Part shown: positions 1 to 64,000 of the stretch, piece after piece
Numbering within the stretch: the stretch's first letter is position 1
How the letters are laid out: each line of letters opens with the position of its first letter
Source of the DNA: an uncultured Hormoscilla sp.
GTDB taxonomy: Bacteria > Cyanobacteriota > Cyanobacteriia > Cyanobacteriales > Desertifilaceae
Assembly (NCBI GenBank): GCA_963921275.4
Contig: OZ001293.3
Span: 5,760,001 to 5,824,000, forward strand
Direction: 5' to 3'
Length of the DNA: 64,000 nt
Position numbers and translations under genes: made by a program
The notes under the pieces: generated by a model
Databases searched by the model: none
What the model was told of the DNA's origin: nothing
The model's input: only the letters and a program-made list of their open reading frames with translations

Positions 1-2
1 AG

Positions 3-434
3 ATGTCCTTCAAATATACCAGAACTGTTAGATTTGCCGATACTGATGCTGCTGGCGTTGTTTACTTTGCCAATGTCTTGAGTATGTGTCACGAAACCTA
101 CGAAGCAGCCTTGGCCGCTGCTGGCATTGACCTGAAGTCCTTTTTCTCTAACCCAGCTACTGCTTTTCCCATTGTTCACACCAGTGTTGACTTGCACCGT
201 CCGATCTGCTGCGGCGATCGCCTACTGATTCACCTCACTCTCCGGCAGCAGAGTGAGGATAACTTTGAACTAGCCTACCAAGTTCAACTGGCCGATCGCT
301 TCGTCGCGATCGCCATCACCAAACATGTCTGCATCGATCCAGCTAGCAGAACCCGCCAACCCTTGCCAGCTGAGATCGAACAATTTCTGCAAAATTTATC
401 TGAATTATGTATTAACGACTACAGCTTAATATAA
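3..434 (+). CDS. menI: 1,4-dihydroxy-2-naphthoyl-CoA thioesterase (hotdog fold)
   Basis: RTVRFADTDAAGVVYFAN 4HBT-type thioesterase motif; lies next to menE/menC/menA. Confidence 0.85.
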   Translation: MSFKYTRTVRFADTDAAGVVYFANVLSMCHETYEAALAAAGIDLKSFFSNPATAFPIVHTSVDLHRPICCGDRLLIHLTLRQQSEDNFELAYQVQLADRFVAIAITKHVCIDPASRTRQPLPAEIEQFLQNLSELCINDYSLI

Positions 435-889
435 TTTTAATATTTTAAGAGAAAATTAACATTCGGCGACTGGCTCCCGACAGCATCCGCCATCAGCGAC
501 AATAAAAGGAAGAGAACATGAGAATAGAACAAGCTTTCGATCGGCAATTGCGACAGCGATGTCTCCTGTGTGCCGAGTCCCCTGGGACAAGAGTTCTGGC
601 AGAGATATCGAAGGGATATTGGGATCGAGTGGACATATGCCAGCAAGGGAACGGGCGGATGCACTGGCGCTAGCATGGTCTAATCCCAATCTCGCCGCAG
701 ACTCGGATACCATGTTTAAGCTGGTCTGGATCCTGTCTTCCAGTACCAGATTTAGCGACTTAGCCCGCATCTTAAACCAGACCCTACTGAGTTGGCCAAA
801 AACGGAGAGCTGCTGCCAGCAACTAAGTCTTATGTAAAATATCTCTGGAAGTTGATAATCTGGAGTTCTCTGGCTACCGGTGAATGTTT

Positions 890-2341
890 TTAAGTTTGCA
901 TCTTCGCCAAGGCAATTTGCCCCAGCAGTTCCCGGTTTACCTTACCCTGCCCATTGCGGGGTAAGCTGTCTACGGCGACCCAATGTTTAGGGCGTTTGTA
1001 CTTGCTTAATTTATCGGCGATCGCCCTTTGTAGCCGATCGATAGAAACGTGATCGGACTTGGGGACGTAGACAACTGTGACTACTTCACCCCATTGGACA
1101 TCAGGTAACCCGATCGCGCAGACATCACTCACCAACTCGGTTGCTAGCAATGCTGCTTCGACTTCAGCGGGAAAGACATTCTTTCCTCCGGTGATGATTT
1201 TGTGACTCTGACGTCCGACAATGTGCAAGTAACCCTGAGGATCGAAATAACCTATGTCATCCGTTCCCATGGAGAAGGCGGCCGATTGGGTTTCGATGTC
1301 TCCGCCATAGTAACCTAATGTTAGGGACTCAGCATCTATGGCGATCGCCCCAGTCTGGTTAACGTCCAGTCTTTCTCCATCCGGGCCAGTTATGGTAACT
1401 TGAGCATGGGGCAAAACCCGACCGCAACTGTTATTACCAGCCAGAAAATCTGCGGGTTTAAGAGTGACTATCCCAGATGCAGTTTCGGTCATCCCGTAGG
1501 TAAGGGCTAAGGGAATATTGTAGTTTCTAGCAGTTGACAGCAGAGAGTCCCAAGCAGGGGCCCCCCCCAAGAGAACAGTTTCAAACCGAGATAACCAACT
1601 ACTATGTTTTTCTAGCAATCTTTGCAGCTGGGTGGGTACGAGAGAAATAAAGAAATTAGTTACATCATTATTGCCGTCACCCGGGATCGACTTAAATGGC
1701 CGAATTACTAGCTTCCCGCCGGTAGTAAAGGAACGCAGGCACTGCATTAAGCCGCTGACGTGATCTAGGGGTAAGACACAGAAAGAATTAATCGCCGTTT
1801 TCCCAAAATACTGTTGAAATCCTTTCACAGATGCCATCAAGGTTTCCCAAGTATGGATGGCAAAGCGAATCTTTCCAGATGAACCCCCCGTGGGAATCAT
1901 GATTTGCACGGCTGGCGCCGCGCTGCCGCGAATGCGCTGCGCGCACGCTACGCGAACAGAAATCAGATCATTTTCAAAGCCCGCGCAGGCGGGCTTCGTT
2001 CCTGTAGCCCCACCCTTTAGGGTAGGGGTGGGGAATGGAAAAGAAGGTGGTTGTCCTAAGATTAGGTCGGGTTGAACGAGGTAAAATACTTGCTGCCATT
2101 CTTGTTCCACCCAATGGGGGTTACATAAAAAAACGGGACAATTAGCTGCCACCGCAGCAATGAACCCAGCTATAAATTTAACAGGTTCTGCTTCAGCTAG
2201 TAGAATAACAGGTGGTTTATCCTGCTGGGCGAATTTCTCGAATAACTCCTGACTTAGCTGAGTGAATTGGTGAGAGTTATCACTTATCAACCAATGATCG
2301 ACCAGACGCTTTTGCCACAGTTCCTTTAATGATTGTCCCAT
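890..2341 (-). CDS. menE: o-succinylbenzoate-CoA ligase, with in-frame repeat insertions
   Basis: PTGGSSG, TYGMTET and GRQSHKIITGG adenylate-forming enzyme motifs; men cluster context. Confidence 0.9.
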   Translation of the reverse strand: MGQSLKELWQKRLVDHWLISDNSHQFTQLSQELFEKFAQQDKPPVILLAEAEPVKFIAGFIAAVAANCPVFLCNPHWVEQEWQQVFYLVQPDLILGQPPSFPFPTPTLKGGATGTKPACAGFENDLISVRVACAQRIRGSAAPAVQIMIPTGGSSGKIRFAIHTWETLMASVKGFQQYFGKTAINSFCVLPLDHVSGLMQCLRSFTTGGKLVIRPFKSIPGDGNNDVTNFFISLVPTQLQRLLEKHSSWLSRFETVLLGGAPAWDSLLSTARNYNIPLALTYGMTETASGIVTLKPADFLAGNNSCGRVLPHAQVTITGPDGERLDVNQTGAIAIDAESLTLGYYGGDIETQSAAFSMGTDDIGYFDPQGYLHIVGRQSHKIITGGKNVFPAEVEAALLATELVSDVCAIGLPDVQWGEVVTVVYVPKSDHVSIDRLQRAIADKLSKYKRPKHWVAVDSLPRNGQGKVNRELLGQIALAKMQT

Positions 2342-3447
2342 AACTCTTTTAGCCAGTTGTTCTCATTCTCGGTAAACCATTGCTTGACGCCAAAACCAAC
2401 GGCTCTTTGATGTCTCCGGAGAGCGCTAGAAGCACTACTCCCGATGTGCGAATGCGCTGCGCGCACGCTGCGCGGACGCACATCTTCGGCGTCTTCCGCA
2501 TGCTCTTGTCCTGAAGGACGCGGCATGCTCCAGACACCGCGAAGACATCGATTACCTGTTTGTAGTTCGGCGGCTAGCTTTAAGGCCGCATTTCTGCCAA
2601 TGGCGGTTTCCATCACAGAGGAGAATACAATGTCGAGCGGGTGCGATCGGCAAAACTGACGCAAGCGGGATGGCGAACCCGCGATCGCCGCTTTAATTAC
2701 AAATATGGATCGCCAACCTCGATGATAACAGGTTTCGAGGCGATCGAGAGTTGCCACCGATTCATCTAAGGCGATGGGAGTAGCATACTGTTCAGACAAT
2801 TCTTGCATCTCTTCAAACTTTTCTACTCCTAGGGGTTGTTCCATAAATTCTACAGCTTTACCTTCACAAGCATCTAGCCACTGACAAGCTTCTTCCCAGG
2901 TAAGTCCACCATTAGCATCCAAGCGCAATTTTGTCCCCAGCGGCAGTTCTTTTCTCAGTAAGCCAAATATTTTCAGTTCTTCAGCAATGGGAATAACGCC
3001 TATTTTCCACTTAAATGTCCGATATCCCTGATGCCAGAAACCTAGCCATGACTGCAAACTTTCTGGTCCAGCTGGTAACAAGCAGCTATAGGTAAGACTG
3101 TCCTCCTGTAAGCCCGCGCAGGCTGGCTTCGTTCCTGTAGCCCCACCTGTTAGGGTGGGGGTCTCAAAGCCAAACTGACAGGCAGGTAAATCATCAGGGA
3201 TTGCCTTAATGATATCGGATGTTATTTCTGATGGCAAATCAGAGCAGAATGAGTGGCTTTGTTCGCAAGTTTCCGAACCAAACCAGGGTAAAGGGGCAAT
3301 TTCTCCCCAACCGACTTTCCCAGTTGCATCCGTGAGGCGAATAATGATGCCTTGGCGGACATTCCAGCTGCCGTGACTGGTAGTAAGCGATCGCCTAAAT
3401 TTTCGCTGGTAGGGACGAAACTCAAATTGGTAAGCTCCAGCCATCAT
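2326..3447 (-). CDS. menC: o-succinylbenzoate synthase, with in-frame repeat insertions
   Basis: Enolase superfamily motifs KWKIG, LRLDANGG, EQP, ALDES; ATG at 3447 overlaps the menA stop codon. Confidence 0.9.
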   Translation of the reverse strand: MMAGAYQFEFRPYQRKFRRSLTTSHGSWNVRQGIIIRLTDATGKVGWGEIAPLPWFGSETCEQSHSFCSDLPSEITSDIIKAIPDDLPACQFGFETPTLTGGATGTKPACAGLQEDSLTYSCLLPAGPESLQSWLGFWHQGYRTFKWKIGVIPIAEELKIFGLLRKELPLGTKLRLDANGGLTWEEACQWLDACEGKAVEFMEQPLGVEKFEEMQELSEQYATPIALDESVATLDRLETCYHRGWRSIFVIKAAIAGSPSRLRQFCRSHPLDIVFSSVMETAIGRNAALKLAAELQTGNRCLRGVWSMPRPSGQEHAEDAEDVRPRSVRAAHSHIGSSASSALRRHQRAVGFGVKQWFTENENNWLKELWDNH

Positions 3448-4349
3448 CCTCCTGACACCCAGAAACCAATACCTAACAACAGTCCGCTCCAGAAATGCAA
3501 TTCTATCGCCATAAATTTGCAATTTTTCACCATTTCCGGTTGGTCATGATGAGTACCTACATGGCGGCAAAGCTTGAACGCTGCGGGCAAACTTAAGAAG
3601 CTGAGTAAAGTCCACAAGGGGAATATCCCCCAGATTACCAAAATAGCGATCAGGGTAAAGATGCTGCCACAAAACCACCATAACAGCTGTGCCCCGGTTT
3701 GCGTACCCAGGCGGACGATCGGTGATCGCTTTCCTGCTGCCAGATCGTCTTGGACTTGATGAAAATGGGAACAAAACAGGATTAAAGTAGTAGTCAGGCC
3801 GACAATTATCGAAATTGCCAGATTAATCAGGGACCAACTCTGAGTTTGACTGTAGTAAGCAGCGGATAACGCTATGGGTCCAAAGGCAAAAAAGCAGAGA
3901 ATCTCGCCCAAACCTTGGTAACCTAGACGAAAGGGCGGACCTTGATACATATATCCGAGGGCGCAGCAGGCAAGGATTAACCCCATCGCCGTTAAATCTT
4001 GCTGCCACCAACAGATTAACATAATTTCCAGAATGCCGAGGGCTAAACAAAGATTACCTAACCAGAAAATTAAAGATTTGTTGCCCGTCAGGTTAACCAG
4101 GGAATGGTGTTTATTTCGATCGATCCCAGTCTCTGAGTCAAATACGTCGTTACTGATATTCTCCCAGGCCAGAATGAAAATTGCCCCACTGACAAAGGTG
4201 GCAAATAGCCACCAATCTATGCTGTGCCGCTCAAAAACAGCCACCGAAGTTCCTACCCAAATTGGCATGATTGCTACGCTATACATGGGCGGTTTAATCG
4301 CCGCTAGCCATAATTTTCTGTTCGATCGCTCAATTGTCTGATTAGTCAT
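3444..4349 (-). CDS. menA: DHNA phytyltransferase (UbiA family)
   Basis: AAIKPPMYSVA, NDVFD and D-rich QDDLAAGKRS motifs; multiple transmembrane segments. Confidence 0.92.
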   Translation of the reverse strand: MTNQTIERSNRKLWLAAIKPPMYSVAIMPIWVGTSVAVFERHSIDWWLFATFVSGAIFILAWENISNDVFDSETGIDRNKHHSLVNLTGNKSLIFWLGNLCLALGILEIMLICWWQQDLTAMGLILACCALGYMYQGPPFRLGYQGLGEILCFFAFGPIALSAAYYSQTQSWSLINLAISIIVGLTTTLILFCSHFHQVQDDLAAGKRSPIVRLGTQTGAQLLWWFCGSIFTLIAILVIWGIFPLWTLLSFLSLPAAFKLCRHVGTHHDQPEMVKNCKFMAIELHFWSGLLLGIGFWVSGG

Positions 4350-4475
4350 TCTATTTCCTGGAGTGGCTGTGGCGTGAGGACCGCTTTACATTTTACGTTA
4401 AATGAGTTTTCTGCGGATTTCGGTTCGTCCTTTTTGCAAAGTATATTAAGTAATTATAATGTTGTATTTTTACTG

Positions 4476-4513
4476 TTTCAACTGTAGGTGGCTGAAGCCA
4501 CCTACAGTTGAAA
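4476..4513. terminator. Perfect 17-bp stem hairpin, probable terminator
   Basis: TTTCAACTGTAGGTGGC-TGAA-GCCACCTACAGTTGAAA just downstream of the 4534 stop codon. Confidence 0.6.
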
Positions 4514-4533
4514 TTCCTTAAATTCGCTTAGGC

Positions 4534-6883
4534 TTACACGAAGAGAGGAGAGTATAGTAGACCGCCTTCGGTGATGACACCGGAGCCGATCGGGGGGGTG
4601 TCGGGGAAGGGAAAGTTGCGATCATAAATCTCTTGCCAGTTGCCTACAGATGAGATGGCGTCTACGACAAAGTCATCCCTTAGACTTAGGCGAAAGCCTA
4701 GGTCTCCTGTTACTCCTAAGAAACGCCGGATAGCTGGATCGTCGCTATTTAGGAAGTCATTGACATTTTCTGAGGTAATGCCAAATTCTGCTGCTTGGAT
4801 GGTTGCATAAACTGTCCAAGTGACTATGTCCTTCCACTCTGATTGGTTTTCATCGACTATCACCGCCAGGGGTTCTTTTGATAAGCCTGTTACAATCGCC
4901 CGCGAGGGTATACGTTCCCCGGCAGGAACGTTTAAGGCCAGGGACTGGATGAAGCTACCATCACCTGTGATGGCGTCTACTTCTCGATTTTGATAGGCAT
5001 CGTTTAGTTCGGTCGGGCTGTCAAAGGTGACTAGGTTGAGGGTTATGCCATATTCGTCGGCTGCCTCTTGGATGTTCAGTTCGGAGGTTGTATCGGCGAT
5101 TACCCCGACATCGCGACCGTCCAAATCTTCAAAGGAGTTGAGGGTGCTCTCGAGAGGGGCCCATAATATTTGACTGTCGTAAAGGGTAACTGGTCCATAG
5201 TCTATGCCTAGGAGGGCGTCGCGTCCTAGGGTATATGTGAGGGCCCGGGCGGCGACGTCTACTATGCCGTTGGCGACGTCGCTAAACCGGTTTTCTGGTT
5301 CTGAGACTACAAATTCTACGGCTTTGGGGTCGCCGAATACTGCGGCTGCGATCGCGCGTCCGTAGTCAACGTCAAACCCGGTGTATTCTCCGTTTTGTAA
5401 TAAGCCTAGACCGGGCGCGGACCCTGGTACTCCTACGCGGACGTGGCCCCGGGCGAGGATTTCTTCCAGGACGTTGCGATCGTTGTTATTGATTATTGGG
5501 GTATTGGGCGGGGCTGTCCCGGTGAAGGGTGGGGAGTAGATCAGGCCCCCACGGCTGGCGCCGCGCTATCGCGAACGGTCCATACTTGGTTCTGGCCGCG
5601 AGGCATGATTTCCTCGTTGAAGTTGCGGGCGTAGATTTCCCCGTAGTTCCCTACTTTTTCGATGATGTTGACTATGAAGTTGTTGTCCAGGCCCAGGGCT
5701 GTGCCGAATTGGCTTTGGGTGTTTAGGAACCGTGCGATCGCGGGGTCTGGGCTGTTGAGATGGTCTTGGATGTTGTCGGATGTGATACCTAGTTCTTCAG
5801 CTTGAAAAGTAGCGTGGATGGTCGAGTTTACTATATCAGCGAAGTCTGATTGGTTTTCAGGGATGATAAATCAGACAGTGTCCCGGGAGAGCACGTCGTC
5901 TAGTATCTGGTGGTCATCGGGATTGGGGAGGCGGGGGATGATGCTGGCCAGGAGTGCGCGGCTGCCGATGGATAAGGCATCAATTTCTTGGGCTAAGTAG
6001 GCGCGCAGCATGGCGCTGACTGTCGGAAGCTGGTTATGGAGACTGCTACATCAGCGTCTTGCGAGGCGTCTGCCAGGCTTTGACCGGCTGTGGAGTCTTG
6101 GATTACTCCCACCGTGAGTCCGTCTAGGTCGGTGATGGAGGCGATGCCGCTGTTGACTGGGGCGAGTATACCTGCTCCGTCGTGGAAGATGGGAGTGCTG
6201 TAGTCTATGTTCTGGCTAGCGTCGCGGGTCAGGGTTTGGGCGGCGGCGGATAGGTCTACGGCCCCGGTTGCGACGTTGCCGAAGCTTTGGGCGAATTCCT
6301 GTGCTTGGTAGCGGATAGCTTGGGGGTCGTTGAATAGGGCTACAGCTATGGCCCGGCTGACGTCGATCGCCAGTCCGCTGTAGGAGCCGGAAGAGTCGGC
6401 GGTGCTTAGCCCCGGGAAGTCAACGCTGGCGCCGGCCCGCAGGTAGCCGCGTTCCCGTATCTGGTCTAGGAGTGAGATGGGGGCCGGTTCTTCTGGGGGT
6501 TCTATTATGAAGTTTGCGGGGGTTAGAGTCCGGGCCTGGGTGTTTCGGAGTATAGCCACGTCTTCCCTGCGAAGTTGTATGACCGTGTCAGGGCCTATTT
6601 GTTCCACTCTCATGGAGTTGATTTCCCCCAGAGAGTAACCCCGGATTTGGATGATGTCTCTTGTCTGCCTGTACTCGGGAAATTCCTGGGGTTGCTGGGG
6701 CGGGGTTGTACTGTCGGGCAGTCGCAGGGTAAATATGCGGGATGGGTCGGAGGTATCGGATTCATCTGTTGTTAGAGGTTGGGCTTCATTCATGGCGGCC
6801 TGGAAGTTATGTTCTGTGTTCATGGATGGGTTGTTTGCTGTTGTATGGTTGATTACGAAACCGAAGGAGTCTGTGGATGACAT
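4534..6883 (-). pseudogene. Tandem two-domain amino acid ABC substrate-binding protein (AapJ-like), broken by two -1 frameshifts
   Basis: Two family-3 SBP domains, each ending in GGL(I/L)YSP; frame breaks near 6024 and at the C5 run 5546-5550; the frame is open between and around these points. Confidence 0.75.
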
Positions 6884-7149
6884 GATCGTGGGTGCGATGG
6901 TGCTGCGCTGGGGCCTGCCGGCGTTCGGGGGGGGCGGACATTCCTGTGAGCATGCCGGTCATGGGATGTTTCTCCTTATGGATTGGAATCCGGTATTAAT
7001 GTATTCGGTGATTCGGGGCCATATCCGGAAGGTTTACTAGGGAATTAAGTTATGGGCGATCTGTGTGGTGTGGGGGTATTTCCTTTTGGGTCAGGGCTAG
7101 CCATCCACTGCTTTTTTCTAGCTTAGTACACTAACTCGCAAAAAGCAAG

Positions 7150-8146
7150 TAAGTAGGTGTGCATTGGTGGATGGGGTCGAGCCGGGAATCGCTTCCCGAC
7201 CCTCCCTTGAGGAACCGGACTTGCGATTTTCACCGCATCCGGCTACTGGGTACTAGGCCCTTTTCATAGGTAGACTTAATAGGAATTACTTCCGTTAGCC
7301 CTTGCCGCCTGTCTTTTCTTCCCTTTCCTGGTTTAGCGAGTGGTTGTTCTGATAACCGTTAGTATCACCATTTTCAAGTCAGTTTTACCAGTTATCCATA
7401 CCTTTATCCTCCACTTGCGTTTCGGATTAGTTCCGTGGCTTTTTAGGATTACTCATTCCAGCAGCTTCCTAGTATCACCGACCCACGTCAGCGCTGGCTA
7501 CCCAGCATCATCTACATTACTGTAGATGTTATCCCAGGAATTACCCCGGGCATTCGCTTCTTGGGCCATCCCTCCCCCCGTGGCTTGCGCTTAACATCTA
7601 ACTTGTCCTGATGGACAGCACACGAGAGGTTACTTCGTTCCCTAACAACATTTCGCGATACCTTTAGGTCCACACTATACCCCGGGAGCTATTTGAGTAC
7701 TATATTAGCCAGAGTCTAAAACTAATACTAGCTACCATTTCCTTTTTAGGCCAGCGCATATAGCCTTATTTCGCTGGTTCCTTATAACGAGGCTTGCACA
7801 TGTTTGCCTGCTCTAACCTTGGATATCTTTTCTAGCGGCGTCACCGGCTTAGGCTGCCAGTTATCCTACATTTGAGTCCTCGCTTAGCACCACGATGATG
7901 TCGCTTCGTAGCACCGAGGACCGGTGTCACCCCCGTACCTGGGGGGAGGGGAATTTAACCCCCATGCGGTCAGAGTTCCCGGCTAATGAAACCGGGCTAG
8001 CGTTCCGTGTTTGACCACGTTAGGCTAGAACGAATCGCACAGACTCGATTATGTTAATTTTTGTTAAGTTGTCTGAAAGCCTCTCCTAGAAACAAATTCA
8101 GCTATTGTACATTACATAGGCTGGTCTATTTGTGTCTACCTACTTA
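7150..8146. mobile_element. Possible MITE hosting the intron
   Basis: 9-bp inverted repeat TAAGTAGGT (7150) / ACCTACTTA (8138-8146) brackets the intron. Confidence 0.4.
7171..8040 (-). ncRNA. ORF-less group II intron (IIB-like)
   Basis: 5' GTGCGATTCGTTCTAG at 8040; domain V GTAGCCGGATGCGGTGAAAATCGCAAGTCCGGTTC; domain VI with bulged A; no RT ORF. Confidence 0.85.
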
Positions 8147-8334
8147 ATATACCGGATTTGCCGTTCTAAAGTAAGTCTATTTGTGAGATTTGTGTAGGTT
8201 TTGCGCCACTAGCAATCAAATCTAGCATAAACAAATAAATTTTCTTAAATTATTGATACCTATAATCCATTTGATTTTACTGAAAACAGCCTCGAATATT
8301 ATAAATGTGTAAGAATGTTGAGCACTTAGTAGCC

Positions 8335-8452
8335 GGTGCATCTCACTTTCGCACGGGCGAAGTGTTGGGACAGGGCATTTGTCTATCTATGACTTATATT
8401 GTCGCCCAAATGCTTCGCCCCTACAGATAGATTTGCAAATATGAGATGCACC
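8335..8452. mobile_element. MITE with GGTGCATCTCA ends
   Basis: TIRs GGTGCATCTCA / TGAGATGCACC; related copy at 37171-37305. Confidence 0.65.
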
Positions 8453-8968
8453 CCTTAGTAGCTGCTCTAACTCAGGTATTATAATAGATTTTGTCAATTG
8501 CGATCGCCCGCTCTAGTCGCACTACCCGGGGGACATCGTAATCGCACTACCCAGGAGACACCGCTAGGTAATTGACAGCCATTGTATTATTATGTAGTAG
8601 CGGCGACCCAACCCCATAGATGTCACGGACTTCTCGACCGTCGTAGTGTCCTGGCAGATGGCTGCCCTTCCCTGTCTCAGAACTTACGCTGCTCAAACTG
8701 TTATACAATACCGTTCGCCTCGAAAGCAGCCGGGGCCGCCCACCATATTAGCCTCTGCTCTATTCTCGATTTTCCCTTGACCATTATCATGCTTTAATAC
8801 CAAAACACGGGCATTTATTGCCCTTCGATATCCCCCAGAGGGGACGCGCCTTAAGCACTACCCAAGAGATATCGAAGCCTCCTGTGTCCTCTATCTAGTC
8901 GAACAATCTGCGTTCTACTGTTAAGAGTGAGAAATATAACTTCACAAAACTTTACCTTATCGGCCCAG

Positions 8969-10501
8969 ATGAGAGTCACCTCCGAGCACGGGAATATATT
9001 TTCAGAACCAAAGGTTCTGGAAAATTTTCTGTTAGGTTGTCAAGAAACAGCTATTGCTAAAGATAGTACAATGATTGTCAGCATATCGCAAGAGATTCCC
9101 CTAGTGGACCCCCTGGCGATAATGGCAGCGATCGCCCCTTCGGAGCGACTGCAGTTTTACTGGGAAAGCGCAGGGGAGGCGATCGCTGCCATTGATGCTG
9201 CCACAAGTATAAAGATAACCCAGGCCGATCGATTCAGAAAAGCCCAAGAATTTATTCATACATGTCTGGCAAATACGATTAGCATTGGCGATCTAGATCG
9301 CCGGTTTGCTGGCCCGCATTTTTTTTGCAGTTTCACATTTTTTGGACAGCAGTCGGAGTCAGTTTTTCCAGCAGCAACAGTGTTTTTACCACGTTTACAG
9401 GTAGCTTGTAGCGCCAAACATTGTATCTTAGTGACGAATTTAGCGATCAGTCTAGGAGCGGACATTAAAAGCATATGCTCAAAGTTATGGTGGGACTGGC
9501 ATAAAATTAGTTTATGCAATAATAACGGATTCCATAAAGCCGCAGGAAATAAATTGCCAAGTGGACAATTATCAGATTACTGTGTCCCTCGGGTAGTGCA
9601 ACTAGCGCTCCCGGGGGACACAGAAGATAAATTCAAGCAGGCGGTGGGTGAAGCATTAGAGTTGATTCGCTCGGAAAGATTGAGTAAAATAGTGATCGCC
9701 CATGGGATCGAGATCCAAGCTAAAGTACCATTTGGGGAGAGAGAAGCGCTGCATAATTTACGCCAGCTCCATGGAGATTGCCATATATTTATGGTAAGTA
9801 ATGGTGAAGGAAAGAGTTTTATCGGGGCGACGCCAGAAAGGTTAATGAGGATTCGGTGTGTTCCGGACAGTGCGATGAGCGCGCTGTGTCCCTCGAGTAG
9901 TGCGACTAGCGCTCCCGGGGGACACAGTTCCGGGACAGAGAATCAGCAGCTATTCACAGAGGCATTAGCCGGTTCAGCACCTCGGGGAAAAACGAGAAGG
10001 GAAGATGCAGATTTTGCCAATAGTTTACTCGCTAGCGAAAAAGAAAGACGGGAACACCAATTTGTGATAGATTATATTAAAGGATGTTTATGGAGGTTGG
10101 GTTTAAGGCCGGAAATATTGCCAATGCCAAAGTTACGAAAACTAGCGAATATCCAACATTTGTGGACCCCGATCGAGGCAAAAGTGCCTCCAGGAGTGCA
10201 TCCTTTGTCAATACTGGCAGCATTGCATCCGACGCCAGCGGTGGCGGGTACGCCCAGAGAAATAGCCTGCCAGGAAATACCTAGGTATGAAAGCTTCGAT
10301 CGGGGTTTATATGCCGCGCCCTTGGGTTGGGTAGATGGACGCGGAAATAGCGAGTTTGTGGTAGGAATTAGGTCAGCGCTGATAGAGGGCGATCGGGCGA
10401 CAGTTTATGCGGGTGCGGGTATAGTAGCCGGTTCCGATCCGGAGAAAGAACTGGCAGAAATTCAGCTGAAATTTCAAGCATTGTTGCAAGCGTTAGTATA
10501 A
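8969..10501 (+). CDS. menF: Isochorismate synthase, with in-frame repeat insertions
   Basis: GATPERL, ALAGSAPRG, KERREH, LHPTPAVAG, RGLYAAPLGW and AGAGIV motifs; alternative GTG start at 8927. Confidence 0.93.
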   Translation: MRVTSEHGNIFSEPKVLENFLLGCQETAIAKDSTMIVSISQEIPLVDPLAIMAAIAPSERLQFYWESAGEAIAAIDAATSIKITQADRFRKAQEFIHTCLANTISIGDLDRRFAGPHFFCSFTFFGQQSESVFPAATVFLPRLQVACSAKHCILVTNLAISLGADIKSICSKLWWDWHKISLCNNNGFHKAAGNKLPSGQLSDYCVPRVVQLALPGDTEDKFKQAVGEALELIRSERLSKIVIAHGIEIQAKVPFGEREALHNLRQLHGDCHIFMVSNGEGKSFIGATPERLMRIRCVPDSAMSALCPSSSATSAPGGHSSGTENQQLFTEALAGSAPRGKTRREDADFANSLLASEKERREHQFVIDYIKGCLWRLGLRPEILPMPKLRKLANIQHLWTPIEAKVPPGVHPLSILAALHPTPAVAGTPREIACQEIPRYESFDRGLYAAPLGWVDGRGNSEFVVGIRSALIEGDRATVYAGAGIVAGSDPEKELAEIQLKFQALLQALV

Positions 10502-10520
10502 GTAATCGCCATGAGAAATG

Positions 10521-10619
10521 GGTGTGGTCATGCATTAGTTGCATTAGTAGAGAATAATATTCTCTCGAGATAATTGCACAAGGGGATCCCATCAAAACCC
10601 AACAGGTTTTGACCACACC
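10521..10619. mobile_element. MITE with GGTGTGGTCA ends
   Basis: GGTGTGGTCA...TGACCACACC; same ends as the element at 37548-37948. Confidence 0.5.
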
Positions 10620-10725
10620 TATTTCATACAGTATATAGCCCAAATTTCTCCGCCATGCCGTTTTTGGGTAAATTACAAGGCGAGAGGCGCGAATTTTGAA
10701 CGACAGTGGGTGCCCACCCTATGCA

Positions 10726-11488
10726 TTATTTATCTTTGTTATTTTTGTCCTGCCACCGCTTCCAGAGATAGTTGACTCCGTAGCCCGCCCCCAGCAGCAC
10801 TAGCCCCGGAATGAATTCATAGGGCGCACCCGCACCGTTACTAACACTTGCTCCAAAGGCAGCTTCTCCAGCGGCGACGCTACTTGAAGCTCCGTGATTA
10901 CTCGTGATGTTTAGGTGAACGAATCGAGTTGAGGCGCCGAAAGTAAATGTCTGAGCTGGAATGGGTGCTCCTGGCAGTGTAGCATTAAAGCTTCCCAAGG
11001 AGGTTGTACCGCCATTACCAAAAATGCCATCAGTATCAGCAAGCAGCTCGAAGCTATTTATGCCATCGTTAAAAAAGTTATCAGCATTCCAAAGCGCAAA
11101 TGCCTCTATACTGTGTGCCCAGGTCAAACGTAACTATACCTGTTGTCCTGTCATTGCCTAACCACCCATTGAATTGATTAAGGATAGAGTGAGTTGTGGA
11201 TGATGTATAGGTATTAAAGTCAGTCACTCCACTGGTATAAGATGCTGACAACCCGCTTTGGTTAATCAGGTTGTTTACAGGGAAACCTTCTGGGATATCT
11301 GTACTAACAGAAGAGGGCTGAAGCATCGTTAAGGCGCGAGCGGGCAGTGCTAGGCCAGTGGTAAGCAGTCCTGTTAGTAAGCTGATAGCAGTCAGCTCAA
11401 CCGCCCGCCCTGCTGCCACCGCCAGCGGCACCGGCGCATTGATAGCAGCTAAACCCGCCCAGCCTTTGGTTTTGGGGTCGGGCGGCAC
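10726..11488 (-). pseudogene. Frameshifted secreted protein with PEP/PFE-CTERM-like sorting tail
   Basis: Signal-like LALPARA in the 11081-11488 ORF; C-terminal PYEFIPG + hydrophobic helix + basic tail in the 10726-11127 ORF; frameshift near 11115. Confidence 0.6.
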
Positions 11489-12088
11489 CGGCGAGCTATC
11501 GTGAGGGAGAATACTGAGTTTGGGGTGATGCTTTTAACAGGATTTTCCCTAGTCTTCATGGGTTTATTCATCTCATAACGTTACATATTCAGCCTTGTCC
11601 TCAAATGGTTGCTGGATATAGTTGGTAACTTTTTACTCCTATCCAGTCAAAACCAGGGCGGTTTGACGAGAGGAACTGTACTGGTATTATACAGCATGGG
11701 TCAGGGAAAAGGCAATAGAAATGGTGAGCGGTACAGCTTAAACTATCGATGGGCACCCTACTAACTGGATTAAGCAATTCAAAATTCTTTCTTCAAAATT
11801 AAAAATGGGGAAACAATTTGAGAACAAGAGTCTCAGGTTTTATCTATATGCAATTTAAATGCGCGACAGCTTAAAAGCTGGTGGAAAAACTACTTTTACT
11901 CGGGATTTTTGCAGATATTTATTGATTCTCCTACTAAGTAGATGTAGCTGGACAAGAGAGGAACTGGGATTATACAGCATGGGTCAGGGAAAAGGTAAGG
12001 AAGAACAAGGGACAAGTTAAGAGGTCATAATTCGCAGGAATTACAAACTGGTTTTAACCGCTGAGGAACAACATCTATAAGTAAGAAA

Positions 12089-13945
12089 ATGCTCTTATTC
12101 CGCAATGTAAATTTAGTTTGGGCTTCAATTTTAGCAGAAACATTAAAGCGACTGGGATTGAAAACGGCGATCGCCTGTCCGGGTTCGCGCTCAACCCCCC
12201 TGACGGTAGCTTTTGCCCAAAACCCCCAAATCGAAGCTATTCCAGTGTTGGACGAACGTTCAGCGGCCTTTTTTGCCCTAGGAATTGCCAAGGGAACGGG
12301 ATTGCCAGTAGCATTGGTTTGTACTTCGGGAACGGCGGGTGCGAACTTTTATCCAGCAGCGATCGAGGCACGAGAAAGTCGAGTACCTCTATTGATTTTA
12401 ACAGCTGATCGCCCTCCGGAACTGCGGAACTGCCATGCCGGACAGGCGATCGACCAAGTAAAATTATATGGCAATTACCCGAACTGGCAAGCCGAGTTAG
12501 CATTGCCATCATTAGAAATGGAAATGTTAGCATATCTGCGACAAACAGTAATTCATGCCTGGGAATGTACCCTGTTTCCTACCCCTGGGGTAGTCCATCT
12601 GAATGTACCATTTCGCGACCCCCTCGCCCCCATCCCACAACCAGAAGCAGAAGCATTAAAATCCGAGTTTTCCGAAGTTGATTTCTTCACAGGAATAGCC
12701 AACATCGATCCAACTCTTTTGCCCGCGCAGGCGGGCTTTGTTCCTGTAGCCCCACCCTTGAGGGTGGGGGTGGCTGCGTGCACAGGGCTACGCCTACGCG
12801 ATCGGGGCATAATTATTGCTGGGGTAGCGCAACCGAGGTGGGCGAAAGAGTATGTTTTGGCGATCGCCCATCTTTCGGAAGCATTAAAGTTCCCGGTATT
12901 AGCAGAAGGACTCTCACCTGTGAGGAACTACGCCCATCTGAATCCTAATATAATTTCCACCTACGACATCATTCTGAGAAATGAACAGTTAGCAGAAAAA
13001 CTCGCCCCAGAAATTGTCATCCAGATTGGAAATTTTCCCACCAGCAAGCAACTCCGGGCCTGGTTAACAGGGAAAAAGCCGCCAACTTGGGTCATAGACC
13101 CCAGTCATCACAACCTGGACCCCATTCATGGTCAAGCAATTCACCTGCGCACATCCATAGAAAATCTTTGTGCTACAATTGAGTCAGGTCAGATGGAGAC
13201 TTCCCCTTACCTGGAAGAATGGTCTGATGCGGAAAAGAAGGTGAGAGAGTCCTTAGACCCAACCCTGGCAGAGATAGATTATTTATTTGAAGGCAAAGCA
13301 GCATGGTTACTATCCCAGACCTTGCCCCCAGGAACGCCGATATTTATTGCCAACAGCATGCCAGTCAGGGATGTCGAATATTTCTGGAAACCAAACAACC
13401 TGGAAATCCAACCCTTCTTCAACCGGGGTGCCAATGGCATTGACGGCAGCTTATCTACCGCTTTGGGGATTGCCCATTCGATGTCTCCTGGAAGCGCTAC
13501 ATGCGCTGCGCGCACCGGGCTACGCCTGCGCGATCGCACTACCCAGGAGACATCTCGGCATCAACCCTGTGTTATGCTAACGGGAGACTTGGCCTTATTG
13601 CACGATAGCAATGGTTTTTTGCTCTCGAATAAACTTGTGGGACATTTGACCATAATCTTGATTAATAATCGAGGAGGTGGTATATTTGAGATGCTGCCCA
13701 TCTCCCAATTCGATCCGCCCTTTGAAGAGTTCTTTGCTACGCCCCAGGAGATTGACTTTGCCCAGCTATGTCCTGCTTATAATGTAGAATATGAATTGAT
13801 TGCAGGGTGGGAACAGCTGCAGGAAAGGTTAAATCCATTACCGGAAACAGGGAGGCGGGTGTTAGAGTTGCGGACTTCTAGAAAGGCAGATGCTAAGTGG
13901 CGTAAGGAGAATTTGGAGAAGTTGGCAGCGATGTCTCCGGAGTAG
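12089..13945 (+). CDS. menD: SEPHCHC synthase, with in-frame repeat insertions
   Basis: CPGSRSTPL, DERSAAFFALG, CTSGTA, NRGANGIDG and TGDLA...NNRGGGIF motifs. Confidence 0.95.
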   Translation: MLLFRNVNLVWASILAETLKRLGLKTAIACPGSRSTPLTVAFAQNPQIEAIPVLDERSAAFFALGIAKGTGLPVALVCTSGTAGANFYPAAIEARESRVPLLILTADRPPELRNCHAGQAIDQVKLYGNYPNWQAELALPSLEMEMLAYLRQTVIHAWECTLFPTPGVVHLNVPFRDPLAPIPQPEAEALKSEFSEVDFFTGIANIDPTLLPAQAGFVPVAPPLRVGVAACTGLRLRDRGIIIAGVAQPRWAKEYVLAIAHLSEALKFPVLAEGLSPVRNYAHLNPNIISTYDIILRNEQLAEKLAPEIVIQIGNFPTSKQLRAWLTGKKPPTWVIDPSHHNLDPIHGQAIHLRTSIENLCATIESGQMETSPYLEEWSDAEKKVRESLDPTLAEIDYLFEGKAAWLLSQTLPPGTPIFIANSMPVRDVEYFWKPNNLEIQPFFNRGANGIDGSLSTALGIAHSMSPGSATCAARTGLRLRDRTTQETSRHQPCVMLTGDLALLHDSNGFLLSNKLVGHLTIILINNRGGGIFEMLPISQFDPPFEEFFATPQEIDFAQLCPAYNVEYELIAGWEQLQERLNPLPETGRRVLELRTSRKADAKWRKENLEKLAAMSPE

Positions 13946-14097
13946 TGCGATGCATGTAGTCCTCTCCGGAGATATCGAAAAAGATAGGGTGAACGCAAGG
14001 GAAGTAGAAATTAATTATGGGTATTCTATATCTCGTAGAGCAAATATTGAGTGCGCTCCGATAGCGCTGCCAAACCCGACTTGATGAGAGGGCATTA

Positions 14098-14934
14098 GTG
14101 CGATTCGTTCTAGTCTAACGTGTTCAAACGCGGAACGCTAGCCTAAGAAACTAGTAACTCTGGTATTCATGGGGTTAAATTCCGCCTCCCCAAGTACGGA
14201 GGTAACTCCGGTTGGAGGTGCTGCGAAATAACATCATCGTGGTGCTAAGCGAGAACTTAAATGTAGGATAGCTGGCAGTCTAAGCTGGTGACTCCGCGCT
14301 CGATGATGTCCAAGGTTAGAACAAGCAAACCTATAGAAGCCTCATTACCTCAAACCGGCGAAATAAGGCTTTATGCGCCGGGGACAAAAGTCAGCGTAGT
14401 TAGTGTTAGTCTTTGTTGTTGGCTAACATCGTACTCAAAGAACTACCGGGGTAGAGTAGGGACCTAAAGGCATCGCGCTCCGGAGACCAGGGAACGAAGT
14501 AACCCCTCGTGAGCTGTCCGTGAGGACCAGTCAGATGTGAAGCGTAAGCCACGAGTGGGAGCCCAAGCCTGCCCCCAAGAAGCAAATGCCTGGGGTAATG
14601 CTTAGGATACGCCGACGTGCGGTGAGGGTGGGTGATAGTAGGAAGTCTCAGGTGAAAGTAACTCTAGATACGTTATAAGCCCGTCACTTCGGTGATTGAG
14701 GAATAGATTACTGGTAAAACGGACGCGATAATAGGTGATACTAAAGGTTTTCCGGCAGCGCCACTCACCAACCAGGAAAGGAGCGAAATTGCATGAGATA
14801 AGGGACAAAGGGAGTAATCCAAAAGTTACCTACCAATGACTTGGGCCTACTACCCAGTAGCCGGATGCGGTGAAAGTCGCTCTTTAGGTTCCGAACGGGA
14901 GGGTTCCGAAGCGATTCCCAGCTCGACCCCTAAT
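14098..14934 (+). ncRNA. ORF-less group II intron (IIB-like), domain V partly degenerate
   Basis: 5' GTGCGATTCGTTCTAG; 3' CGACCCCTAAT; colinear homolog of 7171-8040; candidate EBS1 TAATGC (14596-14601) complements the 5' flank GCATTA. Confidence 0.85.
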
Positions 14935-15340
14935 CCGATTCCAGATACCATCACCTCGGGCACCGATCTAAACAATGACGACCTGTTCGGCAACCAAATC
15001 ACCGGCACGATCAACTTACCTCCTACCGACCTCAACCTCAGCAACAGCAGCATTGATGAAAACTTCCCAGAAAATAGCCTCGTGGGGACTTTCTCCACTA
15101 CCGACCCCAACTCGGGAGATAGCTTTACCTACCAGCTAGTCTCCGGCGTTGGTGACGATGATAACGCCGCCTTCACCATAGCAGGGGACCAACTGCTAAT
15201 TAACAGTTATAAGGACTTTGAGACAAAATCGAGTTACAGCATCCTCCTCCAGACTACCGACGCTGCTGGGGCCAGTCACTCGGAGGCCTTGACTATTAAT
15301 GTCAACGATGTTCCCCCCTCTCTTACCGACCTCAACCTCA
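14935..15340 (+). pseudogene. Cadherin-like repeat fragment of a large surface protein
   Basis: PTDLNLSNSSIDEN...DFETKSSYSI...INVND cadherin signature; truncated by the IS110 remnant. Confidence 0.75.
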
Positions 15341-15674
15341 GCAAAGCCACATCGAAAAAATCTTTGGCAATGTCTATACCGAGGGCTGGTAGATTCATAT
15401 GGCCTCTTTTCCTTGACTGGTGATGTTTCCTGAGTTCACTGGTGATGTTAGCAGTTGCGACCGGTGCAGGGTAGAAATGTTTTTCTAGCAACCACCCTTG
15501 TGAATACGAGTTCATCTGTGTTACAGAGACTCCAGATCCCATCCGGTTGTCTAGTAAAAACACGAACGCCGTCGGTGTCTAGATCTGCGCGACAGGTTCA
15601 ATTGACCTCTGGCGGGCTATGGACTTGCCGATAGCTTTCTACCCTGATGTCCCTTCTCTATTCCAACATACAAG
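15339..15674 (-). mobile_element. IS110-family left-end remnant (noncoding end plus about 20 codons of recombinase)
   Basis: ATG at 15398 gives MNLPALGIDIAKDFFDVALL (RuvC-like GID motif of IS110); the end reads CT-TGTAT at 15674. Confidence 0.8.
15465..15650 (-). ncRNA. IS110 bridge RNA (IS621-like)
   Basis: Closing stem CAGGGTAGAAA/TTTCTACCCTG; motifs AACCTGTCGCGCAGAT, AACCGGATGGGATC and CGTATTCACAAGGGTGGTT match the IS621 target- and donor-loop scaffold as I recall it. Confidence 0.75.
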
Positions 15675-15747
15675 GCAAGCTTTGTTCGTGTAGCCTCAGG
15701 CTAAAGCCTGGAGGTGAGGGTGACTGAATGCTGAACGCTAAAGGAAA

Positions 15748-16623
15748 TTATCCCTTAGCTCTTACCAGTGGTAACCCTAAAGTTTCCCGCTGCTCCAGGT
15801 ACAGTTGAGCAACCCGTCGGGCCAAATTGCGAATTCGGCCAATGTAACGAGTCCGTTCTGTCACCGAAATCACCCCTCGCGCATCCAACAAATTAAAGCT
15901 GTGGGAACACTTCAATACATAGTCAAGACTCGGCAACACCAGGCCTCGCTGAGTCAGTTGCTCCGCCTCCTGCTCGTATAGGCCAAACAGAGTAAACAGT
16001 AGATCGGGATTAGATGCCTCAAAGTTATAGGTACTTTGCTCCACCTCTCCCTGGAGGTGAACGTCTCCATAGGTAACGCTGTCAGTCCAGCGAATCTTGG
16101 TGAACGCATCTGTTTCCTGAAGATACATTGTCAGTCGCTCCAGGCCATAGGTGAGTTCAATTGAAACTGGACGACAATCAATCCCGCCGCACTGCTGGAA
16201 GTAGGTAAGTTGGGTAATTTCCATCCCATCAAGCCAGACTTCCCAGCCCACGCCCCAGGCCCCCAAGGTCGGAGACTCCCAGTTATCCTCCACAAACCGG
16301 ATATCATGCTCGGACGGACGCACTCCTAAAGCCCGCAATGATTCCAGATACATCTCTTGGATATTATCTGGTGAAGGCTTAATCAGCACCTGGTACTGGT
16401 AGTAATGTTGATGGCGATTGGGATTTTCCCCGTAACGTCCATCCGTAGGCCGGCGGCAGGGCTCGACATAGGCCACTGACCACGGTTCAGGCCCGATCGC
16501 TCGCAAGAAAGTATGGGGACTCATGGTGCCAGCACCCTTTTCCGTATCGTAGGGCTGGGCGATCAGGCAGCCCCGATCGGCCCAGAACCGGTGCAACGTA
16601 GCAATCACAGACTGAAAATTCAC
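15748..16623 (-). CDS. glyQ: Glycine-tRNA ligase alpha subunit
   Basis: [36 protein letters not shown] and TYGLERL motifs. Confidence 0.97.
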
Positions 16624-16738
16624 AGAGATTTAGCCTCCACGAAAAAAAAAATTTATTTTTTTTGAGCCCCAAACCTGCTCTGTGACTAGGTTTCAGAGTA
16701 TAGATCAAAAAAAGTTCCCAAAAAACCTTAAAAAAGGG

Positions 16739-16767
16739 TTGACACTTGGGAATCTAGTTGTTAGATT
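16739..16767 (+). promoter_or_regulatory. rRNA operon sigma70 promoter
   Basis: TTGACA-17 bp-TAGATT with A-rich upstream sequence; boxA-like GAACCTAGAAAA at 16821. Confidence 0.8.
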
Positions 16768-16942
16768 GGAAAAGTGCCCAAAAGAGAGGTCGCCAACAAG
16801 CGGCGCTCCCAAGGCACACCGAACCTAGAAAAGAAAATAGTTTGAAAGCTAAGAAGCTTAAGTACCTCGTCAAAGAAAATTAAGTTTCAGGGGAAACCTA
16901 GGAACTATAGTAAGTCAAAGAGCCGCAAATGGCTTCGGAATT

Positions 16943-18430
<1,488 letters not shown>

Positions 18431-18553
18431 TGAGGGAGACCAACTTGCATCACACCTGTAGCAACAGTAGAATAGGGTGAGGAGGCAAGCAATCCCAGGT
18501 CGGTCGAGGTCAAAAACAGCATTAGCTTTCAAACTAGGTCAGGTTCGGTTCGG

Positions 18554-18627
18554 GGGCTATTAGCTCAGGTGGTCAGAGCGCACCCCTGATAAGGGTGAGG
18601 TCCCTGGTTCAAGTCCAGGATGGCCCA
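18554..18627 (+). tRNA. trnI: tRNA-Ile(GAT)
   Basis: GGGCTATTAGCTCAG...CTGATAA anticodon loop...TGGCCCA in the ITS. Confidence 0.95.
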
Positions 18628-18682
18628 GCTGAAAAAGGCAAAAGGCAAAATTCAAAATTGGCAAATTTTGAATTGAAGAAGT

Positions 18683-18755
18683 GGGGGTATAGCTCAGTTG
18701 GTAGAGCGCTGCTTTTGCAAGGCAGAAGCCAGCGGTTCCAGTCCGCTTACCTCCA
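18683..18755 (+). tRNA. trnA: tRNA-Ala(TGC)
   Basis: GGGGGTATAGCTCAG...TTTGCAA anticodon loop...ACCTCCA. Confidence 0.93.
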
Positions 18756-18914
18756 CTAACATAGGACAGGGGATCCGCTCGTCCTCAGCAAAAGAATTCA
18801 GCAACTCATATGCGCGTGCTCGCAAGTGAGCCTGCTGGATGTACAATCCAGTACAGAACCTTGAAAACTGCATAGCAACAAGCCAGGTAGAGAAATCTAT
18901 CACAGACATAAGCG

Positions 18915-21800
<2,886 letters not shown>

Positions 21801-21867
21801 GGTAAAAATGTCAGATGTGGGTTGTTGCTATGCAGTCTTGAGGGTTCCGACAGACCCAAAAAAGCAT

Positions 21868-21984
21868 TCCTGGTGCTATGGCGCGGTGGAACCACGCCGA
21901 ACCATCCCGAACTCGGAGGTGAAACATCGCAGCGGCGACGATACTCTCGGGGTGACCCGACGGGAAAATAGCTTGGTGCCAGGA
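21868..21984 (+). rRNA. rrf: 5S rRNA
   Basis: TCCTGGTG...CCATCCCGAACTCGGAGGTGAAA...GCCAGGA. Confidence 0.95.
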
Positions 21985-22051
21985 TAATTATTTCCAAAAG
22001 CCCTGCCGAGTATAGCCCGACGGCGTCTGGGAAGGCCGGGGGGATAATTTA

Positions 22052-22924
22052 GGGCGTGTCATCAATTAAGCCATATTACAGCTGCCGCGAGGTAGATGGC
22101 ACCCAAGAAATTGCGAGCGGTTTTATCGTAGCGTGTCGCCAGAGCCCTGTATTGCTTGAGTTTTTGGAATAGATTTTCAATTAGATGCCGCCACTTGTAC
22201 ATTTCTTCATCGTATTCTCTGTGTTCTGTGCGGTTACTTTTTGGAGGAATGACAGCCATCCAATCCGCCTCTTTCAGGCGCTCGAGCACACGTTGTTCCG
22301 CATCATAGGCTTTATCTGCAAGCAGCGCGCCAATCTCACCGATTTTATCCAATAGCACGTCAGCGCCTTTCCCGTCGTGGGCTTGGCCAGGGGTAAGATG
22401 AAATCCTGTGGGATTGCCTTGGGCAATCGCAAGTGGCATGAATCTTTGTCGATAGTCCCCCTTTACTACGGCCTATGGCTTGGGTTTCGCACGTATCTGA
22501 GGGTGTTTTTTTTTGCACCCGCACGCTCGTTGATGGGCACGCAGGATGGTGGCATCAATCGCGGCGTATTCGTTATCGGCGTCTGAGGCCAAGACATCGA
22601 ATACCTGCTTTCAAACTCCCTTTTCAGACCAACGGGTATGGCGGGTATGAACAACCCGAAAATCCCCAAAACACTCCGGTAAATCCCGCCAGGGAATGCC
22701 AGCACGATATCGATATAACACGGCAGAACACGAATAATCTATTGTTCTTGGCTGTAGCGCCTGGGTCACCCTCTTTACCAGGTAAAAGGTGTTCGATCCG
22801 TTCCCACTGGTCGTCTCGCAAGCCATAGCGTCTCATATCATGCCCTCTTGATTGTTATTGCTGGATAAGGACTCCATACCGTATCCATCTATTTCTGTCA
22901 AGCAATTTGATTGATGACACACCC
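22052..22924 (-). mobile_element. IS5-family element (IS427-like), transposase frameshifted
   Basis: TIRs GGGCGTGTCATCAAT / ATTGATGACACACCC flanked by TA; ADKAYD and RHLIENLFQKLKQYR motifs; A9 slippery run near 22507. Confidence 0.85.
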
Positions 22925-23037
22925 TAGGCACAAGGCTCTCTCAATTATCCCTATCCCCCCAAGTGTCACTTGACATGGGTGATATGATATATTATCACGG
23001 TCCGGGGTGCTGGCAAAGGGCAGACTGTTGAGGGAAG

Positions 23038-23199
23038 GCTGATTTCCTGGCAATTGTTCAACATTTCCGAAAATATCTACCTCGTGGCAGTAGTATATAA
23101 ATAAGCTATTCACTAGCTGCTGATTTCCTGGCAATTGTTCAACATTTCCGAAAATATCTACCTCGTGGCAGTAGTATATAAATAAGCTATTCACTAGCT
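23038..23199. repeat. Perfect 81-bp tandem duplication
   Basis: 23038-23118 is identical to 23119-23199. Confidence 0.9.
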
Positions 23200-24129
23200 A
23201 TGGTAGTGGGTCACAAGTAGTGATTTTAGCGCCATCAAAAAAGCGCAGTTCCTGACCCTTCAGATTATCGCAAATTGGCCTCATGATAGTCTCTAATGTT
23301 ATAGAAGTTCTTAACTATAGAGCGCAATATCAGTCTGATAAGGAAGCCTATATCTTTCTCCAAAACGGTGAAACATGCTCAGGGAGTCTTACCTACGGGG
23401 AATTAGACAGACAAGCAAGGGAGATCGCCTCTCATCTCCAATCTTACGAAGGAGAACGGGCTTTAACGTTATATCCTTCGGGATTAGAGTTTATTACGGC
23501 GTTTTTTGGTTGTTTGTATGCTGGGGTGGTGGCGGTTCCAGTTTATCCTCCCAGAGGCAATCAGAAGTTGTATCGGTTGCTTTCTATAGTTAATGATGCT
23601 CAAGCTAAGGTAGCGCTGACAACCACATCAATATTGGGAGACATTGAGAAAAGATGGGAAGAGGAAGCAGAGTTAGCCCAGTTGCAGCTGGTAGCTACAG
23701 ATGCCATTGAAGCTAATGGTCAAGAGTTTGTGCCTAAATCAGTAACACCGGATAGTTTGGCATTTTTGCAGTATACTTTCGGTTCTACGGGAACACCCAA
23801 AGGGCTGATGGTGACTCATGGAAACCTGATGCACAATTCGGAGTGCATTAAGCAAGCATTTGAACTCACATCAGAAAGTATATCTGTGACTTGGTTGCCC
23901 AATTTCTATGATATGGGACTAATTGATGGAGTACTTCAACCTTTGTATTGTATACGGGTTTTATTGGTTACTTAATGCCCCCTATAGCTTTCCTCCAGAA
24001 ACCGATTCGCTGGTTGCAAGCAATTTCCCGATACAAGGCAACTCACTGTGGATGTCCTAATTTCGCTTATGATCTGTTTGTGCTTAAAGTTACTCCCGAA
24101 CAACTGAAAACACTTGATCTTAGTAGTTA

Positions 24130-25141
24130 ACTCAAGTTGCGACCTATAAAAATTGGATACAAAAAGCTATGATAAAGAGAATTATTTTCAACTCTAATCC
24201 CTTAGATGTAACAGCATGAATTGACTTGGGAAACAAATTGGTGATTCGACTAAAACAGGTTTCAACTTGTTTTCTTGTTACTTTTTGTATATATTCAAAA
24301 CAAGAAAATTCTTTTCTTTTTGAGTTCTTTTTTCGCAAAGGTTTTAACATTATACTTGACGACTCTTTTAGTAAATCCTCTAATTGATAATCATTATAAG
24401 CTTTATCTCCATAAACTATTGAATTTGATGGTAAGTCAAAGCCAAAAGATTGCAAAACTTTAACATCATTATAACTACCAGGATCTAGATAAAATTCTAT
24501 TGGCTTTCCATTTTTGTTTACCAACATATGAACTCTTAATCCATAAAAATAACGTTTTTTACTGGCAATATACCCTCGATATTCTTCCTTGTTATAAATT
24601 TGGCATCTATCAATCCTAATATTATCACATACTGGCACCGGGAAACTATCAAGAATATATTCTTGACCCGGATTGAGCTCTTTAAATGTTTGAGCTATAA
24701 CTTGGAAGAAAAACATCCAAATTGGTTCCTCAATATTGTGTAATCGACGATTGAACCTACTTTTACTTAACAGATTTTTTATATACTTGTGTTGGACCAT
24801 AAATTGACAAGAGCGATCGTGGTGTCCTCCGAAAAAATATGCAGCAACTAATCCGACTGTCATCACTTCGGCATTGTTCATTTTTACTTGTGGATCTTCT
24901 TTTATATTTAACGCTTTTAGTAGCTCGTCACAAAGAACAAAAATTGTTGTAATCATATCTTCCATCATCTACATCCCCCAGCAATTAACTATTATTTTAG
25001 TACATTATAACCTATAAACAGCCAACCCGCCATCTAGCACAAAAAAAATATAATTTTGTATCAAAAGCTACGAAATATCCCAAATATCTGTAAAGTCTAA
25101 GTGGGTAATTCATATTTTTTTTAATAGGTCGCAACTTAGGT
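24130..25141 (-). mobile_element. IS982-family element, intact 274-aa transposase (24144-24968)
   Basis: TIRs ACTCAAGTTGCGACC / GGTCGCAACTTAGGT; 6-bp TSD TAGTTA; DSFP, GDKAY and RKQVET motifs. Confidence 0.9.
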
Positions 25142-25774
25142 TAGTTAGTATACAGTTTACAATGGGGCTGAGCCGGTTCGGAACGAAACTCGGAATCTTT
25201 TTGTTGAAAAATTTAAAGATTGCGGTTTCAAAAGCAATTTTTTCTATCCTTGTTACGGAATGGCAGAAGCTACTCTATTTATTTCTGGAGGTTTGAGAAA
25301 ATCTACTCCAATCTTTAAATGGGTACAAGCAGAAGCTTTAGAAGAAAACAAAATAGTAGATGGGACTCCATCTTCACAAGGAAGCAAAGCGTTAGTAGGA
25401 TGTGGTCACAGTTGGTTAGACTATAAAATTGTTATTGGTCATCCAGAGTCTTTTGAACTTTGTGGAGATGGACAAGTAGGAGAGATTTGGGTATCTAGCA
25501 CCAGTGTTACTAAGGGATATTGGAATCGTCCACAACAGACTCAAGAGATTTTTGAGGCATATTTGACAGATGGTTCTGGACCATTTTTACGCACAGGGGA
25601 CTTGGGATTTTTGCAAGATGGTGAGTTATTTGTGACTGGACGACTCAAGGATGTGATAATTATTCGGGGTCGCAATTATTATCCCCAAGATATTGAATTA
25701 ACTGTCGAAAACAGCCATCCTTCTCTAGGAAGCAATTGTAGTGCTGCATTTTCTGTAGAAATAGAAGGAGAGGA

Positions 25775-27512
25775 GGCTATCAACTTAAGCCGGGACAGTA
25801 AGTCGGGGTAAGGGATTGGGCGATTATGTTTTTGATGACTGTCGTGGCAGGGGGATCTCACTCATATGGTCTACAACCCACTCAAATAGATTCTCATGCA
25901 TAGTATCCAAAGAGTCGTTGCGCTGCTGTGGTACCATCCGCTCGCCTGATGTCAAAATTGTAAATGACAGTGAGTACCGCTAAGCTTTGAGCCGAAAAGC
26001 CGCGAGAGGAATGATGGAGACCAGACAAATAGCCATTGCGTCCTTCCACAGCTGATGAGGTACGTTGATATTTAAGAACTATCCAGTTTGCCCACTCCAC
26101 CCGGGACGTGCATCACAGGACAGTTCTTGAGTCAGAGGGTAGGCTTCCAAGGGATCTGAGGCCAGGGAGGCAGCCGCCTGATAGGCCAGTTTGAGCTTTT
26201 TTTGTTGATTTTTGCCTGCTTGTTGATGCCAAGAGGCCCAGGGTAACAACAGTTCCAGCACCCACTGTTGTAACTCAAGATCATCGGTTTTGGCCCTCAG
26301 GGGCTTTCCCCAGGGCCACCAAGCATGAATGCCTTCAACAAAGGAGGGAATGTGCCGTTCAAAGGTGTCAATAGCGGTTTGGGCCTTGTTTGTGCCCTAG
26401 TGCATCGCCTCTTAAGCGAGCTGTTCGAGGCAAGAACTCAGATAACTAGATAGTTCCTGCCCCAGTTGCCAACTTTCGGTGGTGAGGTTGAACGGATGAA
26501 TCCCCTGGGTGATGGCATGGAGGATCTGGTGATCGGTTATCTGACTAGACTCTAAGGCAAGCCGCTGCACAGTTAGCTGTTCTCCCAACTCTATGAGTTT
26601 GGTACCCTTGGTCTCACTGGTCGTCTTGGCCAATTGCTCGTTTCTGAAAAAAGTTTTTTCAGTTGGCTGTGCTGACGGCCAATTGCGCTACCCAGAGGTT
26701 AGCCTAAGTCGCGTAAGGCATGAAACAAGTCAGCCACCCAGCTACAGCCCAAAGCTTCTAGGGCCAGTTTAATCAGGATGAAAGCTCCATCACTGACCAT
26801 GAAGTGACAGTGCCATCCCCCTTGAGTCCAGCACGATTGTATTTGCTGTTGCCAGGTTTCCTAGGTGCGATTGTCACTTTCGACAAAGGGTGAAAATGTA
26901 GCCACGCTCTCAATTCCACCATCACCAAAATGGGTAAGCCTCCTAAGGTTTCATCTCCCCCCAGGCCGATTCCCTGCCCCTCAGAGGGTTGACACTTCTG
27001 GGCTTGGGCACAACTGTCACCGGAGAATTGCCTCTCCCATCTTTTACTGTAAGCTGCGCAAGGCAGTTGCCGAACAACATGGTGGTGCAACCCCATCGCC
27101 CGAAAGAATTCTGATAGACTCTCAGCTCCAATTCCCTGCTTGATGCCGAAATAATAGACAACCCCGTTCCACTAATAGCCTTAGCCAGGCGCTTCCCACC
27201 TCCGTCTCCCACCAGGAAGATTCACCGATGCTGCCCTCGACGGGCAATCCCTTGTTGATGGCCCCCGACGCTGCTAATGGAATTGACCGGTAGCTTCGGC
27301 AATCCCTAGTCAAGCTTTTGACACCCTCTTGGAGTCGGCATTTGGCTACTAATAAACAGCTTTCCGGTATAGTAAGACTCATGGTTCCTGATTTGAAGAT
27401 TTACTTCGGATACGATACCAATCCCTGTGACTTGTTGCAGGGATTTTTTTGAGAGAGGATTTTTTTATACATTTAATCTCCGGAGTTTTTGTCCCGCTTT
27501 ACGCTGATAGCC
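25775..27512 (-). mobile_element. Degenerate IS (DUF6399-type putative transposase)
   Basis: Imperfect TIRs GGCTATCA...TGATAGCC; 8-bp TSD GGAGAGGA; QRTSSAVEGRNG motif. Confidence 0.8.
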
Positions 27513-27764
27513 GGAGAGGAGGGTTTGGTGGTTGCTTGTGAGGTGGAACGAACTTACCTACGCAAGCTGAACACAGATGAGGTGGTATCAGCAGTTCGTC
27601 ATAGTATATGGATGGAGCATGAGTTGAAGGTTTACGGAGTATTGCTACTTAAGACTGCCAGGATTTCTAAAACTTCCAGCGGAAAAATTCAGCGTCGTGC
27701 TTGTCGCCAAGGCTAGCTAAAGAAGGAACTACATTTGGTGGGGGAGTAGACGACAAAAGAGTTA

Positions 27765-29400
27765 GTGGAACCAATAAATAAACACAGGCCATTAACAACC
27801 AAAGATACAGGCAGCCAATTCCGTGCCGATAACTTGCTTAAATGGTTGCGTGACTATGCCTCAGAACGCATTAACTCTCGCTTAATTGATGAAAGGCGTT
27901 GCATTCCACCCCATATTGTTCTCGATTTCGGAAACCGTGGGCTTTTAGGTTTGCAAGTGCCAAAGCAATATGGTGGGATAAGTTGAAATTATTATGATAC
28001 TTTTCAGGTATTTGAACAACTAGGAGCGATTGATTTAACCCTAGCTGCTTTTGTGGGTGTTCATCATATCCTGGGAACTCGTCCAATTATGAAGTATGCC
28101 AAGGATTCTGTCAGAGATGAACTTTTACCCTTGATTGCTCAGGGTCGTGAGTTAGCTGCTTTTGCTATTACAGAACCCGGCGCAGGCTCGAATCCAAGAG
28201 CTATTGCTACTACTGCACTTCCAGAAACTAGCGGGGGTTGGCGACTGAGAGGGCAAAAAATATGGATTGGTACAGGTTCATGGGCTAGCGTAACTAATGT
28301 TTTCGTTCAAATGTTGGATGCTAATCATCAGCCCATAGGGATTGGTGGCTTTGCTGTGCGTCAGGGTACAAAGGGTTTTCGCCAGGGTCATGAGGCAATG
28401 ACAATGGCTATGCGGGGCATGCTTCAAAATAGGATCTACTTTGACGATGTTCCAGTTAGTTCAGAGTATTTGCTAGGAGAAATAGGAAATGGTTTAGAAG
28501 TTGCCCAGGATGCGATGATGTATGGTCGCTTGGGATTAGGGGTAATCAGTCTGGGGGGAATGAAACGCTGTGCTCAGTTGATGCTGCGTTATAGTGAGCG
28601 TCGTAATGTTTCCACTGGTCGCTTACTGGATAACCCAGTTACTTTAGTTCGTTTAAGGGATCTGACCGCAGCGATTACAGCTTTGGAAACTTTGGTGTTT
28701 ACTATTGCTCAATTGCTAGATCGGGGAGTTCGGTCCCCGAAGAAGTTTACACTGCTTGTAAGATATCTGGTCCTGAGTTTCTCTGGCAAGCAGCATACCA
28801 TTTGGTTCAGGTACTGGGAGGTCGTGGTTATATTGAGACTAATATGGCTCCTCAAATTCTACGGGATGCTAGACTGCTGCGTATTTTTGAAGGTCCGACT
28901 GAAACGCTCAATATGTTCTTGGGTTCTCGTGTAATTCAGACAGGAGAGGATCTTTACCAATTCTTATCTGAGACATTAGAAGTTCCAGCAGTGGCTGAAG
29001 GTCTGAAAAATGCTACGGAAGAAATTAGGGATCGCTTGAGGAATTAGAGCCGATTTGCTGAAAATAATACCGCTGTACGATGGGCTTATGTTTGTACAGG
29101 TGAACTAGCAACTTGGGCTATAATATTGGCAGCGGTGAAAGGAAATTTGAAACATTTAGGTGATGAGTCTTTGCAGATGGCTGCCACTTGGGCTGAATTA
29201 CAGTTTGAACAAAAACTTCAGCTTGTGTTGATGGGAACACCAGGAGAAATGGTGGGATATGATGCTGAAGATATGGCTGCTCGAATAGGTAACTATGCCG
29301 GAGAAATTGGCGATTTAGAACAAACTCTCCCTTCCCTGGGGAAGACCATGAACTGGATGAATTTCTGCGTCAAACATCTACAGTAAAATCCAAGAAAAAT
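27765..29400 (+). pseudogene. Acyl-CoA dehydrogenase domain
   Basis: AFAITEPGAGSN, LRGQKIWI, VLGGRGY and RIFEGPTE motifs; internal stops and frameshifts. Confidence 0.88.
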
Positions 29401-29571
29401 TCCGATGTAGAGTTGAATCACCAGGAGCCAACAGATGTTGTTAGGCAGCAGCAATCAAGTTATTATGTCAATAAATATATAGAGTTTCTCATAGTCATGA
29501 GGTACAGTAACAGCAGTGAGCAAACCAATTGTGAATGTCTTGCTGACTTACCTGTAGAATAGCATCTGCAA

Positions 29572-31139
29572 TTGCCTCGATTAAATCTTTATAGTAGAAT
29601 AAAGTCAGATGAAATTGAAAATTGGATAGAAAAATGGTTAGCAAAACAACCAGGAATTGATGCTGCCGCTATTGCCAGTCAAACATCTTGGGCTGATTAT
29701 GGTATGGATTCTGTTACTGAAATTCCTGGGGGGCGATGGGATGTAAAACATTACTATGACCCAGATCCAGATGTTTCGGGCAAAATGTATACTCAATCCG
29801 GAGGGTTTCTGGAGGAGGTGGATCGGTTCGATGCACAATTGTTTAGGATTTCTCCCGAAGAAGCCGTTGCTATGGATCCTCAGCAAAGGTTATTATTAGA
29901 GGTGAGTTGGGCAGCATTGGAACATGCAGGGTTAGCATCGGATCGACTTCAAGGTAGCCAAACTGGAGTATTTATGGGATCTGCTTTGAGGATTATTCCC
30001 GCTTGAGTGTTAACTCTGGAGAGCCAAAAAAGATAGATGCCTACAGTAGCTTGGGACATGCTCGTAGTATTGCAGCAGGACGTATAGCATATATTTTTGG
30101 TTTCAATGGTCCCACTTTGTGTGTGGATACAAGTTGTTCTTCTTCCCTTTTATCAGTTCACCTGGCTTGTCATAGTTTGCGTTTGGGAGAGTGTAATTTA
30201 GCTTTAGCTGGTGGCGTGAACCTAATGCTTAGCCCGGAAACAACAATTAGTTTATGCAAACTCAAGGCTTTGGCTGCTGATGGTCGTTGCAAAACCTTTG
30301 ATGCTTCTGCCGATGGTTACGGTAGAGGAGAGGGTTGTGGAATTATCATACTCAAGCGTCTATCGGATGCAGTGGCTGATGGAGACAACATTTTTGCTCT
30401 AATTCGGGGTTCAGCGGTCAATCATGATGGTAAAAGCAATGGTCTAACCGCTCCAAATGGTTTAGCTCAGGAGGCTGTAATAGAACAAGCTTTGAAGAAT
30501 GCCCGGGTAGAGCCTAAGGAAATTCAATACGTAGAAGCTCATGGAACTGGTACATCTCTGGGAGATCCCATTGAAGTTTTAGCCCTAGGGAAAGTGTTGG
30601 GTCAAAACCGGGCAGAAGATCGGCCTCTGAAAATTGGTTCAGTAAAAACTAATTTTGGCCATCTTGAAGGTGCTGCGGGGGTGGCAGGTCTGATGAAGGT
30701 GGTTCTTGGGTTGCAGCATCAACAGATTCCTCCCCATCGACTTTTGAAAGAGCCAAACCCTCATATTCCCTGGCAGAAATTGCCGATTACAGTGCCAACG
30801 GAATTAACTCCTTGGGAATCAGAGCAAAAAGGACGTTTGGCAGGGGTAAGTTCTTTTGGCATGAGTGGGACGAACGTTCATATGATCTTAGAAGAAGCCC
30901 CTTTCTCAGTTATCAGTCAAAAGTCAACAGTCAACAGCAACCGGGTAATCGAGCGATCGCACCAAATCATCACTCTATCTGCCAAGGGTGAAAAAGCGCT
31001 GCAAGAACTAGCACAAAGGTATGAAGAATTTTTAGGGAATAATACCCCAGATGAGATCGCAGATATATGTTTTACAGCCAATACAGGGCGATCGCACTTT
31101 AATCATCGTCTCGCTATTATCGCCTCTGACCGACAATAA
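29572..31139 (+). pseudogene. Half ACP joined to a type I ketosynthase
   Basis: DYGMDSV followed directly by TEIPGGRWD; MDPQQRLLLE, DTSCSSS, EAHGTGT and KTNFGHLE motifs. Confidence 0.9.
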
Positions 31140-33854
31140 TTAGCTGATAAGTTAGCAAAAATCAGTGCGGGAGAAGAAACTTTAGGTGTATTTTCGGGAA
31201 AACTCTCTGGTAATAGTAAATCACCTAAAATTGCCTTCTTGTTTACCGAGCAAGGTTCTCAGTATGTCAACATGGGAAGACAACTCTATGAAACCAAACC
31301 TGTCTTCCGTCGAGCCTTAGACCAGTACGAGTAAATTCTACAATCTTATTTAGAGATATCTCTTTTCGATGTTATTTATCCTGCCAATACTGAAGGATTA
31401 AATAGTTATGTGATTGACCAAACTGCTTATAGTCAACCAGCTCTATTTGCCATTGAATATGCTCTAGTCCAATTATGGCAATCCTGGGGAATTAAACCGG
31501 ATGTGGTGATGGGACATAGTGTGGGAGAATATGTGGCAGCAACAATAGCAGGAGTATTTAGCCTGGAAGATGGTTTGAAGTTAATTGCCTCTAGAGGAAG
31601 TTTAATGCAAGCCCTACCCCCTGGGGGTGAGATGGTGGCGGTGTGGGCATCGGAGATCCAAGTACGAGAGGCGATTGAACCATTAGCAGAGGAAATAGGG
31701 ATCGCAGCCATTAACGGTCCGCAAAGTATTGTGATTTCTAGTAAATCTCAGGCAGTCCAAGCTGTCATCGCCACCCTGCCATCTCAAGGGATAAAGGCCA
31801 AAAAGCTGAAGGTTTCTCACCCCTTCCACTCCCCCCTGATGAAGCCAATGCTGGCAGATTTTGAGCAGGTTGCTAAAGAGGTGACCTACTCCGCACCAGA
31901 GATAGACTTAATTTCTAATCTTACCGGAGAGTTAGCCACACCAGAGATAGCAACTGCTGAATACTAGACCTCTTGCAAAAGTCTCAGGGAGGGGGATTAT
32001 AGATGAATTTAGTTTCGCCTAAATAGAGCCTGTTTGATAAGTATTACTTATAACTTTAGTTCCTATCTACAGAAGCGAGTGCATCCATACCCATATTCAC
32101 CCAAATTACCGTCGAGCGCCTTGTAATTTCCCCTAAAACCTTATTTTGCCGAAAAATTTGACACTCGTCACCTGTGAGTTGTTGTGCAACCCATAGTTTC
32201 TCAAGCCCTTACTGGATAAATATTTCAGCGGCAAACGATCGAAATTCCAGCAGATGAGCGTGTCGCTTAATTTTATTTCAGGCTATCTGCTTGACTGGAC
32301 CTTCAAATCATAGTATCCCAGCAATCAAATTAAATCTGAGTTGAAATCTTTTTCTTCGATTACGATAAGTTTCTCCTAAGATTTTAAATACTTTAAGTTC
32401 TCGATTAACATGTTCAATGGCGACCTGACGACAAATTTAGATTTATTTTTTTGTCAGATTCAATTGACCATTTTTAGGCTTTTTCTTAGGTAATTGGCTG
32501 TTTTTATGAAGATTCTGAATACCTTGATATCCTTTATCAACATAACATTCAATTTCTTTATGAAAATGAGTTTTGCTCTTTTTAAACAAAATGTACTTCC
32601 TTTGTAAAATGACAAATTATCTCTTTGCTCTCTAAATATCCCTTGAAATTTAACGTTGCTTTTGTTTGCCGCTATAATACTTTTTTTGCTTTTTTGACTG
32701 AGGGTCTTTCTATAGGACTTTCTGTTGCATCCATTGCGGTAATTTTATGATAATCTGGTAATAATAAAGCTTTCTTCCCAGGTAGATGAAAGTCTGGATG
32801 ATTAATTAAAATTTTCTCAGTTTTCGGTTCTACAAACAGTTGATTCGCCGTGTCTCCTGGGAGCTTGATGTCCCCCGGAACCACGGCGCGGGGGACATCA
32901 TATTCGCACAAAAGACACGGCAGAGACATCCCACCTTTTATTTAAAGAAAAATATGAATGATACTCCCGATAATATTCTAAAGTCCTTAAAATTTGTTCA
33001 GATATAGATAATTTTGCAGGTCTAGCTTTTTTTTTCTTTTGTTGCTCAGATAAATTGACGATCGGAAACCATTTTTCTATGAGTTTCAGGTAGGACACCA
33101 AATAATCCTATTCATATCCGAGGGGTTGGTTAGCCTGTTCTTCATTCATAAGTAATCCTTATCATTCGTGCTCGCTAACCACCTATTATAGCCTAACCTG
33201 TCAAAAAAACATGAGTAAAAATACTCATGTGCTCGACTTTTGCAAGAGGTCTACTGGTTAAATCATGTGGTGCAGCCCGTGAGATTTGCTGCTAGCATGA
33301 AGACCCTCCATCAACATGGTTATAAGGTGTTTGTAGAGATAGGTCCGAAACCGACCTTATTGGGAATGGGTCGTCAATGTCTGAGGGAAGGAGTAGGAGT
33401 TTGGTTGCCCAGTCTGCGTCCGGGTCAAGGAGACTGGCAACAAATACTTCAGAGTTTGGGTGAGTTATACATCCATGGAGTGTCTGTGGACTGGTGGGGT
33501 TTCCATCGGGACTATCCGAAGCAAAAGATAGTATTGCCCACTTATCCCTTCCAGCGAGAACGCTACTGGTTGTCACCAAAAGCAATCTCTGAACCCGCAG
33601 CATCAATAGGGAACCAGACTTCTTTCAAACCCAACAAAACGGACACTGAAGACACAGTCGCAGCTAAAATCCAGAGCATAATCTCAGAGATTGGCCAAAT
33701 TCCCAAGGAAAAACTTAACCTTGATAATACACTGCGGGAACTGGGTTTTGACTTCTTGATGTTAATGGAAATGAAAAGTAGATTAATGGCGACCTTTCCC
33801 ATCTATAAAGATTTGCCCCTGAAGGTGTTATTTGGCAGTGCAACAGTTGGGTAG
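31140..33854 (+). pseudogene. PKS acyltransferase (malonyl-type) and ACP, IS-interrupted
   Basis: GHSVGE, VSHPFHS and LPTYPFQRERYW motifs; ACP LGFDFL with the Ser replaced by Phe. Confidence 0.88.
31966..33252 (-). mobile_element. Degenerate IS5-family (ISL2-like) element
   Basis: TIRs AGACCTCTTGCAAAAGTC / GACTTTTGCAAGAGGTCT; 3-bp TSD ACT; DATESPIERP motif; another copy of one end near 41853. Confidence 0.8.
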
Positions 33855-34462
33855 TTGCTCGATTTCGTATCCCTAAATATCTTGGCTACTTCAGGTTGGG
33901 AAAATCGCCAGCAATCTCCCCTTAATCCACCAGCTTGGGCAGTATTTCAAGATTGGGCAAGGGAATTCCAGCCCGGGAATATTGTTCGGATAGAGAAGCA
34001 TTTAGTTCACAAGCATCAAGAGCAAAACGTGCTCATTTCCCGAATCGAACAGCTAGAGGAGGACTTGATTATTGGTGAAGTAGTCCAGGACGTTTACCAT
34101 CCATTCTTTTACGAACACCCCTTGGATCATTTACTGGGTTTATATATCATCGAAGCTGCCTGTCAATTTGCAACCTTCCTCTGCCATCTTTACTTGAACG
34201 TTCCTCTAAATATGCCGTTTGTACTCGAGGATATGGGAGTTCAGTTTTACAAGTTTGCAGAAACCCATTAACCTCTATTTTTGAGTACGAAAATCCATGA
34301 CAAAGTCTAGACTGACGGTCTACTGGAACATCTCCAAGTCAGGACGTCAGTTATTCAAAACGAAGAAACTATTGCATCGAGCGGTGGGATTGGCAGGATT
34401 TTTGAGCCTGCCAAATACAACATCTTGAGAAAAGAAAGTCTTCAAGCACTCATGTCTGAATG
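33855..34462 (+). pseudogene. AfsA/ScbA-like hotdog domain at the PKS C-terminus
   Basis: LVHKxxxxNVL and HPFFYEHPLDHxxGxxxxEAAxQ motifs; in frame with the ACP across a single TAG. Confidence 0.75.
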
Positions 34463-34498
34463 AATTGATTAATTAGATCCAAATATAGGAGAAGTAAA

Positions 34499-36069
34499 AT
34501 GGAGCGAAAAACCTATGCAGTAGTTGGTGGTGGAGCCTCATGAATCGCTGCCGCCTATTATCTTCAACAGCAGGGAATCAAGGTGGAACTCATCGAGGGA
34601 GGAGATCGCCGAGGCGGTCGTATAGCCACCTGCAGTTTAGGCGATCGTCAAGTGGCTATGGGGGGCAAGAATATTGGTAAAGGCTATAACCTGTTTCGTC
34701 AGTTTACTGAAACAATGGGGAACAACCCTTATGAATTCTTTGGCTTGAACAGCTCTCAGGTAAAAAACGGTAAGATTTTTACCCTGGATGGCAGCCGACG
34801 CTGGCGCGGTATCTTCAAGTTTCTCGAACGCTATCAAGTCAAGGATATTTTCTGATTCTTGCTGATGTGTGCTGCTGTGAAGCGAAATGAAGCCAACGGC
34901 TATTTGGGTGGTCCCTACTTTACTTCATTGATACGGAAGTTGAAGGATCAGCCTGTCAGCAATTATTTCAGCCAAGAATTTTGCCAGAGACTGATCCGCC
35001 TGATGTCCGTGCGCATGAACGGAGCAGAACCTGATGAAATCTACGTAGGAAATCTAGGTAGCAATATCCGCATGATTTTGGATACCTACGAACAACTCTG
35101 CAATGGCATCGATCCGGTTTTGGAGCAGTTTTCCCAAAAAGTATCGGTGGGTCTGGGTACAACCGTCAAATCACTTCTGTATTCCAACGGTTCCGTGGTT
35201 GGACTAGAGATGGCTAACCAAGACGGGATTCATCAGCAGCGCTATGATGGGGTGATTCTGGCAACTCCTGCTCCGGTGACAGCCAAGCTGGTGGAGCCCC
35301 ATAATCAATTGCTAGCAGAGATTCTCAGTGGTGTTAGCTACTATCCCGTGATGGTAATTGTGGCGGAGTACAATCGTACCATTTTCTCCGAGCAAGTTCG
35401 GGCTTTGGTTTTTGGTGCTGAAGAACCGATCAGTAATGCAGGTTCCTATGGTAGGGCTTGCTGAATAAAACCAGAAGCCTTGTCAGATAAGGATTTCAGG
35501 CATTTTGGGTACCCTAAAAGTGCCTTGTAATGACATCTGGGCACTCAAAAACCTTGCACATTCATCAGAAATAGTTGGGTTTCTTGAGTCCCATTGGTCA
35601 CGAACCTACGATAATTCTGCGCTGTGTGACCTCGCACATTCGCTTTGAAAACTTTTTCAGCAAGCTCTATGGTATCAACGATCGTCACATTGTCCGATAT
35701 ACCTTCAGCGGTCGCTCTGCTCGACCTTATATTGAATCAAACGCGGATGCAGAGGAATTACTGATCATAGCCGAAGAAGCCCTAAACCGCTATATTCCCG
35801 TTGATGCTAGGGAACGAGTTCAATTTGTATCCCAGCGAATGCTAACAGGACTGTGTGCCTATACCCATAACTATCAAGACTTCTTTGGGAGCATCCAGTC
35901 CCAATTAGAAACTCTTCCGGGACTGGAGATAACCGGAGATTACATCAATGGAGCTTCTATTGAAGCATGTTTTCAAGCAGGTAAAGCATGTGTAGAAAAG
36001 GTTTTGCGATGGCGTACCGCTATTGTGCAACGGGAGCAAATAGCTCAAGGAGTGCTTATTCACCAGTAA
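34499..36069 (+). pseudogene. FAD-dependent oxidoreductase (protoporphyrinogen/amine oxidase-like)
   Basis: AVVGGGAS*IAAA Rossmann motif with a stop; GGRIAT, VILATPA and GDY...SIEAC motifs; MITE inserted. Confidence 0.8.
35454..35667. mobile_element. 214-bp MITE
   Basis: TIRs GGGCTTGCTGAA / TTCAGCAAGCTC; TSD TATGGTA; partial inverted copy at about 38120-38271. Confidence 0.85.
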
Positions 36070-36085
36070 TTTAATATATCTTTTT

Positions 36086-36145
36086 ACGTGGGGGAAGTTT
36101 ATTGATGCTGGTCAAACTTGTGTTGCCTCTGATTACTTATTAGTA
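36086..36145 (+). pseudogene. Aldehyde dehydrogenase fragment
   Basis: WGKFIDAGQTCVASDYLLV catalytic-Cys motif. Confidence 0.7.
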
Positions 36146-37157
36146 ACTCAAGTTGCGACCTATAAAAATTGGATACAAAAAGCTATGATAAAGAGAATTA
36201 TTTTCAACTCTAATCCCTTAGATGTAACAGCATGAATTGACTTGGGAAACAAATTGGTGATTCGACTAAAACAGGTTTCAACTTGTTTTCTTGTTACTTT
36301 TTGTATATATTCAAAACAAGAATATTCTTTTCTTTTTGAGTTCTTTTTTCGCAAAGGTTTTAATATTATACTTGACGACTCTTTTAGTAAATCCTATAAT
36401 TGATAATCATTATAAGCTTTATCTCCATAAACTATTGAATTTGATGGTAAGTCAAAGCCAAAAGATTGCAAAACTTTAACATCATTATAACTACCAGGAT
36501 CTAGATAAAATTCTATTGGCTTTCCATTTTTGTTTACCAACATATGAACTCTTAATCCATAAAAATAACGTTTTTTACTGGCAATATACCCTCGATATTC
36601 TTCCTTGTTATAAATTTGGCATCTATCAATCCTAATATTATCACATACTGGCACCGGGAAACTATCAAGAATATATTCTTGACCCGGATTGAGCTCTTTA
36701 AATGTTTGAGCTATAACTTGGAAGAAAAACATCCAAATTGGTTCCTCAATATTGTGTAATCGACGATTGAACCTACTTTTACTTAACAGATTTTTTATAT
36801 ACTTGTGTTGGACCATAAATTGACAAGAGCGATCGTAATGTCCTCCGAAAAAATATGCAGCAACTAATCCGACTGTCATCACTTCGGCATTGTTCATTTT
36901 TACTTGTGGATCTTCTTTTATATTTAACGCTTTTAGTAGCTCGTCACAAAGAACAAAAATTGTTGTAATCATATCTTCCATCATCTACATCCCCCAGCAA
37001 TTAACTATTATTTTAGTACATTATAACCTATAAACAGCCAACCCGCCGTCTAGCACAAAAAAAATATAATTTTGTATCAAAAGCTACGAAATATCCCAAA
37101 TATCTGTAAAGTCTAAGTGGGTAATTCATATTTTTTTTAATAGGTCGCAACTTAGGT
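36146..37157 (-). mobile_element. IS982 copy 2, transposase with a nonsense codon
   Basis: Near-identical to 24130-25141; 8-bp TSD TATTAGTA; GAG>TAG at 36394-36396. Confidence 0.9.
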
Positions 37158-37315
37158 TATTAGTAAATCGGGGTGCATCTCAGTTTTGAAATTTAGCAAT
37201 TGAAAATTGAGCAAGAGTTAATTGAGAATTGTTCCATTTTCCCTTCCGAATTCGCAATTAACCCCGTACCATTCGCAAATACAAATACAAAAGTGAGATG
37301 CTCCCGTAAATCCTC

Positions 37316-37507
37316 CTAGAGAGTCGGTCCAGTAGAGGGGGTTGACAAAAAAATCAAATGTAATGCACTAAAACCTCGGTCCATTAATATAACTTGACAA
37401 ATACAAACATCTGTGCATCAAGGAAAAACGTCCCGATCGCGGGGCGATTTTCCACAATTATTCAATAGAAAATAGAAAATAGAAAATCTACTGGACCGAC
37501 GTTCTAG
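37316..37507. mobile_element. MITE
   Basis: TIRs CTAGAGAGTCGGTCCAGTAGA / TCTACTGGACCGACGTTCTAG. Confidence 0.7.
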
Positions 37508-37547
37508 CAACCCTTGAGCTGAGGCGGAGCCTCAGACCCTAGTTCAC

Positions 37548-37948
37548 GGGGTGTGGTCAAAAATAGTTGATGGGGATGCCTAGTACAGCTAGCTGCACTA
37601 GGTTGTACCCTAAGGGAGAACAGAGAACTCCGAAGGGATAAATTACGTTACAGCATGTTTGGACATGCCGTAACGTAACTATTAAGTCCAAACTCCGAAA
37701 TAACCTCACGTCAAAGCATGTTAAAAAAGGCAATATATCAACTAAAAAGTCCTATTTTCCGCAGATAGTTATGTTTAAGTATGTAAAAAAGCGCTTTCTT
37801 TAATAAATATTAAGATAGTTATGCATTTTTAAACATTTAAAAGTATGTTATACCTGAACTAAAAAGTCCGAACTCGGAAGGGAGAACAAGAGGCAGGTTA
37901 AGAAGTCAGAATTCGCAGAAATTACCAACAAGGTTTTGACCGCACCCC
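37548..37948. mobile_element. Non-autonomous element
   Basis: TIRs GGGGTGTGGTCAAAA / TTTTGACCGCACCCC. Confidence 0.65.
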
Positions 37949-38289
37949 GGCTACCAACGTAAAGCGGGACATCAATCAAGCCATGCATATGTATAAAAAA
38001 GCACCATGAACCTGAGGCACTGATGAGATACAGTATAGTGGTTGACAAATAGCGTATCACTGGTAGTGGTTACTTCCGGATTTTTGGGGGAACCAAGGCG
38101 ATGAACCCACTATATCGTAGGTTCGTGACCAATGGGACTCAAGAAACCCAACTATTTCTGATGAATGTGCAAGGTTTTTGAGTGCCCAGATGTCATTACA
38201 AGGCACTTTTAGGGTACCCCAAATGCCTGAAATCCTTATCTGACAAGGCTTCTGGTTTTATTCAGCAAGCCTTACTTATCTGTCGAGCG

Positions 38290-38830
38290 CATCAATATCT
38301 GTTCAAAAGTTTGGGCTCCGACCAAGTCGATTGATAATAATTGGACCAATAAGTTTGCCAATCATTATTAACTCTTAAGCTCCTTAAAGCTAACATCTCA
38401 TCATCCTTCTCAATTGTCCACCAAGCACCGGGCAATTTCAATCGTTCTTGAATTACATAACGATGCGCCAATTTCTCCAGAACCAATTGGTAAATTAGCC
38501 TCTATCGCTCCTTGCTCGTCCAAGTATTCAAGCCTGTTTTTTATGTGTACAAACTCGAACGGGAGCTAATTTATCAGCTATATGCTCGGGTTCCATATGG
38601 GGGGATAAATTATTTAATACCTTGAGTACCTGATTCTTTTTAAGGGATTGTTTTTGTTGTTTTAACCAAGTTTCCTGTGACTGAGAATTCCCACCAAATA
38701 TTCACATGATAAAAATCTATTAGATAAGTAGCACTTTCTCCAAACAAGCGCCTCACCTGATTGACAAGTGGCTCCGATGGCATGAAGCTTAGTCTTGCGA
38801 CCTATACCAGCCCTAATAGCACTATTTAAT
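38290..38830 (-). mobile_element. ISKra4-like transposase remnant
   Basis: AHRYVIQERLKLPGAWW...MLALR motif. Confidence 0.7.
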
Positions 38831-39042
38831 AATTGTTTTCCTGTATCATCTACAGTACCTACAGTACCTGCAATGATAGGATTTTTCTCCCCTGCGCAGG
38901 AGTGATAGAGGAGCTAGAGTTTCACCTTTCCAAAACCCAACTGCTGCAAGACCACACCGTAGGGTGGGCACTGCCCACCAACGCCGCGAGCCAGAGCCTC
39001 TTGAGAGACGTTCCCTGTCAGAGTCAGGGAACGAGATCGTTT

Positions 39043-40134
39043 TTAGTCGAGCAACTTCTGGAATACTTCCAGCTGAGTTGTATCTCGGATAATCAGAAAA
39101 ACGCCCAGTCCCAAAAGTAGCATCAACCCCGTCTGCATGACATTCTCTTGAACTTTGGTAGGCAGAGGTTTGCCCCGCAAACCCTCAATCAACAGAAAAA
39201 CTAGCTGTCCGCCATCCAGGGCGGGAAGGGGCAAAATATTCAAAATCGCCAGGTTGATACTAACGATCGCGGCAAAGAACAGCAGGTTAGCAGAGTCAGA
39301 CTGGGCAAACTTCGCCCCGGCCTCGACAATCTTGACTGGACCGCCTACTTGATGCGCTACTGACTTAAAATCAGTGATTAACTGACCAAAACCTTGAACT
39401 GTCCTGACAAAGATATTTTGAAATTGATCAGCAGCTACCCTTAACACCTCAAAGGGATTTTGGGCGGCACGATAGATCGGCGTACCATGGGGATAGAGTT
39501 GCACGCCTATTCGCCCTTTGCCATCTGGTCCTGCTTCCGGCGTCACCCTCAGAGTTAAAATTCTGTCGGTACGCTCAACCATGAGGGGTATTTCCTGGTT
39601 GGGATGCTTTTGAATCTCAGTTTGTAACTTGATAATGGCATTTTCCTCCGCACCCAGTTGCTGACGATTAATAGACAAAATCACGTCCCCAGCAGCGATA
39701 CCAGCGCGGGCAGCAGGCCCATCCCCTGATACTATCTGCGGTACGAGAACTCCTGGTTGATAATCAAGTCCTGCTGGTATTCCCTGAACGGTCAACTGCC
39801 CCACTAGCACTACGTAAGCAAAGACCAAATTAGCAATTACCCCAGCGCTAATCACGATCGCGCGGTCCAGGATCGGGCGATTACTTAACAAATTGGGGTC
39901 ATTGGGGGGGATATCACTATCTGGGTCATCATCGGGAAAACCCACAAAACCCCCCAGGGGAATGGCGCGGATGCCATACTCAGTTTCTGTACCCTGGTAC
40001 TTCCACAATATGGGACCAAAACCCAGAGAGAACCGGTTGGCATGGATGCCTTGCAAGCGAGCTGCCATGAAATGACCTAGTTCGTGAACAACTATCAGCA
40101 CCGCCAGAACTGCGATCGCTCCTAAAACTGACAT
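39043..40134 (-). CDS. rseP: RIP metalloprotease RseP
   Basis: HELGH, PDZ domain and NILPLPALDGG motifs. Confidence 0.95.
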   Translation of the reverse strand: MSVLGAIAVLAVLIVVHELGHFMAARLQGIHANRFSLGFGPILWKYQGTETEYGIRAIPLGGFVGFPDDDPDSDIPPNDPNLLSNRPILDRAIVISAGVIANLVFAYVVLVGQLTVQGIPAGLDYQPGVLVPQIVSGDGPAARAGIAAGDVILSINRQQLGAEENAIIKLQTEIQKHPNQEIPLMVERTDRILTLRVTPEAGPDGKGRIGVQLYPHGTPIYRAAQNPFEVLRVAADQFQNIFVRTVQGFGQLITDFKSVAHQVGGPVKIVEAGAKFAQSDSANLLFFAAIVSINLAILNILPLPALDGGQLVFLLIEGLRGKPLPTKVQENVMQTGLMLLLGLGVFLIIRDTTQLEVFQKLLD

Positions 40135-40197
40135 ATATCTCCTTACCTTTCGCTACACACTTCTTATTGTAGGCTGCTGCTTGTAATTTGACCGGAA

Positions 40198-41493
<1,296 letters not shown>

Positions 41494-41539
41494 CTATATC
41501 CAACCAAAATATTACCATAATTCTTGAGGTGCTTAGCGA

Positions 41540-41823
41540 TCAGTTGTATTAGAGGTAGGTGGTCAGTTGTATTAGAGGTAGGTGGTCAGGGTAAGCGCAA
41601 GAATCATGCTTGGGGCATCTATTCTCAACTATCATGATAATGATTGCCATATTATTGCCAATCTTGCACAAAGCGTGAGATCGTGGCTCCATATCACATT
41701 TTGGCACAATTTTTCTTGCGCTTGCCCTGGGTAGGTGGTCAGTGGTCAGTTGTATTAGAGGTAGGTGGTCAGTTGTATTAGAGGTAGATGGTCAGTTGTA
41801 TTAGAGGTAGGTGGTCAGTGGTC
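41540..41823. repeat. 23-bp tandem repeat array interrupted by a 143-bp MITE (41587-41729)
   Basis: About 5 units of TCAGTTGTATTAGAGGTAGGTGG; MITE TIRs CAGGGTAAGCGCAAGAA / TTCTTGCGCTTGCCCTG; 10-bp TSD GGTAGGTGGT. Confidence 0.85.
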
Positions 41824-42075
41824 ACTCGGCCTGGTACGCGGTCACTGTTCACTAGACCTCTTGCAAAAGTCCCAGGGGGGGGATTATAGATGGACTTAGC
41901 TTGGGCTAATCATCGGGTGCATCCCAGTTTTGCCGTGAGAATAAATATGTAAATATTTATTCTAAGGAAATAAGAGTCTGAGAATTTGCCATTGAGATAG
42001 GCGCAACGATGGAGTAGAACTTGAGCTACATTTGACAGGGTTTACCTTTAGGAGTGCGCAGTCGAACTTTCCCAC

Positions 42076-42132
42076 CTGTATAACTTGACAAGCATGCAGA
42101 TGATAGTATCTCATGCTTGTCAAGTTATACAG
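42076..42132. repeat. Inverted repeat with 21-bp arms
   Basis: CTGTATAACTTGACAAGCATG ... CATGCTTGTCAAGTTATACAG. Confidence 0.8.
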
Positions 42133-42431
42133 CCCGTCGATACTCCGGAACTTCAATTTTTTCAATCTCTTGCGGTAACTCAAATTACTGGCCCTGAACT
42201 AAAGGTTGTTAAGTGCTATGACCAACTGCCATTTCCTTTAAAGCTATCGGAGCTTGTTAGGCATTTTTATAGGATCCATTTGCACTCAGTAACAAGCAAC
42301 AATTTTCTCAATACGGACTGATTTTTGCAGGGCTTTTAACTGGAAATTTATCGGCTTTTTTATTGGTAATTTCAACTTACAAATAATACTTTTTATCCTT
42401 CGGATATAGCCTTTGTTCCGGTTTGTTTCAA

Positions 42432-42668
42432 GAAAATATTTCTGGGGGACAAAAACAACGAGTGGCGATCGCTTGTGCTTTAGTCAGTCATCCCGCCTTA
42501 GTATTGGCGGACTAACCCACAGCGGCCTTAGACAGTAAATCTGGTCGTAACGTTGTCGAACTGATGCAGCAACTAGCCAGAGAGCAGGGGTTGATGGTAA
42601 CTCACGATCGTCCCATTCTCGATCTTGCCGATCGCATCTTGGAGATGGAAGATGGGCGTCTGGTTGAC
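42432..42668 (+). pseudogene. DevA-like ABC ATPase C-terminal fragment
   Basis: SGGQKQRVAIA...LAD*PTAALD...VTHD, with the Walker B Glu replaced by a stop. Confidence 0.8.
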
Positions 42669-42754
42669 TCCCTGGTGACATCCGCAAGTTAGTTGCCATT
42701 AGTAAACAATGCTGTTCACATCTGAAGATGACATCACCGAGTTCCTGTCCTTCG

Positions 42755-43603
42755 TTATCGAGGCCGGGAAGTACGCGCACTCCGAGTTTTTCCGCTAGTT
42801 GTACTCCGAGTGGACTTGGATGAACTTGAAGAGGTGGATCTGCTATTTTGCACAATCCGGGAGGTGCTGCGTATTGTCACATTGCCTTCTTCACGCTGAT
42901 CTAGCACTAGGAGCGGCGTCGGTTTTGCCTTTTGATCCCAATGCAGGCCCACTATGTATCCTTGAATTGTCGGTTGCCAGGTATTATGATCTGCTGTCGG
43001 GCTGAGATAGGTTTCGATGCAGTCAATAATGTCACTAATCGTTTTAGAAGTCGCCTGGGTGCGTAATTTCGTCAGATTAATTCTAATCCGGAACAGAACT
43101 CTTTGTTTCCCTTTCTGTCCTTCTCCTATATTATAAGTGACATCAAATATTGTACTCACCTTACGGCCTTTGCCTGCCCTTGATTCCTTGTTGTTGCCAC
43201 CACGCAGAGCTGGTGCAACTTTTTCTTTCACATTCACCTTAATCTGGTTCACAATCACAAAGTGGAACACATCTTCGTCCATCCGCATTCTCAGATAGTC
43301 CAGGTTAAATTCCCGGGATTGAACCAAATCTGGATTGGTTTCCATTTTGGTGATCGTAGCTAGAGCCAGCTTTAAATTTTTTTGCATATCTTTGTTCTTA
43401 AATTCCTCAAACTTGATTTTCTTTTCCAGCCTTTTAATAATTCGGAATTTGACAAACAATCCGCCACCAATCAGGGCTATCAAGAGTATAACCTAGGGGG
43501 CAAGCAAGATGGGCACCAGCAGGGAATTTCCTGACTCTGCTGAATTTGGCTTGGCTGGAGTTTGAGCCAAAGTGGGTTGATGGAGTATGATACGGTTGAG
43601 CAT
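42755..43603 (-). pseudogene. Hypothetical single-TM protein with an in-frame TAG at codon 37
   Basis: ATG at 43603 is in frame with the 242-aa ORF across a single stop near 43493. Confidence 0.6.
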
Positions 43604-44143
43604 GGTAGATACCTGCTATAAATTCAAATTTATCGTCTGCTTTTATAGATTGCACCAAACCACTGTCCCCAGATGTACGCAAATATAACTAAAATTTAGC
43701 TCTGGGCGATACCAGTGATATCACATAGACAAGCAGATCGCCTTAGAACCGGCGAGGGGAGTTGCTAGATGTGGCCATAGCGGATGTCTTCGGGATCTGC
43801 TGCCGATCTCACTTCACAGGGGGTGTATAAATAGAATATCACCCCTGTCAAGTGACATCGCCTCTGCTTCCAGCATGTATAGATAATTACACTGATTTAG
43901 GGACTATGTTATCTTGGCAAATCAGGTAGATGTAAGGGATTGTCTTTAGGCGAACACGAAACTGTTTGATATCATCTACAATTGCGGATATTATATATGA
44001 TAACATCTGATCGCCAAATTTCCACATCTGCCATACGGTAATATTCATCCACGGTCCCAAGACCCATAGGGCATTTCTATTATTGTTAACTTTTTTCCTA
44101 ATTGCTCAATTCTCCATTAACAATTGCTCCATTCTCCATTCCC

Positions 44144-45169
44144 TTAATACCGAATTCTAGGATCTATGTAAGCGTTCAAGATATCAATTGCAATACTAGC
44201 AATTACCACAATTGTAGCGAAGAACACTACTAAACCTTGGACTGTGGGATAATCTCTGAGGGTAATCGCCTCATACAGTCTATTTCCCAACCCGGGCCAG
44301 GAAAAGGTCACCTCTGTTAACACCGCCCCTCCCAGCATAGCTGCCAAGGTCAGTCCCAAAATGGTAATCACGGGAATCATAGCATTTTTCAAAGCATGGT
44401 ATACTAGAATTCGACTTTCGGGAATTCCTCTTGCTTTGGTCGCTTCCACATAATCAGATTTCAGAGTTTGCTTCAGGTTCACCCGGACAATGCGCTCAAA
44501 AATGCCACTCAGGAGGATACCCAGAGTTAAACTAGGCAGGGCCAGATAATGAATAGCAGTGAGAAACTGCTCCAGGTTACCTGCGAGAATACTATCAATC
44601 GTATATAAACCCGTCGGACCCGCAGGAGGAGTTAAGGCTAAAGAAAAGCGCGTTCCCAAGGGAAACCATCCCAGTTGCACGGCAAAAATTAACTGTAATA
44701 GCATCCCCGCCCAAAAAGCTGGGATTGAATAGGTGATAATGCCAAATAATCGGCCCCCAGCATCCAGAATAGTATTCGGCCGGGAAGCGGCGATCGCCCC
44801 TACAGTAATGCCCAGAATTAGGGCGATCGCCATACTACAGATGGCCAATTCTGCCGTAGCGGGGAAATACTTGCCGATAATTTCCCATACTGTCTGTCCT
44901 CGACTGGTTAAAGAACTACCCAAGTCAAAAGAGAGCAAACTACCGATATAATTAACATATTGCAGCCACAGGGGCAAATCTAAACCTAACTGATTTCTCA
45001 ATTCTGCTTTTGCTGCTGCCGAGGCCCGGGCACCGTAAATAGCATCGACAGGATCTCCCGGTGTTGCCCTGAGCAGCAAAAAGACTAAAGTAGTAATTAG
45101 CCATAGCATCAGGGGCGCTAACAGCAGACGGGCGAAAATATAATATTGTAAAGCTTTGGCACGAGACAT
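44144..45169 (-). CDS. Peptide/nickel ABC transporter permease (DppB-like)
   Basis: PGDP, DYVEATKARG EAA loop and TEVTFSWPGLG...RDYP motifs. Confidence 0.92.
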   Translation of the reverse strand: MSRAKALQYYIFARLLLAPLMLWLITTLVFLLLRATPGDPVDAIYGARASAAAKAELRNQLGLDLPLWLQYVNYIGSLLSFDLGSSLTSRGQTVWEIIGKYFPATAELAICSMAIALILGITVGAIAASRPNTILDAGGRLFGIITYSIPAFWAGMLLQLIFAVQLGWFPLGTRFSLALTPPAGPTGLYTIDSILAGNLEQFLTAIHYLALPSLTLGILLSGIFERIVRVNLKQTLKSDYVEATKARGIPESRILVYHALKNAMIPVITILGLTLAAMLGGAVLTEVTFSWPGLGNRLYEAITLRDYPTVQGLVVFFATIVVIASIAIDILNAYIDPRIRY

Positions 45170-45667
45170 GTTGTCAAATGGTTAATGGTCAAAGGATAAT
45201 GGTGATTGATTGTCGGGTGGGCAATGCCCAACATCCCCTTGGTTATCATAATGGTATAACATAATTATCCTTATGTTACCATAAGTGGAGGCCTAGGACC
45301 GGACTTGCTATATTGACCTTGGAGCAATTGCGCACAATCACCGGAGAAAAGAGAAAATGATAGCGATCGCATCTTCACCATTGGCCGACCAAAATATACG
45401 AGAGTGCCAATTGACTAGTAGATAAGGGAAGGGGGGAGTCGGATAACCAACCAGTTATCCTCAAGGTACTCAAATAAGCAGAGCCTAGCGCCGGTGAAGT
45501 CGCCGGTTCCAACATGGAAGGTGAAGTAGATTACGAAGCGGTTTGAGTATTGGGAGAATGTGTTATAAGGTGTTTTCCCAGCCGTCGGTCTGGCGTATGT
45601 GAGCGAAAAAATGGGGATATTACGCCGGTACCCGAGAATTTGAGGGGACTTGAGGAGGGGTTGGGTG

Positions 45668-45943
45668 ATGTAATTTGAGTGGGATGAAGCAAAGCGTTTT
45701 GCTAATATTGATAAGCATGGTATTGACTTTATAGATGCTCCATCTGTTTTTAATGGCGATCCGGTCACAGTTGAGGACAATAGATATAACTATGGCGAAC
45801 AGCGTTTTGTTACTTTTGGTATATTACAAGGTCGGGGAATCGCTGTTGTCCATACAGAAAGAGATGAGTTGATTCGGATTATTTCGGCAAGGAAGGCGAC
45901 TAAATATGAGCAAAGAATCTATTTTGAGCAAATCTCAAACTGA
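45668..45943 (+). pseudogene. BrnT-family toxin with a stop at codon 2
   Basis: M*FEWDEAK...KHGIDF...IRIISARKATKYE. Confidence 0.8.
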
Positions 45944-46180
45944 TTGGCAACGGATTGATAGGATGGATGATGGCGATATAGATTTATCGGATTGTCCAGA
46001 AGTTACAGAGCAAATGTTTGCGCTTGGCTGTGGTGAGACGGCCAGCATTGAAAAAAGCAGAGGTGATGTTAACGATAGATCGTGATGTTTGGGAATGGTT
46101 TGAGTCCAAAGGTCAGGGCTATGAACGGCAGATAAATGCTTGATTGCGAGAAGATATGGAATTGGTAATGGAGAATTAAA
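45906..46180 (+). pseudogene. BrnA-family antitoxin, frameshifted
   Basis: TDWQRID...IDLSDCPE then DVWEWFESKGQGYERQIN. Confidence 0.75.
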
Positions 46181-46660
46181 ACTTGAAGGTTAGTATAGCG
46201 ACGCTCAATATTTGTGGGGAGATTATGGAAGAAATACAACTGAAATTATTGCAAGGCTTTAATTTCAGCCTCACCAGATTGCCCAAATCATTACCAGGCA
46301 AGAGGATAAAAATATTGCGTGTCATCCGTCGGAAGGGAAAAACTCCCTAGCCCAGAGAACAGGATATGCGCTATACCACCAAGGACAGGCTCAATATGGG
46401 AGTAGGAGAGCACCGGTAGCAGGGCAGAATCTGGTGGGGCGATCGATTGTATTGTATGTGCAGCAGGACTTACCCATCTTGTCCCCTTAGAGATTATCAC
46501 CCTTGTATCGGTGGACGGTCTCCCATGCCTGCCCCCAATAGCAGCCTCCAGTATAACTTGACAGGCGCGATCGGATATTAGCTCAGGTTAAGTGCTCCGG
46601 GGGCGGAAGTTATGATAAGATAAGAATTATGGAGGTCAGAAGAAGAGAAGATGAGTAACG

Positions 46661-49600
46661 ATGAATGGTAAGATATATGCATTGCTAGTTGGAATCGACA
46701 ATTATGCAAAATACCCCCTATCCGGTTGCGTGAACGACATCACAGCAGTGGAAGAGTATCTGCGCGATCGCATCCCAGAGACAAGACTAGCACTCGTCAA
46801 GCTGATCGATGCCGAAGCGACGCGCCAGAATATAATCGATGGCTTTACCACACATCTATGTCAAGCAGGCAGTGAAGATGTAGCGTTATTCTACTATGCC
46901 GGTCACGGGTCCCAAGGGAAAGCTCCCGAAGAACATTGGAATATGGAGCCCGATCGGCTCAACGAAACGATAATATGCTGGGACAGTCGTACAGGGGGAG
47001 CCTGGGACTTAGCAGACAAAGAACTGGCCTACCTGATAGATAAGGTAGGCCAGCGCGACCCGCACATAGTGCTGATCATGGACTGCTGTCACTCTGGTTC
47101 GGGGACCAGAGATATAGATGCAGTAGTGCGGCGGGTTGATGAAATAGACAAGCGCGATCGGCCCTTGAGCAGCTTTATCTTTGCCCAAGAGTCGGCGGAT
47201 CTAGCCTCTCGGGGCTACCAAGAGAATAGCGCTGGCTGGCAGATGCCCAGCAAAAATCACATTCTGCTAGCAGCCTGTCGCAGCGACGAACTGGCGAAAG
47301 AGTACAATGGGGACGGTCAAGCCCGGGGGGCCTTTTCCTACTTTCTGCTCAACAACCTACAGAAAGCTAATGGTAACTTAACCTATCGGGAATTGTTTGA
47401 AAGCACCAATGCCCTAGTGCGGGGGAAAGTTAACGACCAGTCGCCCCAGCTGGAAGCCAGAAATTCCCTTCGAGACGCAGACCAACCTTTTCTGGGAGGG
47501 GCGATCGCCCCTCGAGAACCCTACTTTACCGTTAGTCATGACAAGCAATATGGCTGGATCGTTAATGGCGGTGCGGTGCATGGTCTGCAAAAACCCTCTA
47601 AAGGGGAAACTATCCTAGCCTTATTTCCCTTTGGCACTGATGTGCCACAGTTAAGAGACCCCGAACTGGCCTCTGGTACAGCCAAAGTAACTCAAGTCAG
47701 GCAGCAACTGAGCTTCGTAGATATCTCTGGAATAGAAAATTTAGCAGAAAATCAGACCTTTAAGGCCATTCCGATCGCCCTCCCCCTACCCCGCTTACAA
47801 GTTTCCTTTGAGGGGGAAGAGACAGGAGTGGAACTGGCTTGTCGGGCACTCAAGACGGCAGGAGCCCTATATCGACCTTCATTGTATATCAGCCCTGCCG
47901 AGAACTCAGAAGATATTGACATAGTCCTGGTGGCGGACAAGGGACAGTATATAATCAGGCGGTCAAGGGACGATCGGCCCCTAGTAGCGCCCCTGTCGTT
48001 AAATAGCTCTCCCGCCGGTTACACGGGGGATGACGCATTAAAAGTAATTCGACGTTTAGAACATATTGCCCGCTGGACAAATACCTTAGAACTATCAAGT
48101 CCAGCGGCCAGTGGACTGCGTCCGTCCGACGTAAAAATGGAATTTGTGCTGTTCGACACAGAAACAGCAAGTACAGCTTCAGCAATGCGGCTGGAGTATG
48201 AAGAATATAATGGGGAGTTAGTACCGCCGACCTTAAAGATCAGACTAACCAATAGCAGTCAGCGTACCCTTTATTGCGCAGTCTTAGACCTAGCCGAGAA
48301 TTTTTCGGTGAACAACCCCTTCTTTGATACTAGCACGGTGAAGCTGGAAGCAGGAGCAGAAATTGAGGGCAGGTGGATAGATTTAGTTGTGCCCGACGAG
48401 TTGTGGTCCCAGGGGATAACAGAGTACAAAGATATCTTCAAACTGATCGTCAACACCCAGGAATTTGATGCGAGAATTCTGGAACAAGATGCCCTGGACT
48501 TGCCGACCAGATCCCTAGGAGATACATACCAAAGTCTCTTTAATAGCAAGAGCAATACTCGGGATGCCGTTGCGTCCCGTCGGGGCCGCAGCTATGATGA
48601 TTGGCTCACAAAAGAAGTAGCGATTACCAGTGTCAGACCCCAAGCTGTCCAGTCGGTGAGGTCGGACAGCAGCATCGGACTGTCTCAGATAGTGGAGTTG
48701 CAACCCCATCGGCACTTAAAAGCAAAAGCATGCCTGAGCACTGTGCCCCAGGCAACCAGAGATTTAGGAAATCACATCCTGCCTCCCATTCTCCGAGAAA
48801 ATCCTCATTTGGTCCAACCATTCAAATTCACAGTTACCCGAGGTGCAGATCCAGGCTTGAGTTGTCTGGAACTGACGGAAGTAGAAGATACTGCTGTAGT
48901 CACGCCAGAGGCCCCCCTGAAGTTACTGGTGGACCGCCAGCTCCAGGAAAACGAAAGCATATTACCTGTGGGCTACGATGGAGAATTCTATTTACCATTG
49001 GGTCGGTCTGTCAGCACAAACGATGGGAAAATAGAAATCAGGCTCGATCGTCTACCAGAACCGATTAGCCAGCAAACTCGCAGCGTCCAAGGAGCGGTCC
49101 GCATCTTCTTTGAGAAAGTGATATCTCAGAAATTGGGAACGTCCTTTGAATACCCGATCTTAGCAGTGGCGTCCGTTGACCCACAGGGAAAAGTAAGTTA
49201 TCAAAAGGATATAGAGTCAGTTAAACAGAAAGTGGCTGGGGCCCAGAAAATTATCCTCTACATCCACGGGCTGACAGGAGACACCCAAAGCCTAGTCCCC
49301 AGCGTGCAAACAGCGACAGTAGAAATAGACGGACAAAAGCGATCGCTGGGCGAATTTTATGACCTGGTGCTGACTTATGACCATGAGAGCGTGAACACTC
49401 GGATAGAGGAGACAGCCCGGAAGCTCAAGCAACGGTTAGAAGCAGTAGGTTTAGGAGCAAATCATGGCAAGCAGTTAGATATTATAGCCCACTCAATGGG
49501 AGGTTTGATATCCCGTTGGTTTATCGAGCGAGAAGGCGGGAATCAAATGGTGCAGCACCTGGTGCTTGTGGGCGTGCCGAATGGAGGTTCTCCTTGGGCC

Positions 49601-50338
49601 ACATTACAAGATTGGGCTTTTACTGCCATCACTTTAGGGTTAAACAACCTCTCGGCGATGGGCTGGCAAGCTTCGGGATTGACTAAATTACTCGACGGTA
49701 TAGAGAAGATTGATATTTCCTTCGATCAAATGCGACCAGACTCAGATTTTATCCAACAAATGGCTAACAACCCAGACCCCCAGGTGCCTTATACAATTAT
49801 TGCAGGCAACAGGTCTTTAGCAAAAGCGACGATGGAAACAGGGGAGGAAAATTCACGACTACAGCGACTGATGCAGAAGCTGTTTGGGAAGAAAGTAGAT
49901 GCAGTGGTAGAACCCGCTTTCTGGTACCAAGCAAACGATCTGACAGCGACTGTAGCTAGCATCAAAGATGTTAGGGACGATCGGGATCCGCCGCCCAAAA
50001 AACTGCCAGATACGCCCTGCGACCACTTAACATATTTTACAGAAGAGGCGGGGTTGCATGATTTGGCGATCGCCCTATTTCCCCCTGATTCATCGCCCGT
50101 TATCCGACCGACTCCCGAACAGCCACCGACTCCCGAACAGTCACCGACTCCCGAACAGTCTGAGGAAAAGCAAGAAAAACCTTTCTGGACCAAACCGTGG
50201 TTTATTGCTATCATTATCTTACTGATTGCTGGAGTAACTGCCTACTTAGTGGCCGTCCAACGGTCTCAAGAAAATGAACGGAATACTTCGATGAAAGGCG
50301 ATCTGGAATTAACGATCGACGAAAGGCGATCTGCATGA
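46661..50338 (+). CDS. Caspase-like (C14) peptidase fused to an alpha/beta-hydrolase with a C-terminal TM helix
   Basis: YYAGHG and DCCHSG dyad; YIHGL and AHSMGG nucleophile elbow; PTPEQ linker repeats; hydrophobic helix near the end. Confidence 0.85.
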   Translation: MNGKIYALLVGIDNYAKYPLSGCVNDITAVEEYLRDRIPETRLALVKLIDAEATRQNIIDGFTTHLCQAGSEDVALFYYAGHGSQGKAPEEHWNMEPDRLNETIICWDSRTGGAWDLADKELAYLIDKVGQRDPHIVLIMDCCHSGSGTRDIDAVVRRVDEIDKRDRPLSSFIFAQESADLASRGYQENSAGWQMPSKNHILLAACRSDELAKEYNGDGQARGAFSYFLLNNLQKANGNLTYRELFESTNALVRGKVNDQSPQLEARNSLRDADQPFLGGAIAPREPYFTVSHDKQYGWIVNGGAVHGLQKPSKGETILALFPFGTDVPQLRDPELASGTAKVTQVRQQLSFVDISGIENLAENQTFKAIPIALPLPRLQVSFEGEETGVELACRALKTAGALYRPSLYISPAENSEDIDIVLVADKGQYIIRRSRDDRPLVAPLSLNSSPAGYTGDDALKVIRRLEHIARWTNTLELSSPAASGLRPSDVKMEFVLFDTETASTASAMRLEYEEYNGELVPPTLKIRLTNSSQRTLYCAVLDLAENFSVNNPFFDTSTVKLEAGAEIEGRWIDLVVPDELWSQGITEYKDIFKLIVNTQEFDARILEQDALDLPTRSLGDTYQSLFNSKSNTRDAVASRRGRSYDDWLTKEVAITSVRPQAVQSVRSDSSIGLSQIVELQPHRHLKAKACLSTVPQATRDLGNHILPPILRENPHLVQPFKFTVTRGADPGLSCLELTEVEDTAVVTPEAPLKLLVDRQLQENESILPVGYDGEFYLPLGRSVSTNDGKIEIRLDRLPEPISQQTRSVQGAVRIFFEKVISQKLGTSFEYPILAVASVDPQGKVSYQKDIESVKQKVAGAQKIILYIHGLTGDTQSLVPSVQTATVEIDGQKRSLGEFYDLVLTYDHESVNTRIEETARKLKQRLEAVGLGANHGKQLDIIAHSMGGLISRWFIEREGGNQMVQHLVLVGVPNGGSPWATLQDWAFTAITLGLNNLSAMGWQASGLTKLLDGIEKIDISFDQMRPDSDFIQQMANNPDPQVPYTIIAGNRSLAKATMETGEENSRLQRLMQKLFGKKVDAVVEPAFWYQANDLTATVASIKDVRDDRDPPPKKLPDTPCDHLTYFTEEAGLHDLAIALFPPDSSPVIRPTPEQPPTPEQSPTPEQSEEKQEKPFWTKPWFIAIIILLIAGVTAYLVAVQRSQENERNTSMKGDLELTIDERRSA

Positions 50339-51627
50339 AGGAAAAATTTTGTGGGCGGTAGGGTGGCGATCGTCACCCTACCGTTTTTTTTTGAATTTTC
50401 TATTTTTCCTAAAGGTTTTATATAGTCCGAGCAAAGCTTTTGGGCAATCATTTTTCCAGCCAGAAGATGTCCCGAAGCATTCCAATCTCCCCCACAGGGG
50501 ATGGCGTTATCAAAACCATGTAGGCAAACATTGTTTTGCTCGGCATATTCGGCAAAATCACGTGCCAGATTCATTACTTCAAAATTCTCCTGATCGCCCA
50601 AAGCTTTAACACGCCGATCTGGATAAAACAGATCGTCTACATCCAAATTTACCATCAACTCTTGACGAACTGAAATATCGGGATGTACCTGTTCGGGATT
50701 ACTCAAAGTTATGATTAAAAACTCAGCTCCTTTTTGCACCACTTCATCTCGCATTAACACCATCAGTCCCTCTGTTACCCGCCAGGCTTCTTGCCAAACC
50801 TCCGTTCTGGGCTCTTTGTATATAAAGCTATCACCAATACGAATTTTTTGAATATAATTACTCTTTTCATTTTCTGTTTTTATCTGCTGTTCTTTTTGCT
50901 GTTTGATGACTGACCTTGACCTATTGTTGAGAAGATTCTCGTAGACAAGCTGGAATACTCGTGAATGCTTTTTCAAAAATTATAATAATGGAGTATATAG
51001 CCCTAAAATCCTTGCTTTAAAACTTCGCGTGCGGAATGAGTTATCGGCAACTAACTGACCATCGCGGTAGACAAAGTAAGGACTGTTCTGGGTAACTCCA
51101 GTAACCTCTCGTGAGTTATTTTTTATGTCGTTACCCAGGAAAGCAGCCAACAGGACAATATCGGGGGAATAGTCCCAGACATGACGACGCAAGGTTATTA
51201 GTTCCTGGGCAGTTCCATAACCACTAACTCCAAAATTAAGTACTTCAACTTTCCGTCCCGCTAAAGCTTGACATCCCCTGAGTTCGCGCTCAGTGACGCT
51301 CGCAAAAGTATTTTCCAAGGGAACCTGTCTAGCTTCTGTAAAGGAATCTCCTAGTATCGCAATTCTCAGGGTATTTTCTGGTTTGACCTGGGAACGCTCT
51401 CGGTCTCGCCAACCGTCACTATTGATCCGGACATAGGCTTCACCTTCTTTGCGAAACCAGCCTGATGCACCAGGAAGCAGAACCGTGCCTGTATACTTAT
51501 CCCTAGTCATAAAAATTGGGTAAGAAATACCGGCAATGCGCAAGTAGATTTCCCCTAGGAAAATTCCCAGGGAGAAACCTCCGACTACTAACAAACTATT
51601 TTGCACCAATCGTTTCCAGTTTTTCAT
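50266..51627 (-). pseudogene. SGNH/GDSL hydrolase-like protein split by one in-frame TAA (50980-50982)
   Basis: LGDSFTE, NFGVSGYGT, GND and WNASGH motifs; both ORFs are in the same frame. Confidence 0.8.
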
Positions 51628-51706
51628 ATTTACTTCCAGTAGTCAGCGGTTAGTGGTTAGTGGTCAGGGGTCAGCGGTCGAGCGAAGCAATCCCATTTTC
51701 CTGACA

Positions 51707-51898
51707 GCTAGCGGGACTTGAGAATTTTCTCGGGCAAAAAACGGCTCAAACCCTTACGGAGTAGGCTTTTTACGTCGAAGGGGATCGAATGGCTGAAACC
51801 CTGAGCCGGCGGAGATCTAGACCAGATCGACCTAAAAATGGCTCTGTGAAAGGGTTTGAGGCTCATTTTGACCTATTTTTTCCCAAAGTCCCGCTAGC
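51707..51898. mobile_element. MITE
   Basis: TIRs GCTAGCGGGACT / AGTCCCGCTAGC. Confidence 0.65.
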
Positions 51899-51945
51899 CA
51901 AAGCCAAGTATACTTAATTTATATTGAAGCACAGAATATAAACCC

Positions 51946-54900
51946 ATGTCAATCCCTGAGTTTAACCGCAGCATCGCAGTAATTATAGGTATAAATGAGT
52001 ACAGAAATAGGATTCCCAGGCTGAAGACAGCAGTGAATGACGCCCATACTCTGGCGGATCTGCTCAGAGAAAAATACAAGTACGAGGTGTTACTGCTGTT
52101 AGACAAAGAGGTGACGCGCGATCGCTTGGGTGATTTATTGACAGCATTCAAACAGGGAAGAATACCTTGGACCAGGAGAAAAACCGTGAAAGTAGGGTCA
52201 GATGACCGAGTATTGTTCTACTTTGCGGGACATGGAATAGCCCGGGATGGACTGGACAGTAAAGATGGGCCAGCGGGATATATTTTACCCCAGGATGCCC
52301 AACGGGAAGACGATCGCAGTTTTGTACCTATGCAGGAATTGCACGATGCCCTGATCGCACTGCCTTGCCGTCACCTCTTGGCGATCTTGGACTGCTGCTT
52401 TGCCGGGGCATTTCGCTGGTCGGGGTATACCAGAGATGTAGTCCGTTCCCAGAGAGTATATGCCGAAAGGTACGATCGCTTCATCAACAGCTCGGCGCGG
52501 CAGGTGATCGCCTCTGCGGCCCACGATGAAAAAGCCTTAGATTTTATCTCCCAACTGGGCGATCGGGGAGCTGCTGCTGGCGGTCATTCTCCCTTTGCCG
52601 AGCTGTTGTTTAAGGGGCTGTATCAATATGCCGATTTTACTGAGGACAATTTGATTACCGCCACAGAACTCTATCTCTATTTATATACCAAGTTAGCAGA
52701 GAAAACCGAAAAACAAACCCCCAGTCTCTTTCAACTGAAAACTCATGATAAAGGGGAGTACATCTTCCGGGTGCCCGGTCGTCAACTGAAATTAGCAACA
52801 GCACCACCACTCGATTATGACAGCAACCCCTACAAGGGCCTCGAACCCTTTGAGGAAGCAGACAGCGATATCTTCTTTGGCCGCCAACGGACGATCGACA
52901 AGCTGTGGTCCCACCTGCGGGAGAAAAACAAACCGCCTTTGACTGTATTATTAGGCGATACAGGCAGTGGCAAGTCGAGCTTAGTTAAAGCTGGTCTGCT
53001 GCCCCTGTTAAGAAGAGAAAACTGGCATATCCTCGGTCCCATGCGCCCGTGCAACTCTCCATTTACAGCTCTAGTAGATACCATCATCATCTCTAATGGG
53101 AGTCAAGAAAAACAAACAGAACAAACCTTGGTCGAGAAGCTGAGAGAATGGAGACAGAACCACCCGACAACCAGGCTACTTCTCGCGATCGACCAGTTCC
53201 ACGAACTGGTGACCATCTGTCCCCGCCGGCGAGAACAAAAGTTCATTGCTTTGCTGAGGAAATTGCTGACTGATAAGGTGATCGACCTGGAGATATTGAT
53301 CGTCTTGCGATCGGACTTATTGCCTCATTATAGCAAAATACTCTCAGATAGAGATCGCACCTTGTTAACGCTGTTTTTGGTGGAGCCAATGACACAGAAT
53401 GAATTACGGGAAGTGATTGAGAAGCCAGCCCAAGAACGGGTCTTATATTTCGATCCGCCTGAGTTGGTAGACAAGTTAATTAATGATGTGGTGCAGATGC
53501 CTGGGGCTTTGCCATTACTATCCTTTACTCTTAGCGAACTTTACCTCAAGTATCTACAGCGCCGAGGAAACGATCGCACCATGAGGGAGTCGGACTATAA
53601 TCAACTGGGTGGGGTGATGGGTGCCCTGACCAATAGAGCCACGGAAGAATATGAAGCGTTACTGAAATTAGACCCCGCCTATGAAAAAACCTTGCGCTGG
53701 CTGATGTTGCGCATGATTGCTATAGATGGGGGAGTTTCAACTAGGCGGCGGGTGCCCCGATCGGAATTAAGATACTCAAAATCCCAGGACGATCGGCGCG
53801 TCAAAACGGCAATCGAAAGCTTTTCTTCAGCCCGGTTAATAGTTGAAGGCAATGAAACCGGAGGAGAGCCTTATGTGGAGCCAGCTCATGATGCCTTGGT
53901 GACAGGATGGGATCTGCTCCTAAATTGGAAGCATGAATATCAGGAATATCTCACTTTACAAAGAATCGTGAATAATGCCGCGATCGCTTGGCAGGATAAT
54001 CAACGCCAGGTGAGAGACCTGTGGGATGAAAATTCTCGGCTGCCGAAATTGCTGGAAATCCGGAAATCCCAGGATAATTGGCTCAACCAGCTAGAAACAG
54101 AATTTGTCGATCGCAGCATTAAGCAGAAACGGAAATCCCAGCGACGTTCTTTTCTATCAGTAGTGGCAATGATTGCACTCGGTACCGGGTTTGGTGGATT
54201 GTATTTTGCTCGGAAAATCCAAGTAGGAATGGCAGAAATTAGTATCTCCATCGCTACCTCAGAAGTCATGTTTGCTAACAATCAACAGTTAGAAGCATTA
54301 CAACAAACTTTACAGGTAGGAGGGAGATTGAAGCAATCATTATGGCACAAAATATGGCCAGAACGGCATTTGCAAAATCAAGTTACCACAACTATGCAAA
54401 AAATAGTTGATGGCGTACAAGAACGCAACCGCATAGAGGGCGATCTCTACCAAGTGTGGAGCGTCAGTTTTAGTCCGGACGGCAGCCTCTTAGCTACCGC
54501 AGAATCTAACGGCACAGTGCATTTATGGGACAAGTTTGGCAAAAATTTGTCGGTCTTAACAGGACATACAGACAAAGTTAGCAGCATCAGTTTTAGTCCG
54601 GACGGTCAACTGCTAGCTACTGCTGCTGATGATGGCACGGCGCGTTTGTGGGACTTATCCAACCAGAAGTTAGTGAAAATGATTAGGCATCAAGGCAAAG
54701 TATTGAGTGTCAGTTTTAGCCCCGATGGATCAGCATTAGCCACCTCGGGAAGCGACGGCACTGTGAGTTTGTGGGACTTATCAGGCCAGCAGTTAGAGCA
54801 ATTTCAGGCCGATCGAGGCTGGGTTTGGAGCGTCAGTTTTAGCCCGAACGGCAGTCAACTCGCTACCGGTTCGGGAGATGGTACGGCTAGTTTATGGGAT

Positions 54901-56280
54901 TTGCAAGGCCAAAAGTTAGCTGAATTTCAGGGGCATGAAAGGCGAGTTAATAGTATCAGTTTTAGCCCGGATGGCAAGGAGTTGGCAACCGCAGGCTCTG
55001 ACGGGACAGCACGCTTATGGAACTTGCAGGGCCAACAGTTAGCTGAATTAAAAGGACATCTTGGTGCTGTCTTGAACGTCAGTTTTAGTCCCAATGGCAA
55101 GCTTTTGGCAACCGCAGGAGCCGACAGCACCGCCCGCCTGTGGTCCTATCAGAGCAAACGGCAATTTGTCCAGCTTCTGGGCCAATTTAAGGGACATCAA
55201 AACTGGGTGACAAGTCTGAGTTTTAGTCCGGATAGCAAGGTACTAGCCACCGCTTCCTTAGATGGCACTACCCGCTTCTGGGACTTGCAAGGCAAACAGG
55301 TGCAGAAGCTCGCAGCACCAGGTAATCACCCCATCAAAAGTGTCAATTTTAGTCCAGATGGCAAGGTACTGGCTACAGTTGGGTCTGACGGTACTGCCCT
55401 TTTGTGGGATATAGAAAACCGACAGCAGCTGAGGGAATTGAAAGGACATCTTGGAGTAGTCTGGAATATCAGTTTTAGCCCCGATGGCCAGCTGCTAGCT
55501 ACTGTGGGTTCTGACAGAACTTTCCGCTTGTGGGACTTGCAGGGCCATCAGTTGCTGATGGTAACAGCATATCAAGGACAAGAGATCCGTAGCATCAGTT
55601 TTAGTCCCGATGGCCAGCAATTGGCTACCGTAGGAGATGAGGGCATTGCTAAATTATGGGACTTACAGGGCCATCAGTTGGCTGAATTTAAGGGTCATCG
55701 AGGCAAGGTGTTGAGCGTCAGTTTTAGCCTCAACTCTCAGCAGTTGGCGACCGCAGGAGAGGACGGCAGCTTCCGCCTGTGGAACTTACGGGGAAAACAG
55801 TTGCTGCAGGTAAAAGCCTATTCTGGTTGGATTAATAGCATCAGTTTTAGCCCCGATGGTCAGAAATTGGCTACCGCTGGAGATGATAATGTTTTCCGCT
55901 TGTGGAACTTGCAGGGGGAACAGCTAGCTGAAGGTAAAGGCCATATTGGCTCGATCCAAAAAATAGTTTTTAGCGCTGACGGTCAGCGATTAGCTACTGC
56001 TGGCAATGATGGCACGGCCCGCTTGTGGGACTTGCAGGGAAATCAATTGGCTCAATGGACCGCCCATGCTGGGTGGGTGACTGGCATTAGTTTGCACCCC
56101 GATGGTACCTTGCTTGCTACCGCAGGAGATGATGGTATTGCTAAGTTATGGCCCATTGAAGAATTCGATCGACTCCTCAGTCGGGGTTGTGATTGGCTCA
56201 GTGATTATCTCGAACATAATCGGAATGTTAGCGAGAAAGACCGCCAAGCATGCGATCTCATACTTGGCGCTGAAGATTGA
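51946..56280 (+). CDS. Caspase-like peptidase + STAND (nSTAND1-like) NTPase + TM + WD40 repeats
   Basis: YFAGHG and DCCFAG dyad; NPYKGL, GDTGSGKSS, IDQF and LPLLSFTL motifs; about 14 WD40 repeats. Confidence 0.9.
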   Translation: MSIPEFNRSIAVIIGINEYRNRIPRLKTAVNDAHTLADLLREKYKYEVLLLLDKEVTRDRLGDLLTAFKQGRIPWTRRKTVKVGSDDRVLFYFAGHGIARDGLDSKDGPAGYILPQDAQREDDRSFVPMQELHDALIALPCRHLLAILDCCFAGAFRWSGYTRDVVRSQRVYAERYDRFINSSARQVIASAAHDEKALDFISQLGDRGAAAGGHSPFAELLFKGLYQYADFTEDNLITATELYLYLYTKLAEKTEKQTPSLFQLKTHDKGEYIFRVPGRQLKLATAPPLDYDSNPYKGLEPFEEADSDIFFGRQRTIDKLWSHLREKNKPPLTVLLGDTGSGKSSLVKAGLLPLLRRENWHILGPMRPCNSPFTALVDTIIISNGSQEKQTEQTLVEKLREWRQNHPTTRLLLAIDQFHELVTICPRRREQKFIALLRKLLTDKVIDLEILIVLRSDLLPHYSKILSDRDRTLLTLFLVEPMTQNELREVIEKPAQERVLYFDPPELVDKLINDVVQMPGALPLLSFTLSELYLKYLQRRGNDRTMRESDYNQLGGVMGALTNRATEEYEALLKLDPAYEKTLRWLMLRMIAIDGGVSTRRRVPRSELRYSKSQDDRRVKTAIESFSSARLIVEGNETGGEPYVEPAHDALVTGWDLLLNWKHEYQEYLTLQRIVNNAAIAWQDNQRQVRDLWDENSRLPKLLEIRKSQDNWLNQLETEFVDRSIKQKRKSQRRSFLSVVAMIALGTGFGGLYFARKIQVGMAEISISIATSEVMFANNQQLEALQQTLQVGGRLKQSLWHKIWPERHLQNQVTTTMQKIVDGVQERNRIEGDLYQVWSVSFSPDGSLLATAESNGTVHLWDKFGKNLSVLTGHTDKVSSISFSPDGQLLATAADDGTARLWDLSNQKLVKMIRHQGKVLSVSFSPDGSALATSGSDGTVSLWDLSGQQLEQFQADRGWVWSVSFSPNGSQLATGSGDGTASLWDLQGQKLAEFQGHERRVNSISFSPDGKELATAGSDGTARLWNLQGQQLAELKGHLGAVLNVSFSPNGKLLATAGADSTARLWSYQSKRQFVQLLGQFKGHQNWVTSLSFSPDSKVLATASLDGTTRFWDLQGKQVQKLAAPGNHPIKSVNFSPDGKVLATVGSDGTALLWDIENRQQLRELKGHLGVVWNISFSPDGQLLATVGSDRTFRLWDLQGHQLLMVTAYQGQEIRSISFSPDGQQLATVGDEGIAKLWDLQGHQLAEFKGHRGKVLSVSFSLNSQQLATAGEDGSFRLWNLRGKQLLQVKAYSGWINSISFSPDGQKLATAGDDNVFRLWNLQGEQLAEGKGHIGSIQKIVFSADGQRLATAGNDGTARLWDLQGNQLAQWTAHAGWVTGISLHPDGTLLATAGDDGIAKLWPIEEFDRLLSRGCDWLSDYLEHNRNVSEKDRQACDLILGAED

Positions 56281-56774
56281 ACTGTCAGGGCGGCGTTCCT
56301 CAAGCTATTTCTTGGGTCCTAAAGGGCGATCGCCTGTTATGAGATCGCTACCGAGTCCGGACAGGCCACCTGTGAGTTCTCCGAGATCGCCTGTGAGTCC
56401 TCCCAGATTACCAAAGAGTCCTCCTGAATTTTGATTGTCCAGTCCGCCAAAAATCTGATTGCCGAGTCCTAAAATATCATTACCAATGCCTGCACCCTGA
56501 GAGAGCAGTCCTAACCCTAAAGCTTCACCCAGGGCTATAGGTTGATAGTTAAAGGCTGTCCGCTGATAGCTGAATGCTGTGCGTTGATAGCTGAATGCTA
56601 TCCGCTGTGTTTTGAATGCTAAATGCTGAGAGCAGAAGGCCCGGCGCTGATTCCTGAATGCTGTCCGCTGATTCCTGAATGCTGTCCGCTAATACCCGAA
56701 GGCTGTACTGAAGCTGCCATATTGTTAATTCCTCAAGTACAGTATTTTCAATCTATCAACGATTATAGCAAATC

Positions 56775-56880
56775 TGGTGGGCGGTGCCCATCCGACGTTT
56801 TTGCCCTCGCCGATGGTGGGCACCGCCCACCCGACGTTTTCCTCATGCGGATGGTGGGCGGTACCCACCCGACGTTTTCT
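56775..56880. repeat. Three REP-like palindromes
   Basis: GGTGGGCRNYRCCCAYCCGACGTTTT units; relatives near 10705, 38958 and 45213. Confidence 0.7.
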
Positions 56881-58510
56881 TCATACTGTAATAGGGAAAC
56901 TGCTGGGTTGGTTCTATCGTTGCTCCTGTAATCCTTTTCTGGGCGAAAATGTAGTCTTTATTTAGCCATAAAGGGATAAAGGGTACCTCTTCAGCCATGA
57001 TTTCTTGTATCTCAATCAACATCGCTTGACGTTTTTCGGGGTTCGCTTCTTGCCGCTGTTGGTCGATTAGCTCATTCACCCGATCGTTGTAGTAAAATGA
57101 CCCGTGATATTGGCTGGCTCCTGCCTGGCAACCGGCCCTCGCCGAACCCCGATCGCAATCCATAAAGGGCTGAATGTAGTTGTCCGGGTCAAAGAAGTCC
57201 GCATACCAATCTAGTAAGAATGTCGGATATACTCCTTTGTCCAGATTGTCAAAGGCTGTTGTTGATTCTACACTTTTCAGTTCCAGCCGCATCATCCCGT
57301 CCATTTTCTGGTCCGCGATCGCCTTAATGGTACTGGCAATCACGCCCCGTTTGGTAGAATTGGAAGCATACCAGAGTTCTATTATTGCCGGGTTAGCTTG
57401 GGAATATCCCGCCTTTTGCAGCAAGGCTTTAGCTTTGGCTGCATTGCCATCACCGTATTCTGTTTGGAAAACTGGTTTATAGGCATCAAAAGAGGTAGGA
57501 ATCAAACTATAGGCTGGTTGGGCCTGATTTTGCAGCACCCGCTGATTCAGAATTTGCCGATCGATTATCGCTGCTAGGGCCTGTCGGACCTCTAGTTTAT
57601 CCAAGGGGGGAGAGTTGACATTAACAACTATATAGTTTAAGGTATTGCTATCAGTTGTAATGGATTGCCAGCCTGTTTTAGCAGCTTGTGCATCCAGGGC
57701 CTTAATTTGATCGGCATCCAGAGAACCAGCAGCTACATCGATCGCCCCCGTGCGAAAAGCATTGAACAGGTTAGCGGAACCAGAGAATATCTGCATATCA
57801 ATGCCAGGGTTTTGGGGTTTGCTGCCCCAATATTCGTCAAAGACATCTAAGCGGATGATATCAGTGCCAAATTCTGCTAATTTGTAGGGACCAGTACCGA
57901 CAAAGCTGTTGGGCCGGAATTTTCCCGAACCTATTTCATAGGCTTGGGGAGAAACGGCGCAGGCACCTGAAAATGCTAACAGGGCCGGAAAGGCGGTAAA
58001 GGGCCGTCTTAGCTTGATAGTAAGTTCGTACTCTCCTGTTGCTTGGATAGATTCTACTACGTCACCTAGCAAGAAGGAAGGTGGGCCTTCATTTTCGATG
58101 AAGCGCCGCAAGGAAAATGACATCGCTTCGGCATTGAAAGGTGTGCCATCATGAAATTTTACCCCTTGACGCAATGGGATAATGTATGTTAGATTATCTT
58201 TACTGACTTGGGGTAATTCTGTGGCTAGTTGCGGGACTAGCTGGGTCGTGCCTGGGGCATAGCTGTACAGGCGATCACCCAGATTATACAGTAAATTGCC
58301 CGATGCCAGTTCGTAAGCATCTGCTGGATCTACCGTGCGCACCTTCAGGGTTGTGCCGATGATAATGCGATCGGTATTTGATTGAGTTGTAGCGGGAGGG
58401 TTGCTACAGCTAACGACTAGCAAAAAACATAAGCTAAACAAACCCATAAATTGGACCACCGGTCGTAACTTTCTCGGAAAGCGGTTAAATAAGTTCATCG
58501 GTCTTGTCAT
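56843..58510 (-). CDS. Peptide ABC substrate-binding lipoprotein (family 5)
   Basis: Lipobox LVVSC; LRQGVKFHDGTPFNA and VGTGPY motifs. Confidence 0.92.
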   Translation of the reverse strand: MTRPMNLFNRFPRKLRPVVQFMGLFSLCFLLVVSCSNPPATTQSNTDRIIIGTTLKVRTVDPADAYELASGNLLYNLGDRLYSYAPGTTQLVPQLATELPQVSKDNLTYIIPLRQGVKFHDGTPFNAEAMSFSLRRFIENEGPPSFLLGDVVESIQATGEYELTIKLRRPFTAFPALLAFSGACAVSPQAYEIGSGKFRPNSFVGTGPYKLAEFGTDIIRLDVFDEYWGSKPQNPGIDMQIFSGSANLFNAFRTGAIDVAAGSLDADQIKALDAQAAKTGWQSITTDSNTLNYIVVNVNSPPLDKLEVRQALAAIIDRQILNQRVLQNQAQPAYSLIPTSFDAYKPVFQTEYGDGNAAKAKALLQKAGYSQANPAIIELWYASNSTKRGVIASTIKAIADQKMDGMMRLELKSVESTTAFDNLDKGVYPTFLLDWYADFFDPDNYIQPFMDCDRGSARAGCQAGASQYHGSFYYNDRVNELIDQQRQEANPEKRQAMLIEIQEIMAEEVPFIPLWLNKDYIFAQKRITGATIEPTQQFPYYSMKKTSGGYRPPSA

Positions 58511-58552
58511 TTGTGTTATACTTTCTTATATTACTATACTATCGGGAGAATA

Positions 58553-58972
58553 ATGTCAGCTAAAGACAAATTACACTATGCTGTAAAGCGAGGTCTCGAA
58601 AAAGAACAGTGGATAATTACGCAGGATCCTCTGACGATTAAGTTTGAGGATAAGGATCTGGTTGAAATTGACTTGGCAGCAGATAGACTCTTGGGGGCTG
58701 AAAGATCGGGAGTAAAAATTGCAGTTGAAATCAAAAGTTTTTTAAATGACTCACCGATGTATGATTTTCACCTAGCGTTGGGACAGTTGTTGAATTACCG
58801 TTTAGCCCTAGCAGCGAATGAACCCGATCGCATTCTGTACTTGGCAGTTCCGTTTACTGCTTATGAGTCTTTTTTCAGACGGCCTCTGCCTAAAGCATCG
58901 ATTCGCCAGCATCAAATTAAGCTGATTTTGTATAACCAAGTTGATGAGGTGATTGTCAAATGGATCGACTAG
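58553..58972 (+). CDS. xisH: XisH family protein
   Basis: MSAKD...WIITQDPL...IDLAAD...IAVEIKSF...ALGQ. Confidence 0.9.
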   Translation: MSAKDKLHYAVKRGLEKEQWIITQDPLTIKFEDKDLVEIDLAADRLLGAERSGVKIAVEIKSFLNDSPMYDFHLALGQLLNYRLALAANEPDRILYLAVPFTAYESFFRRPLPKASIRQHQIKLILYNQVDEVIVKWID

Positions 58973-59325
58973 ATTATTATCGTCAATGCATTCAAAAGCT
59001 GCTAATAGAACGCAGTAGGGGAACGGTGATTAATGCCGAACTTGAGATTCAAAGGATTTTCGATACGGAACGCGATCGCTATCTGGTTGTCTATTTGGGG
59101 TGGGACGAACATCTGCGCGTCTATAATTCGGTTATGCATTTGGATATTAAAGATGGCCAAATCTGGATTCAGCGCAATGAGACCGATCGCCCGATCGCGG
59201 AAGAACTGGTAGAAATGGGCGTTCCCAAGGAGGATATTGTTATTGGAGTTCAACCGGTTGATTCACGTCCCTATACCGGTTTTGGCGGTGCCGCCTCGAC
59301 AACTCCATCGGATATTCTCCAGTAG
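58960..59325 (+). CDS. xisI: XisI family protein
   Basis: HLDIKDGQIWIQ...GVPKEDIV; overlaps xisH. Confidence 0.9.
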   Translation: MDRLDYYRQCIQKLLIERSRGTVINAELEIQRIFDTERDRYLVVYLGWDEHLRVYNSVMHLDIKDGQIWIQRNETDRPIAEELVEMGVPKEDIVIGVQPVDSRPYTGFGGAASTTPSDILQ

Positions 59326-59433
59326 TCTAGAAACCAGGTAATTCCTTTAAAACCTGGTTTCTTAATCAACGCACCCCTTGTTCGTAATACAATAGCACTC
59401 AGTCGTCAAGGTTCTCAAAGCCAGGAGTGAAAA

Positions 59434-59903
59434 ATGACGGAAGATAATGATAAAGAAAGTCCCAGTTCCAGGGGTTCCTTCATCCCCCAACTGCTAATAT
59501 TGCTAGGCAGTTCCCTATTCATCTTTTTGGGAGCCAAGTATACTATTGATTCCATTATCAATATTTCCGAAATTGTCGGCATTGGTAAGGATATTATAGC
59601 TGTCAGCGCTGTTGCGATCGGGACTTCTTTGCCCGAATTGCTAGTCACCTTTAATGCAGCGAGAAAATGAAACCCAGAAATTGCGGTTGGCAATGTTTTA
59701 GGTTCCAATATCTTCAATGCCTCGATCGTGATGGCCATTTGGTGATTTCCGAAAATATGATAACTGGGAGTTTGCGGACCATGCTGATGGGAACGGTTTT
59801 GTTCTTCTTCGTCACTCAAGATAAACAAGTCACCCGCTGGAAAGGATTGCTATTCTTTATCTTTTATGGGTGATTCATTGGCAATTTGTTCGACTTCTTC
59901 TAA
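59434..59903 (+). pseudogene. Ca2+/Na+ antiporter C-terminal fragment
   Basis: AIGTSLPEL, then GNVLGSNIFN in another frame. Confidence 0.8.
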
Positions 59904-60039
59904 AATAGAAACGATCGCTTCAGACTGCGATCGGGACACTGCATCTGATATCTTGACAATTTGATTTCCGGTCATCGCCGTGCCCCAAATACATGCGATC
60001 GCCCCCAATACCCTATCGCTATATTACCCATTCCATATT

Positions 60040-60525
60040 TTACTGTTGGCGAACAATTGCTAGGTTTTTCTGGAGAAAATTATCTATTTCCGAGACCACA
60101 ACTGCTTGCTGGATATTAATTCCTAACACTTCTGCTACTTCTATTACCTCCAAAAAGCTGGCACTTTCATAATTATTCCGTTCGTATTCCGTAATCTTTT
60201 CCACGGGTATTTGGGCGAGACTTGCTAACTCGGCTGGACTTATTTTAGCGGCAATTCTGGCTTTAATCAAGAACTGCGCGATCTTGTCTACAGTGAAGTT
60301 CGTGCGGCCAAAGGCGAACTCATTGTCAGAGTGTGCTTTCAGAGTTTCGTACTCCACTATTTCTGACCGCAGGGCCGCTATATGACTTTCATAAGATTCT
60401 TGCAGCAGTTTCGACCCGGTTTGCTGCTGTTGCCTGTGTTCCAGGGATGCTATCGCCTGTTCAAATTTCTCCACCCAATCTTTGCTGATCCGATACTGGC
60501 GATCGTTTTTAATCATGGTTCCCAT
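60040..60525 (-). CDS. XRE-type HTH protein (putative antitoxin)
   Basis: MIKNDRQYR...LIKARIAAKISPAELA...YE motif. Confidence 0.75.
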   Translation of the reverse strand: MGTMIKNDRQYRISKDWVEKFEQAIASLEHRQQQQTGSKLLQESYESHIAALRSEIVEYETLKAHSDNEFAFGRTNFTVDKIAQFLIKARIAAKISPAELASLAQIPVEKITEYERNNYESASFLEVIEVAEVLGINIQQAVVVSEIDNFLQKNLAIVRQQ

Positions 60526-60544
60526 CTCCTTAAATCTATGGCAA

Positions 60545-60919
60545 TTATTCTTTTGACATTATATTCTCATCTACTGGCTGGTCTGAGGGGAAAATTTCGC
60601 CTCTATATTTTGCTTTTTGGGCTGCGAGATCGTCAATTTTTAGTAAAGTCGGGGCATTCTTTCTCAGGAAGTCAATATCAACATCTTCTCGATCCCAACA
60701 GGCATCGAAGTCACCTGGGTTGGCAGCAACAGTTACAAAGCTACCATTAATGTAGATAGTACGACATCCAGCTGCTTTTAGCTGTTCCATTACTTCCTAT
60801 AGTCCGTTTATAAGTCGCTTGCGACGAGAGTTAGTGCAAAATCTTTCTTTAAATTCTGACCATTCCGCCCAATGGATACCTGGGGGAAGATTACCGTTCT
60901 CGTCAAAAGGGGGTATCAT
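60545..60919 (-). pseudogene. Nucleotidyltransferase-like (DUF6932-type) toxin with an internal stop
   Basis: MIPPFDENGNLPPGIH...GL*EV...NGSFVT...PGDFD. Confidence 0.7.
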
Positions 60920-61055
60920 TATCTAAGATGGGTGGTAATTTGAAAACTAGGATAAATTACAGGCGATCGAGACCCTACCATTCGATCGGATATTAGGTCT
61001 TCTGGACGAGTCGTAATTTCTCATGCCTATGATTATAGCATTACCTCGGATACTG

Positions 61056-61268
61056 TCAAGAGATTGCTTGTTTGTTCTCTTTAGCGATTCTAATCAAAAA
61101 CCTTAGCGCCTCATTTACTGATTCTGAATTGGGAAACACTTCTGCTACGTCTGGTTCTAGATGAATTATCGTCTCGCCAAAACTTTTTCTTCCAGGACCT
61201 ACTTTCCTGACACGCAAACGTCGCAAATCGTACTCTACACGAAGTTCATCGGACATTTCCATTTCCAC
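61056..61268 (-). CDS. Orphan antitoxin-like protein
   Basis: DELRVEYDL...LEPDVAEVFPNSESVNEALR; only a BrnT-like 3' tail remains upstream; 3' end duplicated at 62111-62191. Confidence 0.7.
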   Translation of the reverse strand: MEMEMSDELRVEYDLRRLRVRKVGPGRKSFGETIIHLEPDVAEVFPNSESVNEALRFLIRIAKENKQAIS

Positions 61269-61400
61269 CCTCCTCCATATATTTCTCGCTCTATCCTTGT
61301 TACTATTTTTCAGTACATTTTACTACATTATACTTGACAGTAGACGAAGCAAAAAGAAGCGCGTTCCCTGCTTTCTACATAGAACGATACGATCGCGATT

Positions 61401-61649
61401 TTATAGCTCGACATCTTCCAGTTTAACACCTCGTCCAGCTCGGAGGCTTTCTCTAGCAGACTGAATTCGACGCAGGAAGCGCGGATCCCGCTCCAACCAA
61501 TAATCAAACCAATCGTCGGACGATTTAAAATTAATCAGCATCCCGGCTGGCTTACCATCTTGCATGATCACGATTTTCTCCTCTTCAGCCAGTTTTAGAT
61601 ACCCTGGTAAATTGTTTTGGATTTCAGTCAAGGTCACTTCTTTCATCAT
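61401..61649 (-). CDS. Phd/YefM-family antitoxin
   Basis: MKEVTLTEIQNNL...IVIMQDGKPAGML. Confidence 0.75.
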   Translation of the reverse strand: MMKEVTLTEIQNNLPGYLKLAEEEKIVIMQDGKPAGMLINFKSSDDWFDYWLERDPRFLRRIQSARESLRAGRGVKLEDVEL

Positions 61650-61749
61650 TTTCTCTAAATTGTCCGATCTTTCACCCTCCCGTCCCCTAATGCGGAATAT
61701 CGGGGCCCAGGAAGCGTGCATGTTCCTATTATAATTCTCCCTTACCAAC

Positions 61750-61947
61750 TAATTCAGCCACTAATGGCTTTGACTGTGACAGACGACTCACCGCCAATAT
61801 CGAAAATTATAAAATATTACCTTCTTCATCCACCATTTCCATCACCGCATCGTTGTTTGTTTCCTGCATATAACCGGGTTTATCTGAAAATATCACTTCC
61901 AGATAGTCCCCTTCCTTGTCATACCATACTTTTACATTTGAGGCCAT
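61750..61947 (-). pseudogene. DUF2283-like small protein, frameshifted
   Basis: VKVWYDKEGDYLEV...VDEEGNI. Confidence 0.65.
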
Positions 61948-62249
61948 ACTTCCAGATAATCTGTTAATATTTTCATTGCTTTCATTCCGTACCGTCAGGG
62001 CGATCGCTCCCCAGCTTTTTCACGATCCTCTTTGACTCTTAAGGGATACTGCGATCGCCGTTTCTTTTACCAACGCTCGTCAACCTAGCTGCTTACAAAT
62101 ATTATACATCACCTCGGATACTGTGAAGAGATTGCTTGTTTGTTCTCCTTAGCGATTCTAATCAAAAACCTTAGAGCCTCATTTACTGATTTGGGAGGAG
62201 GAGAAATTTCAAGTCATTAGCTATTTCAACAGCACGACGCCGCAAAACA

Positions 62250-62474
62250 ATAAGCAATTGTTGGCTGACAATTAACTATTATTGGCTTACTATAAGCTAT
62301 AGTAAGGTTACTATAAGCCAATATAACCTTACTATAAGCTATAGTAAGTTTACTATAAATTAATGTAACCTTACTATAGCTTATAGTAAGGTTACTATAA
62401 GCCAATATAAACTTACTATAAGCTATAATAAGTTTACTATAAATTAATGTAAACTTACTATAAGCTATTGTAAA
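62250..62474. repeat. AT-rich 21-bp period tandem array with internal dyad symmetry
   Basis: About 10 degenerate TTACTATAAGCTATAGTAAGN units. Confidence 0.8.
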
Positions 62475-62873
62475 CGCCAAAGCGACAATTAAATTAGATC
62501 ACCTTGGGGTCGCCAGGGAAGGGTAATCATCAAACCCGCATATAGAACGCCTCGGTAAACTATACCCCGATCGGCCAAGGCCCGCACGGCAGAGGAAAGA
62601 ATCTCTTGTTGAATGCGTTGCATCAGGTTTGGAGTTACAATTGGAGCCGGGGCATAGGCACCCATGCTGCCAGTATTAGCACCCGTATCTCCTGGGCCAA
62701 TGCGCTTGTGGTCTTGGGCGCTCAATAGGGGGATAATTGCTTGACCGTCAGTTAAAGCCAGAATCGAGACTTCTTGACCATATAAGCATTCTTCAATCAG
62801 GATCTGGGAACCCGCCGCCCCAAATTTACCTGTAAAGGCAGCCTCGATCGCGGCTTCTGCTGCTGCTAAAGTA
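62475..62873 (-). pseudogene. purD: Phosphoribosylamine-glycine ligase fragment
   Basis: IEECLYGQEVS...QDHKR...DTGANTGSMGAY...YAGLM, frameshift, then KVI*FNCRFG; cut by IS982. Confidence 0.9.
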
Positions 62874-64000
62874 ACCTAAGTTGCGACCTATTAAAAAAAT
62901 ATGAATTACCCACTTAGACTTTACAGATATTTGGGATATTTCGTAGCTTTTGATACAAAATTATATTTTTTTTGTGCTATACGGCGGGTTGGCTGTTTAT
63001 AGGTTATAATGTACTAAAATAATAGTTAACCTAAGTTGCTACCTATAGAACCTCAACTCCTTGCAAAGCGCCAAAATCAGCCAAAATCAGCCAAAATTAC
63101 CTTGTGATTTACCCCAAAACAGCATTTTGGCGAATAAATTTACCAAAATGGCTGTCTGGGAGGTCGCAATTTTTATAGGTAGCAACTTGAGTTAGTTAAT
63201 TGCTGGGGGATGTAGATGATGGAAGATATGATTACAACAATTTTTGTTCTTTGTGACGAGCTACTAAAAGCGTTAAATATAAAAGAAGATCCACAAGTAA
63301 AAATGAACAATGCCGAAGTGATGACAGTCGGATTAGTTGCTGCATATTTTTTCGGAGGACACCACGATCGCTCTTGTCAATTTATGGTCGAACACAAGTA
63401 TATAAAAAATCTGTTAAGTAAAAGTAGGTTCAATCGTCGATTACACAATATTGACGAACCAATTTGGATGTTTTTCTTCCAAGTTATAGCTCAAACATTT
63501 AAAGAGCTCAATCCGGGTCAAGAATATATTCTTGATAGTTTCCCGGTGCCAGTATGTGATAATATTAGGATTAATAGATGCCAAATTTATAACAAGGAAG
63601 AATATCGAGGGTATATTGCCAGTAAAAAACGTTATTTTTATGGATTAAGAGTTCATATGTTGGTAAACAAAAATGGAAAGCCAATAGAATTTTATCTAGA
63701 TCCTGGTAGTTATAATGATGTTAAAGTTTTGCAATCTTTTGGCTTTGACTTACCATCAAATTCAATAGTTTATGGAGATAAAGCTTATAATGATTATCAA
63801 TTAGAGGATTTACTAAAAGAGTCGTCAAGTATAATGTTAAAACCTTTGCGAAAAAAGAACTCAAAAAGAAAAGAATATTCTTGTTTTGAATATATACAAA
63901 AAGTAACAAGAAAACAAGTTGAAACCTGTTTTAGTCGAATCACCAATTTGTTTCCCAAGTCAATTCATGCTGTTACATCTAAGGGATTAGAGTTGAAAAT
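62874..64000 (+). mobile_element. IS982 copy 3 (runs off the window; transposase ATG at 63216) with a nested 164-bp IS982-type MITE at 63029-63192
   Basis: Same TIR and ORF as copy 1; MITE TIRs ACCTAAGTTGCTACC / GGTAGCAACTTGAGT; TSD TAGTTA. Confidence 0.9.

Follow-up and report, generated by a model that had tools for sequence, protein, structure and literature searches.

Small dispersed repeats inserted in frame in the phylloquinone biosynthesis genes of a Hormoscilla sponge symbiont

Why do four phylloquinone genes of a cyanobacterial sponge symbiont carry so many palindromic repeats, and do the enzymes that they encode still work? The question arose from a preliminary description of 64,000 nt (the window) of the 7.0-Mb genome of an uncultured Hormoscilla sp., in which menE, menC, menF and menD were said to contain at least eight frame-preserving insertions. 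We conclude, with a probability of about two in three, that the inserts are small dispersed repeats, likely selfish, which lie in frame and are likely translated as tolerated loop peptides of probably active enzymes. Insert boundaries were set by alignment to four congeners (G001–G004; five Hormoscilla genomes in all), with G005 as the outgroup, and repeat nature was judged by blastn within the source genome (G000). Patterns for the 45- and 15-nt families were tightened after their first versions gave high backgrounds in the reversed genome. Two runs, X1 and X2, match long stretches of the source without mismatch and may be the source sample.

All nine repeat stretches exist where they were described, with 48–314 blastn hits each, and all four frames are open: menE (o-succinylbenzoate-CoA ligase, 483 aa; positions 890..2341, minus strand), menC (o-succinylbenzoate synthase; 2326..3447, minus strand, starting at ATG 3447 or 3444 and overlapping the menA stop), menF (isochorismate synthase, 524 aa; 8927..10501, plus strand; the sole unbroken copy found in the genome) and menD (SEPHCHC synthase, 618 aa; 12089..13945, plus strand). 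Each gene holds two in-frame inserts built from dispersed 24–54-nt units, often nested. The menA phytyltransferase gene (3444..4349, minus strand) is open and insert-free and serves as an internal control; menB and menG are open too. As had been claimed, there is no repeat segment in the genes we recognised, rather than identified by family scan, as glyQ, serS and rseP. The insertion claim also survived a search for the same peptides in repeat-free orthologues.

Alignment to congeners gave net insertions of 48 nt for E1, about 144 nt for C1, 45 nt for F1, 84 nt for F2 and 78 nt for D2. E1 (1909..1956; MenE residues 129–145) consists of two tandem 24-nt units directly ahead of the P-loop and is absent from G001–G004. 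C1 (2406..2549) is a nested stack of an outer 45-mer and two inner hairpins, a net 48 aa relative to G001; its site is empty in G001, holds the 45-mer alone in G004 and is intermediate in G003. F1 (9581..9625; MenF residues 219–233) is a single hairpin of 45 nt, not 42 nt as first delimited; G001 is empty there, and G003 and G004 carry a 42-nt derivative. F2 (9857..9940; residues 311–338) is an 84-nt nested hairpin common to G002–G004, with empty sites in G001 and G005. D2 (13478..13555; MenD residues 464–489) is a 45-mer whose loop contains a nested 33-nt unit, adding 26 aa directly ahead of the strand with the GD cofactor motif. The exact empty site of D2 occurs in G001–G004 and in contigs of two further runs, with a 1-nt junction ambiguity and, unlike a MITE, no target-site duplication. 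One contig from run X6 spans D2 with 36 fewer bases in a gappy alignment and may be an intermediate. The ninth copy, D3 (13929..13980), is a hairpin of the 45-nt family that is absent from G001–G004, and its TAG terminates menD, as the preliminary description had it.

The other three inserts are GTAG-type REP-like doublets: E2 (1977..2031; MenE residues 104–122), C2 (3110..3162; in the linker joining the two MenC domains) and D1 (12719..12799; residues 211–237 of the MenD inter-domain linker), the last including a private 27-nt unit (12773–12799). As originally delimited, these are 53, 53 and 80 nt long and not multiples of three. They replace part of a variable linker, so the claim of frame preservation stands for the net change and not for these lengths. 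Nested units enlarge the E2 site in G002–G004. The palindromic character likewise applies to eight of the stretches, which fold better than shuffled sequences (z −2.7 to −7.7), and not to E1 (z +0.99). A 9-nt in-frame remnant in menE (1294..1302), overlooked before, matches one arm of the 45-nt hairpin family and is absent from G002–G004; it suggests that inserts are purged.

The inserts had been placed in surface loops, and five of the eight sites do lie in variable linkers. In other cyanobacteria the linker is hypervariable at E1/E2 (31–86 aa), C2 (27–74 aa) and D1 (29–69 aa). Filamentous cyanobacterial homologues have lineage-specific repeat-like peptides, which we take to be STRR, at these same linkers, but no comparable insert at C1, F2 or D2. 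Those three sites, in MenC, MenF and MenD, are ones at which 56–120 homologues barely change length: the C1 segment is 20–24 aa in 56 homologues and 69 aa here, the F2 segment 20 aa in 69 of 69 and 48 aa here, and the D2 segment 17 aa in 120 of 120 and 43 aa here. D2 falls between a helix and a strand in a predicted model, and homologue alignments suggest loop positions for C1 and F2. The alignment-based MenD model is weak at residues 108–191 and is therefore uninformative on D1; a single-sequence AlphaFold model of MenD was discarded (pLDDT 34.5).

The proposal that selection has kept inserts of 3n length is supported. Length differences were multiples of three in 29 of 31 genic cases versus 9 of 21 non-coding ones (Fisher p 8e-5). 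The genic count is of stretches that congeners have in excess within the reading frames of G000, and some events enter both congener comparisons. None of the 53 genic 45-mers is placed so that its core is read as TAG. Since the modal units are themselves 3n (15, 24 and 45 nt), selection explains only part of this. Genes hold family sites at a third of the density found outside them (0.074 vs 0.23 per kb). Genic copies pass a strict filter for 3n length and absence of stops, as one would expect if ribosomes read through the inserts, and this speaks against the idea that the hairpins are removed at the RNA or translation level, leaving proteins without the peptides. That idea could appeal to the strong predicted hairpins, but window positions 1–17000 give a single Rfam match, to a group II intron domain that lies in none of the men genes, and we consider such removal extremely unlikely.

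The density in the men genes, called striking in the preliminary description, is just that, though in-frame copies are spread over the whole genome, at 250 sites in 210 of 3,151 predicted genes. Among 385 orthologue pairs with G005, 345 have no repeat segment of at least 20 nt, 36 have one and only menD, menE, menC and menF have two. By specific detectors the men cluster is the densest in the genome, with a 6–16-fold enrichment. It could still be an extreme case, singled out as such, of a random process that acts across the genome: many genes carry sites, a region we recognised by eye as dnaE reaches seven, gene-order shuffling gave at least eight in 6 of 300 runs (p ~0.02), and we already had the men inserts before us when choosing the family patterns. 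A permissive blast detector, flooded with HIP1 matches and not retained, gave only 1.4–2.6-fold. However, family-blind detectors gave 5–15-fold, and a Poisson genome never reached eight in 300 runs. G004 also has four men events that are absent here (in menI, in menE at 1685, as a nested unit at E2, and in menG on another contig), against 0.7–1.2 expected (p 0.006–0.03). Chance of this kind is thus a rather improbable explanation. A regional hot spot was rejected as well, since the 12 short repeat segments in 14 kb compare with a mean of 8.4 and are reached by 21% of windows.

Further repeat inserts are found in menI, menE, menG and menH of the congeners. The acyl-CoA thioesterase gene at 3..434 (plus strand), presumably menI from its family and position, has no insert in G000 and gains 24 nt in frame at position 295 in G002 and G004. 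The eight sites in 7.0 kb of men genes amount to about five times the density of unique non-coding DNA (1.65 expected, p 3e-4). Such an excess is not predicted by tolerance alone, and non-coding DNA may not serve well as a neutral standard. It would be expected if men genes were actively targeted or the inserts favoured, for instance as mRNA hairpins or extra loops that lower phylloquinone output. The E2 and C2 linkers, each colonised by a different repeat in G001, fit that explanation, as do the menG insert far from the cluster and the fact that three of the nine genic copies of the strict REP doublet lie in men genes. On the other hand, insert sequence and length vary freely between congeners, the menE scar points to purging, the non-coding parts of the cluster have no excess (1 site vs 1.15 expected), and 45-mers gave no signal of local hopping (12.2 vs 12.4 mismatches, near vs far). 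We know of no targeting mechanism, and we regard targeting as very unlikely.

A broader version, which we find doubtful, is that the whole pathway rather than the locus is a recurring hairpin sink. Independent lineages would then insert into men genes, the unlinked menG among them, at a higher rate than into non-coding DNA, and three enzymes would be active with 26–48 new residues at nearly length-invariant positions. If true, this would mean biased targeting or retention, which may tune the supply of vitamin K1 to photosystem I in the symbiont. We favour small dispersed repeats tolerated in frame: the densest cluster likely lies in the men genes because the enzymes tolerate loop residues while selection removes frame-breaking copies.

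The preliminary description took the enzymes to be still needed, and much of the sequence agrees. Motifs that we assume to be catalytic or cofactor-binding are kept in MenC (FKWK, RLDAN, EQP, LDES), MenF (GATPERL, ALAGS, QHLWTP, IRSA) and MenE (TGGSSG, YGMTE), as are the invariant columns of MenD. MenC, MenF and MenD pass the NCBIfam cut-offs; MenE, at 615.5 bits, falls short of its cut-off of 640. The dN/dS ratio is 0.22 against G001 and 0.41–0.48 against G004 and G003, which share most inserts, and neutrality is rejected (p 8e-5 and 4e-4). Together, the kept motifs and a dN/dS of 0.2–0.5 indicate that the enzymes are likely still used.

Two details go against the claim that they are needed, and both would fit a phylloquinone pathway that is dying in the clade, with inserts as neutral debris in frames that stay open only through the 3n length of most units. 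The GGENV motif of MenE carries a private change, E387K, where 49 of 50 sequences have E, and menH is lost. In G002–G004 menH is broken: it has a frameshift and a stop, its GYSMG motif is altered, and a compound insert of 90 nt lies in frame; in G000 it is deleted, the junction (3424..3433, minus strand) being a 10-nt sequence common to the menH and menC starts of the congeners. The inserts at otherwise length-invariant sites and frameshifts in menE, menF and menD of G002 also fit decay. However, these frameshifts may be assembly errors, because small indels are about five times as frequent in G002 as in G004 (29 in 93 kb, 7 in 110 kb), and no more than 21 of 61 genomes have a canonical menH that passes the cut-off, while the nine genomes from other genera of the family have none. 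Selection between insert-sharing strains argues against decay, and there is no excess of changes at conserved columns, which are about as many as in G001 (7/8, 6/5, 14/18 and 22/21). According to passages of PMC9544450, the MenH step also proceeds spontaneously. We therefore think a dying pathway unlikely. Passages of PMC5299476 describe Synechocystis men mutants that live with plastoquinone in photosystem I, growing slowly and sensitive to light.

What moves these repeats? Three of the inserts resemble REP arrays that flank a Y1 transposase gene, and five involve genus-restricted or HIP1-type hairpins. In E2, C2 and D1 the second hairpin of each doublet is a GTAG followed by a stem (z −2.7 to −3.6). 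The strict doublet has 47 copies, nine of them genic, and blast finds about 160 loci, 24 in genes. The transposase gene, on contig C1 (C1:241783-242193; PF01797 69 bits, NF033573 over cut-off), has two related, inverted REP units upstream and six downstream. Its Tyr motif is present, and it has QDH where a congener's Y1 has HIH, at what is presumably the HUH motif, which looks degenerate here. Only G003 yielded a close orthologue, which is split between two contigs. No mover was found for the 45-, 24- and 54-nt units. Of 41 genomes searched, only the five from Hormoscilla contain the 45-mer core pattern. The 45-mer arms co-vary over 185 copies, with 78–90% Watson–Crick pairs at 12 positions; one position shows 61 TA, 59 GC and 45 CG pairs (0.90 paired vs a shuffle maximum of 0.41).

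In the mechanism we propose, the observed starting point is families that are genome-wide and present or absent between congeners. Copies would move by a single-strand route that recognises hairpins, and the GTAG doublets are likely REPs of a Y1/RAYT transposase. As the frame statistics show, purifying selection purges frame-breaking and stop-bearing genic copies, and the congener series shows that inserts become targets for further inserts, so that stacks grow. The men genes would be the top sink through permissive linkers and a low-demand, partly bypassable cofactor pathway, in which partial loss of activity may be cheap and knockouts would still be purged. Against this last step, substitution-level relaxation was not detected relative to short-branch background genes (p 0.64), though the value was higher than in the whole background (p 0.016).

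The men inserts are a variant of known intragenic REP, RPE and SDR insertions; the kind is not new, because in-frame palindromic repeats in bacterial enzymes are already known. The Nostocaceae repeats SDR1-8, which Elhai et al. reportedly described in 2008, are said to have nested 21–27-nt units. Judged by description, our 24- and 27-nt units are similarly short and sit at HIP1-like GCGA/GATCG contexts, but the 45- and 54-nt units exceed that range. Passages of PMC5861425 tie SDR5 to HIP1 and report no SDR-like repeat outside Nostocaceae. Rickettsia palindromic elements, in the passages available (Ogata et al. 2000 via PMC10969869 and PMC2229807), are likewise in-frame fusions to conserved enzymes, in a host-restricted bacterium, and one enzyme bearing such an element stayed active with altered affinity. 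They are 105–146 bp long with a conserved peptide, whereas the inserts here are 24–54-nt units of several families, nested, different between congeners and read in several frames and both orientations. For GTAG-type REPs, passages of Di Nocera et al. (2013, PMC3733652) report copies in frame, genes hit twice and a stop codon supplied by a REP TAG, and name no men genes and no Hormoscilla. Our GTAG doublets are of that kind, but only three of eight sites are, and the transposase looks degenerate. Our literature search, outside whose scope lay most subscription journals, turned up no work on these elements or on men genes serving as sinks for repeats; Additional file 3 of PMC3733652, which lists REP-bearing ORFs, may bear on the point.

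The locus contributes a natural set of alleles, whether empty, single or nested, in well-studied enzymes with solved structures (MenD, MenC and MenF), a measured excess at the level of a pathway, a candidate transposase for one family, and menH caught between an insertion-bearing pseudogene and a clean deletion. Together these make testable both the tolerance of enzymes for new sequence and the relaxation of phylloquinone synthesis in a sponge symbiont.

The window lies at C1:5,760,001-5,824,000 of the 7.03 Mb Hormoscilla genome G000 ("C1:" before long coordinates denotes the chromosome contig), and its MenA is 95-96% identical to that of three named Hormoscilla genomes and at most 75% to those of other cyanobacteria, which assigns it to this genus. 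Hormoscilla are described, in the cited part of PMC6520454, as uncultured symbionts of sponges. NCBIfam profiles recognised menE, menC, menA, menF and menD of the phylloquinone pathway, as well as a thioesterase gene at 3-434 that we infer to be menI. The open frames reported for menE, menC, menF and menD are indeed open, as are those of menA and the putative menI.

The inserts claimed in those four genes do exist. All nine stretches had 48-314 blastn matches each in the genome, and the ortholog comparison proposed in the preliminary description was carried out as a DNA alignment that included the congeners G001-G004 and, as outgroup, G005, which fixed the boundaries: E1 (1909..1956) and E2 (1977..2031) in menE, C1 (2406..2549) and C2 (3110..3162) in menC, F1 (9581..9625) and F2 (9857..9940) in menF, and D1 (12719..12799), D2 (13478..13555) and the stop-supplying D3 (13929..13980) in menD. 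All four congeners lack E1 (+48 nt), D2 (+78 nt), D3, 27 nt of D1 and the inner portion of insert C1. F1, F2 and one C1 insert are common to G000 and G002-G004, with G001 empty. E2, C2 and D1 each stand in for a stretch of a variable linker; at these positions G001 carries another repeat. At D2, contigs from two more sequencing runs lack exactly those 78 nt. At insert C1 the genomes form a series, from empty (G001) through one 45-mer (G004) and a longer form (G003) to a three-unit stack (G000). The palindromic character held for all stretches but E1: the other eight fold better than shuffled sequences.

A 45-nt hairpin family with co-varying arms (185 distinct copies compared) makes up outer C1, F1, inner F2, outer D2 and D3. 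Of 41 genomes searched, the five with its core pattern were all Hormoscilla, and G000 has 111 copies. A GTAG-plus-hairpin doublet constitutes E2, C2 and D1; it was found in 7/41 genomes, with just three copies outside the genus. Units of 24, 27, 33 and 54 nt sit beside or within other units. The three doublet sites share sequence and arrangement features with GTAG REPs. G000 has two PF01797 matches, the stronger being a Y1 transposase gene (C1:241783-242193) surrounded by units related to the doublet, two inverted upstream and six downstream, and this is the arrangement of inverted units that the cited part of PMC3733652 gives for GTAG REP/RAYT systems. This RAYT-like transposase may be dead, since its HUH motif is degenerate, with QDH in place of the HIH of a congener Y1. 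A separate Y1 transposase occurs in the congeners; it has an HIH motif and is flanked by a palindromic repeat of another sort. G000 is also rich in this repeat, but a close copy of the transposase gene was not found there. In G001 (contig C169), menF and menD have a Y1 transposase match roughly 10 kb away.

The proposal that selection kept only insertions of a multiple of three (3n) was supported. Alignments to G000 covered 174 kb of G004 and 162 kb of G002; from them we took clean indels 9-250 nt long that were away from ORF edges, and counted only extra congener sequence, so that the frame comes from the insert-free allele. The 3n share was 29/31 for coding and 9/21 for non-coding indels (p 8e-5; a few events occur in both comparisons), and 14/15 versus 3/9 for repeat-matching ones. 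Variants of 22, 23, 43 and 46 nt were seen outside genes, and none of the 53 genic 45-mers uses the frame in which the core reads TAG.

The density in one pathway, described as striking, is borne out. We compared 385 orthologue pairs that passed filters between G000 and 1.6 Mb of G005 (evenly spread, about a quarter of the genome, plus four men loci); only menE, menC, menF and menD had two repeat segments of at least 20 nt. Against 377 background genes, the men genes (menA included) had 8 observed and 0.62 expected, or 7 and 1.32 under a looser rule. Six further detection rules gave 6-11-fold enrichment, and a permissive rule just 1.4-2.6-fold because it counted HIP1 sites. The suggested genome-wide count of coding insertions, using seven family patterns and predicted genes of at least 150 aa, placed 250 of 1,043 sites in 210 of 3,151 genes. 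The men cluster ranked first with 8 sites, a number reached in 0/300 runs of a Poisson genome and 6/300 gene-order shuffles, a test that is inflated by the patterns having been picked with the men inserts in view. A partly independent check comes from four men events in G004 that are not in G000 (menI +24, menE +36, a nested unit at E2 and menG +69), with 0.7-1.2 expected. There was no enrichment in non-coding DNA around the men cluster and no sign of local hopping, so the excess is at gene level; it is real and of moderate significance. The second-densest genic cluster (C1:2942735-2950662) has seven sites, four of them within one 1,496-aa gene that looks, by eye, like dnaE.

Placement in surface loops stood in part. 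Linkers at E1/E2, C2 and D1 range from 31 to 86 (56 homologues), 27 to 74 (57) and 29 to 69 residues (120), and in homologues often hold repeat-like peptides; F1 varies mildly in length. By contrast, the C1, F2 and D2 segments are nearly length-invariant, at 20-24 aa in 56 homologues (69 in G000), 20 aa in 69/69 (48) and 17 aa in 120/120 (43). An alignment-based MenD model (pLDDT 71.9, pTM 0.76; best structural match B. subtilis MenD, TM 0.71) puts D2 in a loop of low confidence that joins helix 454-464 to strand 494-498; by sequence it falls between residues 470 and 473 of the B. subtilis chain. Such turns presumably lie away from the active site, judging by the folds of these enzymes.

Whether the enzymes are still needed, as had been supposed, drew evidence on both sides. 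MenE, MenC, MenF and MenD retain their sequence motifs, changes at conserved columns match those of G001, and menB and menG have open frames. With repeats excluded, pooled dN/dS of menE, menC, menF and menD was 0.22 against G001, 0.41 against G004 and 0.48 against G003, compared with 0.24 for 86 background genes against G004; it equals that of 30 short-branch background genes (p 0.64) and lies above that of the background as a whole (p 0.016). Neutrality was rejected (p 8e-5 and 4e-4; 0.015-0.019 for menC plus menF alone). Loss of menH, between menA and menC, counts against continued use. G001 keeps an intact gene. In G002-G004 it has become a pseudogene, with a compound insert of 90 nt in frame, an altered GYSMG motif, one frameshift and one stop. 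In G000 a clean deletion between two 10-nt repeats, one at each of the menH and menC starts, has removed it; menC now begins at the former menH start region (3424-3447). Of 61 genomes, only 21 had a canonical menH above the cut-off, and the MenH step can, according to the cited part of PMC9544450, proceed spontaneously. A private change in the GGENV motif of MenE (gene at 890-2341), K387 in place of the E found in 49 of 50 aligned sequences, also counts against use. The men frameshifts of G002 cannot be told from assembly error.

The first 700 nt of menD are duplicated at C1:1636798-1637504 (98% identity, frameshifted, ending at the D1 repeat), and G004 likewise has a second, broken copy. A second isochorismate synthase gene, broken by TAA, adjoins anthranilate synthase (C1:6177129-6178535) and was not found in G001-G004 at E 1e-40. 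The menH pseudogene of G004 also holds an insertion of about 1 kb whose beginning resembles a group II intron, and G002 has one of about 2.4 kb near the menE start (at ~2277), with ends like those of group II introns and in the sense orientation of menE. The window has two short, related elements of this kind in opposite orientation (7169-8040, with Rfam RF00029 at 7171-7247, and 14097-14930), at 160-260 genomic copies per 18-mer; long repeats span about 767 kb of the chromosome. A gene in pieces at 4534-6883 resembles, by eye, a periplasmic amino-acid-binding protein, and one break may be an assembly error, because an additional base stands at 6024 in contigs from two runs. Fragmented polyketide/fatty-acyl synthase-like genes were recognised by eye at 23283-36069. 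The 31 kb contig C3 has 17.6% GC, compared with 42-49% elsewhere, and is possibly foreign to the cyanobacterium.

In their way of working, the inserts are like the Rickettsia palindromic elements of the cited parts of PMC10969869 and PMC2229807, whose size and peptide features they do not share; the short units resemble Nostoc SDRs in general character. In our view the inserts are a variant of something already known, here confirmed and well quantified. The pathway-level excess is only partly explained: inserts are five times as dense in men genes as in unique non-coding DNA, a difference for which permissive linkers and cheap partial loss of phylloquinone do not account. Most likely, selfish hairpin units would insert without target duplication, selection would then filter copies by frame and stops, and surviving inserts would seed further, nested insertions. 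The men enzymes would probably be the top sink because of their permissive linkers and the low cost of losing part of the phylloquinone output. We assume a low cost because men mutants of Synechocystis survive with plastoquinone in PSI, albeit slow and light-sensitive (in the cited part of PMC5299476).

Follow-up and report, generated by a model that had tools for sequence, protein, structure and literature searches.

IS621, an IS110 element that encodes its bridge RNA in a left end upstream of a recombinase with DEDD and serine motifs, recombines at a CT core and targets a REP-like palindrome (PMC11208160 and PMC11208158). Its RNA has two loops with left and right guides, a GT linker, AT handshake bases, and a split right donor guide. 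The right donor reads TGTAT, and the -35 and -10 boxes lie in the right and the left end, respectively. The element of the cyanobacterium Hormoscilla described here shares this organization, with the RNA and promoter as predictions. Unlike IS621, it has its core in the 4-nt loop of a palindrome and not at a CTAC foot, with AGCCCGC-CT-GCGCG as target; a 7-nt match of the right target guide, known in IS621 as an engineered extension, occurs in it naturally; the ninth bases of its left target guide (A) and left donor guide (T) mirror those of IS621; there is partial complementarity between its two target guides; and the copy in the window lacks the recombinase and the right end. The recombinase of this family is also homologous to the ISCro4 bridge recombinase (PDB 9t56; E = 1.7e-65).

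That IS110 elements target REPs is already established. ISPpu9, ISPpu10, ISPa11, and ISRm19 occupy one fixed point in a palindromic repeat of the host, mostly outside genes, and truncated or recombinase-less derivatives of such elements, among them the ssr9 module, have been published, as has insertion at the palindrome axis by other IS families (PMC1525189; bioRxiv 10.1101/2025.01.17.633520; bioRxiv 10.64898/2026.03.19.712850). The Hormoscilla element is like these on both counts but has another host, repeat, and core, and whereas ssr9 keeps both ends and forms circles, the remnant has one end. Its target repeat, a hairpin with a GTAG/CTAC foot followed by a short linker and a second palindrome, is like the GTAG-tagged cyanobacterial REPs, of which copies inside genes are known (Di Nocera 2013, PMC3733652). 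Other cyanobacterial IS621-like IS110s share the RNA scaffold and the right donor TGTAT; they differ in their left donor, which is ACAGTAT or ACAGCAT and not the ATAGGAT of Hormoscilla. One literature search returned no dedicated description of bridge RNAs in the cyanobacterial phylum, and no published description of the Hormoscilla element was found in the literature searched, including a term search in parts of the Durrant 2024 supplements. The element is a clean new example of the mechanism described in 2024 and opens no new mechanism.

Left end of an IS621-like element downstream of glyQ

The window is a 64,000-nt stretch of the genome of an uncultured Hormoscilla sp. (G000, 96.7% complete). 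Its positions 15399-15674, minus strand, constitute an IS621-like IS110 left end, 75 nt past the stop codon of glyQ and on the strand of that gene. Along that strand, the order is hairpin, CTAC, linker, AGCTTGC, CT, 275 nt of noncoding DNA, and ATG, with the following features.

15748-16623, minus strand: glyQ, the upstream gene (TIGR00388 over cut-off)
15675-15722, minus strand: left half of the interrupted composite repeat, with hairpin (15714-15694), CTAC foot (15693-15690), linker, and left target AGCTTGC (15681-15675)
15673-15674, minus strand: CT core and left junction; CT ends all 15 left and 5 right junctions
15665-15672, minus strand: right donor TGTAT (15672-15668), and TATGTT (15670-15665) as the predicted -10 box, read from the sequence, with the junction promoter principle from PMC11208158
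15568-15634, minus strand: predicted target-binding loop region, from an anchored comparison of 13 elements, with the scaffold as in IS621
15610-15618, minus strand: left target guide AGCCCGCC(A), its ninth base A and not T
15585-15591, minus strand: right target guide CGCGCAG, complementary to CT-GCGCG; the handshake bases AT come next (15584-15583; numbering from PMC11208158)
15482-15558, minus strand: predicted donor-binding loop, with left donor guide ATGGGATCT (15542-15534) and right donor guide ATTCACAAG (15505-15497)
15339-15398, minus strand: first 20 codons of the IS110 recombinase, GIDIAK motif included; the frame breaks at a shared 6-nt word
14836-15344, plus strand: cadherin-like repeat remnant fused to the broken recombinase, outside the element (PF00028, E = 4.4e-4, under cut-off; many genomic paralogues)

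The noncoding part extends over 275 nt from the CT core (15674-15673) to the recombinase ATG (15398), the same as in relatives. An earlier note on this DNA had described a structured noncoding end of about 190 nt; the noncoding end is there and is 275 nt long, and when folded as a single sequence it shows no unusual stability (z = -1.38; donor loop -2.2, target loop -1.0). The recombinase start reads MNLPALGIDIAKDFFDVALL, and after codon 20 its frame enters the cadherin-like DNA of the opposite strand through the shared word (15344-15339). The locus has one end only, the right end and nearly all of the recombinase being gone. The note had also placed the element end against the right half of a degenerate repeat copy. 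A half-copy does adjoin it, and in the orientation of the element this is the left half, AGCTTGC, which has two mismatches to the guide and reads AGCCCGC in the orthologue in a second Hormoscilla genome, G148. The positions that the note gave for the left guide (AGCCCGCC, 15618-15611), for GCGCAG (15590-15585), and for the CT core all hold, and the layout it proposed, a truncated IS110 start behind a bridge RNA left end, is borne out in Hormoscilla by the junctions, the guide matches, and recombinase homology, all detailed below.

Among contigs from four DNA runs of one study, one covers 15590-16638 without differences, so the junction of glyQ with the left end is supported; at 98% identity, none of these contigs covered the right breakpoint region, 15280-15373. 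No terminator-like site was found after glyQ within 15300-15900, and glyQ is a possible source of read-through transcription into the remnant. Fragments of group II intron 3′ ends (Rfam RF00029, E = 0.11) lie at 14856-14921 of the window (plus strand) and near 1850960 on G000:C1 and have many copies; one of them adjoins another element copy (copy D) at recombinase codon 11-12.

Copies and junctions in Hormoscilla genomes

G000 contains three left ends (that in the window and those at C1:6451595 and C1:255820), one right-end copy near C1:1849980, and one middle remnant. Twelve further left ends were found in G148, G229, and G243; there were none in G213 and G004, and a control with the reversed pattern gave 0. 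By flank comparison, the 15 left junctions (three in G000, 12 in G148, G229, and G243) represent nine sites in four Hormoscilla genomes. Thirteen of the 15 read AGCCCGC|CT. The two inexact ones are both in G000, with two mismatches in the window and one in copy C; since the orthologous junctions are exact, these mismatches are likely changes that followed insertion. All five recognizable right junctions read ATAGGAT|CT|GCGCGGGCT, the right flank completing the palindrome; copy B, whose right end is partly deleted, was left out of this scoring. Four copies have both ends, and the CT core is present at every junction (15 left, five right). The tabulated flanks thus put the insertions at the site that the guides spell, and not at unrelated sites.

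Downstream of glyQ, the remnant is present in G148 and absent in three of four relatives. In place of the element, G213 has an intact repeat and G229 and G243 have a variant repeat; since the neighboring hairpin differs in all three genomes, we regard these as repeats at the same position and not as proven empty alleles. A DNA search for the left end in 301 genomes of the order gave real matches within the genus only, in three of four relatives. The junction pattern AGCCCGCCTTGTA had 13 of its 16 matches within the genus, and the other three had no RNA-model match. A metagenome scan for the start of the left end gave two matches, both unrelated on reading. The three G000 left ends are 87-95% identical and broken at different points; they are not two-ended miniatures of the ssr9 or MITE kind. 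The other copies are broken in many different ways.

Several of the damaged copies have features of their own. The same 50-nt GTAG hairpin shifts the recombinase ATG out of frame at codon 5-6 in L057 (G229:C23), L059 (G148:C154), and L065 (G229:C48), which occupy three different sites; within the hairpin, a GTG follows GAGG in frame, and L059 retains an otherwise whole recombinase frame. Copy C and L062 break at the same codon. This hairpin family adjoins TCGG and has 10 copies in G000. Its recurrence at codon 5-6 could be due to a hotspot, to conversion, or to movement of copies that had already gained the hairpin, and is ambiguous as to whether the frameshifted copies were mobilized in trans. 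In copy C (L025, G000:C1:253770-255820), two passenger ORFs of 216 and 222 aa replace the 5′ half of the recombinase (compare L063 and L064); the 216-aa ORF has a weak nucleotidyltransferase-like match, below cut-off. G229 and G243 match the copy C region and its MBOAT flank at 98-99% identity, and glyQ four-fold sites differ by 31%, a pattern in the aligned DNA that suggests recent exchange of this region between G000, G229, and G243.

Guides of the predicted loops for target and donor binding

Loop positions were taken from the IS621 description in PMC11208158 and the scaffold from supplement rows of PMC11208160, which carry reprogrammed guides. In the window, the order is that of IS621: the left guide AGCCCGCCA of 9 nt, a single-base linker, a stem of 4 bp in which an A is flipped, GT, CGCGCAG, and AT. 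From its position in this order, CGCGCAG is the right guide, of 7 nt, giving a target of 14 bp, AGCCCGC-CT-GCGCG. The earlier note had read the left guide correctly and the right guide as GCGCAG, one base short of the 7 nt at 15591-15585; the target it predicted, AGCCCGC-CT-GCGC, is confirmed and extended by one base and matches the flanks of the insertion sites. Both guides fall within an IS621-type target-binding loop, match the insertion site, and vary with it among elements.

The inner stem of the target loop is paired in 51 of 52 cells across 13 elements, with alternative pairs at each position, a count that depends on anchors set by hand. An RNAalifold consensus recovered the donor loop, with a compensatory change in 12 of 14 pairs, and did not recover the target loop, whose alignment columns were off by one. 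Rfam returned no matching family for a bridge RNA and two weak group II intron matches under the gathering score. A covariance model built from the 13 elements found seven of 13 further loci outside its training set; it also matched two left ends of another IS110 family in G000. The guide-target score of the window is 12/12 plus 3/3 extension bases, and none of 300 shuffled left ends reached 12. The ninth base of the left target guide (window 15610) is A in 10/10 aligned Hormoscilla left ends and T in 8/8 other cyanobacterial elements; that of the left donor guide (window 15534) is T in most Hormoscilla copies. In two independent copies, L007 (copy B) and L062, the left target guide is replaced, in part or whole, by the HIP1 word GCGATCGC.

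The donor in the genomes is ATAGGAT-CT-TGTAT. The prediction of ATGGGAT-CT-TGT was nearly right and one base off. The left donor guide of the window is predicted to pair with ATAGGAT with one G-T wobble, and guides match the joined ends at 12/12 in L057 and L059 and at 11.5/12 in the window copy. Across the joined ends, TTGACA lies 17-18 nt before TATGTT, a pattern in the sequence that we take as predicted -35 and -10 boxes; the TTGACA belongs to the right end and is absent at the window locus. The handshake bases also fit, with AT facing positions 7 and 6 of the donor and G facing position 7 of the target (numbering from PMC11208158).

The target palindrome in the genome and in the men genes

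The target is the apex of an 18-bp palindrome. Its exact 14-mer, AGCCCGCCTGCGCG, has 107 copies on the chromosome against 0.03 expected. Within the window alone, three sites have at most two mismatches, which is not above chance (shuffles average 1.2, and 13/100 reach 3). In 91 of the 107 copies, CTAC stands 12 nt before the palindrome; this foot belongs to a hairpin, with a short linker between. The repeat may resemble the SDR5 repeats. Of 301 genomes of the order, 48 contain the exact 18-mer, and among the genomes searched the element was found only in this genus; a single recombinase query gave no match in five genomes rich in the same palindrome. Three genomes of genus g62 (G146, G294, and G129) have 202-454 exact copies of the 18-bp palindrome each and no recombinase match, also with one query.

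Three copies of the palindrome lie inside men genes of the window.

1978-1995, minus strand: target palindrome, all 18 bp perfect, in frame within a variable linker of menE
3111-3128, minus strand: target palindrome with one mismatch, inside menC
12720-12737, minus strand: target palindrome with the 14-mer exact, inside menD

The 13-mer occurrences listed in the earlier note stand: exact in menE (1983-1995) and menD (12725-12737), and with one mismatch in menC (3116-3128). The menC and menD genes scored over cut-off and the menE-like gene at 615 bits, just under its cut-off of 640. Several other short in-frame insertions are present in menE, menC, menF, and menD (window 890-3522, 8927-10501, and 12089-13945).

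The proposal that this IS110 is specialized on the repeat is supported by the junction table and the guide-flank match. The further proposal, that repeat copies within coding genes serve as landing pads, found no support, since none of nine insertion sites lies in a long open frame (P = 0.21); the test is weak because few targets are in open frames of at least 150 codons (17/107, versus 316/600 random positions, open frames being a rough proxy for genes). The same comparison places the repeat mostly outside genes. At four rebuilt empty sites, no frame exceeded 115 codons. An apparent coding insertion at L064, in a 479-codon frame, was rejected, since the frame comes from reading through a frameshifted MBOAT gene, and in G000 the orthologue of that gene ends ahead of the repeat; the count of 0/9 sets this read-through aside. 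To judge from the match of coding copies to the guide, insertion there could occur, and no such insertion was seen.

Proposed mechanism and state of this copy

By analogy with IS621, an active element would excise as a circle, joining its ends. The circle junction would rebuild the promoter (TTGACA plus TATGTT), from which the bridge RNA would be made and bind the DEDD and serine recombinase. The target loop is predicted to open the palindrome apex, where AGCCCGC would pair with the bottom strand of AGCCCGC-CT-GCGCG and CGCGCAG with its top strand; the donor loop would pair with the circle junction ATAGGAT-CT-TGTAT; the recombinase would then exchange strands at CT. The layout, the junctions, the fit of guides to flanks, and the breakage are seen in the DNA itself; RNA, circle, promoter, and chemistry are inferred from IS621.

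One surviving recombinase frame has all catalytic motifs. In L008 (G148), the frame is full, with PF01548 and PF02371 and the DEDD and serine motifs, and matches the IS621 recombinase (PDB 8wt6) at E = 2.6e-69 and that of ISCro4 at 1.7e-65; its domains place L008 in the IS621-like group of IS110, and the window copy retains the first 20 codons of such a frame. No whole IS110 recombinase was found in G000, where PF01548 has one match with two stops, PF02371 has four partial matches, and tblastn pieces occur at six places. Nor did we find in G000 an element with both ends intact that could serve as donor, and neither the window copy nor its genome combines an intact recombinase with both ends. 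Since its genome yielded no intact recombinase gene, this copy is likely dead. We are highly confident in reading the remnant as what is left of an IS621-like IS110 element lying in the loop of a host palindrome downstream of glyQ: its left end, with the right end and the recombinase past codon 20 lost, and probably an inert fossil.

A reading in which the match of guides and repeat is due to chance or to alignment by eye, and the flank coincidental, is almost certainly wrong. It can draw on the two-mismatch count in the window, which is within chance, on the two mismatches in the window's left flank, and on three foreign left ends (L013, L015, and L016) that score 11/12 against this target; the junction table refutes it, with 13/15 left and 5/5 right junctions exact at independent sites, and it is also opposed by the 0/300 shuffles and by the seven loci that the 13-element covariance model found outside its training set. 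Very improbable, too, is that selection has kept the remnant as a host RNA element unrelated to recombination, for example one that stabilizes the 3′ end of the glyQ transcript. The remnant does follow glyQ, 75 nt past its stop and on its strand, is also present in G148, and is less diverged there (8/265 bases of the left end) than are glyQ four-fold sites (23/141; P = 5e-6). However, it is absent from the site in three of four relatives, its fold is not unusually stable, and its conservation is flat (5/182 differences in the RNA part and 3/83 in the non-RNA 3′ part; P = 0.71) and within the range of other G148-G000 flanks, which are 93-99% identical. We rejected selection on the RNA as unproven because the non-RNA part is equally conserved and other flanks are similarly identical. 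A single large change in the G148 left end removes the left guide.

The earlier note had suggested that the surviving RNA might still guide a recombinase in trans. On that account, the orphan RNA would still be made through glyQ read-through and would direct a trans-supplied recombinase to the repeat, gene copies included, with insertions or rearrangements as the outcome. All four guides in the window still fit target and donor, no terminator-like site was found after glyQ, and the L008 frame retains all catalytic motifs; the bridge RNA of IS621 works in trans (PMC11208160), and its read-through transcripts can supply working bridge RNA (PMC13626964). DNA also moves between Hormoscilla genomes (98-99% identity at site C and in its flank, against a 31% difference at glyQ four-fold sites). 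Against this stand the failure to find a whole recombinase or a donor element with both ends intact in G000, the missing -35 box, the loss of the left guide in the G148 orthologue and its alteration in copy B, and the 0/9 insertion sites in long open frames. We found the suggestion unsupported and give it very little credence, and we hold to the reading of an inert fossil.

Guides and targets of other cyanobacterial IS110 elements

Other cyanobacterial IS621-like IS110s were found (L012, L013, L015-L019, L026, and L051), with about 46-53% recombinase identity. Eight other cyanobacterial IS110s have both junctions, and seven of them score 11-12/12 against their own, different flanks; L017 scores 9. 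This scoring left out L014, L020, L026, and L050 (junction missing or not called) and the distant L021-L024, and related elements in it are not independent. That three foreign left ends reach 11/12 against the Hormoscilla target indicates that short guides can cross-match. In seven of the eight scored elements, the right guide has GTAG and the insertion site is a CTAC foot; in the Hormoscilla family, the right guide has GCAG and insertion is in the palindrome loop, 12 nt beyond such a foot.

The Hormoscilla element adds one natural bridge RNA, predicted, with fully readable guides. Three small features of it are useful for bridge editing: the right guide is naturally 7 nt long, the ninth base of the left target guide is unpaired, and the target sits at the apex of a palindrome. 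If orphan bridge RNAs do guide in trans in nature, dead insertion sequences would still steer genome rearrangement. A broader conjecture is that cyanobacterial IS110 copies share their bridge RNAs, recombinase-less left ends that are read through from a host gene acting as a reservoir of guides that redirects compatible incoming recombinases to the repeat, including its in-frame copies in housekeeping genes; we consider this very unlikely. The nearest hint of shared guides comes from outside the window, in G021, where L017/L082 sits in a site spelled by the guide of L084/L085.

L017/L082 (G021:C20, left junction near 5859) is an intact IS110 with a 331-aa frame and the left target guide GAAACCCCT, yet it sits in ACCGCGA|CT, the site that the guide of another G021 IS110 (L084, L085) spells exactly. 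This single mismatched case may be one of guidance in trans, or the element may be a hybrid. The second IS110 family in G000 is represented by two left ends, L107 (C1:410655-410832) and L108 (C1:4100273-4100450), with the left guide CGTGCCCCT and a right guide with GTAG; each is preceded by a group II intron end.
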